Assembly: GCA_051362555.1 (NCBI GenBank)
Contig: CM120640.1
Coordinates: forward strand, 48,586,788 to 48,650,787
DNA: 64,000 nucleotides
DNA from: Lingula anatina
Taxonomy: Eukaryota; Animalia; Brachiopoda
Reading direction: 5' to 3'
Below are positions 1-64,000 of this stretch, one piece after another; position 1 is the stretch's first letter, and the number at the start of each line of letters is the position of its first letter. The notes beneath the pieces were generated by a model. The model saw only the letters and a program-made list of their open reading frames with translations. It was not told where the DNA came from and did no database searches. Both the position numbers and the translations under genes were made by a program.

Positions 1-1300
1 TGAGTGGCAATGGTGTCTGCTAATGTAACAGCAGCTGTCTTTGATAAGGCCAGTCAATATTAGCTTGGCCACGGTCAACAGTTAGCGTCTGTACGTTTGA
101 TCGTAATGATTAACAATATACATGTATATATGGTTGGAATTGAGCTGTCAGTAAACACATTTACATGGTCTTTGGAGAGGTAGGCTACAGCCTATCCGAA
201 CCTATTGCGACCGTCGAAACCACTGCTTTTACCGGCAACAGGTGGTTGCAGATGCTCCAAAGTTGGTTAAAATGTGTGTGCAAATGTTATTAAATGCATT
301 CTGGTCTTTAAGGATCGAGCTGTCCGTCAGTGAAAACCATGTGATGTATGTGAATACGTGGCATCGCCCTGTGCATTTGTTATTTTGGCAAACGAAAGTC
401 AACCTTAACCCTTGGCAAACATGAACAGCTAGTAGTTTTTTTCTGTTGGCAGCCCTGTATTGATACCATTTTACTAAATTGGCACTCAATCCACATAGTT
501 TTTTTTTTCAGATTAGAATGAAATACATACATGCAACTATACTAAGTTGTATGGGACATTTGCTTCGTAATCATTGGATTGCACCCTGGTAGAAACAAGC
601 TTATAAACGCATTTGATTTCATCGGAACTCACCTGCTTATACGACTCATGTGGTGTTTCTTGTACTTTACGCGTTTCATCACCTGCTCAGAAAGTAGTGA
701 TTTTCCTGCCATTTGTCCCACTGATTATTAACGTTGACTTTTGATGTATATTCAAACAAAAAATACAACATAACATCCACTCATTAGATTTGAACTCATA
801 GTTTACTGTATCTTAATTCCAGACATTGGTATCCGTTCACTGGTTCTTTCAAGTTGTCTGATTCGCATCAATCTGAATATTTATACTAATCCAGTCAAAT
901 TGCATCCATGATAGTGAAAGTGACGAAAGAGACAAATGTACACTTTTCCCAAAACCATTTCCAAAACAAAACCCTATACTACAACGTCTATGTTCACCCA
1001 GTATGTATTTCTACCACTGGCAAATAACGTATTATCTAGAGTCAACAGAATTAGCTTTAATTTCCTTTTGCACTGCAATTCTGAGTGATTTCATCTAGGA
1101 TCGAGCCTTTATGTAATACCACTCACACGACCCGTCTTCTGCTGGCTAACCGCAAAATATGTTTAAACTGTTTGCAATATAAGTCATTGCACAGCTGCGG
1201 GCTGTCAACTGGGTCTTGGTCAGGAGGAATAGCATCAGCATTCTTTCATCAAGCTCGTTCGCAGGCGTTGGTACAGCGCTCTAATATGTTGTATGTTGTC

Positions 1301-1660
1301 AGGCATTAGTACCGTACTCCAACATGAAACCCGTCTGCAGGCATTGATACCTCACTCTAACAGCAAGCCAGTCAGCAGGCATACAGTAGGTATCGTACTC
1401 CAACATCAAGCCCGTCTGTAGGCATTGGTACCGTACTCTAACAGCAAGCCCGTCAGCAGGCATACAGTAGGTATCGTACTCCAACATCAAGCCCGTCTGT
1501 AGGCATTGGTACCGTACTCTAACAGCAAGCCCGTCAGCAGGTATAGGTACCGTACTCCAACAGCAATCCCCTCAGCAGGCATTGGTACCGTACTCTAACA
1601 GCAAACTCGTCACCAGGCATAGGTATCGTACTCCAACATCAAGCCCGTCTGCAGGCATTG
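1301..1660. repeat. Tandem minisatellite, ~81-bp higher-order unit made of two related ~38/43-bp subunits
   Basis: Repeated aggcattggtaccgtactctaacagcaagcccgtcagc / aggcatacagtaggtatcgtactccaacatcaagcccgtctgt; ggcattggta recurs at 1421 and 1502 (81-bp period). Confidence 0.9.
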
Positions 1661-4305
1661 ACAAAGCACTCTTGTATGTACATCTAGTTTGTTGTTAGTC
1701 ATTGGTACCGTACACTACTGGCTGGTTGTCAGCCGGCATTGGTCTTCATTTCTCTTACGAATCACAAAAGCCTTATCGCCATACAAGCAAAAGCTCTGCC
1801 ATCACAGTATCTCTCAGAGAAAGGAATGTGTTTGATCAATGATTTAAAATTCATTTGAATGGACATTATAACTTTTTAATCCAAAAGGTGTTTCAAGTAT
1901 ATCAATCATTTTGAAATGGGTTTGTTACTAAGGCAGTTTAGTTCTGATACGTATTTTCGCCAGGCTCTTCTTCAACTGGTATTTAAATTTTTCACTTATT
2001 TGTAAATGGTATTAATTGGGGCCTAGTACATATTTTATTCTTTGCACGGTTGGAAGATTATTTATACCATATATTACGAACTTAACTTTTTAATAACTCA
2101 AAAGTCATAGTTCAATGAAATTTCACATTTTTCTAATTCATGTTGGTTTTATTTGCACTGCTTAATTTTATTCAATAACTCTTGTAGCATCCCTGTAGCT
2201 CTCAATTAAAATAATAGTTGAAAGACTCACCATACCATTTAACTGTATGATGTTAAATTTTATTTAAAGTGATAGGTAACTCTTGAGTATAGACATCTAG
2301 TTAGTAAGTTCATTCATCCACCCGATATTCCGAAATGAATTGTATCTTTTCTTTTGCAGACTAGAATACTTTACAACAATTTCAATTTAATGGTATTGAG
2401 ACTTTAATAATATGTTACTATCAAAGGTTTAAACTCACCAAATATAGCCTTGATACTTCTTTTTCTTCTTGACATTACAGTTAGCAGCAGAGGGGTTGCG
2501 CCAGAGAAGTGATGCCATGACAAATGAAAGCGCATGTAGAAATTCTCAATGCAAACTCTTTATTCCACTGCAGTGTATCTGAACGTCTTGTTATGGATTG
2601 TATCACATCGAAGATAATGACACACAGCTCGTCTCAACGTTTTCAGAGCACTATTAGAAATATGTATACGCTGATGTGCTAGATATACAGTTTTAATCAC
2701 TTTCTATTTCCTAACGCAGGTGGTTGACGTTAGTTTCCGGGCGTTTTTAGTTTGTGAAGCTGGACTAAACGAGCTCGATGATAGTTGTAGTTTAAAGCCA
2801 GATGGAAGTCGATCCTCATATCGTCAAGAAGATCTGTCCTGGAAAAGATACTTGTTACTCGTCTATGTACATATAGACATTAATAAACGTAAGGTCTGTT
2901 TCGATTAAGTTAGATGTAAAAAAATCTATTTACATCACCTGTGCCCATGAAGTATAATTTCGTTATCTTATTCCGTTCTAGCTATCATTTCCTTTGAATA
3001 TCTCAGTGTCCACGCAGCCAAATTGCTTCCTTTATAAATGCGACGAAATGACCATCCGTATAATTAATTTATATGATATGTGGTGCGTGCTTCCTTATCA
3101 TTAAGACTTGTCCTTTCACAGACCAGCTACTTGCAGTCAGTCGATTCCTTTGAAGTGACCGTCCTTGGATGTAAAACATACACACATGGACACACATACA
3201 CACAGACATGTATCTGATGGTTATTGCGCAACGAAGAGATCGACCACGAGAACAAAACCGCTTACATTTACAACTAACGAGATACATGCATGTCTTTAAC
3301 GCTTCAACATATGACAAGAGGATCTCGTATTTAATTCATCATCTGAATTATGCTTCCTGTCTCCCATGAGATACTGTATGTTAAGATTCCAAGAAGTCAG
3401 GATTCGAGAGTGAGCGGTTACGCAAATAACGCCTCTTCGATCATTTATGCAAATGAGTTTCACCATTTTAATGGACAGACATCCGAAGACGGCTGTCGTA
3501 ACAGTAGCATGTTAATAATGCGTTCTTGCGGGGAATGTACATACATAAAAGGTGTACGCAATGAACTTGGTCTCAATTATGGTAATTTAATTTCAAATCA
3601 ACTATAAACTGTCTTAACTATCTCCGCTCATGTGCGCCTTTTCTTGAGACATTAATTAAAATATCAAATTCTGTAAGATAACGTTGATTACTGTAACGTA
3701 CTGGTATATACTGGTTGAGAGGTGATTATATATATTTTAAAACGTTATTTTATAATGGGCGATGTGAGCCATTGCTGGAGAAGCATTCCCTTAAAGCATT
3801 CCGTACAAGAGAAAGAGTAAAATAGGGATGTAAGTATTGATTTGATAAAAATGGAATGTCCGTACGTGTGCATATCTGCTACATAGCCTGATCTTGGCAG
3901 ATGCCCTGCGTAATGAGGTTATGCCTCACAAATTCATGCTAATTTACCAAAGGATTATAGCTGAAGCTTTGGATTTATCCCCGTGTGAATTATGGTCAAA
4001 TGTTTGTTATAAATTTAGAACGCCTTAAACAATGGCATGATTCTATAAGATGAAAAAAATGACCACAGAACAGGGAAATGCTTCAAAATCTCAGTCAGGG
4101 TAAAATGCTTAAATCTGCCTTTGATCTTGCTATCGGGTATGTAAAAACTACTGATGTGGTCAATTACCACGCCAAAAAAAGTCTTTCAGGTAGACAGAGA
4201 GACTGACGGGCTGTATTATACAATTCAGTTTTTACATAAGTGTCTCGGAGAGTTATAGGTTAGAGCACTAGGCCTTTTGCCCAAGACGTAAACTTTACTG
4301 ATTCT

Positions 4306-4531
4306 ATTTAAATTATTGTTTTTCTTTTTATCAAGAGCTTATAAAATATGTAGGTTTTACCTCCAATATTTCTGTGACTGTCAGTTACCATCATCAGGGA
4401 GTAAATGACTAGGGTCATTTCACCTGGAATGAAAATCCAGGTCAATTGCCCCTAATCAGTCACAGAAATATTGGAAGTAAAACCTACATATTTTATAAGC
4501 TCTTGATAAAAAGAAAAACAATAATTTAAAT
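4306..4531. mobile_element. 75-bp inverted repeat (4306-4380 / 4457-4531), probable Penelope-like element pseudo-LTR relic
   Basis: The arms are reverse complements with one mismatch; the left arm plus spacer carries a CTGATGA...GAAA hammerhead core on the minus strand, as in Penelope-like element ends. Confidence 0.55.
4355..4405 (-). ncRNA. Minimal hammerhead ribozyme motif (Penelope type, degenerate)
   Basis: Minus strand reads tttactcc-CTGATGA-tggtaactgacagtcaca-GAAA-tat-t-ggaggtaaa. Stem I is ctcc/ggag, stem II is imperfect, stem III is the palindromic minimal ATAT, and the cleavage triplet is AUU. Confidence 0.5.
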
Positions 4532-5279
4532 TGATACATACAGAGCTAATGAAACTCTTCTCTCATTTACTGATTCTTATTGAAAAATTTGTACAATTGT
4601 GGACCATGAATTTATGAACATAAATATGATAAAATACTTTTCCTTGGGAATTTTCGATGTGTCATAGTTTGTTGTCATAAGAAATTTGGGAAGTAGGGGA
4701 AATTTTTTCTTGTGGGAAATCTGCCAGGCAACCACATTAATAACTTTGAAGGTCGACGAGAGCCACGAAGTGGAAGGGAGCCAATACCAATTTGCTTGCT
4801 TTGCCAACCTTTCACGAAAGCGACTGTCCGCCACCATGATGTATACTCTATTTTTATAAATAAACTGACAACATGCTGCATGGTGACCGAGGTTTTTTAC
4901 ACGTTCCCAGCTGTAATTTACTGTTTTGTCATAAAATCAAATCACGGAATTATGTGGCAGCCAATATTGAAAGTACAATTTACGCTTCAATTTAGGCTGA
5001 CACAATCAAAAAAAGGTGTCAACAATAATGACTTCAACCATCTGTCTATCACAGATTTTTTTATATAGCCACGCATTTTCATAATTTGAACTTCTAACTA
5101 TATGCCAAGTATACATGTATAAAGACTCGAACGCTTCTTATGAGGCACGAGGCACTGACGTGCAGTCGAGAACACATGCTAAGTTTTAGAATTGCCACAA
5201 TGTGGTTGCATATACTGCATTTATTGAATTCATATGCTGCATTTATCGGAAAAATTTATTTTCATTCCAATCGTTTTTG

Positions 5280-5307
5280 CCCCCCCCCCCCCCCCCCCCC
5301 CCCCCCC
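5280..5307. repeat. Poly-C tract
   Basis: 28 consecutive C. Confidence 0.95.
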
Positions 5308-8300
5308 GATCCAATCGAGGTACAAATTCAAATGTAACAAGTACTACTATATTAGATTACGGCTCAGCTACCCTAGAGACACTGTTACACGACACTTTAC
5401 ATAGACTTCTCAGCCACACTGCGTTTGCCGGAAAGACATTTCTTTTGATGCGTCCTCACAAACTAATGTGTTGAATATTCATTGCAACTCATTGTGATAA
5501 GCCTCTGTCTTCCTTCAATTATTACATATATCAAGTGAAAGTATAGTTAGGAGGTTCTTGAATTTCTTTTCTGCTTATCGAACACTGAAAGTACGTGACC
5601 TTCTTAAGTGAGGCATCTTGGTCAGACACCTTAGGGTATATATGGGCAGTACCGGGTAAATAAAACCCGGGTTTCAGTATGCAAAACAAAAATGTAAATC
5701 ATTGTTGTCAGAAATCTCCCTTTATTGTACAAGCAATGCATATATATCTATCGACCATTGAGTCAATAAGGCACGGTCTTCACGTTTTTGTTTCGCTGTC
5801 GATCTCCACTGCCAAGAAACGGCAACTAACAAAAGAAATAAAGCCTTTCTTTTCAATATTTTGACAGATGTGACGTTCTCATTGACTACCATTATGAGGG
5901 GCATTTGCGGAAAAAACAATGGTTACAAAAACACGATGGGTATTATTGATATCTCTCGCCTCTGATTTATATCTCTTTTCCGTCAGCTATCGTAACTCTA
6001 TCGTCGCAAATAATGATAGCCATCGAGTTGCATTGGAGGCCCTAAGGTGTCTTAGTTTAAAGAAGCTGATCAGATCAATTTTTTAAATGTTTAGCAGGAT
6101 ATGTACAGTAGGCCTACAAAAGAATCAATTAAACGTCAACTTCTCGATTCTCTTACTTTCTTTTACTTTCTTTCTATTTTGAATTATAAATACTATAATC
6201 ATTATTATTTGATAAAGTACTGTAATGAAAGGAACTTCAAACATGATTTCAGTTTAACCATCGTAAGGCCATACTGAGTTAAGCCATAACGTTAACCAAA
6301 GTGATGACATTGTTTTCTGCATAGAACAGACGGACAGAGGAATCTTTAAAAAAATGCAATTTTATTCCAATTAATTGATTGAATTTGAGATTTCGTATAT
6401 TTGACACACATGGCTATTGGTGAAGACTGCCATTGTGATTTCTATTTCCATGTCATAAACTAAATAGTGCATAGGGCCAAGCTGAAGATATAATATAACA
6501 TTTTCATAATGCCCACGTGATAAACGCCACGTCTAATTATCTTGATTTATGTGGAAATAAGCAGCACTGCATCTTGTCTTTCCATCGCCTAATTCCTACC
6601 GTAGTATTGTTATCTGAGTGTGCCCCGCAATTTTTATCTGTATGTTCTCTCAAACGATGCTGTCTGGTATTATCTCTTCTACCATTGTAGAACGTTAAGC
6701 AATGGCAGCAGTAGTAACCGGTGAAGCAGTAACTCTTGGCCGCAGGAGTTGTCGCCATCTGTCCTGTCAAAATATTTTCTAGGACAGATTGAAGTTATCT
6801 TTGATTTGTCCCTCTGCCAAGATTCTATGTACCAGAGAAACGTTCTTACCACATATAGCAGGAATAGTTGTAGAAATAAATTAGGTGTGATGGATTGAAA
6901 TGTAGAGGCGCTGGGATTTGTATTAAACCCATTTTTATCTAAAAAAAATCTGCACTGTTTCAACTTGATTAAAAAAAATTAGTCAATCTTATTATCTGGC
7001 ATTCCCAATCATACGTCGTCATAAGCTGAGTAAAACTTAAATGATTGCGACAAAATGTGCTGTTTTGCTCATCTACTGCAATTTTACGCGAAAACCTGTC
7101 ACAACAATAAACAGATATTGGCATTGACTATATATATATAGGCTTGGTTTTATACCTGGAATCTGATGACTTACGGTGTTTATTGTATTTTTTTATGATT
7201 CACGAGCTTGCCTGCTCTGTATTCCTTTCCGATAGGGAGATCTTCTTGCAGATTTTTCACTGTCGTCCAACAAATTACCCTTTTAATGAGGGAGTGAAGG
7301 TTAGCGGGATCGGTCGATGAATTCAAGGTTGTTCTGACATGCTACACAATATATAACACTAAATGCGCAGGGAGGGAATGGTTGGGTTTCCTGCTGGCCA
7401 CGGACGATCGTTTAGTGAATCTAAATGACGACTATAATCCACGATAGACAACCATTATAAAAGTTTTTTTTGTGAACAGATTCAATAAAATCGCAATACA
7501 CCATAAAGCCATTAGTATACTATAGTCTAAGAAACAGATACATTGGTCTCCGTGGCAATCAAGTTCGACAATATTGCGATATTATAAAGATGAAATGGAA
7601 ACAACGATTAAATGACTTTCAGAAGAAAGCTATCTATAAAAACAGGACTGTTCATGGGACACAAATTCCGCCCACCACAGCAACGTCTCGATCTTACAAT
7701 TGAATAGATGAAAAAGTCGATTTTTAAGGTCTCTCCATATTTTTATTTAAGTGGAAACTGTAAGTCTTTTCCTTGCCAATTTGATAATCAAAAATGGCGA
7801 CGTGAAGCAAAAAGAAAATTACTAAGATTAAATTATCAGGTCGAGATTCATAAACACCACCCTGGATACACATGAATCAGCCATATGTTGCTTGAAAAAA
7901 ATTAACCTTGATATATGTTTGCAGTTTAAGCGTAAAACCACGGGATACAATGGCTAACTAATAAAAAATGAAGATGTAGTTTGGGCGATGGAAGTTTTTA
8001 CCATTAAAAAATACCCTCCCCAAAGTTGTATATAATTATCTGAAGTGTTGATACTTGAACACTGTGTAATTCCTATACTTATACGGAAGTGGACGACGAG
8101 TCAAGTGCATGTAGACGTATTTTGAAAGGTCTGTTTTTGAATGTTTGATATATGATACATGTATATCTATACAGAAAGTGGAACTAAATAAACTGGGGAT
8201 TATGCCATTTCAGATAAAACCCCGCTTTATTTTGCAATCTTTAAATAAAACGTGCAGGATATCCAGACAGGATGAACTGACTGCTATTCCGGTTTGGAAT

Positions 8301-9684
8301 AAAACGATGTTTCTTTTACAGTCCCACATGAATGGGTCGGATATTAAACAAGCAAATGTTTTTTTTCCGTATATCATATCATATTAGATTGGAAATCGAT
8401 ACAAACAATTGTAAAAAAGAAGGTTGGGGTGATACTACAGTAGGATTTGGGGGGATGGGTCAGTCTGGAACAAAACATTCCCTTTGATTTAGATATGCAC
8501 ATTTGAAGTTCATGATTAGAGTAAGGTGAAATGCAAAATGGCGAAAGGAGTGAGTGATATAGCACCCCATATAGTAGCACTCGGGATCTCAACGTTCACT
8601 TATGTATAACATATGTTGAGTGTTAAAGAAAAAAATCACTGAGGCCATGATAAATCCTCATGCTATGCAGTTGCGTAGAAAAATCCTTACTAAAAAGCTC
8701 CACGTACAATTTAGCAAAGAAATTTTAGGGGTCCATTCTAAGACCTGTGGGGTACATTCTAAGGGTATGTTTTAGGGTTACATTCTAAAACCAGTGCTGG
8801 GGGAGCTGGAAGTCTATTATTCCATGCTTAAATACAGACTGAAATTGTTAACCTATGGAATAAGATAATTTTCATGTTATAGCCTTATGAAGTAATCATG
8901 CCTATTTCCAAAAGTAGTCTCACTAGAGACATTTCCAAAATTGGTCTCACACATTTTTTCTGGAGTTACATAACAAAGCCAGCGCAACTGCTAGGTCTTG
9001 TTAACACCTTTGAGAAAAAAAAAACTAAGATAGGAATTTAGTGCTAAATGACAGGCCGACCTACTGGCTCAGTAAAAGATACGCACTTACATGTATAAGC
9101 CAATCAAATTTTGTAATAGTAAAGACATAAGACATTTGATTGAAAGAGATATCTGGCTTCTTTCTAACATCTGTAATTGCCAGACTTAGAACTAGTGCTT
9201 CCAACTTGATTCTTGACAGAGAGCGCTATGGCAGCTACGAGTATTTAAAAACATATACAACTTGAAAAGCGTGTATGACCATTGTGTAAAGTGTAAGTAG
9301 ATGAGCCACACTTCAAGTTCTGTTGTAACAAATACACATTTGAGAGGCATGGTTAAAATGCATTAATGAAAATGTATTCCCAACTTTTTGTACATAAGTG
9401 GCAATGAGAAATGTTTTGTTACGCTGTATGCTAACAATTAAGGACATACCGGTACAAGCCTGGCTAAGTATGGGCCATTTTAATACTTAAAAGTAGCAAA
9501 ATGTTAATGACAAACACTTTGGAATATACAATAGGATTTCCTACGAGGGAATCTAGTCCCCAGTAAGGCCCATTCCATATTACAATAATAAATCGTTCGA
9601 TTGACAAAGATCAACAATAGATCTAGATAAATGATACACCAATAAAGTTTACAATAGGAGTTTGCGTCTCAGTATATGACCTAA

Positions 9685-10130
9685 ACCGGATGGCCTTGTG
9701 GTCAGATTGTCCACCTCCGGTTTCAAACCATTCCGGGGAAATACCAGTACTTTATTTATAGTTGCTATATGAGCAGATAGGAAGAAATTATTTGCTCGGT
9801 TCAATAATTGGTTGGTGTTGGTGGCGAGAGCGGGAGTCACCCTGTGATGCTCGAGCAATAACACCTTGATAACCGAGCGGCGCGATAAATTGTTAAAATA
9901 CTGAGATGGATACTTGAGCGAGGTTGACAATTATTGAAGGTGGGGTCATATAAACGATCACTGTCTTCCCGCTTGGCACTCAGCACTTATGTTGAAGCAG
10001 GGGCAATTTCATGGCGTGGCAGCGAGAGACATTGTTCGTGTGTTAGTTTTGAGCTATACGGCAGCCGGGCTGTATTCTCCCGAGGGAATCGAGAGCGTCA
10101 CCACCTAGTATCGATATTGACCAGGTGCCC
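9685..10130 (+). mobile_element. Degraded tRNA-derived SINE-like relic(s)
   Basis: A-box-like ccggatggccttgtggtcag at ~9686, core-like cccgcttggcactcagcac at ~9968, and ggcagccgggctgtattctccc...tgaccagg, which recurs in diverged form at ~56861-56931; followed by (TA)n. Confidence 0.45.
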
Positions 10131-10165
<35 letters not shown>

Positions 10166-12537
10166 TATGTACAACTTCAACCCAATGGGTTGCAATTTCG
10201 TTATAAAGTTATTATTATTATAACAAGATAAAACAAAAAGCCTATCTATTGTAACTAAAATTTTATTTTGGTAGCATTTACATCTACAATGCATACTTTG
10301 CCTTCCTACTTAAACCCGTTGTTGGATGGACCTCCCATTGAAGTGTTTTGCGTTTGTGTCAGAATCATATATAGAAATTCGTACAATATTAGAAAACACT
10401 TAATGAAAATATTCTTGTGTGGCTGCCTTTTTATACATAACGGAATACCCAGGGTGTCTGACTTTACTGCATTGGTGCATTTTTGACTCTGCTTCCTATG
10501 GAGCGTTGGCATATTCAAATTTATGATCTTGGCTATGTGGCAGGAATTTTCCAGACTGAAGTATACGACTTTTACACACTCAACTTTTTCATAGAGTGGA
10601 AAATTAACTTTACACAGAATCGTTTTCTTAAAAGGGAAACAAAGTTTTTATAAAATTCATTTATACATAGGCTTTTTTGTTTCTTGTTACCGGAAAAAAA
10701 TAAGTTATTGCTCCCTGAAAAATCAAGTTGTTTCCCTTTCTTGATAATTTATTTCTATAACATACTATAGCAAAGCATGGCACAGCATACACGTAACATA
10801 ACATAACATGACATAACATAACATAACTGGGTTATATGACTGTTGCACATATCTACATATTATCCAACTCTTTATTCGTTGAAATAGATGTTAACAGTGA
10901 GGGTATACTTCGTAAACGCTGTTGGGTGGAAGGCGCAGTCGTTTCTTTTCTAAGTTTCATTATCGTAAGCGTTTCGTAAAGGTCAGTTGAAAGATGTGCT
11001 GTCATTGGTCATCAGTGATATTACTGTGTACAACAGGAAGGTGACCACTTGCCCTTGGGCTTTGAATTAGAATAGACTAGAATTGCCACGCCCACCACTC
11101 CAACCCTCTGGATTCAAAAGGCCTTGCATGTCACCAATGAACTGTAATTATACATGTAGATATCACTCCCAGTAATCAGGTCGTTGCTTTCCTTTCTTGC
11201 AATTTTACAGAGCGCTACAGGGACAACAACTCACTTTAAACGGACTATCCTTATGACGTTCAATCTGCCAAACGGTGAACGAAACCCCTGAGGTTGTCAA
11301 AACGTGCCTTCAGGTCTGATAACAGGATGGTCATTAAAGAATGAGTGGAGCAAGTCAAGGTTTATGAGTCATTCTCATAACCACATTTTTCATACAAATA
11401 TTGTGGTGAATAATGTTTCCACTTCGTCTGACTTTATTACTTTTCCTCTCTGCAATCAATCTACATATACAAACAGATAGCGCACCGATTCAAGATGAAT
11501 GAAATGGACCTTCCATTGAAGTGCTTTGCGTTAATGTTAGAAGTCATCAATAGATATTCGTGCAATATTAAACGAATAGTTGGTCATAGAGACCAGCTCG
11601 ATGAAACGCTGTCTGGAATCCTTGGATTTTGATCGGCAAGTAAAATAATTGCCATGTAAATGCTAAGTGGTTGGAAACTGTGTGTATCAGAAGTCATTTA
11701 ATGAAGATAGGCACATTGAGTCCAAATAATGTAGAAAGCTGTATATGTCTTATAGCCCTTAAACGATAATAACTGTAGTAATAGTAACAATATTAAGAAT
11801 TATACTGTTCATTAGCAGCAGCACCACGTGTCTAAAAGAAGCACCATTTTCACCATCTAACACGAACAACGCGTTCAACAGCATCGCCTTCATAACAAAA
11901 GTTCATAAGCAATACAGAAAAGGTGAAACCCCAAAACATCTTTGCAATTAGACTTGATGCTGTACAACGGCTAGAAACAAATAATACTAATCTACCCGTT
12001 GTATTTGGTTTAGTTGTTTTTATGGATAGTTAGTGCTGCATTTGATCTGCCTGTCGAGTGTATTGCATGTTGAACAGGTAATTTTCCAAAGATCTGTGTA
12101 TTGTTATGAAGTGGTCTGATCCCCTGCACTAATTCAAAGCCGAGTAATTTAAGTCCAATTTGATTATTGCTTCTCCCAACTGCTCTTATGCCTTGTGCCT
12201 AATTGTTAGAGAGGAAACCTTAAACACGCTGCCGTGAATCACAAAGGAAAACGGTCGTGACTGACGTCATCCAACAGAATAAAGTGAAATAACGTGTATA
12301 TCACTGAAAGTAAACTATCATTGGCCGCTATAATGAACTGGGTAAACCCTTATTTAGAGTCACAGAATGTGAAAAATATGATGTTCGGGTGTTATTAGGA
12401 TGGAAAAGCGTGTGACCTCCATTTTGCAAAGAAGGGGCAAATGAGGCGGCGCCTTTATGACATTACCTTGTAATTCCCATCTACAGCACGTGTTGATGAA
12501 TACTGCCATAGTTCGGTTAGATTATGAGTATAGGACA

Positions 12538-12540
<3 letters not shown>

Positions 12541-12574
<34 letters not shown>
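12541..12574. repeat. (CT)n microsatellite
   Basis: Direct reading. Confidence 0.95.
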
Positions 12575-12577
<3 letters not shown>

Positions 12578-12639
12578 CAGATGATTTTGAAATTTTGCAT
12601 ACAAGTAGCTAATTTAACGGTGCGTGAACTGAACAAAGA

Positions 12640-13560
12640 GCAAGAATTGCGCGAAACTGACAGACATTGCCAGACTGATTATTATGTCACAAGAAACGAC
12701 AGGCACAGTCCTACACAAGTATGCCCAGACTGGTGTACCTACGCAGAGGCCACACCTAGGACATCAACAACCTACCACCAGGTAACGAAACCCGTAGTTG
12801 TTACGGTTTTGCTGCTACAACTAAACAAAGGTAACCAGCTCTATTCAGGCACTTTGAGAGCGCCAGACAAGTTTTGGAAGGTTATTTTACCAGACAACTT
12901 CTGAGAAATCTACTATTAACAGCACAACGCCGTCGTCTATTTCTTAAATGTGTTGGGAACCATCACAGTTGTGGGTACAAGATTGGAATTGAGTGACTTT
13001 TGTAAGGTCAGATTCCATCAGTACCGCCAAGGTGGTCAAACTTGAGTTCATGGTCATCCTAATGAGGCGTATGAAAAAGCGTGTCGCTCCTTGAGTGACA
13101 ACAGCGGTATTTCGGGTGGAATTTACATTGGTGCCAAAACACCAATGGTTTTCATCGATGGAAACTTGAACCACGTCAAATACAGGAATATTCTGGATCC
13201 ACTTGCCTGTATTCTTTGGATGGCACCATTTTATTGGCACAATTTTATTTTACAATATGAAAATGCCCGTCCACACAGAGCCTTTGTATTTGCAAATTGC
13301 TTGGAGAACTAAGGGAATGAACAGCTACCGCTGCCATCATGATCGCCAGATTTGAACCCTAAAGACAATCTGTAGGTAGTAATTTCCTGCCTAACCAACG
13401 GCCTACTGGCCCTACAGCAAACCTGAAAAAATGGACAAGCTCTGGTCGATGCCTGGCATTTTATTCCAGATCAAACTTTAAAAAACTTGTCAAAAGGAAT
13501 GTCTTCCCGCTTGAGTCCTGATAGCTGAAAGATAGGATCAGGCGCACCAGTGACCGCTGG
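12640..13560 (+). mobile_element. Tc1/mariner transposase relic (pseudogenised)
   Basis: ORF 13091-13312 GGIYIGAKTPMVFIDGNLN..KYRNIL..FILQYENARPHRA matches the Tc1 DDE region (WGGI..KTPLV.IDGNLN; FQQDNARPH). It is followed by SPDLNPKDNL* (decayed SPDLNPIE), with stops and frameshifts. Confidence 0.85.
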
Positions 13561-13622
13561 TGTGACTAGACACTGATATGAGCGTCCTTTGTGAGGCGTA
13601 TAACACTTTCACAGATGATAAT

Positions 13623-13684
<62 letters not shown>
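13623..13684. repeat. Compound (TA)n(GA)n microsatellite
   Basis: Direct reading. Confidence 0.95.
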
Positions 13685-13687
<3 letters not shown>

Positions 13688-14098
13688 AAATCATACCTTC
13701 AATGGATGTTGTTTGATTTGAAATCAGCCACGTATTTCTGTTTGCTGAATTAGGGAAATTTAATTGAAGAACTGATGTCACAGTGACACTGCAAGATATT
13801 AAAAGTTTTTTAAACACGATTTGAATCCTTGTTTTTAATAATCAGTCAGAAAAATAGGAAAAAATCGAAGAAAATGATTTGGAAAAAATATTTCACATGA
13901 AATGTCAAGTCTGTATATACAGTATATAAATAACACGTTGCATGTCTTAGTGACAGCAACACGATAACTTCAAGACTACCCCAGTATACTAGAACACAAT
14001 ACAGAATGCGATGCAGCATACGTCTCAATAAGGTGTTGCATTCAATTTATTAAATGGGGCATATTACAAGACATTACCTAACAGCGTCAGTGCATTAT

Positions 14099-14885
14099 AT
14101 ACTGCTCACAGAATTAAGGGAACACTTGCAAAAAGCAGACATTAAAGGAGACATTAAAATAGAACTCTTTCTGTTAAATTACATAAAACTCAAGAATAAT
14201 ATTTATCAACCGTCACTTCATTGAATCGTGCATTGTGTTTGGATTCATTTCAGTATCATTATGCAAATGAGTAAAAAGTGGAAAGAGATCAGAAATTAAA
14301 TTCACAGCTCTGTGAGTCTTTTCAGTATCATGTGTGTCCGCCTGTGGAAACCACACGTGCTTCACATCGCCTCTCCATCGAATAATTAATGTCTAACGAC
14401 ACTGCCGTGGAATGAAATTCCTTCTTGGATGAGACATTTAGCGAGCTTATTAAGAACCATTGGTAGGGGTGATTGCGCTGAAATCGTAGCGCTAAGTGTT
14501 TCAGTCAGGGCACATATCGGGCGAATAGGCAGACCAGCGCTTTCTGCAGACGGCCTTTGGCTGATAGAAATCTTTGACAAATGTTGCACAGTGAGGACAT
14601 GTCTTGTCATATTTTAAAATGTTCCATGGTCTGTTTACGGAAAAATAGCATTACCGGTTGTATCACGATTTCATTTTAGCAGTAAAATCCGGCGAGATTG
14701 GCATTAATAATGTAAATGGTGTGTTTTGGTGTAATAAAAACCCACCCATTACCAGTACACTGCCACTATCACACTTGTGCTCACTTAAGGTCGCGTCTAT
14801 CTGGACTTGCCTGTCATGGCCAGTACACACGAGTTCTGCCATTTTTGTTTTGGGTTTTAAAACTGAACTCAGTAAAAGCAACTAG
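14099..14885 (-). mobile_element. Second Tc1/mariner relic with its 3' terminal inverted repeat
   Basis: Minus-strand fragments SGSVLVMGGF, WSAYSPDMCP and C-terminal MERRCEARVVSTGGHT*Y* (Tc1 consensus end MRRRCQAVI.A.GGHTRY). Tc1-like TIR ta-tactgctcacagaattaagggaacactt at ~14098-14127. Confidence 0.8.
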
Positions 14886-16554
14886 TTAATGTAGAATGAA
14901 GACGTTGCCTTAGAATTGCTAATTTTTTATAACAGTAGGCATGGTTTAAACTTTTTCATATTAAATGGCGGGCGTTCTCTAACTTCTTCTGAGTTCTACC
15001 AACAACCCATTACAGTGGATCTCCAATAATCTCTGTTCATTGCAAATTGTTACCATTTTCGATTACCATGTGTGATCTCTGCTTTTTATTATCGTTACGA
15101 CACAGGAGCTGCATCATTTTTTCCTATTGGGGATTATGTTCCAGTATGTTCCGGGAGTGACTAGATATTATTGAAATAGTGGGTACATTACAATTTTGGT
15201 ACATATATATGGTAGACAGTGGTTTAAATGAATGTGGTAGACAACCATTACCTAACTTAAGTTGTTACACATGGTCTCCTTTCTTTAGCTTCCAAGCGTT
15301 TCCGCGGGTAGGTTTTATGAAAGAAACAATCGATATACAACAGAAAAAGAATTCAGAATATCAGGCTTTTGGGAGTGATTTTCGGTAATTGCATCTCCAT
15401 TCAAAGTAAGCCCCGTTTGGTAAGTTATTGACAAACACGTAATGTTTACATTTAGATAGATCCCTGAGCACAATGCTCGTATAGCGAATAGAATCCCTTT
15501 TCTTGAAAATGCCTATTTTGTGACAGATGTGATTATGTGACAGAAGCATGATATAATCATCATGGTACCTGATGTCTAACACAGTCATTAGTCATTACAG
15601 CACCACCATTGCATTTGTGTGAATTCAGAAACACATTTTGCAATGGTATGCAGTCTATTCTTATGTATGTGTAGGATAAATGAATTCTTAGCAAGTGAAA
15701 CTTATCAGCTCCCATGACACCCAAACCTCATGTAGACCTGAACAGACGTCCAGTTTTGTCAATATTTTTTATGTGGATAACGGCTATTACATTGCTTGAT
15801 CAAAATGAAATCGATGAGATAAGAGTAGAAAATTGCATAAAATAAAAAAAAAAAACACTATTTTATCAATAACTATTTTTGTTTAAATATAACTGACTTC
15901 AGACAATACTTGTACGTCCCATCTTGGCTTACTGTGAGGTGTAATAAGATGGTTCTAAAAATATTATTATTTATGCACGACATGTATAGCAGACAATCTG
16001 GATAATCCTGCAGCTTGGTAAAAAGAAAGATGAGACGAGAGAAGATGGCGAAAAAAATTATCAGAAAAACGGACTGATGCATCAATTTCATGATAGCATG
16101 CAATACAATGCAACAGACCCTAAAACCAGCTAACTTATGAGGTAATCAGCATTGAAGCCCAAGGAGATACCTTAATTTAGTTCTCGGGAACAGAAATACC
16201 GTTGAGATTCCCAATGTGCATAGATCTACATATCAAAGCTTTGTTTTGCAAGCCTATCAATATTTAACGGGATATAAACTGACCATCTCAATCGACGGAC
16301 GCGGCAGCGCTAGTAATGCATTTGAGCTGAACTTTTACTAGATGCCTTCGCAATCAGTGACTTCCTGCTGGCTTTTCGCAGAGAGATAGGGCCGGAATAC
16401 TCGCCGAGTCTATATTGCTACCAGCCACTGCCCACACAGATGGAGTTCAGCTACGCTGTCACTTCTTTGGGCGAGTCTCTAGTATTAACACACTGACAGC
16501 TTGCTAGCTCAGAAAGGCTATCATTTCACGGAATGTCACAACCTGTGATCACAA

Positions 16555-16670
16555 TCGGTGATTGGATTTTCTAGCTGGCATTTGATTGCACTTCTGCTAA
16601 CTAGATTGGCTCGTGCGGCGTATTTCAGTGGGAGGCGGGATGGTTAAGTTCTTGCTCTCTCACTATTTAG
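16555..16670 (+). promoter_or_regulatory. Candidate proximal promoter of the GPCR gene
   Basis: Two ATTGG (reverse CCAAT) boxes at ~16561 and ~16605 and a GC box gggaggcggga at ~16630, about 450 bp upstream of the ATG. Confidence 0.4.
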
Positions 16671-17100
16671 AAACATTCGGCTGATCTTCACTGAGAGACG
16701 GTCGACTTCTTTTGTCGTGAAAAGACTGTAACACACGGAAATAAGTTGCTACGCAGTCATGTCTCTTCCCTTGAATGCATCAGTGGACTTAGATATTCAT
16801 CACTCGGAGTATTTTCCAAGAGAGAAAGGTGTAATCACAAATACGGATGTACAGCATGGATACTAACAACTATAAATGACTCGATCGCGTTCGCGGGGCA
16901 AAACATAAATAATTGATTCGTATTAGAAAAGTAGGCGGATTTAAAACTATTACCTTAACCCGCATATGCTATAATGGATGTTGGAGTTAAATATCGGTAA
17001 TGCCTCCGGTCACAATACCAAGAGGAAGGCAGGCGTAAAACATTTCTCCAGTTAATCGTACGGTCTCATTTTGTTGTAGTTGACGCCTCCCTCCTCCGTT

Positions 17101-17959
17101 ATGAACTACGAATTATCTGACACTTGGGGATACATTCCTCTGAATTCAAGTGCTGGAGGAGATGAAGAGACAAGCGCAATGTCTGTCGATGAGTATCTGC
17201 TGCAGAAGATAGGGGAACCCAGAAGGAAAGAACTATACAAAGTAATACCAATGACTTTTGTTTATTGCGTTATTATGGTGACCGGCCTTGTGGGCAATAC
17301 TGCAACATGTGTGGTTATTTCTAAAAACAAGTTTATGCACACAGCTACGAACTATTATCTCTTCAATCTGGCCATGTCAGACATTTTGTTTTTGGTGTTG
17401 GGACTGCCAATCGAAATTTACGAATTCTGGCAAAAATATCCTTATGTTTTTGGAGAAACGTTTTGCCTTATCCGCACCCATACTTCGGAAGCCGCCACAT
17501 ACGCCTCCATTTTGACAATCACTGCGTTCACTGTGGAGCGGTACGTGGCTATTTGCCACCCAGTGCGCGCACAGACGGTATCCAACTTGTCCCGCGCTGT
17601 CAAGGTGATTGTTGTGATATGGATTGTATCTCTACTCTGTGCGATTCCAATGACAGTTCAGTTTGGAATCAAGTATGAAATCGACCCCGTCACCAATGTG
17701 TCCATTCCAGAATCTGCCATGTGTCAAATAGTCATAGACAAGCCGATCAATGAAGCTTTTGAAATATCGGCGTTTTTGTTTTTTGTTGCACCAATGAGCG
17801 TTATTTCTATATTATACGGTCTGATAGCCTTAGCTGTTCGGAGGTCGACATTATCTAGAGCGGGCTCCGATTCTTCGGCTTCCAGCGAAGAAGGGGTCGG
17901 AGTAACATTACGAGCTCAAAAACATGCCAAAGCCAGAACAGCTGTCCTCAAAATGTTAT
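17101..17959 (+). CDS. PRXamide-family neuropeptide GPCR (neuromedin U/pyrokinin/CAPA receptor-like), coding exon 1 (N-terminus to ICL3)
   Basis: MNYELSD...GLVGN (TM1), MHTATNYYLFNLAMSD (TM2), YPYVFGETFC, TITAFTVERYVAICHP (TM3), FLFFVAPMSVISILYGLI (TM5); ends AVLKML-t|gtaagt (phase 1). Confidence 0.93.
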
Positions 17960-17973
17960 GTAAGTTACCATGT

Positions 17974-17975
<2 letters not shown>

Positions 17976-18007
<32 letters not shown>

Positions 18008-18030
18008 CACACACACACACACACACACAC
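17976..18030. repeat. Compound (CT)n(CA)n microsatellite just inside the GPCR intron
   Basis: Direct reading. Confidence 0.95.
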
Positions 18031-21000
18031 TTTCAGCCCCTTATTTCATTCATTAACAATGGCAAATGACTTTTTTACTTATTGAAAGATAAACCGGTAT
18101 ATACTGTTAGAAAGGTTTGCCATGTCTTGCGTTGCGTTTCTTGCAAGCCTGTTAGTCTGTATGATATATAATACAAACTAAGCTTATTTATTGAATTGGA
18201 AGAAACAAATAAGGAAGAACGTAACTAATCACGTCTTTTGACTGCTGAACATTATTGATCTTCAATATTCTCCCCTTCATGTCACTTGAAATACAGCTTG
18301 AACCAAAGTATCCGATGAAGATTCCTTTATAGTGGACCACTAATTGCTTAGATGATCTCCAGAGGAATAAGTCAGCCAGAAACTTTTCATTGCAACCACG
18401 CATTTCTTTATATCTCTCTGTCAAAATCAATTTTTCTCTCATTCTGGCTTCACTTCCATCAAAATGAATTTCCTATCCAAAGCAATGGTAAATGAAATGC
18501 CGAGGGCGAGCAACACCGGCCGCACTAATTGAGTAATTAACCGTGACAACTCGATACGTCGTAACCTCGGCCTGTCTTAGCCACACGGGATTTACCTAGC
18601 ATTTAAATGGTTTGAACTGAAACCTCAGTTGGGATTACACCATAATAAGAAGGTGTGGCACAGGCTATAGCTATAATGATCATATAGAACAATTTACTGT
18701 ATACCAGAGAAAGACTCGTTTACATTTTGTATTATAATTTGTGCCAATGCAATTGCGAACCAGATTATACGACTATGTACAATAATCAAGCCTTTATTGA
18801 GCCCTATAGGAAAGACTCTTTTTTGATTGTTGAAACAGCTGTTGTCACCGACCTCCCTCAACCAGTTGTCTTAACAGTCTGGCCCCAACAAGGATCGAAA
18901 CCATGATTGCTCCATTTGACTTCATGTAAACCCACCTTGTACATTATCGGAATTATCATGCTAAATGCACAGGGAAGTGCTCATTACGTGGCGTGTTTCT
19001 CAATCATTCTGTTCTACTTTATGGATGTTTCAAACATGTAATCTCCATAATTTCTTGAGAAGCATTCTAATCCTAATCTGTAAACATGATAATCACATTT
19101 ATGCAATGTAGGAGCGCGCTTCCCTTTGGTCTTAAAATAGCTAAGATGCCGAATAAGCAGCTTTCTAATTTATCCCTCTTCTGATGAAGTTGAATTGATA
19201 ATCGATCAACGCCACTTGCATTTCATTCAAAAACACAACTACATCAAATTTTGGAAATAATGTTTTACCGTGAAAATAACCCAAGTCACCACTTACTGTA
19301 TCGTTTCGTGGATGAGAATATAACATTATATACTCGACTTGGTAACATAAGAAACATGATGCAGCAAGGTGCCGTCTCTCAATAGTCGACTCCTGCGGTA
19401 TGGAATCACCGTTCCGCGGAAGTCATCCCGCTGAGCAGGTGCAGTTTCGGCTGAAGGATCACTTCCTAACTTCTCTGCTTGAACGATCAAGCACATAAAT
19501 GGTGATGGTTTACATAATTATTTACAAGTCAGAGGGATAAGAACTCTTCATATGAGATTCTAAATTCCACATTAAATACATTGTAAATAATTCTATATCC
19601 CAACAAAATCCGTTTTATGGCACTTTTCCCTCCAAAATGAAGAGTTGTCCCTTTTATCTATATTCTTCGTTATACATATATTTGTGGGAAGTTCCATGGC
19701 GTAAAGAATGTATTTTTATTAAAGTTTAGTATTGCAAGAAAGTTATAAGTCTATAGTCATGCGCCATCTTCTTCTATGAAGGTTTTTTTTTGTTGAACAA
19801 TTCAGTCAAACCTGATAACGTCATCTGCACACATATCGCCGTCTCTCAGGTAGAGCACAATGAAAGTGACATTTATCTGTCAGTCTGTATCCAAAACCAG
19901 CAATGCAGTATGTCTATTTATCGAATAGAATGGTAAATTAACTTACATCAATTTCGTTTTGTTTTCATCTGAGGTTTATTGCTTTTTGTCCCTGGTATAG
20001 GCCCCTAATAGGGATACGATAACTGACACCTACGCTAATCCCTCCAATTACAGCACTGATTTAAATTTCCAAGAGTGCTTTGTCGTTATTAGACATGACA
20101 TAAATTACCAGATATTCTCTCTAGCATTTGATGTTCCACATCTAAAATACCGTTTTCGTTTTGTTTACGGTGATACAAACACTGATTGAATGTTTGACGA
20201 TAACCAGGTTACTCTCATTCCACTGTTAGCTATGGTTCAATAATCTCGGGAGTGACAATAAACACCTTTTGGAAAATGTTGAACAAGCGATGCGATACAA
20301 CAGATACTTGCTGATGTGCTACAAAGAAAATCGATTAGTAGTTAACTAAATTAACCATACAAAAATGTCCTGAAAGTTTGTTTATTCTCACATATAGTAC
20401 TGGGTTAAAGTTCCGTGTGGTATCGGTACTAAGATGGGGTGGATCAAAACGTCACGAACATAAACCTTCCATGCCTAAACAATTGCCTTTGTTTATTTAT
20501 CGAAATTTCCTTATACTGCATAACATTTCTTCTAGTACATAAAAGTTATCTCTATAGCTAAAGTAACATCGACCTTAAATCATATTCCAAAAAGCACACA
20601 AAGCCGTATATAAATGTTTTGTAGTTTCACCTATTGGAAAGATGATTAATCGGTCTCCTTCAGTCTTGCCTAGCTACTACTGTCAGTCTTACTTTATGTA
20701 TCAATACATCAGAGAAAAATTTGAGCAACTGTGTTATGCACTAGGTATAAAGCGGTATTTTTGTGTTATAAAAACAGCAATAATAATAATGTTGTATAGT
20801 TGATAGCTTACATGTGCACCTTCACTAATTGCAAGTAATAATTAAAAAAGGAATCAAAAATCTGAAAATAATAGGAAGTTATTGAGTGAAGGTGTAAGAG
20901 TTGAACAAGTGTAGAAATTGTTTTAGTGTTTGGAAAAGATAGAACATGTCAAAGTCACATTTAGTTTGATTTGATTAGTTAATTTCACAGAAGAGTTGTA

Positions 21001-22695
21001 AGTTTCTACCAAGTGCATAACACATGCTAACTGGTTTTTTGATATGATCCAAGTTTCAGTAACTCGAATAATATTTAAGATTTTCTTAATTTAGTAATTT
21101 AGAAATTACTTAACAAGAAAATATTGAATGGTAGAATGCAACATGAGAATGGAAAATCACTGCACTACCTAATCACGCAAAATACATTGGAACGAAAGTA
21201 AATACGTGATAGTACGGAGAAACAGAGTATAAATAAATAAGTGAATAAACGTTTGAAAGCTCAAACTCGTCGTCGTCGTCATAAGTAGTAGAAGATAAAG
21301 GCAAATAATAATAATAATAATAATAATAAACATTTTCAATATTACTTATTGATTAAAGACAAATTCCGATTTATTCTTCTATCAGTACTTGTCTTGATCG
21401 ATCTTTATCAGGAAGCCTTTACAAAACTTGGTCATCTTATTAGCACTCACTGCGGCTATGGCCACATTACTTTTCTTTACTAGATAGGTCTGCTGTGGCT
21501 TTATAAATCAATCAGGATACTTTACCTACGGTCAGGATTAAAAGAAAAATTACAAAAACAACTTTTTAACATATGCCTGTATAGCCGTAATGATAAGGTA
21601 TGTTGTCCGATTATGCTGTAAAATGTAATAATCAGCTGGATAGAGGCTACATTAGGCTGGGCGAAGGAAAACAATGAATTTTGACATGGCACTTTTGGAC
21701 CAGCATCACTGCACTGAATACCATACAGATGTTATGAAAGCAACCGATTCAAATCCGTCGTATATCATTAGCAATGTCATGAAGTACGGTTTAGCATCAA
21801 ATAATATTGTATGTTGAAATGTAGGTGCTTTTTTTCTTTTTGAAAAATTAAACTGCTGTGTTGGGGACGTTTCTTTTTAAAAAATTTTTAACGTGATGTA
21901 TTAAATTTGTTAGTTTTCTTGGCTATCTAACTTGCGTGTTTACAAGCTTGACAGGCCGGATTATGTGTACTCTGCACGGCCTGTATACCTACCTATAACG
22001 TTTGTCGCCTCATTAGCTCGACCATGAAGGGTCAATTATCCATACTAAGCTATTATTTCTGCTGTATCTTGGTGTGCTACTTGCACGAATGCAGTTTGAC
22101 CTCGAATGTATAGTGTATGTGTTCGTTAAGGTGAGCTTCATATTCCCAGTGGAGAAAAGGAACACGTGTCCTCTCCCATTAATATCTCTGAAAATCCAAA
22201 TATTCATTCAGCAAAAGCCTGGATCCACCGTGAATGGTCATCACTCAGCCTGAACAACTTTTACCAGCAACGATTACTTGCAGTTAAGATAACAGATATG
22301 TCATTCATATCGATTTCACGTTGGTTTTATTCTAATAGAAGCTGGGTTTGACCGAACATGATAATCATATGTTTCTGTTTCCCATATGAATGTACGTTAT
22401 ATATATATATATTACAGTCCCACGTTTGCCATGCAATTCTCTGTGTAGGCTTGTCTTAGGTTTTAATTGTGCTTGGTTTAGAATCCAGATATGGCGTTTA
22501 TCGTTTTACGGTTAATCTGGAATTGTAACTTTCTATCGATTTATTCCACGAGGGCTATCGTTCTCACAGCCATATCAAGGTATCTGAACGGTTGTATTCA
22601 AAGTACATGTAGGCCACAATATTCCGATTCAGTAACACTATATATATATATATAATTGAATCATATATTCATATATAGTGAATTTTGTTGTTCAT

Positions 22696-22700
<5 letters not shown>

Positions 22701-22764
<64 letters not shown>
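22701..22764. repeat. (TA)n microsatellite
   Basis: Direct reading. Confidence 0.95.
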
Positions 22765-22766
<2 letters not shown>

Positions 22767-25700
22767 TGTCCACCTTTCGTAATTGATACTCGTGTTTGGA
22801 CGTAAGTTATTGTACATACCAGTGTTATGGATAGGAAAAAATAAATCACGCTTAGCTTGGTAATTACCTGACCTGTTTGACTACCAGCACATGTAGTTAA
22901 AATATCTGTGTTGCATTTATACTCGAACTGACACACCCATAACAGCCCCATGGTGAAACCCTGCAGTGTTATTTCCTACGACTCTCAACTACTTGACTAT
23001 AAGTAGATGGATATGCATTTACAGTTGCAATCGAGTTGCCACTCCTGTAAGCTTCATAGTGAGACCGTGAAATGTTATTTCCTGCGATCAATTGTTATGC
23101 AGAGTTAAGTTTTCCAAAACATTTTTCTTTGATTTCTTGCATTTTTTTTTTTTTTTTTGGGGGGGGGGGGGCATTACTATATGTTTTGGAACATTCTGGC
23201 GCAGAGCAACAATGTTATGCCACACTGATATGCTCAGGTCAAACCCCATAAAACTGACTTCTTGTACATACAGTTTTCTGTGCAGGAATTGCCGAAATGT
23301 GAAGGCATTATCTGCAGAAACATGCTTTTCATAGTCATACATGTACGACGACCAGCCCAAAGTGAAAAAACCAATAAAACTTCACATATTACGCAATGCA
23401 GTGGTGCTACCGACAAGGCACCGGGTACATGAAGTGGGGTGATCTTAACAAACATACCTGACAGCACATCCTTCTATTCACATTCCTCATAAGAGATATA
23501 TGCTTTTAGAAACAATATGCATTTTCCTAGACAAGTCATTCAAACTGAAATATCCTATATTGAATGTCAACTCTGTAAAAAAAGGTGATATGGCTAGCAG
23601 AGCAAATCAGCTGCGTTGTTCTTTATCAACCATGAACATTTCTCAGTACTGACAACGTTCACTATTAATTGCATATAAAATATAAGAGCCTTCCTTTAAA
23701 CTGTCAGAGAATTCGGGCAAAAGTTCAAATACATTCCTTAAGGTGGTGAAAAGCAATGGTTTTTATAACTATGCCTCACAGTATTACGTTACTATGTAAT
23801 CCTCGGGCTACTGATGTTCCGGTCTTAATGTAATATCTTCACTTGGTGGAGCGAAGCACATCTATTCTGCCAACATTGGTTGAACGTGTGGAAACATTGG
23901 TTAACCATATGCCAACAGCAAGTTGGGCCATTGTTAATGTGTTATCCAATTATACGTGACAACGCAATTGATCTTAATGTTTTGTAGAAATCTAAATATC
24001 AATAATACATAGTGTATTTGATACAACTAGCTTGCTTTTCCAATCTCTCTTTTATGTATGGTTTGCATCAATTATTTGACGTATGGGGTAAATGTTTTGT
24101 GATTTTCTATTTTGCGATCTTCCTGTCATGCAATACTCTTTTACTCAGTGTGTGTTGAAGTAAGATTCACTGGGATATATATATATATATATATATTATT
24201 GTCTTGTCACTTCTTAGCTTGCACTGCGTCTGCCCATGTACATTTGAAATTTATTTCGCACACTTTCAGTCTTCTCTCCAAGTTTTTCTGACTAGCTTCT
24301 TGCAAATTATTTTTTGGAGGGGGCTACACCAACTGCTTATTTGAACCCGTCTTTCTGAAAGTAACCTGTCCCAGTGTCCGCCAAAGTTCAATATATTCTA
24401 TACAGGTATGCTGCATAATTTTTAACAGAGATATTTATAACATACATACATTAATATGCTATCAAAAAGCTATTTAAAAATACTTTATTACTCTGTCGTT
24501 TTACATGAAAATTTGCGTCATGTATCTGCACAGCATCTATCAGCTAAGCCAAGTGGTAAATTACATTCTCACAGTACTCTTTGAGAGTGTATACAGTTCA
24601 ACTGTCAAGTCATACTGGAGATCACAGATAATACTTGATTGACTGCGTGCGATTCAGAAATTTCTTTTTCGATTGATTTCATAGGCGTAGAGAAATATGA
24701 AGCTAGTCTTGCAACTTGTTGTGGGCAATGCCAATGCATGAAATCTGATAGTGGTTAGCAATTCATAATGACATTTGCTACACTGAGCAGGAAGTGGATT
24801 TATGTAATTTCAAGGAATTTTGAGCAAAGCGCCGTTTCTGAGAAAGGCTAATGGGATACTCCTGGCACTTGACCAACTGAGTGGTCTATTTTGGTAGTGC
24901 ATGTTTGTAACCTTAGTAGATTTGCGTGTTTACTCCTGCGTTATACTCCACTGAACATGATTGATTACACTAATATGCCATCATTCATACATGTAACTTC
25001 AGAATCTTGGAGAGCTGAGCTGTGAAACTTTCAAAAAGGTTAAGGGGGTTGCAAACATTGAAAAGATCTGCAGTTAATTAAACGCTGCACTTTGCAATGT
25101 GATAATGAAATTATTTTGAAGTGACCGCTGATAAAATACCATTATAACACCCTCAGGATGCATGTACACAGGAAACAAGCCCTAGGAAAGCACGGATACA
25201 GAATCTGCTCCATCGATAAAGTCCAGAAATGACAAGCCAAAAACGATATCTTGGGCCATCTTTACATCCTCTCCATTTTATGCTTTCAGATAATTTTTAT
25301 TAGTCCCGTATAAATCACGTTGACGACTGAGATGAGTTTAATTTCCACCACTGACAAGCATGAGGTGATCGTTCGGGAACTGGAAGGTGAAGGACTAAAG
25401 GTCACTTTCTTCGTCGTTTGTCTCTTCTTTGTCTGTATATTATCTAATGATACTTTTCATGGTGCATTTCATTTTCTTACACCAGAATAGGTCCAATTCG
25501 TTACCCCCTGTTGTTGTTTTCCTCTGAACTGCGTTCTCTGAAAAGAGATTTTTAACAGTTCAAATGCTAGGTTTCTTATGTTCTAAGATGGATAAAGGGA
25601 AGTCCTTAAACAGCATGTTATGTGATTTCCTTCTTAAGATTCGAGTATATGTAGTCTGTCAGATGCGAATCGGTATGGGTATCATATCTAGAGGAAATCA

Positions 25701-28213
25701 ATTGTATTGAAGATTTATATCGTCGTAAAAATCGATTGTCTTTAAGTAAAAGTGATGTTTGCATGCCACCCGAGCTTTATAAATGATTTGGTCTTAATAT
25801 TAAAATCTAAATCCATTATCGATAAAAAATTATTAGAAGAGCATTTATTTTTATCATTAATATTCCAGTCTACACATTTTTATGGCGTTTTCACAAATAT
25901 TCTTTAACATCCTGTTTATCACTGTATCGTGATCAAAACTCAAAAATAAGCTATAGATATACGCTCTAGATAATGACAGCTTTCTTATTAACTTTCCCAA
26001 AGATGATTGCAGTTACAAACATCTTGCATCCTCACTCTGCGTAAAAAGTTTCGAGAAAGAGCCTTTATTGTATTATTTCAGAAGATGTAATAGGCCTATG
26101 GGATATTAATTAAGGTAATCTAAAAAGACAAAAGAAAGATATTAGCGAAAACACCATGTAAGAACCCTTTAGCCACGCACTTTTCTGATCTTATCGGAAC
26201 TAATTGACTCTATGAGCCCTTCTTCCCAGCAAATCTGCAATGAACACCAATCATGCTTTATTATTCATGGTAAATGAATGAAGGGAAAGTGAAGTTAGGC
26301 AGATAGGTATTTCGAATAGAACATTCTGTCTGATGAATGATAAAATAACATATCTTATGATACCGTCCTTTTCTCTGAATCGTCTGGAAAGTATTGCTAA
26401 AAATGGTGTTTAGATATTGTATAGGGGTGTCTGTGTTGTAGCATACCCAAGGGTCCCAGGTAATAAGACAAAGACCTTTAAACAGGATGTAAGAAATTGG
26501 TTAGCTTAAGTTCACTTTTTATTTGATTGGGTTGTTGAACTTAATTTTCCCACTTCGATTGTATGTAGACTGTTTTATCCCACTTTTGGTTAAAGGTTAA
26601 AGGATACCATTTAAGTCTTGTAACGACGTCTTTATGCATAGTTATGGCGTCAGTCGTTACCCATCAAAATAATCATTTGAGTCCAGTGTCTTTCCTTTTA
26701 TCCACAGTATTGGTCACTATCGATGTCTTTATAAGCAGTCAGCGTTCGAAAGATCAAAATTCACTTGACAATATAAATGCGACTGTTTTTGCAAATCGAC
26801 AAGAAAAATCGTATATTTTATACTTTGCCTGATATTCAAGAACTCCGTCTGTCATTTTCCAAGTCAAATTTCTAATCAAATCTAATTATCTACTCAAAAT
26901 TGCCCCAGAAAACGGATGTGTAATACAGAAATCAAAATTACTACTTACTTTTTCATCATAATCTACATGAACGTTGAATTTGTCCTGCCCTCTCTCCCCT
27001 TAAATGTCGAGGGATTATTAGAAATAGCAAGTACTTAGATGAAAGCGAATGTGACCTTTCTAAACAGAAAAATGAGATTGGCCTTGCATTTTAATATCAC
27101 CGCCCCCCCCCCCCCCCCCATAACGGCACGTTTCAGTTACACGCATACGCCATTAAAAAAAAGCTGAAGAAGAAAAAAGAAAGTGAAATTGTAAAACGTA
27201 AAACTGGAAGTATTTGTTGTGACAGATAATGATAACTGATGGCCATTGCATCTTGATGTCGCAGAGGGAGCAAGTAATAACAAGGCCAGATATGCAGCAC
27301 ATTGGGGGCACTGACTCCGAACACTGGTGGAGGTGACGTGATACATACAATGTAGTTTATGATATAGCAGTTCTGTGCACTTATATCCACAATAGCTGCT
27401 ATTTTGAACAATCTCACACTTGGCGTTAGACAGTTATTGAATTTGAATTCCGTCTAGGCAAGTCTAAGCAGGATATCAATTGCAATCTCGACCAGGTGAA
27501 ATCCCAGTTGTCATCTCGCTTCTAGGCGGCTTTCCAGTCTGCCATGGTTTTAATCTCGATCGTGGCATATATAATTATCATCAATTTAATATTTCGCTTT
27601 AGATTTACTTCAAGATTCTTGATTTTTAACATGTGACAGAAAAGAGTGAAGATAATGTAAATGAATGTATAATTTTGCATGTGTAAGGAAATGATTATTG
27701 ATCGACTTTTTTTTAAGAAAACAAAAAAAAAAAAAATAAAAATAAATAAATAAATAAATTAATAAAAAATATTGTGTGTTACTGAGGTCCAAAGTGTTAA
27801 TTTCTCTGGTGCCTCAACAATATCATTCTGATTGCTAGTGTGAATGTTTTAGAACTGTTTATCCAAACTTCACTCATTTGTATGTATATTCATTAATATA
27901 TCTTTTTATCTAAAAGTGAAAAAAATCAGTCTTTCCATAAATTCTACTCTAAAATGAAGTTCAATGTGAGAAAGCGATATTAAAGTTACTTTTCCTTCCT
28001 CCTGCTAAAAATAAATGAATAAATAAATTAATTAATGAAAATAAATAAATAAAATACTAGAATGAGAGTTAAAGTGTGGTCTTACTCGTTTTCTCTGAAA
28101 CAGACATATGTAATATATTTATAGTACGTTAATCTCTGAACTTTAATTTAAGGATACTGTACATAAATCTTATTCGTTATGCTTCAAATTAAATGTATTT
28201 CCTTTACTTTTAG

Positions 28214-28845
28214 TTACAGTTGTCGTGGCTTTTTTCGTGTGTTGGGCACCGTTTCACGTACAACGCCTGATGGCCATCTACATCGAGGAGGACGATTGGA
28301 CCCCGCAACTGCTAGAAATAGACACGTACACATGGTACATTTCCGGAGTCTTGTACTACGGCAGCTCAACTATCAACCCGATCGTCTACAGTATTATGTC
28401 GCTCAAGTTCAGGCAGGCATTCCGTAATACCTTTATGCGGCCATGTTGCACTAGAAGTTCCAGTTCAAGAGGAAGAAAGAACCATTCTAAATACCAGACG
28501 TATAAGTTTAAGAGATCCGTGGATTCCCAATACTGCTCCTCAGTTGAAGGGTCTCATTCCCCAAAATTTAAAGCCGAAAGAAACGGTAATTTGGAAGGAA
28601 CAAGAAATCCAAGGCAAAACATCGAAATGAAGACAAAGAGTGGTGATAATAATCAAGTTGAATTAGTCTGCCAAGCGCAACTTGGGACCACTAAACCTTA
28701 TTCTAGTGAACCCTCGGTGCCAGTAGGACCAGGGGAACCGCTTAAGCCTAAATACGACTGTGTTGTAGAAATCCAGGCCAACCCCCTGTCTGACCCCCAA
28801 TATACGACATCCCTGAGGGATCTACACAGCATAAGGAGCGTTTAG
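28214..28845 (+). CDS. PRXamide-family GPCR, coding exon 2 (TM6, TM7, C-tail); spliced protein 496 aa
   Basis: Acceptor tttacttttag|tt restores KMLFTVVVAFFVCWAPFHVQRL; SGVLYYGSSTINPIVYSIMSLKFRQAF (NPxxY); stop tag at 28843-28845. Intron 17960-28213. Confidence 0.93.
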
Positions 28846-29176
28846 AATACGCAGCTTACACAGCATAAAGACACAGTGGGCTGTTCGCCCATAAATGGGG
28901 TACAAATGGACGCACGTTGCTGTACTTTGTTGCTCCTCAGTTTTAACATGGTAATAATAGGCCCCTGGGATGTCGCAAAGTATCAATGCAAAGCATCTTG
29001 TGCGAATTGTACAAGATATAAAATCCTAGTGCATGGGGAAAGTTTCGGCACAGCCTGATCACTTGAAATACAGATCAAGATGATTGGTACGTTATAAATC
29101 AGCGAATCAAGTTAATTAGCTACAACTTAGCTATAAGTTAGGTGTAATTGACATAAGAGGAAGTGGGTAGCGGCAC

Positions 29177-29177
<1 letters not shown>

Positions 29178-29228
<51 letters not shown>
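29178..29228. repeat. Poly-T tract (51 nt) downstream of the GPCR stop
   Basis: Direct reading. Confidence 0.9.
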
Positions 29229-29229
<1 letters not shown>

Positions 29230-30169
29230 TTAAAGGCAACATACGGGGATAGAAATCGAGTGATAGATATATGGCAAAAACATACGCTAAAATGCATATT
29301 TTTAGCTTATGGCATTACATGTGTACATCTGTATCTTTTAGGAATGTTTATTGTGCCACCAAAGTAGAATAAACATTGACCAAGCCCAAATCAACCTTGT
29401 TTACGCTGACAGTCAAAGGAGGCGCCCCTAACCTGCCTAATTTTGGGTTTAATTGGTGTATTTCCACATGCATAACAGACAATACATACCCAAGCAATCA
29501 TGTCCACATGCCCAAACAAAAATAAAAGTTCACTAAAAAGTACATTCGTAAAATTCAAAACTTGCCTTGAGATTGATCTTGATATGGTCTCAAGTTCATA
29601 TTTGAAAATTCGCAGTATTTGCATCGTTAAGATTATTTACCCTGAAATATATCATTATGTGACCTAATTTGAGTTCTTCCCTTCACTTTGTTAGCGGGTA
29701 TTACGTGTCAATCTATCATGACTGGCATATATTAAGGGGCAATGGTGATCAACATATCGATAACAGGTAAGGTTAGTATTGTACAAAGGTAACATTTTTG
29801 CCAGTTGATGTACCAGAAACGCCCAAAACCCAATAAAGAGGTGCATTTGAGGTCTCAAAAAATAAAATTGCATGAATTCGAAGTTTTATTCAATTTTTAA
29901 ACGGATATGTTTATAGAACAAAAATTCACGGCTGTGTCAATTTTACATCTACATGTTACTTTTATCGTGGTCTATCATTCTGTAAAAAGACTAATCGGAA
30001 ACTTACGTTACCAAATGGTAAATTATGTTCCAGTAACGTATATTCTAGGAGACCATTTTTTATCGTGTTCCAATATGGATGTTGTAGTGATTCAGCCATG
30101 GTAAATTATACATGACGAGAAGATGTCTTTACAAGCATTTAAACTTAAAGTGCTCCCATGTCCCTCTTA

Positions 30170-31835
30170 AGGCCCGGTCACACCTACAGAGCGCACGAGG
30201 TACGCATGCATTGCGCATGAAAATAAGCCAAATGCGCTGTTGTGCGTCCAACTTTTGACAGAATCTACCAGAAAAATTGCGAGTTAGTAGCGAATACATA
30301 GCGTTCTGTTGGCGTATTTTGCGTATAAAGGGCGCATGAAGATCGACTATAGAACGCACGCGTAAAAAAATCCAACGAATGCACAACTGGTTTTTGGCGC
30401 AAGGAACAAATGACTCGCGCATTCAGCACGCATTAAGCGAACAGATAGCGTTCCTCAGTCAGCAGCAATCACGTGACTCGTTCTCTATATATAAAAACTG
30501 CAGATTATGTAAAAAGCAACCAGTTAAGTTAATTTTTTGGATACACATTTATCGTTTCATTTATTGGGAAGGTGATATATATCAGCAAAATAATAAAGAG
30601 AAGCATTAACATGATATACACTGTTAATGTAGGCCTAATTGTTTTCAATTATGACCGAGCATTGTTTTTAGATAATTTATGTAAAAATCGAGCTATACAA
30701 AATACTTAAATTAAGACCATCTCAGAGGACAAAATTTAATCCTGATTGTAACTTTAATTACAGTAACATCACATGTGCGTTATGTATTTTGTACCAATGT
30801 GTATTATTAAATGTCTTGTTTAGTCTGTGCTTAAATGGTCAAAGGGAAGAAAGAGGTGGTCTAAATCATCCTGTCTTGCCATAGAACAGATCCGTCTTCA
30901 GAGTTGACCCAGTGTTTGATGATATTTCTCTGTTTTTTACCTTTATTGCTGGACGTGTTGCTGCCAGTGACGATGCGGGTGGCCGATGCGGGTGGCCATT
31001 TCTCCACTCACCAGCAGCAAACTCTTGACCCAGGTTCTCGGAAACGTCAAGCTGCTGGCTCTGCAGTGAATGCCGGGTCCTCATAAGGTTGTGGAGGATG
31101 ATGCTTGCTATTATAATCTTTTTGATGGCCTTGGGCTGCCGCTGAAGGAAGAACTTGTAAACGGTTCGCCAGAATGCTCCTGGTGTCACAGGCTTGGTGG
31201 AGTGCAAGTTCCATGACGCTATGAGAATGTTGGAGAACTGAAGTTTTGTATTCTAATCGCAGCCTGTCAAGATCTTCCATATTATGAAGCGGTTATTCAG
31301 CATAAGTGGATAAGTGATGCTGATACAGAGGACCCATTTATGTATACACCGTGGATACACGCTAGGCTCAGGACACGCATGCTTAGGACACGCTAGGAAC
31401 ACGACAGAGGTGCGCTACAATAACGCTGGCTGCGTTAAAGAGACGTTCAACGTTCGTTCTGGTTCGTTAGAGATTCGTTTATAGTCGCTGCATGTTCGCT
31501 ACACATGCGGTGGAAGCATGCTGTGTGCTCGCTACGCCAAAGGCAACGAATTTGAAACACCTAGCGTTTATGCAACGTCTGATTAACGCTGATCCAACGG
31601 CCTCCGCGAATGCCGAGCGACCTTTTGACGTCTAAGTTCATGCGTCGGGCTGAACGCACATTTTTGTGCATGCACAAAAACTCAGACGCACAAGAGCGAA
31701 TGAAAACGAATGCATAACTGTCACCCGGCGCGTTTGACGAATGCAGACGCATAACAGCGCACTGGCCAAAATTGCCAAATTTTTTAGCGCGTCGGCCGTG
31801 CGCCGACCCTGCGTCGTGTAGGTGTGACCGGGGTA
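30170..31835 (-). mobile_element. Non-autonomous PIF/Harbinger DNA transposon with transposase remnant
   Basis: 16-bp perfect TIR core cccggtcacacctaca (30173-30188) / tgtaggtgtgaccggg (31817-31832); TTA on both flanks (30167-69, 31836-38). Frameshifted minus-strand ..SILANRLQVL../..QPKAIKKIIIASIILHNLMRTR.. resembles the HARBI1/DDE_Tnp_4 C-terminus. Confidence 0.85.
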
Positions 31836-32183
31836 TTACGGGCTGTTTGCGTCCAAATATTGCGTAGTATCTCACGAGCCATGCAAGTCCTTACGAGATT
31901 CTGAGTTCGCAGACAGCCCGTAAGCACGTACGGAAGATATTGGAACTATCCAAAAGATTCTACGAATAATCTACGAACAGCGAGGTCGCAAGCGTAACTT
32001 GCTCCCGTCGCAAGGAGTTCGCAAAAGAGACGCACGTCGCAAGCAATGAAGGAGCAAGTGCCCTTTATGTCTCCTCCATCCCAGTGTACCACAAACTTTC
32101 ATAGTCCCATTCATAACAAGAAAGAAGGCAACAAAGACTGTCGATTGTTCGTGATTTGGCCAAACCTTTCCTCTACCTCTACG

Positions 32184-32230
32184 AACTGAAAACCCTGTTA
32201 CCTAAACTTTAGGTAACAGGGTTTTCAGTT
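32184..32230. repeat. Perfect palindrome, 23-bp arms with 1-nt spacer
   Basis: aactgaaaaccctgttacctaaa-c-tttaggtaacagggttttcagtt. Confidence 0.95.
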
Positions 32231-34082
32231 GTGGACTGAAACATATGTAGTGATTTTCATGTGCATTTCGACATATTTGACATAATTTTCGCACCACTAA
32301 TAATAATTAGTTCATTTAATGCTTCTTTTAATGTCAGCATGCTGTATTTTTTTTTATTTTGATAAAATTTAGTGACAAACAAGCTAAAATTGCACAAAAA
32401 ATTTCAAATGATTAAAAATTAATCGCTCTATACAGAAGATTATCATGTTTTTTACAACGTTATACTGACAGGAAATAAATTAAAGAACAACCAGTGCTGA
32501 TCGAATTTTCAAGGTGAGTGAGCGGAAAGTTTTCCATTTGTGACAGTGAAGTATGTTCCTTTAATGGGGTTAGACGATGAATTATTTTTCATTCTCCATG
32601 GTTCTAGGACAGTAAGACATTGATGCAATCTTCTTCAAGCGAGACCCTTAAATAATCAAATAAAGTTCCTAATCCAGGTACTAATTAAATATTTAAAGAG
32701 CGTACTTGCCACATTATTTGCACCTCTATATTGGGTTTTGGTGGGAAGCCTTTTTCGACTACACCTCAATAATCCCAATAGGGAGAAGATGCATGTAGCA
32801 ATTGGTTCGATGGATAACACCGTAACAGCTGCAGATAAAATCCCAAAATTAGCGAATATGATAACATTGGTATGAAGAATCCGATATCAATGCTATTTTA
32901 TCAAAATAAATCACACGTGTGCAAGAATTAATTATGTTGCAAACTCAACTCTTTTGGAAAAATAGATTAACAAGTTTAAAAAAAGTATGTTACATGCCAA
33001 GGGTTTGAACAAATAAAAAAAAACTGGGAACTGGAAGCAGCATGAGACAAGCTAAGAGTAATAATATTTATTAAGCAGAATTTACGACAGAAGCAAAAGA
33101 AATACAGGAGTAAATGGAATAGAGTCCATTGTACTGAGGACACAAGCCCGAGGTCACTACTCTCTCGGCGGTGTGTAGGCTTTATCCATGTACAGGCACT
33201 GGCCGTAAAATTCTGATTTTAAGTGCTGCCATTTTACATAAATAAATTACTTCGTTCGACCATTACCACATATTACCAGTTTGCTCTTGTGTTAAAAATG
33301 CTTCTCTATAGTATTATCCCATAGATGTGCATAATCCAGCTGACGGTACATACCTTGAAGGCGACTACGCCACTAGTTCTAATCACAGCACAATTCCAAT
33401 AACCTTTATTTTTTTCCTTTTAAATTACATTTCTTGGGTTTGATAGATGTTCTCTGTTATTTCAATATAGTAAGTAAGTCTTGGTCATCAATCAAATGTC
33501 ATAAACGGGTCCATATCTGTGGTTTATAGCGTAGCCTTATTCGATGTCACAATTGTTTTGCTTTGGTGTGTTTTTGTGGTGTATTTGTGTTTAATCGTTG
33601 AAATAACAATGTTTTTCAACAGATATTGGAAGCAAAATTCTTCCAATCATTAAGTGGTACCTTTCCTCAAACGCCTGAACTGGTATCATAAATTCATTGA
33701 AAATCCGGTCTTTCGGCCATAACAATGCTCAGTATTTATGTTCTTTAATTCACATAACATCTAGGGGAAAGATGAATGGTGTTAAAATTATATTATAGTA
33801 ATACTTGTTTGAACATTAAAAAGCAACTAATTACATAGTATTCATTTACTGCGGAATTGTGCTCAAAATATCTATCATTACATAGACTTATATAAATACA
33901 TGTATAACAGACCAACAAGAACGGTTTAGCTGACCTACTGCTCTACCATTCTCATTTTTCTCTACCAGACACAATTTAGGTCTGTTTTACAAGTATCAAG
34001 TAAATTGCAATTCTTGAAATAATCTCTAAGTCTCTCTCTCTCTGTCTTTCTCTTCACACTGACATAATAGGCCTACACGTAA

Positions 34083-34156
34083 ATTACAGCACAATATGCA
34101 TAAGTGGTTCTCCATTTCATTACAGCACAATATGCCTAAGTGGTTCTCCATTTCAT
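34083..34156. repeat. 36-bp tandem duplication
   Basis: attacagcacaatatgc(a/c)taagtggttctccatttc occurs twice, adjacent. Confidence 0.9.
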
Positions 34157-37094
34157 CATTCTTTCTATGGCTTGCCCGATTAGGGCTACATCCAGTCCAA
34201 CGATACTAGAGTTACTCACATATATCGCAAAGTTAATGAAGCTAAACCTTTCAATCGACTCGATTTTCTCAGAGAATGAAGATAAAAGCGAAAAGACGAA
34301 TATAGAAAAAAACTTCATTATTTTTCAGTATGCCCAAGTTAATTTCAAAATACTTAACACAATCTATCATTCGACCACGACCTAACACAGCTGTGATATT
34401 ATTAATATTATATGATACAATACAACATATTTCTAATTGCTGAACTCTCACGAAAAATGTAATGGCGCACTTAATCAAATACCATGTAGTGACCTCGATT
34501 CTTTCTTGTTTGTTTCTGAAAGCAATTTCAATGTATTTCTGCCAAATATTCAACAATAACATCTTATTTTCCTTACTTTTGTCTTGTCTTCAGTGCTATG
34601 GAGTAACTTCACGGAACTAGAGGCATCTGAAGTAGGCGAAGTGGCAAAATATATAGCTTTTTTTCATTATCCAATCGTATACCATATCATTATGGACTGC
34701 TCAACAGAGGATTGCCGCGTTTTTGATGTTAAGACAAATCTGTCTTTAAGGTTTACTGAAAATTTAATAAAATCAAGTAACATTTGATAATAAATGAGAC
34801 AGTGAGGCGTGATTGTATATATGGTCATTGCTTTTTAATGTTTGAATGCACAGGTGCATATACAAAAATAAATAAAAATTAATAAAAATAAATAAATGAA
34901 ATAAAATTAAATAAAAACTGAGGTGTGTGTATATGAATTATTGATAAAAAATATGATTCAAAAGATACTGCCGAAAGATTATTAATATTGGGGAAACGCT
35001 GAATTAATTTTTCAGAATTTACAGTTTGACTCGCCTACCCTTTGCTTCAAGCTGAATCCCATCTGTTTTCCATGCAATAAACTTAGCTTTTTTCAAACAT
35101 TGTCTGGCCTTTAAAAAGCCCTTTCGTCTCACCTTGGCGTGTATAATAACAAAAGCCATGCAGTTACCAAAGGATCTTAAATAATCGCACCTCGTCTGGC
35201 CTTTTCAAAAATTCTTTCGTCTTTCCTCTCTGACAAGTTCGTGTAGAGCCTGAATTTACTGTTCAATTTTGATGTTGAATTTTGATGAATGCATGCATGC
35301 AGGAATACTAGAGAAAACAGTGCAAGGCATGTTTGACGCCCATTAATGGCTTTCAGAAAAGGGAAACACGTTCTGTTACGTCAGTGGGTTGCTTCATAAT
35401 AACATCATTATTTAAAGAAAGCCTTACAGAGAGAGCACTTTATCAAGCACCTGGGTTTTTACAGTTCGTCGATTTTGAATGAGCATGATCTGCATGTAAC
35501 CCAAATTATAAACTAGTGAAGTTAGTGCTGCTATCGGCCAACCCATCAACCATTCTCTTGGAACGAACGCGTCGTCCGTATCGATCGCACATAACGGTCG
35601 TTAAATGACGCTGTCTCAATCATAACGAAATCAGTTTACAGCTAACTTTGGCTTTTGTAACATCGGCCCGTTATGATATCTCAAACCAGAAACTGGAACT
35701 ATATCCACTTCTTGTTGTTTCGTGCAAACGGAATTCTACAAGATTGAATTCAATACATGTCATTGTAGATCATGGACATTTCCATGACTGTAAATTAAGC
35801 AAACGTTTCCTCTGTCTTCTGGTTAATGATACAATCCAATCTGCAATGCTGGTATTTTAAGGCACAATCCAAGCAATTAGTTCTGCATTGTCATAGCTGA
35901 CGGTCATATATAATGATCATTTCAAAAACGATCAACTTCATGCTGACGGCAGAAAAACAATTACCAGCTGCAAGCCTTACTGCACTTAGTGTAGTTCAGA
36001 AAAGCAAAATACCTGTCTAAAACATGCACCTTTTAAAGCTTTCTACATGTATGACGTACTTTATATCGACAACCCACTATTCAAAAGTAGATTAGATACG
36101 ATATGATCCTAACATAATGTTTTAAATTGCTGTCTGTGAATTTTCACTTTTGTTTATAATGGCCAAATATCATTATTGATTTAATCGTTTATTTAATTTT
36201 TGATTCACTGAAGCAAAGATCTGCAAATGTCATTGGGAACGGTTCGTCACGTGTTCCTGTCCGTCTTTCATTCTAAGGTGACAGCTTACCTACTTTTCAG
36301 TATATCTACCTTTCTAAAAGCTAAGAAAGATCTACTGGTAGAAAGATTGAGAACGATAAAAGATTTAGTTGATGATCGCTGACGGCTTGAAAATCTTATG
36401 AGAGGATAATGACCTCATGGAACATCTCAAAGGACGTGTTATTTATGAAGATTCCAATTCAGCCATTAACTATTCAAAACATTTTGAGGTCAGCGCTGTG
36501 TTACATGTAACAGAGATTTTATAGTAGTTCCTGTTCGGTATTTAACCAATCTTTTCGTTTTTAGTGCGTTTTGCACGTCCACTTTTTTGCTAATTATAAG
36601 TCAGGGCTTGGACATACCGACGTTGTTTTGATTCCTCAATCAAGGTGACTTCAATATTCTTGCCTGCTGTCTACCTCTCAGGATTTTCAAGAAATTATAT
36701 TACTTGTGATTTAAAGATACAAGCTCAAGGATTTTTCACTGCAGACATCAATGCAACATTTCTTTCTGGGACTCAAGCGCAAACTAATTTACGAGTTTGA
36801 CCATTTGAGATGACACATCACATCCATAAAATAATGTAGCGCGAGGAAGGATGTTCATGAACATTGATGTTTAGCACTGGCGATATGAGGGTAAACAAGT
36901 TTAATGGGTACTGATTCCTTGCACATATATATATACGCAAACAATTGTACAATGGAACATCACCCATAACAACCCCAATAAATGCCAGTTGTTAATTGAC
37001 CAATCGTAATATTAACTTAATTTTAAGACTCAATAATTAGAAGTCTATCAATTCTTGAAAATTGCCTCCTACCGCCTTCTACAACTGTCAGAAA

Positions 37095-37378
37095 ACCAAT
37101 TTCCTCTCATCGGACATAGTTTATTGGCGATTTAAAAATCGTGACAAACAAGTACCTTTTTCGTTCCCAGAATGAAATTTCAAACTAACAGGACCAACAT
37201 CCTTTGATAGTGACAACCAAATGACGTGGTTACCAGGACGTATCGCCCTCCACAAATGTCAAGTATCGCAAAACTCATTTCCTCCCAGTGGACATAGTCA
37301 ATTTACTTGCGATTTAAAAACAATGACAAACAAATGCCCTTTTCGTTCCCAGACTGTAATTCCAAAATAACAGGAAAT
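37095..37378. repeat. Diverged tandem duplication, ~180-bp period
   Basis: atttcctc..ggacatagt..gcgatttaaaaa..tgacaaacaa..ttttcgttcccaga..taacagga occurs at ~37099 and ~37277. Confidence 0.8.
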
Positions 37379-37841
37379 ATTTATCCTTTAATTAAGCAAG
37401 TAGATGCACATAACTATGTCCTGGGCCATTACACAAGTACATATATATACAAGGTGCCCGTGTTGGTCCCGCACCTCTCCAAGACGCCAGATACAGTCAG
37501 TGACAACTCGCAAAAATCTATACTTTACATTAAGGTAAGTAAAAATGAAAGAGAATTCTACGAAGAAATAATTATAAACTGCTGTGTTCAATTTTTTAAT
37601 GTACGTTACGTAAAAGATTAAATTGGAAATTAGTTGCGCTGCATTAAAATTTTTCTGATTACAAAGAATCTATACTAACAATCAAGGTAAAGATCGATGA
37701 GTTTACATCTGTAAATATATATATATATATATGAAACAGAATATATACATATATATATAAATGAAAACAGAAAACGCACTGCACAAAACTGTACTTATTG
37801 GGATTCTTAGAAAATGAACTCATTGAAAAATAAGTTTAGGC

Positions 37842-37904
37842 TACAGTGGTTTGTGCTTGCACACAATTGCTATTAGCAATTGTGTGCAAGCACAAACCAC
37901 TGTA
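37842..37904. mobile_element. Perfect palindrome (31-bp arms, 1-nt spacer), probably a Tc1/mariner MITE collapsed to its TIRs
   Basis: TA-cagtggtttgtgcttgcacacaattgcta-t-tagcaattgtgtgcaagcacaaaccactg-TA; CAGTG ends with TA flanks are typical of Tc1/mariner. Confidence 0.7.
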
Positions 37905-38054
37905 ACTGTAACTGTTCACTTTGAAAGTCTTCACGCCTTGTTATAATCCATTAAGTTTCACAAAACTGAAATTAGCTATATGTCAAATACTTTTGAAGCC
38001 GTAGAATGTATTTCAGCAACTTAATTTAGGTCGGTATGATGGACTCAAACCGTA

Positions 38055-40012
38055 TTATTATGTACAGACACAGATGTGTCTGTACATATTGCCATCACCT
38101 GCGTCTGTCGTCGCCGTCGCCGATCATGTCGCCGTCGCCGTCGCCGTGCACTTTCAGCGTTAACACCATAAGTGGAAGACAGTTTTACTTTTTGGCTTTA
38201 TATTTACAGAGCTGACTAATATTCATAAAACGCAGGTCAAGTTCGAAAATCAGCATGATCGGGCCATTATTGTAGAATTTATGCTGTTTTTTCACTTTTT
38301 AGCATATATGCAACACTGTTAACACATTTCAAGGAAAACCGATAGGCCTGTTGTCATGAAACTCACAGGAGTAATCAGTCTTACTAAAACGCAGATCAAG
38401 TTCGAAAATCGGCATGATCGGGCCACTATTTTAGTAGTTATGCTGTTTTTTCACTTTTCAGCATATATGCAACATTGTTAACACATTTCAAGGAAAACCG
38501 ATAGACCTGTTGTCATGAAACTCACAGGAGTAATCAATCTTACTAAAACGCAGGTCAAGTTCGAAAATCGGCATGATCGGGCCACCATTTTACTAGTTAT
38601 GCTGTTTTTTACACTTCAGCATATATGCAACACTGTAAACACAATATAAGAAAAACAGATGGGCCAATTGTCATGAAAGTCACAGGAGTGGTCAATTTTA
38701 CTAAAATGCAGGTTGAGTTCGTAAATCAGCATAATCGTGCCATTATTTTAGAAGGTATGCTGTTTTTTCACATTTCCTCAGATTCAATTTTTAGGCATGT
38801 CAACAGTCTCATTATTAAACTAATAAGATATGTGAAAGTGTTTGTTTGACATTTCCTGCATCTTTACAACATTGTTAGTTGATTTTGTAAAAATGATGGT
38901 AAACATGTTATCGTGTATTGTGTAATAAAGTTTCAAAAATGGAAATAAACTCATATCATTGCAATTTGTCAGATTCAATCATTCACTATGTTCAGAATCT
39001 CAGAATGGAAGAAATTGGACATTTAACACTGCTCTGCTGATACTTTTCTCATCTCATCAATTTTCTTAGTTGATCATGTAAAAATGGCAGTAAACTGTTA
39101 ATTTTGTTTTATGTTAAAAATTGTTAAAAATGGGGAAAAAACATTTCAGAACAGTGCTGTCTTGTTTACATTTTGGCATTTTCAAGTTGTGACTTTGAAG
39201 TTCCATGGGCCTGAAGACCTTTGCTAGTCACATTTTCTGAATATCCATGATACTAATATTTTATTATTAAAAATTGATGGTCATTATGCTGTTAAACATT
39301 ATGTAACATTGCATCAAAATTTGAAAAAAAACTATTTTGGGCACTGCTCCCATGATTACCTTTTAAGAAAAACCATGTCACTTACTGTTCTCAAACTTAC
39401 AGGAAAGAAACATGGGACTAAAATACAGCTTCAGTAGGCAATGCAATCTGCCAGATAAACAGCTTTTTTTTTTGTGAAAATTTAATTTTTCACATATTGG
39501 CATTTTCAAGGTGTGACTTTGAAGTTCCACAGGCTTGAAGACCCAGGCTAGTCACATTTTCTGAAAATCCATGATACATATATTTTGTTATTAAAAATTG
39601 ATTGTCATTATGCTGTTAACCATTATGTAATATTGCATCAGAATAGAAGAAAACATAATTTTGGGTGCTGCTGCCTTGATGACCATTATGGGAAAACCAT
39701 GTTACTTATGATTGCCAAACTTTCAAAAAAGAAATACAGGACTGAAATGCAGCCTGAGTTGGAAAAGCAGTCTAAATGACTTCTTTTTCTGGAAGTTTTA
39801 CATTTTCAAAGTGTGAACTTGAACTCCCATGGGCCTGAAGCTTTATGCTTGTTTCACATTTTACTTACATTGGTATTACCTGTTGAGCATAATTAAAATT
39901 TGATGTTGAATTTGCAGTTTAACATAATGTACTTTTGCATCAGAATTGACAGTAGCCTATTTTGTTATTTCCTGCTTTTTGTCTGTACATTTGACAGCTT
40001 TGCTGCCTTGTT
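38055..40012 (+). mobile_element. Non-autonomous Helentron/HINE-type element with internal tandem arrays
   Basis: 5' subTIR plus hairpin atgtacagacaca-ga-tgtgtctgtacat; (GTCGCC)n microsatellite; ~160-bp repeats (caggtcaagttcgaaaatc at ~38232, 38392, 38551, 38709); ~310-325-bp repeats (~39172, 39497, 39800); 3' subTIR gtctgtacat (39981) plus short hairpin cagctttgctg and a T-run. Confidence 0.75.
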
Positions 40013-40189
40013 TTTACTTGCGCTTGCACTGCGTTTGCAGCACGCCGTATGCACTACATATGGACATTGTTTTTGTTGTGCAAAGGTATGCACAAAAATG
40101 CCGTTAAAATCCTGAAGCATAAATTCTCAAGCAGTGAAGGCTGAAAGCATTTTTTAACGAACCATGAACTATATATGTATGTATGTATA

Positions 40190-40225
40190 TATATATATAA
40201 GGATTTCGCGTTCCAGATCATTTTC
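40190..40225 (+). promoter_or_regulatory. Candidate TATA box and initiator for the cysteine-rich peptide gene
   Basis: tatataa ending at ~40200, then Inr-like tcattt at ~40218; ATG at 40237 in aaccATG context. Confidence 0.4.
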
Positions 40226-40236
40226 AATAATCAACC

Positions 40237-40312
40237 ATGACAAGAATAGTCCTCGTTGTTCTGGTTTTCATATTGGCATCTGCGATGTCGTCAGGTTCTC
40301 CAGCGGGAAGAG
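40237..40312 (+). CDS. Secreted cysteine-rich prepropeptide, exon 1 (signal peptide)
   Basis: MTRIVLVVLVFILASAMSSGSPAGR-g|gtaaaa: basic N-region, hydrophobic core, small-residue cleavage region; phase-1 donor. Confidence 0.8.
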
Positions 40313-40571
40313 GTAAAAATTTGATTTACTACATTCACTACAACTTATGACATGAACTCCCCCTCTTGGCTATATATTTTGTGATGTGATCTTAAACGAA
40401 CCGTAAATGATTTTATTTTCGATCTTCAAACTTTTCTTTTTGCATTATGTTACTTTCATTTTAAAGAGCATACATGTAACTGTGATCAGTTTATCACTAT
40501 CGGGGCAATTCCTAGCGACCCCAAGATGCAGGTGAATGATTATTTTACAGAGATGGAAGTAATTTTTCTAG

Positions 40572-40732
40572 CATTTGATCTTCCAGCAAAGCGATTTTTC
40601 CAATGCCAAAAGGATCCCAACTGTGGCGTGCATGTGGGGGTACAGGCCGGAGCCAATGGTCAAGTGCTGACCTGTTGGTGTGCTGACCCCGCCAAAACGA
40701 TGAAATGCTGTGTTGAGGTTAACTGGGGGTAA
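40572..40732 (+). CDS. Secreted cysteine-rich prepropeptide, exon 2 (propeptide end, KR site, 6-Cys mature peptide); 78 aa in total
   Basis: Acceptor tttttctag|ca is phase-compatible: AFDLPAKR-FFQCQKDPNCGVHVGVQAGANGQVLTCWCADPAKTMKCCVEVNWG*; AATAAA at 40804. Confidence 0.8.
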
Positions 40733-40803
40733 ATGCCCAAGACTCCAGTCTTTATACCTTACAGTACCCTTGTATTTGTGCAATAGACTGATTATAATGC
40801 AGT

Positions 40804-40809
40804 AATAAA
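40804..40809 (+). terminator. Polyadenylation signal of the peptide gene
   Basis: AATAAA 71 nt after the stop, followed by T-rich sequence. Confidence 0.6.
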
Positions 40810-42091
40810 TAACTTTATTGTTTAAATTAAAAGAGCAAAGATGTGTGTGTTGTGTATGAAAGCATGGAAATGCTTATTCTCACCTACCATCTCCGGCCAT
40901 GAACATACGAACGTGCGAGTCCTGCACAGCATCGATCATTTTCCCATTAATCTCCTTTTTTTTTTTGCAACCATTTTTCTCAAAGCAGAGTCATGCACTT
41001 GTTTATCTCAAAATATGCAGAAATCTGTCATAAATAATTAATTTACCTGGGACTTAATAAATATCAAACAAGAATACATTGAGTCAATTTTCATTTAAAC
41101 TTAAAACTTTTATGAAGGACAATGTCTGGTTTTTGCCCTATTGCTCTTCAACCGTTACATGTACTTCTGCTTACCTTAAAATAACATTTCAAAAAAGGAA
41201 ATTATACTGTTATGAAGGTCCAAGAAAATAACCCTTCACAAAAAAATTTACTTCTTTCATATTAAGAAAATCTTAGTTAGAATTTGTGACAAAGTTTCCC
41301 TAGGATTATTCACAAGTACATGATAAAACATGAAAATGCAAAGAACAAGAAAAAAGAGCACAAAGTATAATAAGTAGTCATACCTACTAAAACAGCAACT
41401 GTGGCATCATTATGAAAAAAGATTTTCAGAAAGCACCAACTGTCAAAGGAAAAAATTGAAACATTGTATCTTAGATAAATAAAACCATTTTAAGCATCCA
41501 TTATTTAACAATAAATAAAGTTATAGTCTTAAAATGAATAAACACTCGTTACTTATCAATGTAAATCGACCACATTCTCTACCAAATGTAGTAGTACAGT
41601 GTACATTGTATGTTCTCTAGAAAAACTGTTTGCAAACTATAACTCGGTTGAAAACCACATGACTTGTGGGTATTTGATACTTAAGTCCACTTAAATATCT
41701 TAATTTTAACCACGTCTTCAGTTTGCTGACATAAACCTAGTCCAAGGGGAAAATCTTCAACTGCTTCTTGCACCTGAAGTCACTAAACAAAGAATCACAC
41801 CCGAGTTGTCATGTTGAAATGGATGTTTTCTTGATTGTTATCAATTTATTATTGTTTGACATGCCAACTCTGCCGTTGGTATGGATATATCATCATTAGA
41901 AAACCACATGAGAGCCAGCACCATGAAATTTCTTGTGTGGTTGGACTTCAGGGAAAGCACTACATTCTTTGCTAAGAATGATACTTGATGGGTGCCTTCA
42001 TGACTTGTTGTTTTGAGAAGTCTGTTAATGATGCTAACCTTTCATAAACATAAATGTATCACAGAGAAGTTATCAAGACACACAATAATCC

Positions 42092-42273
42092 CTAAGAACC
42101 AGATTTCTTCTTCTCTTCTGGTGTAAACACATTAAAGCTCTCTCCACAGCCACAAACTCCAATTATGTTTGGGTTATTAAAAATAAATTCACTGCTTAGT
42201 TTGTCCTCTTTGAAGTCCATCTCTGTGCCAAGAAGAGTTAATTGAGCTTTTTTGTCCATTAGAACTGTAACAC
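42092..42273 (-). CDS. ISCA1: Iron-sulfur cluster assembly 1 homolog, mitochondrial, exon 4
   Basis: GVTVLMDKKAQLTLLGTEMDFKEDKLSSEFIFNNPNIIGVCGCGESFNV with the HesB/IscA CGCGESF motif; acceptor tatttag|gt. Confidence 0.97.
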
Positions 42274-42497
42274 CTAAATACAAGAGGTAACATATTTTTC
42301 AATAAGCTTCCCATCATTCCAGAACCTTGCAGTGCAGAATACTGAAAAGTAAATCTGCATTGTGGTGACTTTTTAAAAATTCACAACATACCAATATTTA
42401 GTAATTTATGTTCACTAAGATAACATATACTGCTTCATTAAAAAAATGTAACCCAGAGTCAATTGACCTGAAAATCTGACACTGTATGGTAACTCAC

Positions 42498-42603
42498 CAT
42501 CTTGTTCGACAACCTCATCAAATTTTCCCCTTTCCTTTACATAGTCTAGTGTGTATGACAGACCATTGCACCCTCGCTGTTTCACACCAATTTTCAGACC
42601 AAT
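42498..42603 (-). CDS. ISCA1: ISCA1 exon 3
   Basis: IGLKIGVKQRGCNGLSYTLDYVKERGKFDEVVEQD-g|gtgag; contains RGCNGLSY with the first conserved Cys. Confidence 0.97.
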
Positions 42604-43281
42604 CTGAATAGAAAGATCATCATTATAAATATTGCAAATATCAAATGAATGTCAAAGAAATTAGCAGGATCAATTTCATGGGTATCTTGCTCTGGATTTT
42701 TCTCGATTCATTTTCACATTATAAATTTAAAAGTAATCCTTCTACTCAAACAATTTCTACTGGCACATAAATTGGCTCATTAGTAAAGTGACTCAGTAAA
42801 AAATGCTATCATACTGGTCAGTGCTGGACTGAATAAAGACAGAATAAATAACAATCAATAAACATTGAAATGCCAATATATAATCCCATAAAACAGACTA
42901 GAAAAACTGAAAAGAGTGATCCCACAATTAATTTTTTATCTTTAGCCAGTGCTTTCATTCAGGCTAACTCTTAAGACAGAAACATGGCCTTTTATATCAC
43001 AATGCAGATGACCCAATTCTGTGTTGCTGTATATGACTTCAAAATATTAAAATGTTAAACCATGACCATATTTACAAGTTATAATTGTATAAATAGAGCA
43101 CAACATTGATGATAGAATTAACACACAGAAGACTACATGTACTGGGTATGGATACAGTTTTCTTTAGTCAAAATTAGTAATCCTTTTACATTCAGTCACT
43201 TTTACATTCTCTAACATAAGCTCTTCCACTGTCTACTTCTAGGAACCAGTTTACATTTTTTTTATTTCCACTTATACATAC

Positions 43282-43335
43282 CGTTCCTGGCTTCTGAGAG
43301 ACCAAGCTCTGTATTCGCTGAACTGCTGCTGGAGT
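43282..43335 (-). CDS. ISCA1: ISCA1 exon 2
   Basis: ttttcag|TPAAVQRIQSLVSQKPGT|gtatgt, phase 0/0. Confidence 0.93.
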
Positions 43336-43570
43336 CTGAAAAGACATCCACAGTATCACCTCAGTTTACTGTAAAATATTATATACAGTGCTTTACCATA
43401 ATCTTGTGAGTACAATTTAGTATTTAATAGTTGTATTTCTTCAATGATAATATTACATGGGAACTAGTAGTTTCTAAGAGCAATTATCCATATTTCAAAT
43501 ATGCAGCTGAAGATTTTGTTTTGCAAGCTCTTAAGGTCTATTTTATTTCTTGTTAGTAACATAGGGTACT

Positions 43571-43572
<2 letters not shown>

Positions 43573-43616
<44 letters not shown>
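43573..43616. repeat. (CA)n microsatellite
   Basis: Direct reading. Confidence 0.95.
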
Positions 43617-43618
<2 letters not shown>

Positions 43619-43620
43619 AT

Positions 43621-43962
43621 GGGGTAGTGCTAACACTCGCCGATTTAGCCAAATGCTAAAACAGACTTAAATTGGCTAAACAAAAAGGGCTTGATTTGAC
43701 TAATTTTAGTCTAATTCAGGGGCGGATTGAGGCCGTATTCTGGGTCTTCAGGAAGACGGTCAAGTATTCAAGTATACACTGACTAGTATCTATATTTTTC
43801 TGTCGGAAGACGGTCAAAAATGGAGAATGGACCAACAAAGATAATTTGGAAGACTGTCAGAAAATAGCTCTGGATCCGCCCCTGTAATTAAAGTCATTTG
43901 GATAACAAATTAACATAAATGAGGTGATTTGGCTAAGCGTAAAAAATTGCTAGCGCTACCCC
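43621..43962. mobile_element. MITE with a second MITE (43717-43884) nested inside, in ISCA1 intron 1
   Basis: Outer TIRs ggggtagtgctaaca / tgctagcgctacccc; inner TIRs caggggcggat / atccgcccctg flanked by a taatt direct repeat. Confidence 0.75.

Positions 43963-43964
<2 letters not shown>

Positions 43965-44048
<84 letters not shown>
43965..44048. repeat. (TA)n microsatellite
   Basis: Direct reading. Confidence 0.95.
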
Positions 44049-44050
<2 letters not shown>

Positions 44051-44511
44051 CGGCAATATATTTCTCATTAAAAATGCTCAACTGATTTGACCCAATTTCC
44101 GTTATGTCATATACAGTTTTGGTCAAAAGGTAGTTTAAATTACTCAAGATTTATTAATAGATTAAGGTGACAGTTGACCGTGGCTGACCTTGAAACATGC
44201 TGCTATTTTGCCCTTAATATTTTACTGACATACTAGTACTTCCGACGGAATACACTAACGCTAAGGTCTTGGTATCATGATTTAAACCGATTCAGTCTTA
44301 TACTGATCACCAAAGAACAACTTTTAAAGATTTGACAGTTAACTATCAAGTAATATTATCATTTTTATATCCTCAGTTTCATGATTGTTGTGAACCAGAT
44401 TCCAGTGGCAGTGGGCCAATGACACATATTCTGCGCACGGGCACCAACGATAGCGGACAAGAAGACAAACCAGATTTATTTTATTAATCTAAGATACAAA
44501 AACCAATTTAC

Positions 44512-44595
44512 CAAAGTTAATGCTGCTCTTGGTGGCACGGGTTTTCTCCTTGTGACAGCTCGCACCGTAGCCCCAGCCGCTTTGCTGGCAGACAT
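44512..44595 (-). CDS. ISCA1: ISCA1 exon 1 (mitochondrial targeting region); spliced protein 141 aa
   Basis: MSASKAAGATVRAVTRRKPVPPRAALTL|gtaaat matches the metazoan ISCA1 N-terminus (ATVRAV..RK..P.RAALTL). Confidence 0.95.
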
Positions 44596-44865
44596 CTTAT
44601 GTAAATGACCCTTACATCAAATAAAAAAAAGAACTTGACCCCATATTTGGTGTTGCATTAGCCAGTATAAAGTCATTTCAAGCTATAAAAATTAAACTCA
44701 AAATAAATGAAGCAACCCTAAGTTGAAACTAATGACAAATAAATATCTATGTGAAAATTAGTATGATGTAAGCGATAGGCGCACACTGTGTGCGCAAAAC
44801 CAAACTGTTTTTGTAAGATCTGAGGAGACCAAAGTTTGCACGTTCTCGTTCAATGATTGAAGAAA
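44596..44865. promoter_or_regulatory. Bidirectional promoter between ISCA1 and the PET100-like gene
   Basis: 270 bp between divergent ATGs; perfect 8-1-8 palindrome gcgcacac-t-gtgtgcgc at 44779-44795. Confidence 0.7.
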
Positions 44866-44892
44866 ATGGGTTTGCATCTTGAGGTTGGAAAG
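44866..44892 (+). CDS. PET100: PET100-like cytochrome c oxidase assembly factor, exon 1
   Basis: MGLHLEVGK|gtaatt; resembles the human PET100 N-terminus MGVKLEIFR as recalled. Confidence 0.75.
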
Positions 44893-45062
44893 GTAATTGG
44901 TTTAATGGTCTGTTCACTGTATCCATCTTGTTCATTTAAAATAACACTTAGAACACGGTTGTAGAATGTGCGGTCTGTCCTAGTTATGTGCATTGTGAAT
45001 TTACAATGTGAAGAAAACCTAAAATGATTTTCCTAAAGCTGCATATAACTCTGCTCATTACA

Positions 45063-45359
45063 CAGGGTCCCCAACCTACCAGGAAAGTGACCCAGGGGAA
45101 AACTGGAAAGTGACCCCTCCCCTTTTCCAGTCAGGGGGGTGGAGAAAAGTTGCACAAATTCAGGGAAAATGGGGGTATTTTAATGGTCAGACTCTCTCGG
45201 CTTGTGTGAATAGGGATTGTTTATTTCTTAGGGTCTGCGAAGCTGCTTTTTAAAAGATGTTTAAAACGGGAAAAGGGTAAAAATTATGATCCTGGAATTT
45301 TTAACTTCCATCAAGGAAAAATCAAGGATTTTAGTATCCATAAAAAGCTGGGAACCCTC
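45063..45359. mobile_element. MITE (hAT-like ends) in PET100-like intron 1
   Basis: Imperfect TIRs cagggtccccaac / gctgggaaccct with internal cagggaaa-type subterminal repeats. Confidence 0.55.
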
Positions 45360-46360
45360 TTTAGGTTTATAAGGTCTTCAACCAGGTTGTGGGTTAGGTT
45401 TGTGTTATACATGTTCCCTTGAGATGTCGCTTTAAAAAATTAAGACAAAAGCATTATTTTACCCAGAAAGAAAAGTTGCTGGTATTGCGGATTGTTTTGC
45501 TGGTTTCTATTCCTACCAACTTTCCAATATTATTTACAAATGGAAGTCAATAAAGTTAGTGTACCAGTACCATCAGTAGGCACTGACTGTGTGTCATCTC
45601 TAAGTCTTGAAACATAAATGTTAATGAGTGGAAAATAAAATGATCAAAATTTTCTTATATTACAGATACCTTTGAAGCCAGTTGACATGTCAAATCATTG
45701 CCCCAAATTTAACCAAATGCCACAATGTAGTTTCAAATAGCATAACTTAATAAAATCAAAGGGTACCATTTCGTATTTTCAGAAAAATGACATTATTATT
45801 TATTTATTTATTTTTTGTTGAGCGAGTGATTTATTTGGTTTATCCTTTAACATGTGGACTTTTTTGAGTCATGTAAGAATTAGTGATTTATATGGGTTAC
45901 AGAGAATGTAAACTTGCTTCATATGTAACTTTACATATTGCATTCAGATAAAGTGTGCTGTTGAACAAATAAATCTCAAGCTTATAGATGGTTTGCATCA
46001 TGATATGACATCATGATCATGCCCAGTATCTAGACTGGGCTGACTAGCACAAAAGTTCAGAAGTGTTAGCACCTCTGATGCTAGTTTCTGATATGTAAGT
46101 ACTATTTGAGCTTGCTAATGCAGGAAAGGTAGAGGTGCAGCGTGCACATACTTTTTTAAATGATGACCAGCTACCTAGTCTCTTGGAGAGTCTGTCAATA
46201 AGGTAAGATTCCCCCACCAATCTACCAGTTATGTGGCTCTGTAATCATACACAATCAGCCACAGAAATCATCCTTCAGTCATCTGCCATGCACACACAAA
46301 CAATCTACAATGTTTTGATATTTTCCAATATATAATTGTATTTATTTCACACCATTTCAG

Positions 46361-46444
46361 GCTTTTCTGTATTTGCTGACACCTGTTGGTATATACTGGT
46401 ATGTCAACACAAACAAATCGTATGAAATTGCAGAACAAATAACA
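46361..46444 (+). CDS. PET100: PET100-like exon 2 (transmembrane segment)
   Basis: atttcag|AFLYLLTPVGIYWYVNTNKSYEIAEQIT|gtaagt; fits the Pet100 motif Y...PV...W..N. Confidence 0.8.
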
Positions 46445-46858
46445 GTAAGTATTCACAGTCACAAATTAAGGCAGTATAGCACATAGGATGCACTATTGTC
46501 CATCTGTCTGTTTGCCCTACCTTGTGTTTTTAATTTCTACTATCTCCTTGTTCGAGTGAGTAAGTTGAAACTGTGTTGATTAATAGACCTGTCATCAGGA
46601 AAGTACATGGGCCTTTTGGAATTTTAGTGTGGGCTGCCCCTGGGGGTGCATGATTAAATTTTTTCCCAATGGTACTTTCCACTGTCTCCCCCTAGACGAT
46701 TAGAGTGGGGACTTATAGTCCTGTAAGATTTATTACTCTGTAACTATGTGTTTGTGTTACCTCAGTACTACCAGACTGTGAGTACATTTCTTTTTAAAAA
46801 TTTACATTATGGTATACAATTTAGATCATTTTATTGTTTTTCTGTTGCTTTTTTTCAG

Positions 46859-46888
46859 GAAAAATTGATGGGAGATGATTTGAAAAAG
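46859..46888 (+). CDS. PET100: PET100-like exon 3 (30-nt mini-exon)
   Basis: tttttcag|EKLMGDDLKK|gtaact, phase 0/0. Confidence 0.75.
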
Positions 46889-47111
46889 GTAACTTTATGA
46901 GAGTACAGCTCTAGGTTGAAATGCTTTATATGATTTGTCATGAAATTGACAATTCAAAGTAGTATAAAATAAAAAGTTTGAAATTGTAACAAAAGATACT
47001 TTAAATTGTTTTTTTAAAAATAATAATTGAAGCATTTGAATGTACACTTAGCTTTTTTCATTTTCACTTTATGTACTGTTGTTGTATTGTGGCAGTGGAT
47101 TTGTTTTTCAG

Positions 47112-47282
47112 AGTTCCTTACCTCAAGGTAAACCAGACAACAGGACTGCACAGGAGATTCTGGAAGAGTATTACAACCTAAAGCTTCAGAACAAGTTGCC
47201 TGTAGAAGATGAAGGACCTACATTTGGTCAAAGATTAAAAGAGTGTGTAGAGTTGGTTAACCCCTTTGCAAAGAGAAAATAA
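47112..47282 (+). CDS. PET100: PET100-like exon 4; spliced protein 103 aa
   Basis: tttttcag|SSLPQGKPDNRTAQEILEEYYNLKLQNKLPVEDEGPTFGQRLKECVELVNPFAKRK*. Confidence 0.75.
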   Translation, partial: SSLPQGKPDNRTAQEILEEYYNLKLQNKLPVEDEGPTFGQRLKECVELVNPFAKRK

Positions 47283-48400
47283 AATGAAAAGTTCAGTATT
47301 ACAGCATGTTATGTCAAAAACATTTTATTTCTGTTGGTGCATGTGGTGGGTATGTACCAAAAATGAAAAAGTAAGAAGTTCAAACTGAATGCAGCTGAAT
47401 AAGTTTATTAGAAATGAACTTTTTGAACTGTCAGCTTTCTTTTACTTATCAATTGCTATTAATACAGAAAACTGTGTTCATATATTTTATATATTACTTG
47501 GTTAGAAAGGAACCAAGATCAGGACAGCTACTCAGCATGTGTACAATTAAATAAATTGATAGTAATGAAAAAGGCCTTGGGACATTCAAGTGGAAAACAT
47601 TATGGTGAAAAGTGTAAAAAAGTGGTCAGAAATAAATTGAGAAATGCTGGCTGAATTGTTAAAAAGATATTGTTTAAACATTTGCGAAGAAAAATGTAAA
47701 TAAATTATGGTGTTTTTCAATAGGAGACATTTGTAGTTGCTTGCTGTGTCAACTGGTTCTGCAGGGATATTGTTCCTGGAGGTGTTGTACAATTCATTCA
47801 CTATGATGTTAATTTAATCAGTCATTTCCACAGCAAATGGGTGTGTAGAAAAGCGTTATCTGCATCTGATTCACCAAATTCATTGATATGTTTTGAGAGT
47901 GGTCATGTACCTGCTTGTGCCTATAGGGTTTTCAGATCCAAAATAAAGAGCATGTTTTGATACATAATGAAAATGAAGTTTTACTTTTAAGGGTATTGTA
48001 ACCCTTTATTATCATCCAGATACTGAAAGTGAGCTTTTTCCTGCATCTTATTATTCAATAATGCATCTGTCTATGTGCTTGTTTAAAACAAAAAAACCTC
48101 AAAAATATACTGTCAGTCAATGAAAATGCATCATTTATTTATCATGTAATATTTTAAGTTCCTTTGGCACATTAAGAAAATAAGTTTTCATGTGAAATAT
48201 GAAATAGTGGTCAGCCTACTCTCTTATGACCAAACGAGTGCATTTGTACTCGTTTATATGGTTTGAATTGATTCTCGGTAAAAAAAGTAAAAGTTTTCTG
48301 ATGCGTTTTCATTGACTGTCAGTATATAAAATATTGGCGTACTTATTTCTCCTTGCAATGTATAACTAAGGCAACTGAAGAGCTTTAATCATCACTTTAA

Positions 48401-48906
48401 CACCTTTCTATTTTGAGGTGAGAGCAATCCTTAGGTGGTAAAGATGACCCTAGCACATTGTCCTATACCAAAAGGTATGCTTTTTTTCTGTCAAAAATAG
48501 TTATAAACTCATATCATTGCAGTTGGTCAGATTCAATCATTTACTATGTTCAGAATCTCGGAATGGAGCAAACTGGACATTTAAAGTTGTTCTGTTGATA
48601 TTTTTCCCATCTCAACAATTTTCTTAGTTGATCATATATAAGTGACAGTAAAGTGATATAGGTCAATGTGCTGGGGTCATCTTTATCACTTAAGGATTGT
48701 CACCCTTTGCCCAAACTCCTTATTTACTGCCTTACATTCTTTTGGGTAATAGATGAACCTTCAGTGTTCAGTGACTAAATTGATTAACATTTATACATGT
48801 CATCTCATGGGTGACGTCATAATAGTGATTTTGGTCAACTTTGCCAATTTTCGGGACAAAATTAAGCCCCATATTGATAGCGATCTCACCTCAAAATAGA
48901 AAGGTG
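48401..48906. mobile_element. Non-autonomous DNA element with nested inverted repeats
   Basis: Outer IR cacctttctattttgaggtgaga (48401-48423 / 48884-48906); inner IR ~48425-48467 / ~48657-48700; related end sequence at ~59968-60018. Confidence 0.65.
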
Positions 48907-48923
48907 ACAGGTTTGCTGTTTTG

Positions 48924-49520
48924 TTAAGATGCATATTCTACCTGTCCTTTGAATTAAAAAAAAAAATACCAATTAAAATCATTTTTGCTCAAGTGCCAAG
49001 GTTCTTCCCTTACACAAGAAAAACAAGCAAATTCACTGATAACTGCTGGCAAAAACTTATCTATGAAAGCGGGGAAAACAGTGAGTTGATTCAATATTTT
49101 GCTGAAATTGCATGTGAAAATGGACAAAATAAAAGGTTAAAGGTAAATATGAACCATGCATCAGCGGAGCTTGGATTCACAATAACATATATAAACCACT
49201 TCTACTTGTTTCTAACATGACTCAAATAAAATCAACATGCCAAGGGATAAACTTAATAAATCTCTGCCATAAAAGAGCTGTAGACTGCTTTCTTTAAATT
49301 TTTGGTCAGAAATTTAACCTACTTTCGTGACCCACTTTTCTGCCCCATTGATATACCGGGTACAGCACAGAACGCTTGCAGAAAAATCCATTCAAATATC
49401 ATTTTTCAGGGAATATTAAACAGTGCCTTTTGGTAATTTTTTGAGTTATACTACTAGAAACTATATGCAGGCATTTGGTTAGCTTTTGTGGCAAAAAATC
49501 GACTTCATATGCATCTTTAA
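48924..49520. mobile_element. Kolobok-like MITE (TTAA-flanked)
   Basis: ttaagatgcatat at 48924 and atatgcatctttaa at 49507-49520 form terminal inverted repeats with TTAA. Confidence 0.5.
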
Positions 49521-51393
49521 AATAGGCTGCAAAATTAGCCTGTCAGACGGGTAATTTGTAAATGTTACCCACCCGGTGTGAAAAGTACCAGCCTCAGGCT
49601 GTCGGACCGGCGGCCATTTCATACACTGCTACATCCATTTTACATTTTATGATTGTGTTGTCATAATTTGAGAGATTTAAAATTGTTTGAAAAAATATAT
49701 AAAAATTCATTTAAAATACTTTTTTTGCTAAGTGCACTACAAAGGAGTTTTAACTGGGGGAGGGAGATGCACTGTGGCATCAAAAGAACAGAGTCTGGAA
49801 AAGCTACTTTCCTGTATTCAATTTATTCATATGAATAATGTGAAGATGATTATTCCATACATATTGCTCTCAATATGTTTTATACCAGAGTGCTACAATA
49901 CTTTTGGCAAGAGGGAGGAGTATACTCCCATAATGTAAAAGACCTGCAATATCTTTTGCAGATTTAATATCTAGTAAGTCACTAGATAATCAAATCATTC
50001 AACTCTGAGAAAAGAAAAGACATGCAAAATACTAGCAACATCACTTTCACTTGTGCAGCTTTCTAATCTGTTTTCAGAATCCCATCTAGAGTTTAAAACT
50101 CTTATTTCTACTATTTGATAAAACATACTTTGTTCGTAAACTGCAACCAGGAAATTGATAAATTCACTTATGTTTAGACCTAGATGCTGCAAATTTACCT
50201 TATTGCCATCATATACTAAATGCATACATTTTGTGTTCAATACAGTGAAACCTTTAATACTGGTTTAAATGGAATAAAATGTGAAATTGTAACCCTATCA
50301 CCACAGTATCTATATGTAATAAATGAAATATTTCATTTTTTACTACATATATGAGTTATTTCGTATTTATCTGGCGCAAAACTTGTACATAAATATATAT
50401 ATATATATATATAATCATGAAGCTGTTAAATAGACCAGTACAGTTTTCAAAAATAAGTAGGCCCCTATAACATGACCATGCACCTGAAGTGGCATGGTGC
50501 ATAGCTTATAAGGTAATACTTAATACAAATAACTGTTACAACTTTCACTTCAACTACTGTAAATGTTAAATCTGATCTTAGAGTTTTTATTTTTAAGAAT
50601 TGCTTTTTAATAAAAGCAATCTTCACGCTACCCTTTATGTATCAAAATCTGAAATTCAATTATTTAGGTTTGCTGGACAAAGCATGTATGCTTTTCAACG
50701 ACATCACAGTGGTGTTGTACTGTGACTAAGCAGAAATAAAGAATGAGGACTTTGCTTGGTCTTCATAATTCCAAACTGAGTGAACATGTTGGAGGAACAA
50801 GGATGAAATGAACTACATTGATTAATATTTTTTGTGCCTAGAGTAGTGTAAATTTGATTAAAAAAGCATTTATACAAAGCCAAAATAACAGTGCTCAAGT
50901 AATGATAGTGAGGGAATAAGATAACAAGACTAGTTAAGAAAACAAGTGAATGTCTTACATTTATAATTATTTTCATATATTTGAATTGCATCATTAGGAT
51001 CTGCAAAATAACCCATTTCAAGCACTGTAGTTATGTCTATACATGAAAAATGCTACTGCAATGTTTACTTCAAGGGATTTCTTTTTTTTAAGAGCCAAAA
51101 TTCCAAGAACTATCTCTTGATTACAAAAACCTGTACTTTACCAAGAACTACCACCACACAGCACATGCTCAAATAATGCTATTGATAAGTATAACTGATA
51201 CAAAGACCTATAAAAATGTTCTGTCGCAGATATCAGGTACACACATTCTATTACAATAAATATATAATTTATATGTACTTTTTGGAAGTAATTGTAATTT
51301 ATGTATTAAACAATTTTGTTCCTCTTTCATATGCAATGCTAACTGCTTTGAAGTTTACAGACAGAAAAAAATTCATTTGCTTGGACAGTTATG

Positions 51394-51598
51394 CTAAGAT
51401 TTTCCAAATTTTTCTTCCCATTCTTGAGCAAGTCTGCTTCTCCGTTTTAATGTGTTACTTCCTTCACTTGCTTCTGTCTGCACTGCAGCTGCAGGTGGCA
51501 CCACTGTCTTTGCAGGTGGACTTTCTACATGGTTGTCTCGTATGGGTTTCTTACTAGCAGAGCCGTCAGTCACTTGCTTGGTACTTTGTCTCAGTTTC
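51394..51598 (-). CDS. MISP/AKAP2 C-terminal-domain-like protein, last exon
   Basis: cttccag|g: KKLRQSTK...KRRSRLAQEWEEKFGKS*; resembles the AKAP2/MISP terminal RRKSALALRWE motif as recalled; phase 2 compatible. Confidence 0.8.
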
Positions 51599-53021
51599 CT
51601 GGAAGATAAGTACAGAAAAATAACATATACATACATGGATTATTTGCCACTTTGAGAATATTTAGGGGGTAAAGATTTCTTCTTCTCTTAGTATTTCTCT
51701 GATAATAGTCAAAATGCCTGCTAAATATACAGCTCCACATAAACCACAAAAATCTGTAAACACTACATTTCAAGGGACCTGGTGTTTTAATTAAAATTAT
51801 CTAAAGTAAATGTAAGGCTTCCACAATGAATCATGATTTAGACAGAATTCATTATTTGTATGCAGTACATGAAACGGATGCTTGAGCAACTGCCATAAGT
51901 GTTTTGTTGATACAGCACATGGAATTTTATGTCCTCCCATTTTGTTTTAAAAGAAAATGTCAAGACTTCAAAATGTTGATGGAAGATGCATATTTTAATG
52001 AGAAATATGTCAGCTCTATAATCTTTTATGAAAGTAATGCAATGTTGTAGAATGTGGTAGTGGATATATGCAAAACACCAGCATGCCAATTTTCAGACAT
52101 AAAAACCTTCAAAATGTTGCTTCATTTTGATATAATATGCTGAATACATAAAATACTATGAAAAAACCCTCAATAAAAAATTCTATAATGGAAATACATA
52201 TGGAAAAGATTCACCCAATGCGTATCATGCAAATGTTGTATTTACAAGAGAACCTGCATACTCCTGAATCATACTATTATATGTGCACCTCTGCACTACA
52301 TGCTGGTTTTTATTATAAAAGTTGAAAAGGTCCTTTCCCAATATTTGCAAAGATAACTGGAATAACTTCACATTATTGTCAATACATAAAGGTAAGCAAG
52401 ACATTTAAAAATCAGCTCTGTGTGCCACAAAGGTTGTCATTCATATCCTAAGTATACACAGGAGGACATGTGACACTGCACCATGACAAATTTCTATCAG
52501 GGCATTTTTGTGTGAACATATTACAAGCTGCTCATTGGCACAGTTGCTGACATGCTTCATGCAGGGAATAGTCAATGCTTCACTGGTAGCATGTGTACAA
52601 GAACCTGTGGTACTGAGCATGCTAACTCATACCTGTGTGGATGTTACATAGGTTCACTACACTGATTCCATCTGCTTCTGTAAACCAGGGCATGTTTCAC
52701 TGTTTAAATTTGGTTACATACTGAATTTATAAACATTACTTAGAGAAATTCTTTTTGATAATTCTAGGAAACTTTGGAAAAATGGGCTTGGACTATAACA
52801 TTTCCAAATTTATTTTTCATCAAATTGTCTTTACAACCCATCCCCAATTTTGATCAAGAAGCTGCAATTCACACAGATGTCTTTTATATATACCTAAAAA
52901 TTCATAAAATGTTCCTTTCCTTGCTGTAATTTATACCCACCCTTAATACACAGAGACTGTTTTCTCCCTTTTTAATTCAGGTTTTTATTTAACTTCCTGT
53001 TTGCAAAATTTCTAGACTTAC

Positions 53022-53703
53022 TTGAGCTCTTGCTCTCTCTGCTGCATCTCCTCAAGTTCTTGATGAATCTTACTTTCCGTCAAGTTCTGAGATTTCCTGA
53101 AAGTAAACTTTTCTTGTGTGTTTGTGGAATTGCCTTTCGGCTTTGTCCTTAAAGTGACTCCATTATGCCCATCTGAATGATCTGGGGTCTTCTGAGGCAC
53201 CCCTTTTTCTATGATCACAACCTCCCTCTCAGCTGGTAGAGGAAGCTTGGGTGAAGTATGTGTCTTTCGCAATTCCTCTTCACGCTCTCTTGCGATCCTA
53301 ATGTCCCTCTCAATAGGGGTTTCAGGCTGGGGGACATACTTGTAGGAGTTTTGAGGTTCAACATCTTGAAACGGCTTCACCTTGGGAGAGCGTGGGGAAG
53401 TCACAGTATCATTCTGAACACTAGAAGCATGGAGGGCAGAGTAGCTCGTGTTTGTCCCAGTGCTATGGGCTGAATCAGTGGAGTTGGCACTGAAAGAATA
53501 ACCTTCCCTTTTGAATGGTTTCACCTCTTTCTGCCAAGTCCCACTAGGCTGTTGTGGCACGTCCACAGACTTGGTGTCAGCCTCATCTTGGTCACCACAG
53601 TCACTGGCTTTACCTTGTGAACCAGACATTTGGCGTCGAAGACGCTGTATTTCTTCCTCTCTTTCACGTTGCTCTCGTAATTCCCGAGCAATTCGACTCT
53701 CCC
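53022..53703 (-). CDS. MISP/AKAP2-like protein, internal exon
   Basis: ttttag|GESRIARELREQREREEEI...ETPIERDIRIAREREEELRK...ESKIHQELEEMQQREQEL-aa|gtaagt; phase 1 in, phase 2 out. Confidence 0.88.
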
Positions 53704-54038
53704 CTAAAAAGTTAAACAATGTAAGTAAACAACTAGAATGAATGTTGAAAATGGTGTAAAATGGAATTCTCAAAGTGCTTTAAATTTTTTTCAAAAACAT
53801 TTATGTTCAAAAGAAGATGATCCAATTTACATTATCACAATCAATATTTGATACATGTATGCCATTAGTTTAACTTGAATGTTACAGTAATAACTCAATA
53901 TTTTCAATGGGCAAAAATTATCAAACTTCCAGATACATACTTTTATAATCACAAAAATTCTATTAAATTTTATATATGGCATTTGTGATGCTTTTACTGC
54001 ATAAAAAAGAACTATAGTGTAGACTGCTTTTTAATTTT

Positions 54039-54394
54039 GGTTCCGTTCACATGGAAAATCTATTTTCTAAAAATCTATTTTCGGTATCTTGTGATCACGG
54101 TCTGTGTCCTGAATACCCCACGGCGTAATTACTGGCAGCGCGAGCGAGTTACTTCCAAAGCTTTAATTAATTCTCGGCTGCGCTTGGAGGAGATTCTGAT
54201 ACCTTGACGCATGTGAGTAGTATCTCTAAGCTGTGAAGTTCATCAGTTTAGTTGTGACGACTCATGCATACAGACGCGTAATATGGCTAGTGGTAGTGCC
54301 AAACAAGTTGGAGTAACTTCCTACTGCGCATGCAAGATACCAAAAATAGATTTTTAGATTTTTTAGAAAATAGATTTTCCATGTGAATGGAGCC
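54039..54394. mobile_element. Harbinger-like MITE in an intron
   Basis: TIRs ggttccgttcacatggaaaatctattttctaaaaa...ggtatcttg / caagatacc...ttttagaaaatagattttccatgtgaatggagcc. Confidence 0.8.
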
Positions 54395-54607
54395 TTTGTT
54401 GCTACCATTCAACGAGAATATTTTAATTTTAAGAAATTATGACTTGAAAAATTCACAATTTTCCACACAATTTTTAACAGAAAGATCGAGTAATTTACCG
54501 TACCAACTCTCAAAATCTTTAAAATGATTATAATTATTGGTACGTTTAAGGTAGACACGCATATAAATGTACAAAAATAAAACACAATCAGGGTCAAAAC
54601 TATCTAC

Positions 54608-54950
54608 CCGGATGAGCAAAATGTTTTCCCTCGGCCATTGTTTCACCACTTGGAGCGCTGGATGTCTTCACTGCTGGTTTTGTAGTTGATGCCACTGGAG
54701 AACTAATATGGAGCTTTAAAGATCCACCTGAGGCGGCCTGACTCTTTTCCTTGTGTGGTGCTGAAGAAGTTGGAGGAGATGTTTTCTTTTTTGACTCTTC
54801 TATTTTCTGCTGGTAAGCTCTCTCACGCTCACGAGCAATGATCTCTTCACGCTCTCTCTGAAGACGGATTTCTCTTTCAACTATGCTTTCATGCGCTGAC
54901 AGCCTTTCTTCCTCCTTTTCTTGTCTTTCAAATTCACTCTGTTGCTGCTC
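54608..54950 (-). CDS. MISP/AKAP2-like protein, internal exon (absent from the ORF track)
   Basis: tttcag|EQQQSEFERQEKEEERLSAHESIVEREIRLQREREEIIARERE...KHFAHP-g|gtagat; open for 343 nt, phase 0 in, phase 1 out. Confidence 0.88.
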
Positions 54951-55548
54951 CTGAAATCACAAAGCATTTCATGTGAAGGATAATCATACTGTACTTTTTG
55001 AGTATGTAATATCCACAATACCTTAGAACTGAGTGTGAGTTACTTTGCCAGTGTATAGGTGTGGCACTACCTGGTCATATGTTACCAGAGCAACACACAG
55101 CTTGCTGCCTACAGTTGCTGCTAAGGGATGTCTCGTCACAGATGGAGAGGTATATCACACTGAAAAATTCTCAAAATTTTTTTGCAGTTCCTAAATTTGA
55201 ATTTTTATGCTACAACTTTCAAAACTATTTGTCTACACAAAGTATACTACTTATTGTAGCTTTTTTAATAACATTTATATGGGCAGAATGTCTAATACTG
55301 CATAAGAAAGTTACATATAAAATATTATATAACACATTTATCAAATAAAATCTTTGTGACTGTGTACGTAAATTCAAATGCCCCCATTACTAATGATAAA
55401 ACCTTAAAGCAATAATAACTCTTCGTTTCGGCCAAAAAATGAATTTTCCTGGAGTAAACAACAATTTTCCCATACTTACCAATGGTTAATGAATCCATTT
55501 TTACATTCAAAGTCAGTCCCTGGTTTTTTTCTAAAAAGTTTGGTTTTT

Positions 55549-55576
55549 TGTTAAAATCTCTTAAGAGATTTTAACA
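55549..55576. repeat. Perfect 28-bp palindrome
   Basis: tgttaaaatctctt|aagagattttaaca. Confidence 0.9.
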
Positions 55577-57022
55577 GAGTATAGACATCAATGGAGGTCA
55601 CGTGGTCTAAAGACAAGTTCAAATATCAGAATAAAAGCTATAACTGCTGTTTTCTTGGTAAAACAGAATATATTATATTTCTATGAGTTATTCACAAGGT
55701 TTTTATTGTGAAATAAAGGTCTCATACGAAGAGTTATTATCCCTTTAAGGTACTAAAATAACTAAAAGTAAACCTAACATACTGGCTTGTACTCTTTTCT
55801 CTATCAATATCTGCAAATCTGTGCAAGAAACATTGATTTAACAATATCCATGTTAAATGTTCTTAGAAGCTGCAGCAGTATTACCTCATTAACTACCTGC
55901 AGCATCTAGTGACTTCAACCTCTCTCTGAAAGCAAACGGTAACTACATTTCCACCCCTCTTGGCTTCCCCAACCACATATAACTGTCACACAATCTCTCA
56001 CCTGACCAAATGTTAATGAAACTAGGTGGGCATCTGTTTACTGTTCTGCTGTTGCTATACACAATCTTTCATAAAAATTTATTGAATTGAGAATTTAAGT
56101 GCCCACTTATCAAATTTAATTTGACGCTGGTCTCATTTAGGTTTCCACAAAGCAAAATTGATTTTTGTATTATTTTGTATATTTGTATACCTTTTTTTTT
56201 TTACACCTAACACAATTTTTTTATATTTGTTAATTTTTCGTATCATGCGAATAAAACTAGCCATCAGCACCAAAGTAACAAGTTAAGTTAGCTGTCACCA
56301 TACATGTCATATGGAAAGCAGAGTGGATCATTATGAATGTTGCTCAATGTAGTCAACAGTCATCAATAAAATGCCAATGTATAACTGCTGGGCATACAAT
56401 GTACATACATTTATTGGTCTGTCATCAGTGTCTAGCAGCACAACTTATAGTGGGCACATGTTGTCCACTATGTGGTAGTATACATTCTTCTGTTACACTT
56501 TGCTGATAATTTTTGCTTATTTATTAAAATATTACTGACAAAATAGGCAAAAGACAACTAACTTTATTGTGATTACTTTAAGGGACAAAGTGTAACATTT
56601 TACGCACATGTTAATACTTTTTTCTAAAGTTATTCAGCTTTAACTCAATATGACCTTTTTCAATGAAGCTTTTTTTCAAATATTAAACTGTCGATTTAAT
56701 CTCTTTCTCATATGGGTATTCTATCAGTTTTATCAGTGAATTTTTTATAATTTGCACATTGGATTTCTATCACATAATGCAAATAATCAAAGCATGGTCA
56801 ACTTATTCAACATATATCAGGCAGTGCAGAAATGATATATTAGCTCTGAGCGCCTAAGATGGCAGTCGAGCTGTATCCTCCCCAGCGAGGTGAGACCGTC
56901 TACAGAGTGCACCAGTGCAAAAATGACCAGGCTTCCTTTGACTTGAATATTCATATTCATTTAAATAAATAAATTACATAATTGTATAACTTCAACCTTC
57001 GGGTTGCGATTTTCCAATAAAG

Positions 57023-57061
<39 letters not shown>
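57023..57061. repeat. (ATT)n microsatellite
   Basis: Direct reading. Confidence 0.95.
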
Positions 57062-57896
57062 AAAATACAATTGATCAATACCTTTTACTTTCATCAACAT
57101 GTAATTACAATCTGCTTGCAACTCCACCCTGTTGATACTAGTGCTTGGCTTATGGACATTTACTATTTCACCCATGTACATCTGGGTTTTAAATAGTAAC
57201 TATAATTCTTTTGAAGTGGCAGAATTCACCTGTCTCTCAAGTCCAATAAATTATGAAAACAAAAGTGGTCTAACAGGTTCTCCAGTTTCCACTGGGTTCA
57301 GTTTACATACCAGATCTTTTGCAGACAAAGCAGGCAATGCCAAACATTGTATCAGCAAGAAAACTAGTACGTTGTGCAATGTAAACATATAAGCAAATAA
57401 TTTTTACGTTTTAAATGAGTCTTAAAAATTATGAATAGTTTTAAATGAATGAACTAGTTTTATTACATGCCTCCATAGATACAAAAGCAACAATAAGAGG
57501 CTGTTCTCTTACTGAAAGGGATTACACAGGAACTGTCATGTGGATGAGAAAGTACAAACCTAAGACAATGCAGATAATAGCAAAATAATGATCACTTTTT
57601 AGGCAGTGAACCTAACCAAGGTATACAGAAATCCAGATATCATACATGATGGTTTAACAAAGATGGCAAATTTATTGTGAGAATTTTCAAGCCTGTAGTA
57701 GAGCAGCATAAATCATAAAGGAATGTAAGCTACAACCAGACTAATATCAATATCTCATTAATTAATTGCTTAAAAATATAGACTTCATTAACTATGATAG
57801 CAAATGGTAGATTTATAGATATACACAACATAATTATCATCATTAGTTCAATACCAATCGTGTATATACATATGCACACTCTCATAGCAATCTCAC

Positions 57897-58447
57897 CTTT
57901 TCATATCCAGGCACAGGTTGACTAAGTCCCTGTCTCTTCATTATATGCCTCTCCTCATGCTGGTCTTGTACAACAGAGCTTTCTGCAGACGACATTGGCT
58001 TGGAAGACCAGCTGTCACCTCCAGCATTGGTAGGAGATTTGGCAGATGTCGTCTGCTGCTTTGCTGGAGGCTGTTTTGACTGGACACTATGCGGTGTGGG
58101 CTTTAGATGCAGTTCTAGGAGCCTGTCTTCCCGCTCTTTTCTCAGGCGTTCTTCACGCTCTGTTGCAAGACGGATTTCCCTGTCTATTGCACTTTCACTG
58201 GCATATTTGTCATTGTCTGTGTCAAGGCTTTTAATATTCTTCTCATCCTGGATCATCTCATCTCTGTATTTGAGGCCATCCTCTGAAATGAATGATTCCT
58301 CCTTCAGTCTGTTGTCATGCTCCCCTTCATGGTTTTTATGTTTGTGTTGCTTTCGAAAACTTTTTTTTTCTTCTTCTTCCGCAAGTTTTTCTTCCCAGTG
58401 CTTTTTTGTCAGGTCTTGGTCTCTGATTGAATGCGATTCCACTTCTC
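57897..58447 (-). CDS. MISP/AKAP2-like protein, most 5' exon confidently seen (start exon not identified)
   Basis: attcag|ga-EVESHSIRD...ESAIDREIRLATEREERLRKE...PVPGYEK|gtgaga; phase 1 in, phase 0 out. Confidence 0.88.
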
Positions 58448-58748
58448 CTGAATGATAAATAACAAATATTATATAATGTTTGTTTTTGATGAACTTTAAG
58501 GAAAAATGTAAAAAAATTACTTAATGAGGATTGCAAAATCTGGAAGCAAACTTATTTTCATATATTTTCAAAACTACTCCCCCATTTGAAGGTATTCTGC
58601 TTGATTGAAGTACCTAATGCTGTCGTGATTACAGGTATGCCTGGAAAAGATTTTTCAATCAGTAAAGTAGAACTAATTTTCTACCTTTGACATCAATAAT
58701 TAAATTGGTGCCCCAAGGGAATCTACTTCCCAAGATGGTAATTACATT

Positions 58749-58753
<5 letters not shown>

Positions 58754-58815
<62 letters not shown>
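58754..58815. repeat. (GA)n microsatellite
   Basis: Direct reading. Confidence 0.95.
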
Positions 58816-58818
<3 letters not shown>

Positions 58819-61800
58819 CTGCATCCATTTTAGTGACCTTTCTACAATCTAATGATCCCATAGTGAACACAGGAATACATCAGTTGGTACAATTAAACAT
58901 GAACTCTAGCAGTAACACCCAGAGTTTCAAATATGTTTTATTTTAAACGGCAATCCTTGGGTAAATACAGGCACAACTAGCTTTACAGTCTATAAAGGTA
59001 CACACCTTCCAATAAATTACTGACTGGGGTTATGACATGTCAAAAGATAAAAAAGATTCTTATCTCCACTAGGCCTTCTACACAAAGATTCTTATAGGCA
59101 ATTTAATATTTGTCAATAGAAACCTTTCTTGAGAAGTGTCCAAAGGAAACAAGTCCTTTGGAAGTAAACCATTTAATGAAATGCCTTGATTTTTACGCTA
59201 TAAATCTAAAATTTCTCACCATTTTATTCAGTTTGACACTGATCTAAAATACTGGCTTTAAGCTTTAAAGCTGATTTGAAACACAATCAAAGTGCAGTTT
59301 GTGCTAGTACAGACATCCCATTTTCAAATCAAAAATAAAATCATTTGTGATTCATTTTGCACTACTTTTCATCCTCTTCCAAATCCCAGGGTTGGGAGTC
59401 GGGGAGTAATAAATGTCTATCAGTTAGATTATCCCTGTGATCTGAGCATCATTACTGGCCAGACGACACAGGGTAATGTTCTTCTGCATAAAATTCACTA
59501 GATATAAAGGTATAATCAGGATGCTATAATGGCAGGATGAGTCAGATAAATAGTATTGGAGATTTACAAGTGTAAAAACTGAAGGGGCAGATGAAATGGA
59601 TATGTACAACAAGCTGGTTTAACTTTATCTGTGAGATTCACAGCATACAGAGGGACCATAAATTAAAAAGAACAGTGAACTGATTTTTGGTCACTTTAGC
59701 TAACTTATAAAATAGCTATTTGAGGTCATTTGTAAATGAGGAATAATTGACTTAACCATATTTAGAATTATCATTAATTAATTTTAAGTAGGAGCTGATT
59801 TTTTGGCCTAAATTTGACCAAATTGTTTTGTTTTTTTTTAAATTTGTAATAGTTTTAAACACAAACTAAACATTTGATAAATAAATCTACCATTTCTGAA
59901 AAAAAAAAAAACATTTTAAAAATTTTAATGCACAATCGCACTGGAGCTTAGGGTAAAGCATATGCAAGCTTTAATCTCCAATTTTACACCCTTTCTAATT
60001 GAGGTGAGATCATTATCAGTTTGTAGCATTTGTGTACCAGACTACCTATCCAAGATAATATAGCAAAATTTGAAATGATTGTTGATATAAGTATGGACTT
60101 CAACACCTTTTTTTGTATATTTGTTTAATAAGCAAGTTTTGTGTCTTTGAACATAAACTGAATAAAATACAATCATCATTTTATTTTAAAATAAAAAAAA
60201 ATAAATCAAGTATTAAAGTCCATCTATGTGCTGTTGAGATGGTAATGATAGCTGCCTTGGCTAAAGAGGAAAGTCTAAAAAAGAAAATGCTATTTTTACC
60301 CCAAAAATGCTCGTGTTATGTCATCAGTATAGAATTGCAAGATCAGAGCTGTGGATTTTAACATTGTAACAGGTGTTCATTTTGTATATTTAGGGTGATA
60401 ACTGTAGTTTTAATTATAAGGTGAACACTATAACCCTACACACTAACACTGCTATGAAATAAAAAAATTAAAAAGACTTATCTTTGGAATCAATAAATAT
60501 ATGTATTAGAAATTTTCGTCCAAACCATAAGGTAATTTCTTTTATTATATTACGAGTTACCTAATACTTATTTAAGATTTCATGCAAGATTAATAGAATA
60601 ACAACAATTTATCAAACTTCACATTTAATATGATAATTGTCTTCATAAATCTCACCTTGGCAAGAAATTGTTCAATACAACTGCCTTCACCTAGATGTAA
60701 CCTGTCTGCAGTGATGAATGCTTGTATTCAACATAACCTCACTAGCAGCAGGACTGATGACAATGTTCCAGACACAGCAGCATTGCAATTAAGTTAAAAT
60801 TCCTCCTCATCATACAATGCCAACATAGTCTGAGTTTAATCTCTGACAGGTGGACATAGTAGATAGCAATTAGTATAAAAACTGGGACTTAAATGAGGAA
60901 AATCTTATTGAATCAAACTAAATGAATCATGTACTTTTATAAAATCTTATCCAGCATAAGAAGAATACATCACATTGTCAAGTAACAGTGTTGGATAATA
61001 AACCTGATAGCCCAAACAATAAACAAGGGACAGCTTTTTGGCAATGACATCTTCAAATATTGTTGGCAAATTTCATCCATAGAAGGTTTCAGAGAAAATT
61101 AAGGCAGTGTGTAATATAACATTAGGTGAAATAAACCCACAGCGTCTGCTGCAGGCAATGATGCATGTACTGCCAGGAGCTCTGCAGTATTTAGATCACA
61201 ATGGAGCATGGATGAGTGGCTTTCTATATGATGGCTTGACATAGAAAATAACGTTACAAGCTGAACAAAAATATGACTGTGGAAACAAAATACAAAGCAG
61301 CAAAAGTCAACTCCAGAGGTGTCAACATTTCTTCTCTGTATAATGCATAATAAAACAAACAGTTCACCACAGTCCACATGACAGAAGACTTACCTTGAAA
61401 ATATAATTAGACATATATAAAATAAATGTGAGATACTAAAACATCTTTATTTTATTTGGTCTAAAACTTCATTGAAATAAACAACATTCAAAAGAAAAAG
61501 CCAATCCTAAATTGCCTCACATATAATGCATAATGCTAATGCCACAGTGATATGTATATGGCATGTTTTATGTATAAGAATCAGTTGACATCATCAACTC
61601 ACCATCTATATCAATATCCACCACCATAAAGTACAGTTTTGGTGAATGCGGTGGATCATATAAGTCCATCATGTTGCTCATACAGTAGACACACACATTT
61701 ATATAGATCTCCTCCCTGAACTACTATCACAAACAGTGGATCCTGGACCTGGGAACTGTTGTCACCTGTGGAGATAGGCAGTGTTCACCTGTCTACTCTC

Positions 61801-64000
61801 AAGCTCATCCAGACATGAACAGTAAACATCAGTACAGGATCCATAACTGGGCCTGCTATTATTTTTTTCCTGACTAAATAACTCTATAATGGTCTTCATC
61901 CAGTGTAATTGAGGTTAATGTCACGGGATGACAAGTCAGTGGTCTCTCCCGCCGCTGCCTAGATCTCACTCTCTGCTAACCAACCTAGCATGACTGCCTC
62001 CATATAAGTGGGCTAAACATGAATAGAATATCAACAGAACATTGCCAGTAATTTCTCCCTGCATCCCATTATACCTGCTGACCTCTTTACAACTACAGGT
62101 GACAAAAGTGGAGGATTTGCCTCTCCACATTCCAGACTTTCTCATTCAAATAAACTCTTCGCTTATTCATGTAATACATGTATGTGCTCTGCCAACATGA
62201 TGGAGCCTTTCAATAAATAATTAAATCCAACGGTACACCCAATCTGCCTCCAGAAAATAAATCTCCTATGAATCATACAGAGCATGGAAGGCATTCAATC
62301 CAATTAGAATTTTTTGCATAAAATTAATAAGGTCTTGGTTCCTTAGTTCTACCAGAGTCGGTCAATGTTGTGTCATTAGGGCTAAAATGTACATGCCCAG
62401 CATAGACCAGCACTTGTATCAGAGCCTAGATCATAGATTGCAGTCTAGCAATTGCACCACCTGGTTGAGAACTTAAAAAGTTTCCAGAACTTCTGCCACG
62501 GAACCTAATACTTGGTGTTCAGCTAGTAACTGTTAGGTGTTCAGTTCACATGCAGCACTGCTGCAGCTCAGTTTTAGGTTTACAATAGGATATGTGAACA
62601 AAGTCACAAAGTCAAGACCTGACTCCTGTTGACCTACACTATAGTGGAATAATGTTCTGATGTTGTTAATGCTTTAAAAAACTTGTTTATTTTACCTTTC
62701 ATGCCTTGGCAGAAGTTCAAATTTCCTACATCACCCAAGCATGTCACCAACCTCTGCAGTGAGGCTTAATTGCTTTATTTCCTAATTTGCTTTGCTGCAG
62801 TAGACTTTGAATCACAGCATAAACCAATCAAAGAAATATAAAAATAATTGATACATTCTGTGGTGATAGGTAAGAACTGGCTACGAAATCCACAAATATT
62901 TTTGATGTGTTGCAAGGTGTGGGACATACTCAAGCTTACAAATGCACATGTAAGGTTATTTCTAAATAAATTACTTAACAATCCTCTTACTGACACTGTG
63001 GTCAAGTGATGTGGTTGGTGGTCACATAAATCTTGAGAAGTTTATTAATTGTACCTTATATTGTGTAAAAAGCTATGTCAAGAAAAGGATTATAACTAAG
63101 GTCTATTGCATTCCTGTAATCTATTTAACATGAAACATTCTAACAGAATCAAGCATGGAATCTAATTTAGAGTCAGTTTCTATTCCAATAATTACAAATC
63201 ATTTCTTGCCAAGTTGTAAATACAAAGATGTGATTATAGTTCACCTCTGAGATTATATGTCCAATATATTAAAAAATGACACAGGGATACCTTTATTTTA
63301 CATTCCCATTTCAGATTTACTATTAACAGTGGCTTTGATTAAAAAAATTGATTGATAATTATAATGCAAACAATATGAAAAATATTTAAATTTAAAAATA
63401 CAAGTCAGTCAAAGTTGCTACTTGGTCAGTGTGCCATTTTCAGACAAACGCAAGATATCATGGTGGCACCTAAGTTCCTTCCCTAGCTTAGCCAAGTGTC
63501 AAATGGTTTCACTGTCCACTGGGTTTCACTGCCCACACAGTGACCGATAAATAAAAATAATTGGAGGTTCCACACTACTGCAGTGTGTGCTAAAATTGAG
63601 AACCTCCATATCTAATATCTTAGATCAGAAAATGGAAGTAGTGTCTGCAACAATGTAAATTGTTTGTGATAATTGTTGTAAAAAAAGGTTTACTTTACTA
63701 ACTTGAAAATTCACTTTACTTTACAATACCAGACATGCTGAAAACTTTTCAGAATGGCTGGACATTTGGACCGGCAGTAATGAAAAATTTGCCGGACCGA
63801 ATGGATTTTTGTCGGACCAAAAATCACCCTTTCCGTTTGAGACAGATACTACCAGTATGATTAGGGTAGCTTACTTTGTTTGTTTGTGAATGTGATAGGT
63901 TAGAAATGGAAGGGAAAAATGCTTTGGGTTTTATATAATTTAATTAGTGAAGTTTGTCAAATGATATCTGTAAATTCAAAACTGCTGCTCTTAAAACTCT

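What the first reader, a model, noticed from the sequence alone, without database searches (positions are those of the whole stretch)
40190..40830. Hidden two-exon gene for a secreted, probably amidated six-cysteine peptide with an unfamiliar framework
Seen in sequence: a compact and complete gene with TATA-like and Inr-like motifs, aaccATG, a signal-peptide exon (MTRIVLVVLVFILASAMSSGSPAGR), a 259-bp phase-1 GT-AG intron, then AFDLPA-KR-FFQCQKDPNCGVHVGVQAGANGQVLTCWCADPAKTMKCCVEVNW-G-stop and AATAAA. Established: signal peptide, short propeptide, dibasic convertase site and terminal Gly (PAM amidation donor) is the precursor layout of defensins, conopeptide-type toxins and neuropeptides. Inference: the mature product is a 44-aa, three-disulfide Trp-amide peptide with spacing C-x5-C-x16-C-x-C-x8-CC. 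The terminal CC recalls beta/big defensins, but the spacing does not match those I remember. It is near neutral rather than strongly cationic, so it may be an undescribed defence, toxin-like or signalling family. The ORF track shows only exon 2, so automated annotation could miss it.
Basis: partly seen in the sequence, partly recalled or inferred. Interest (0 to 1): 0.85.

Follow-up and report, generated by a model that had tools for sequence, protein, structure and literature searches.

The report
Orphan brachiopod six-cysteine secreted peptide gene
A lamp shell (Lingula) carries an intact small gene, missing from the protein databases searched, for a predicted secreted 44-residue peptide with six cysteines; it has no detectable relative, no reads in eight RNA samples, and a cysteine layout closer to one half of the seminal and egg-coat protein beta-microseminoprotein than to defensins, so it likely works by binding a partner protein.

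Summary
The anatomy is confirmed and beyond chance: 60 simulated windows gave 1 loose and 0 strict look-alikes (criteria set after seeing the gene). The neighbouring receptor is 100% identical to a Lingula anatina protein, so this is a brachiopod. No homologue or Pfam family was found. Three corrections. (1) The acceptor is unproven: five in-frame AGs exist; I favour 40586, which creates an R-A-K-R furin-type site (73 aa). The mature peptide is the same in all. (2) Expression is not shown: 0 reads on the gene in 8 of 8 RNA runs laid (85.6 million reads), while the adjacent ISCA1 gene is read and spliced. (3) The spacing fails beta-defensin patterns but follows the six intradomain cysteines of the beta-microseminoprotein N-terminal domain (9,20,1,6,0 against 5,16,1,8,0); one of two low-confidence models matched that domain weakly (Z 3.3, rank 15). 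Verdict: very likely a real, rarely expressed or dispensable orphan peptide gene; fold lead plausible, function untested.

The parts
40186..40223 (+). Predicted core promoter: TATA-like element (TATATAAG 40194-40201, further registers from 40186 in the TA run) and Inr-like TCATTT 40218-40223
   Evidence: Sequence; the pair occurs at only two places in the window. Consensus patterns recalled. Start site not shown.
40237..40312 (+). Coding exon 1: predicted signal peptide (hydrophobic core, mean hydropathy up to 4.0; likely cut after residue 16, 18 or 20) and start of the propeptide
   Evidence: cleavage site by the -3/-1 rule only, no SignalP available
40313..40586 (+). Predicted phase-1 GT-AG intron; 3' end uncertain (40586 favoured; 40571, 40550, 40466, 40559 also in frame). 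Holds a kB-like 11-mer at 40502-40512
   Evidence: kB-like site (pattern chosen after seeing the site; 2 in window, 3.2 expected)
40587..40594 (+). Dibasic KR (40589-40594); with the 40586 acceptor the junction reads R-A-K-R, a furin-type site
   Evidence: R-x-K/R-R consensus recalled
40595..40726 (+). Predicted mature peptide, 44 aa, Cys at 4, 10, 27, 29, 38, 39; net charge about +1 if amidated; 4777.1 Da monoisotopic with three disulfides and amide
40727..40732 (+). Terminal Gly codon (predicted amide donor) and TAA stop
40804..40819 (.). Back-to-back polyadenylation signals: AATAAA on + (40804-40809) and on - (40814-40819), the latter likely ending the long ISCA1 3' UTR
   Evidence: minus-strand reads fade at about 40870
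40820..44595 (-). Convergent neighbour ISCA1 (IscA/SufA-like iron-sulfur assembly gene); serves as the positive control for the RNA runs
   Evidence: Spliced reads at 42274-42497 and 42604-43281; translation; one exon matches SufA/IscA chains at E 1e-4

Best explanation
This is an intact two-exon Lingula gene, likely functional but switched on only in a restricted tissue, stage or challenge, whose product is predicted to be secreted, cut at KR, amidated and folded into a three-disulfide beta-sheet mini-domain like the N-terminal domain of beta-microseminoprotein, and which would act by binding a protein target in a surface, mucosal or reproductive secretion rather than by lysing membranes. Shown: open frame, signals, Cys order, absence of detectable homologues, silence in eight samples. 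Inferred from established precursor biology (recalled): signal peptidase, furin/PC cleavage, PAM amidation. Predicted: pairing C4-C39, C10-C29, C27-C38, carried over from chicken MSMB3. Guessed: the binding role. Tiered odds: real functional gene about 0.85; MSMB-N-like topology about 0.4; defence or secretion-protective binding role about 0.45.
For: Whole architecture rare under a null (1/0/0 in 60 windows); exon 2 GC 0.52 and GC3 0.51 against intron GC 0.33; even Cys count and Gly-stop. Chicken MSMB3 N-domain is residues 1-45 with C2-C43, C12-C35, C33-C42 and an interdomain C30 (PMC8167871 passages): loops 9,20,1,6,0 against 5,16,1,8,0 here, summed difference 10 against 19-29 for five beta-defensin-type patterns; the position of the interdomain Cys is Val, as expected if the second domain is absent. 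The 44-aa model has four strands carrying C1, no Cys, CxC and CC, as in that domain's sheet, and aligns to 6rwc_B residues 1-46 (Z 3.3, rmsd 2.2, 38 aligned, rank 15 of 48,161 chains). A C-terminally truncated family member exists (marsupial USM) and the family reaches molluscs and rotifers (PMC3268785). Net charge near +1 is unlike cationic membrane-lytic peptides. MSMBs are found in mucous and reproductive secretions and bind proteins such as CRISPs.
Against: 0 reads on exons 1-2 in 8 of 8 runs laid, about 85.6 million reads, under about 0.1 reads per kb per million pooled, while ISCA1 next door is read. No homologue to show conserved Cys. No Pfam match to any family, the microseminoprotein one included. 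Z 3.3 is inside the noise band and tied with unrelated beta-sheets; 599 chains reach Z 2; both models are single-sequence and low in confidence (pLDDT 65 and 71, pTM 0.35 and 0.41) and disagree: the other has a helix at 33-39. The Trp in the fourth strand of MSMB3 has no counterpart. MSMB/USM genes have four exons and I saw no dibasic-cleaved propeptide described for them. An earlier AI note reached the same unproven look-alike for an unrelated arthropod family, so this lead may be easy to fall into.
Confidence: 0.4

Rival explanations
1. An inducible antimicrobial peptide of trans-defensin type (beta-defensin-like, as panusins or non-canonical big defensins) with a strongly altered loop pattern, killing microbes directly.
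For: Same precursor plan as big defensins (prodomain, dibasic site, amidation) and a phase-1 intron at the 5' end of the Cys-rich region, as in beta- and big defensin genes (PMC7203481 passages); terminal CC on a strand; short beta-defensin-like forms arose several times in invertebrates; kB-like motifs at 39690 and 40502 (post hoc, no excess over chance in the window).
Against: Loops 2 and 3 are 16 and 1 against 3-6 and 7-11 in the five patterns compared; no N-terminal hydrophobic domain after KR; near-neutral charge; no Pfam hit; phase-1 introns after signal peptides are common (recalled); a constitutive blood-cell peptide would be expected to leave reads (inference).
Confidence: 0.2
2. A cysteine-rich neuropeptide or hormone made by few cells, like CCWamide/agatoxin-like peptides: cut at KR, Trp-amidated, acting on a receptor.
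For: [quoted passage not shown]
Against: CCWamides have eight Cys with CC third and fourth and a different intron phase; the peptide is not in that paper's supplement of about 1,300 proneuropeptides, which names anatina 423 times; neuropeptides are usually conserved across spiralians, this has no homologue.
Confidence: 0.15
3. A silent, recently dead or dispensable (present in some individuals only) gene copy with no current function in most animals.
For: 0 reads in 8 of 8 runs laid; no annotated product and no homologue; flanked upstream by repeats (159-bp and about 320-bp arrays); gene presence-absence variation is reported for mussels and basal chordates (PMC7653742, PMC12373286; search listing only).
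Against: No stop or frameshift, all signals intact, raised GC3; tissues of the runs are unknown, only 6-30% of each run was read, a 340-nt mRNA is under-sampled, and two runs (X7, X9) differ from the window by up to about 10 letters per read in the adjacent UTR.
Confidence: 0.17
4. A defensive toxin-like peptide in mucus, as described for ribbon worms.
For: Nemertean mucus holds unannotated Cys-rich peptides classed as framework XXV with anemone-neurotoxin-like predicted folds (PMC12846013 passages; sequences not visible).
Against: Lingula is a filter feeder with no described venom (recalled); no paralogue in the window; anemone-type beta-defensin-fold toxins carry CxC at the first two Cys (recalled), not the third and fourth.
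Confidence: 0.08

Closest known systems
Beta-microseminoprotein family, N-terminal Greek-key domain (chicken MSMB3, PDB 6RWC; human PSP94; truncated marsupial USM)
   Same: Secreted, small; six Cys in the order C..C..CxC..CC in a domain of 44-45 residues ending just after the CC strand; predicted four-strand sheet; weak structural alignment.
   Different: No C-terminal domain, no interdomain Cys, shorter first two loops, no conserved Trp, a KR-cleaved propeptide and amide signal, two exons instead of four, no sequence-level match.
Trans-defensins: beta-defensins, big defensins, panusins
   Same: Prepropeptide with dibasic site and amidation signal, six Cys ending in CC, phase-1 intron before the Cys-rich exon.
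   Different: Loop lengths 16 and 1 where defensins have 3-6 and 7-11; CxC in the middle; no hydrophobic N-terminal domain; not cationic; no HMM match.
CCWamide / agatoxin-like neuropeptides
   Same: Short precursor, single C-terminal Cys-rich peptide, amidated aromatic end, intron at the cleavage site.
   Different: Eight Cys with CC third and fourth; intron phase 2 against 1 here.
Fibronectin type I and von Willebrand C modules (recalled, not tested beyond Pfam)
   Same: Hairpin leading into CxC, then a loop of about eight residues to the next Cys.
   Different: These are modules of larger proteins with other Cys counts; no Pfam match.

Membership tests
Beta-microseminoprotein (MSMB/MSMP/USM) | Ten Cys in two domains (eight in truncated USM) | tested here: not met
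   Six Cys, stop five residues plus Gly after CC; family pattern
Beta-microseminoprotein (MSMB/MSMP/USM) | N-domain order of six intradomain Cys, C..C..CxC..CC, in about 45 residues | tested here: met
   5,16,1,8,0 against 9,20,1,6,0; random placement of six Cys gives such an order in 0.09% of trials, pattern set after the fact
Beta-microseminoprotein (MSMB/MSMP/USM) | Interdomain Cys three residues before CxC | tested here: not met
   Val24
Beta-microseminoprotein (MSMB/MSMP/USM) | Four-stranded Greek-key sheet with C1-C6, C2-C4, C3-C5 pairing | tested here: inconclusive
   One model has four fitting strands and Z 3.3 to 6rwc_B; the other model differs; disulfide pairs of the models could not be read
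Beta-microseminoprotein (MSMB/MSMP/USM) | Sequence match to the family profile | tested here: not met
   0 Pfam families for exon 2 and the mature peptide (filters drop most hits above E 0.1); 0 relevant PDB sequences
Beta-microseminoprotein (MSMB/MSMP/USM) | Three or four coding exons | tested here: not met
   Two predicted coding exons
Beta-defensin / big defensin (trans-defensins) | Cys spacing such as Cx4-7Cx3-4Cx9-10Cx5-6CC | tested here: not met
   Summed loop difference 19-29 for five published patterns
Beta-defensin / big defensin (trans-defensins) | Signal peptide, prodomain, dibasic site, amidation signal | tested here: met
   Sequence against PMC7203481; processing itself not shown
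Beta-defensin / big defensin (trans-defensins) | Phase-1 intron at the 5' end of the Cys-rich region | tested here: met
   All five acceptor options are phase 1; junction predicted only
Beta-defensin / big defensin (trans-defensins) | Hydrophobic N-terminal domain after the dibasic site (big defensins) | tested here: not met
   First Cys is residue 4 after KR
Beta-defensin / big defensin (trans-defensins) | Three-stranded fold with C1-C5, C2-C4, C3-C6 | tested here: inconclusive
   Low-confidence models only
Beta-defensin / big defensin (trans-defensins) | Antimicrobial activity | not testable with these tools
   Needs the peptide
CCWamide / agatoxin-like peptide | Eight Cys with CC third and fourth | tested here: not met
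CCWamide / agatoxin-like peptide | Amidated aromatic C-terminus | tested here: met
   Trp-Gly-stop; amidation inferred
CCWamide / agatoxin-like peptide | Phase-2 intron in the basic codon of the cleavage site | tested here: not met
   Phase 1 here

The most novel reading that the evidence does not exclude
The first stand-alone, convertase-released and amidated N-terminal microseminoprotein-type (or FnI/VWC-type) domain: a peptide scaffold with C1-C6, C2-C4, C3-C5 pairing that founds a brachiopod family of defence or reproductive ligands, and that shows this domain being turned into a defensin-like peptide independently of the defensins.
Probability: 0.25. Interest if true: 0.68.

Novelty: new variant of a known kind. 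Interest (0 to 1): 0.45.

Why it matters
Brachiopod effector peptides are almost undescribed in the literature reachable here, and this gene is missing from the protein sets searched. If the predicted fold holds, it is a compact three-disulfide scaffold that can be made by synthesis and a natural test of what the microseminoprotein N-domain does without its partner domain, a family whose function is still called unconfirmed. If not, it is one more orphan cysteine-rich peptide, a class that is abundant in invertebrate genomes (over 16,000 AMP-like candidates in 127 helminths, 72% of the prioritised set Cys-rich), which caps its interest.

Tried and rejected
Homologue searches with exon 2: none at 29-93 aa, 1 candidate and none scoring at 94-2000 aa; HMMER over 1.84 billion representatives gave 1 hit, P0121 (E 1.8e-4), rejected as a six-fold tandem-repeat ORF summing weak 20-bit matches with one Cys aligned. 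Metagenome and prokaryote contigs: 0 of 435 and 0 of 253 pattern matches confirmed; three viral loci are 9-11-residue matches picked by the pattern itself, rejected. PDB sequences: one E 1.8 hit, a prolyl endopeptidase, rejected. No paralogue in the window; no whole genome was held, so paralogues elsewhere are untested. Fold searches: Foldseek PDB nothing at E 0.001 for either model, viral library 3 rows at E 7-9, wide alignment nothing at Z 2 for model 1, second look at Foldseek rows best Z 3.2; no defensin, EGF or CART chain among the 50 rows shown, which excludes nothing. EGF-like (five of six positions fit by recalled spacing, Gly motif missing), CART-like and WAP-like readings were considered from memory and dropped for lack of any Pfam or fold support. 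ESM Atlas gave no answer. Literature: a nine-residue motif of the peptide is in 0 papers of the library and in none of the supplement files searched of PMC13425148, PMC8557429 and PMC4595640; searches for Lingula or brachiopod with antimicrobial peptide, defensin or cysteine-rich peptide showed no description of it (listings). The Lingula immune survey (PMID 29278680) is not held and the supplement of PMC12846013 could not be read; both may bear on novelty. kB-like motifs show no excess over chance in the window. No link to the upstream pyrokinin-type receptor is claimed: the peptide has no PRXamide end. No complex was predicted.

Full report
Setting. The window is animal DNA of about 36% GC. 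Its receptor gene at 17080-28845 is 100% identical over 286 of 286 residues to a protein that NCBI names pyrokinin-1 receptor of Lingula anatina; the next hit is 67%. The host is therefore a lingulid brachiopod. Downstream and convergent lies ISCA1; upstream are 159-bp and about 320-bp repeat arrays.

Observation. Exons are GC-rich (0.47, 0.52) against the intron and flanks (0.33-0.36). A scan for signal exon, compatible intron, dibasic site and six or eight Cys finds only this locus in the window and 1 hit in 60 simulated windows; adding a purine at -3 and a terminal Gly, or TATA and Inr, gives 0 in 60. The rules were written with the gene in view, so this shows rarity, not a formal p-value. 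Single features are not rare: 9 of 275 non-coding open segments carry six or more Cys and 28 of 275 reach exon 2's codon score.

Splice acceptor. Five AGs are in frame and open. Pyrimidine content just upstream is 0.69 for 40586 (CAG), 0.54 for 40571 (TAG) and 40550 (CAG), 0.38 for 40559 and 0.77 for 40466 (AAG); four neighbouring acceptors score 0.62-0.92, one of them read one base off. Only 40466 has a long AG-free run like three of the neighbours, but it is AAG and the added stretch scores as non-coding. The 40586 site turns the junction into R-A-K-R, a furin-type motif (recalled), and lies 24 nt from a GTAAT branch-like motif. My odds: 40586 0.45, 40571 0.2, 40550 0.2, 40466 0.12. The mature peptide is the same in every case.

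Expression. Nine RNA runs with the same species label were offered; eight were laid. None has a read between 40053 and 40841 (85,552,940 reads, 6-30% of each run). The same runs show the minus-strand ISCA1 transcript, with two CT..AC joints seen in 9-32 reads per run in the four runs, and its 3' UTR fading near 40870, close to a minus-strand AATAAA at 40814. The gene is thus below about 0.1 reads per kb per million pooled. Tissues are unknown, the mRNA is short, and X7 and X9 carry many differences from the window, so this shows that the gene is not broadly or constitutively expressed; it does not show that it is dead. Absence from the sampled individuals is also possible and was not testable.

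Relatives. No homologue was found by word-indexed search at two length ranges, by HMMER over 1.84 billion representatives, in Pfam or in PDB sequences. The same collection holds Lingula NCBI/UniRef proteins, so the product appears unannotated there. With no second sequence, conservation of the cysteines is untested and 'family' is premature.

Framework and fold. Against beta-defensin patterns printed in PMC9138766 (passages) loops 2 and 3 are far off. Two single-sequence AlphaFold2 models were made: 46 residues, pLDDT 70.8, with a helix at 33-39, and 44 residues, pLDDT 65.2, four strands. The second aligns weakly to many beta-sheets; row 15 of 48,161 chains is chicken beta-microseminoprotein MSMB3, residues 1-46, Z 3.3, rmsd 2.2 over 38 residues. 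Alone that is noise. It gains weight from a separate fact: PMC8167871 (passages) gives that domain as residues 1-45 with C2-C43, C12-C35, C33-C42, that is six Cys in the order C..C..CxC..CC with loops 9,20,1,6,0, plus C30 bonded to the second domain. The Lingula peptide has the same order, similar loops, Val at the C30 position, and ends where the domain ends. Carried over, the pairing would be C4-C39, C10-C29, C27-C38. PMC3268785 (passages and sections 6, 10) reports the family in molluscs and rotifers, rapid change outside the Cys, and a marsupial member that lost most of the second domain. Against homology: no sequence match, no Trp, different exon number, a propeptide and amide signal. I therefore treat it as working like, not as a member of, that family. 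A direct pairwise alignment with MSMB3 was not run.

Mechanism. Shown: an intact gene layout. Inferred from established precursor biology: entry to the secretory path, three disulfides, cleavage at KR, removal of Gly to give Trp-amide. Predicted: a beta-sheet mini-domain. Guessed: with net charge near +1 and 36% hydrophobic residues it is a poor membrane-lytic peptide and more likely binds a protein, such as a microbial or predator factor or a gamete-surface partner; MSMBs are described in mucous and reproductive secretions, binding CRISP proteins, with some antimicrobial activity (passages). A TATA plus Inr promoter suits a narrowly regulated gene (recalled), in line with the blank RNA. Rivals are a divergent trans-defensin (0.2), a silent or dispensable copy (0.17), a neuropeptide (0.15) and a mucus toxin (0.08).

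Papers seen. PMC7203481: passages and section 7. PMC8557429: passages, section 9, supplement searches. PMC4595640: passages, supplement search. PMC13425148: supplement search only. PMC12846013: passages; supplement unreadable. bioRxiv 2023.02.02.526830, PMC9138766, PMC9363672, PMC8167871: passages. PMC3268785: passages and two sections. PMC7653742, PMC12373286: listing only. PMID 29278680: not held.

Verdict. Observation confirmed; interpretation partly supported. Very likely a real but narrowly expressed or dispensable orphan peptide gene of a brachiopod, with a testable fold lead. New variant of a known kind; interest 0.45, up to 0.68 if the stand-alone microseminoprotein-type fold and a family are confirmed.

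Noticed in passing
window 17080-28845 (+): Pyrokinin-1 receptor-like GPCR, two coding exons about 10 kb apart; already annotated.
   Followed up: partly
window 40800-44595 (-): ISCA1 with three introns; reads pile up at 41545 and thin out to about 40870, suggesting two 3' ends, the longer one likely overlapping the peptide gene's 3' end at a back-to-back polyadenylation signal.
   Followed up: partly
window 53018-58520 (-): Multi-exon gene with repeated charged motifs and a weak AKAP2_C match (E 0.026, below the Pfam cut-off); MISP/AKAP2-like by recollection.
   Followed up: no
window 39162-40015: About 320-bp repeat array just upstream of the promoter; its 39900-40015 part is read at several hundred-fold depth from other loci in all four runs, so it is a widespread transcribed repeat. 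Holds a Dorsal-type motif at 39690.
   Followed up: partly
window 38129-38783: 159-bp tandem repeat, about 3.5 copies at 88% match.
   Followed up: no
window 48425-48699: 46-bp inverted repeat around 183 bp, overlapping a stretch 86% like 38933-39100: MITE-like element.
   Followed up: no
window 30866-31252 (-): 128-codon open frame in a GC-richer patch that looks like a Harbinger-type transposase remnant by eye; Pfam did not confirm it.
   Followed up: partly
window 41136-41390, runs X7 and X9: These two runs differ from the window at many fixed places and indels in the ISCA1 3' UTR, unlike X1-X6: a divergent population or cryptic species under the same label.
   Followed up: no
window 40385-40570 (+): The intron stays free of stops for 62 codons in exon 2's frame and holds a small GC-rich island at 40500-40532; codon score is non-coding-like. 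Chance, a longer exon 2, or a former coding stretch.
   Followed up: partly
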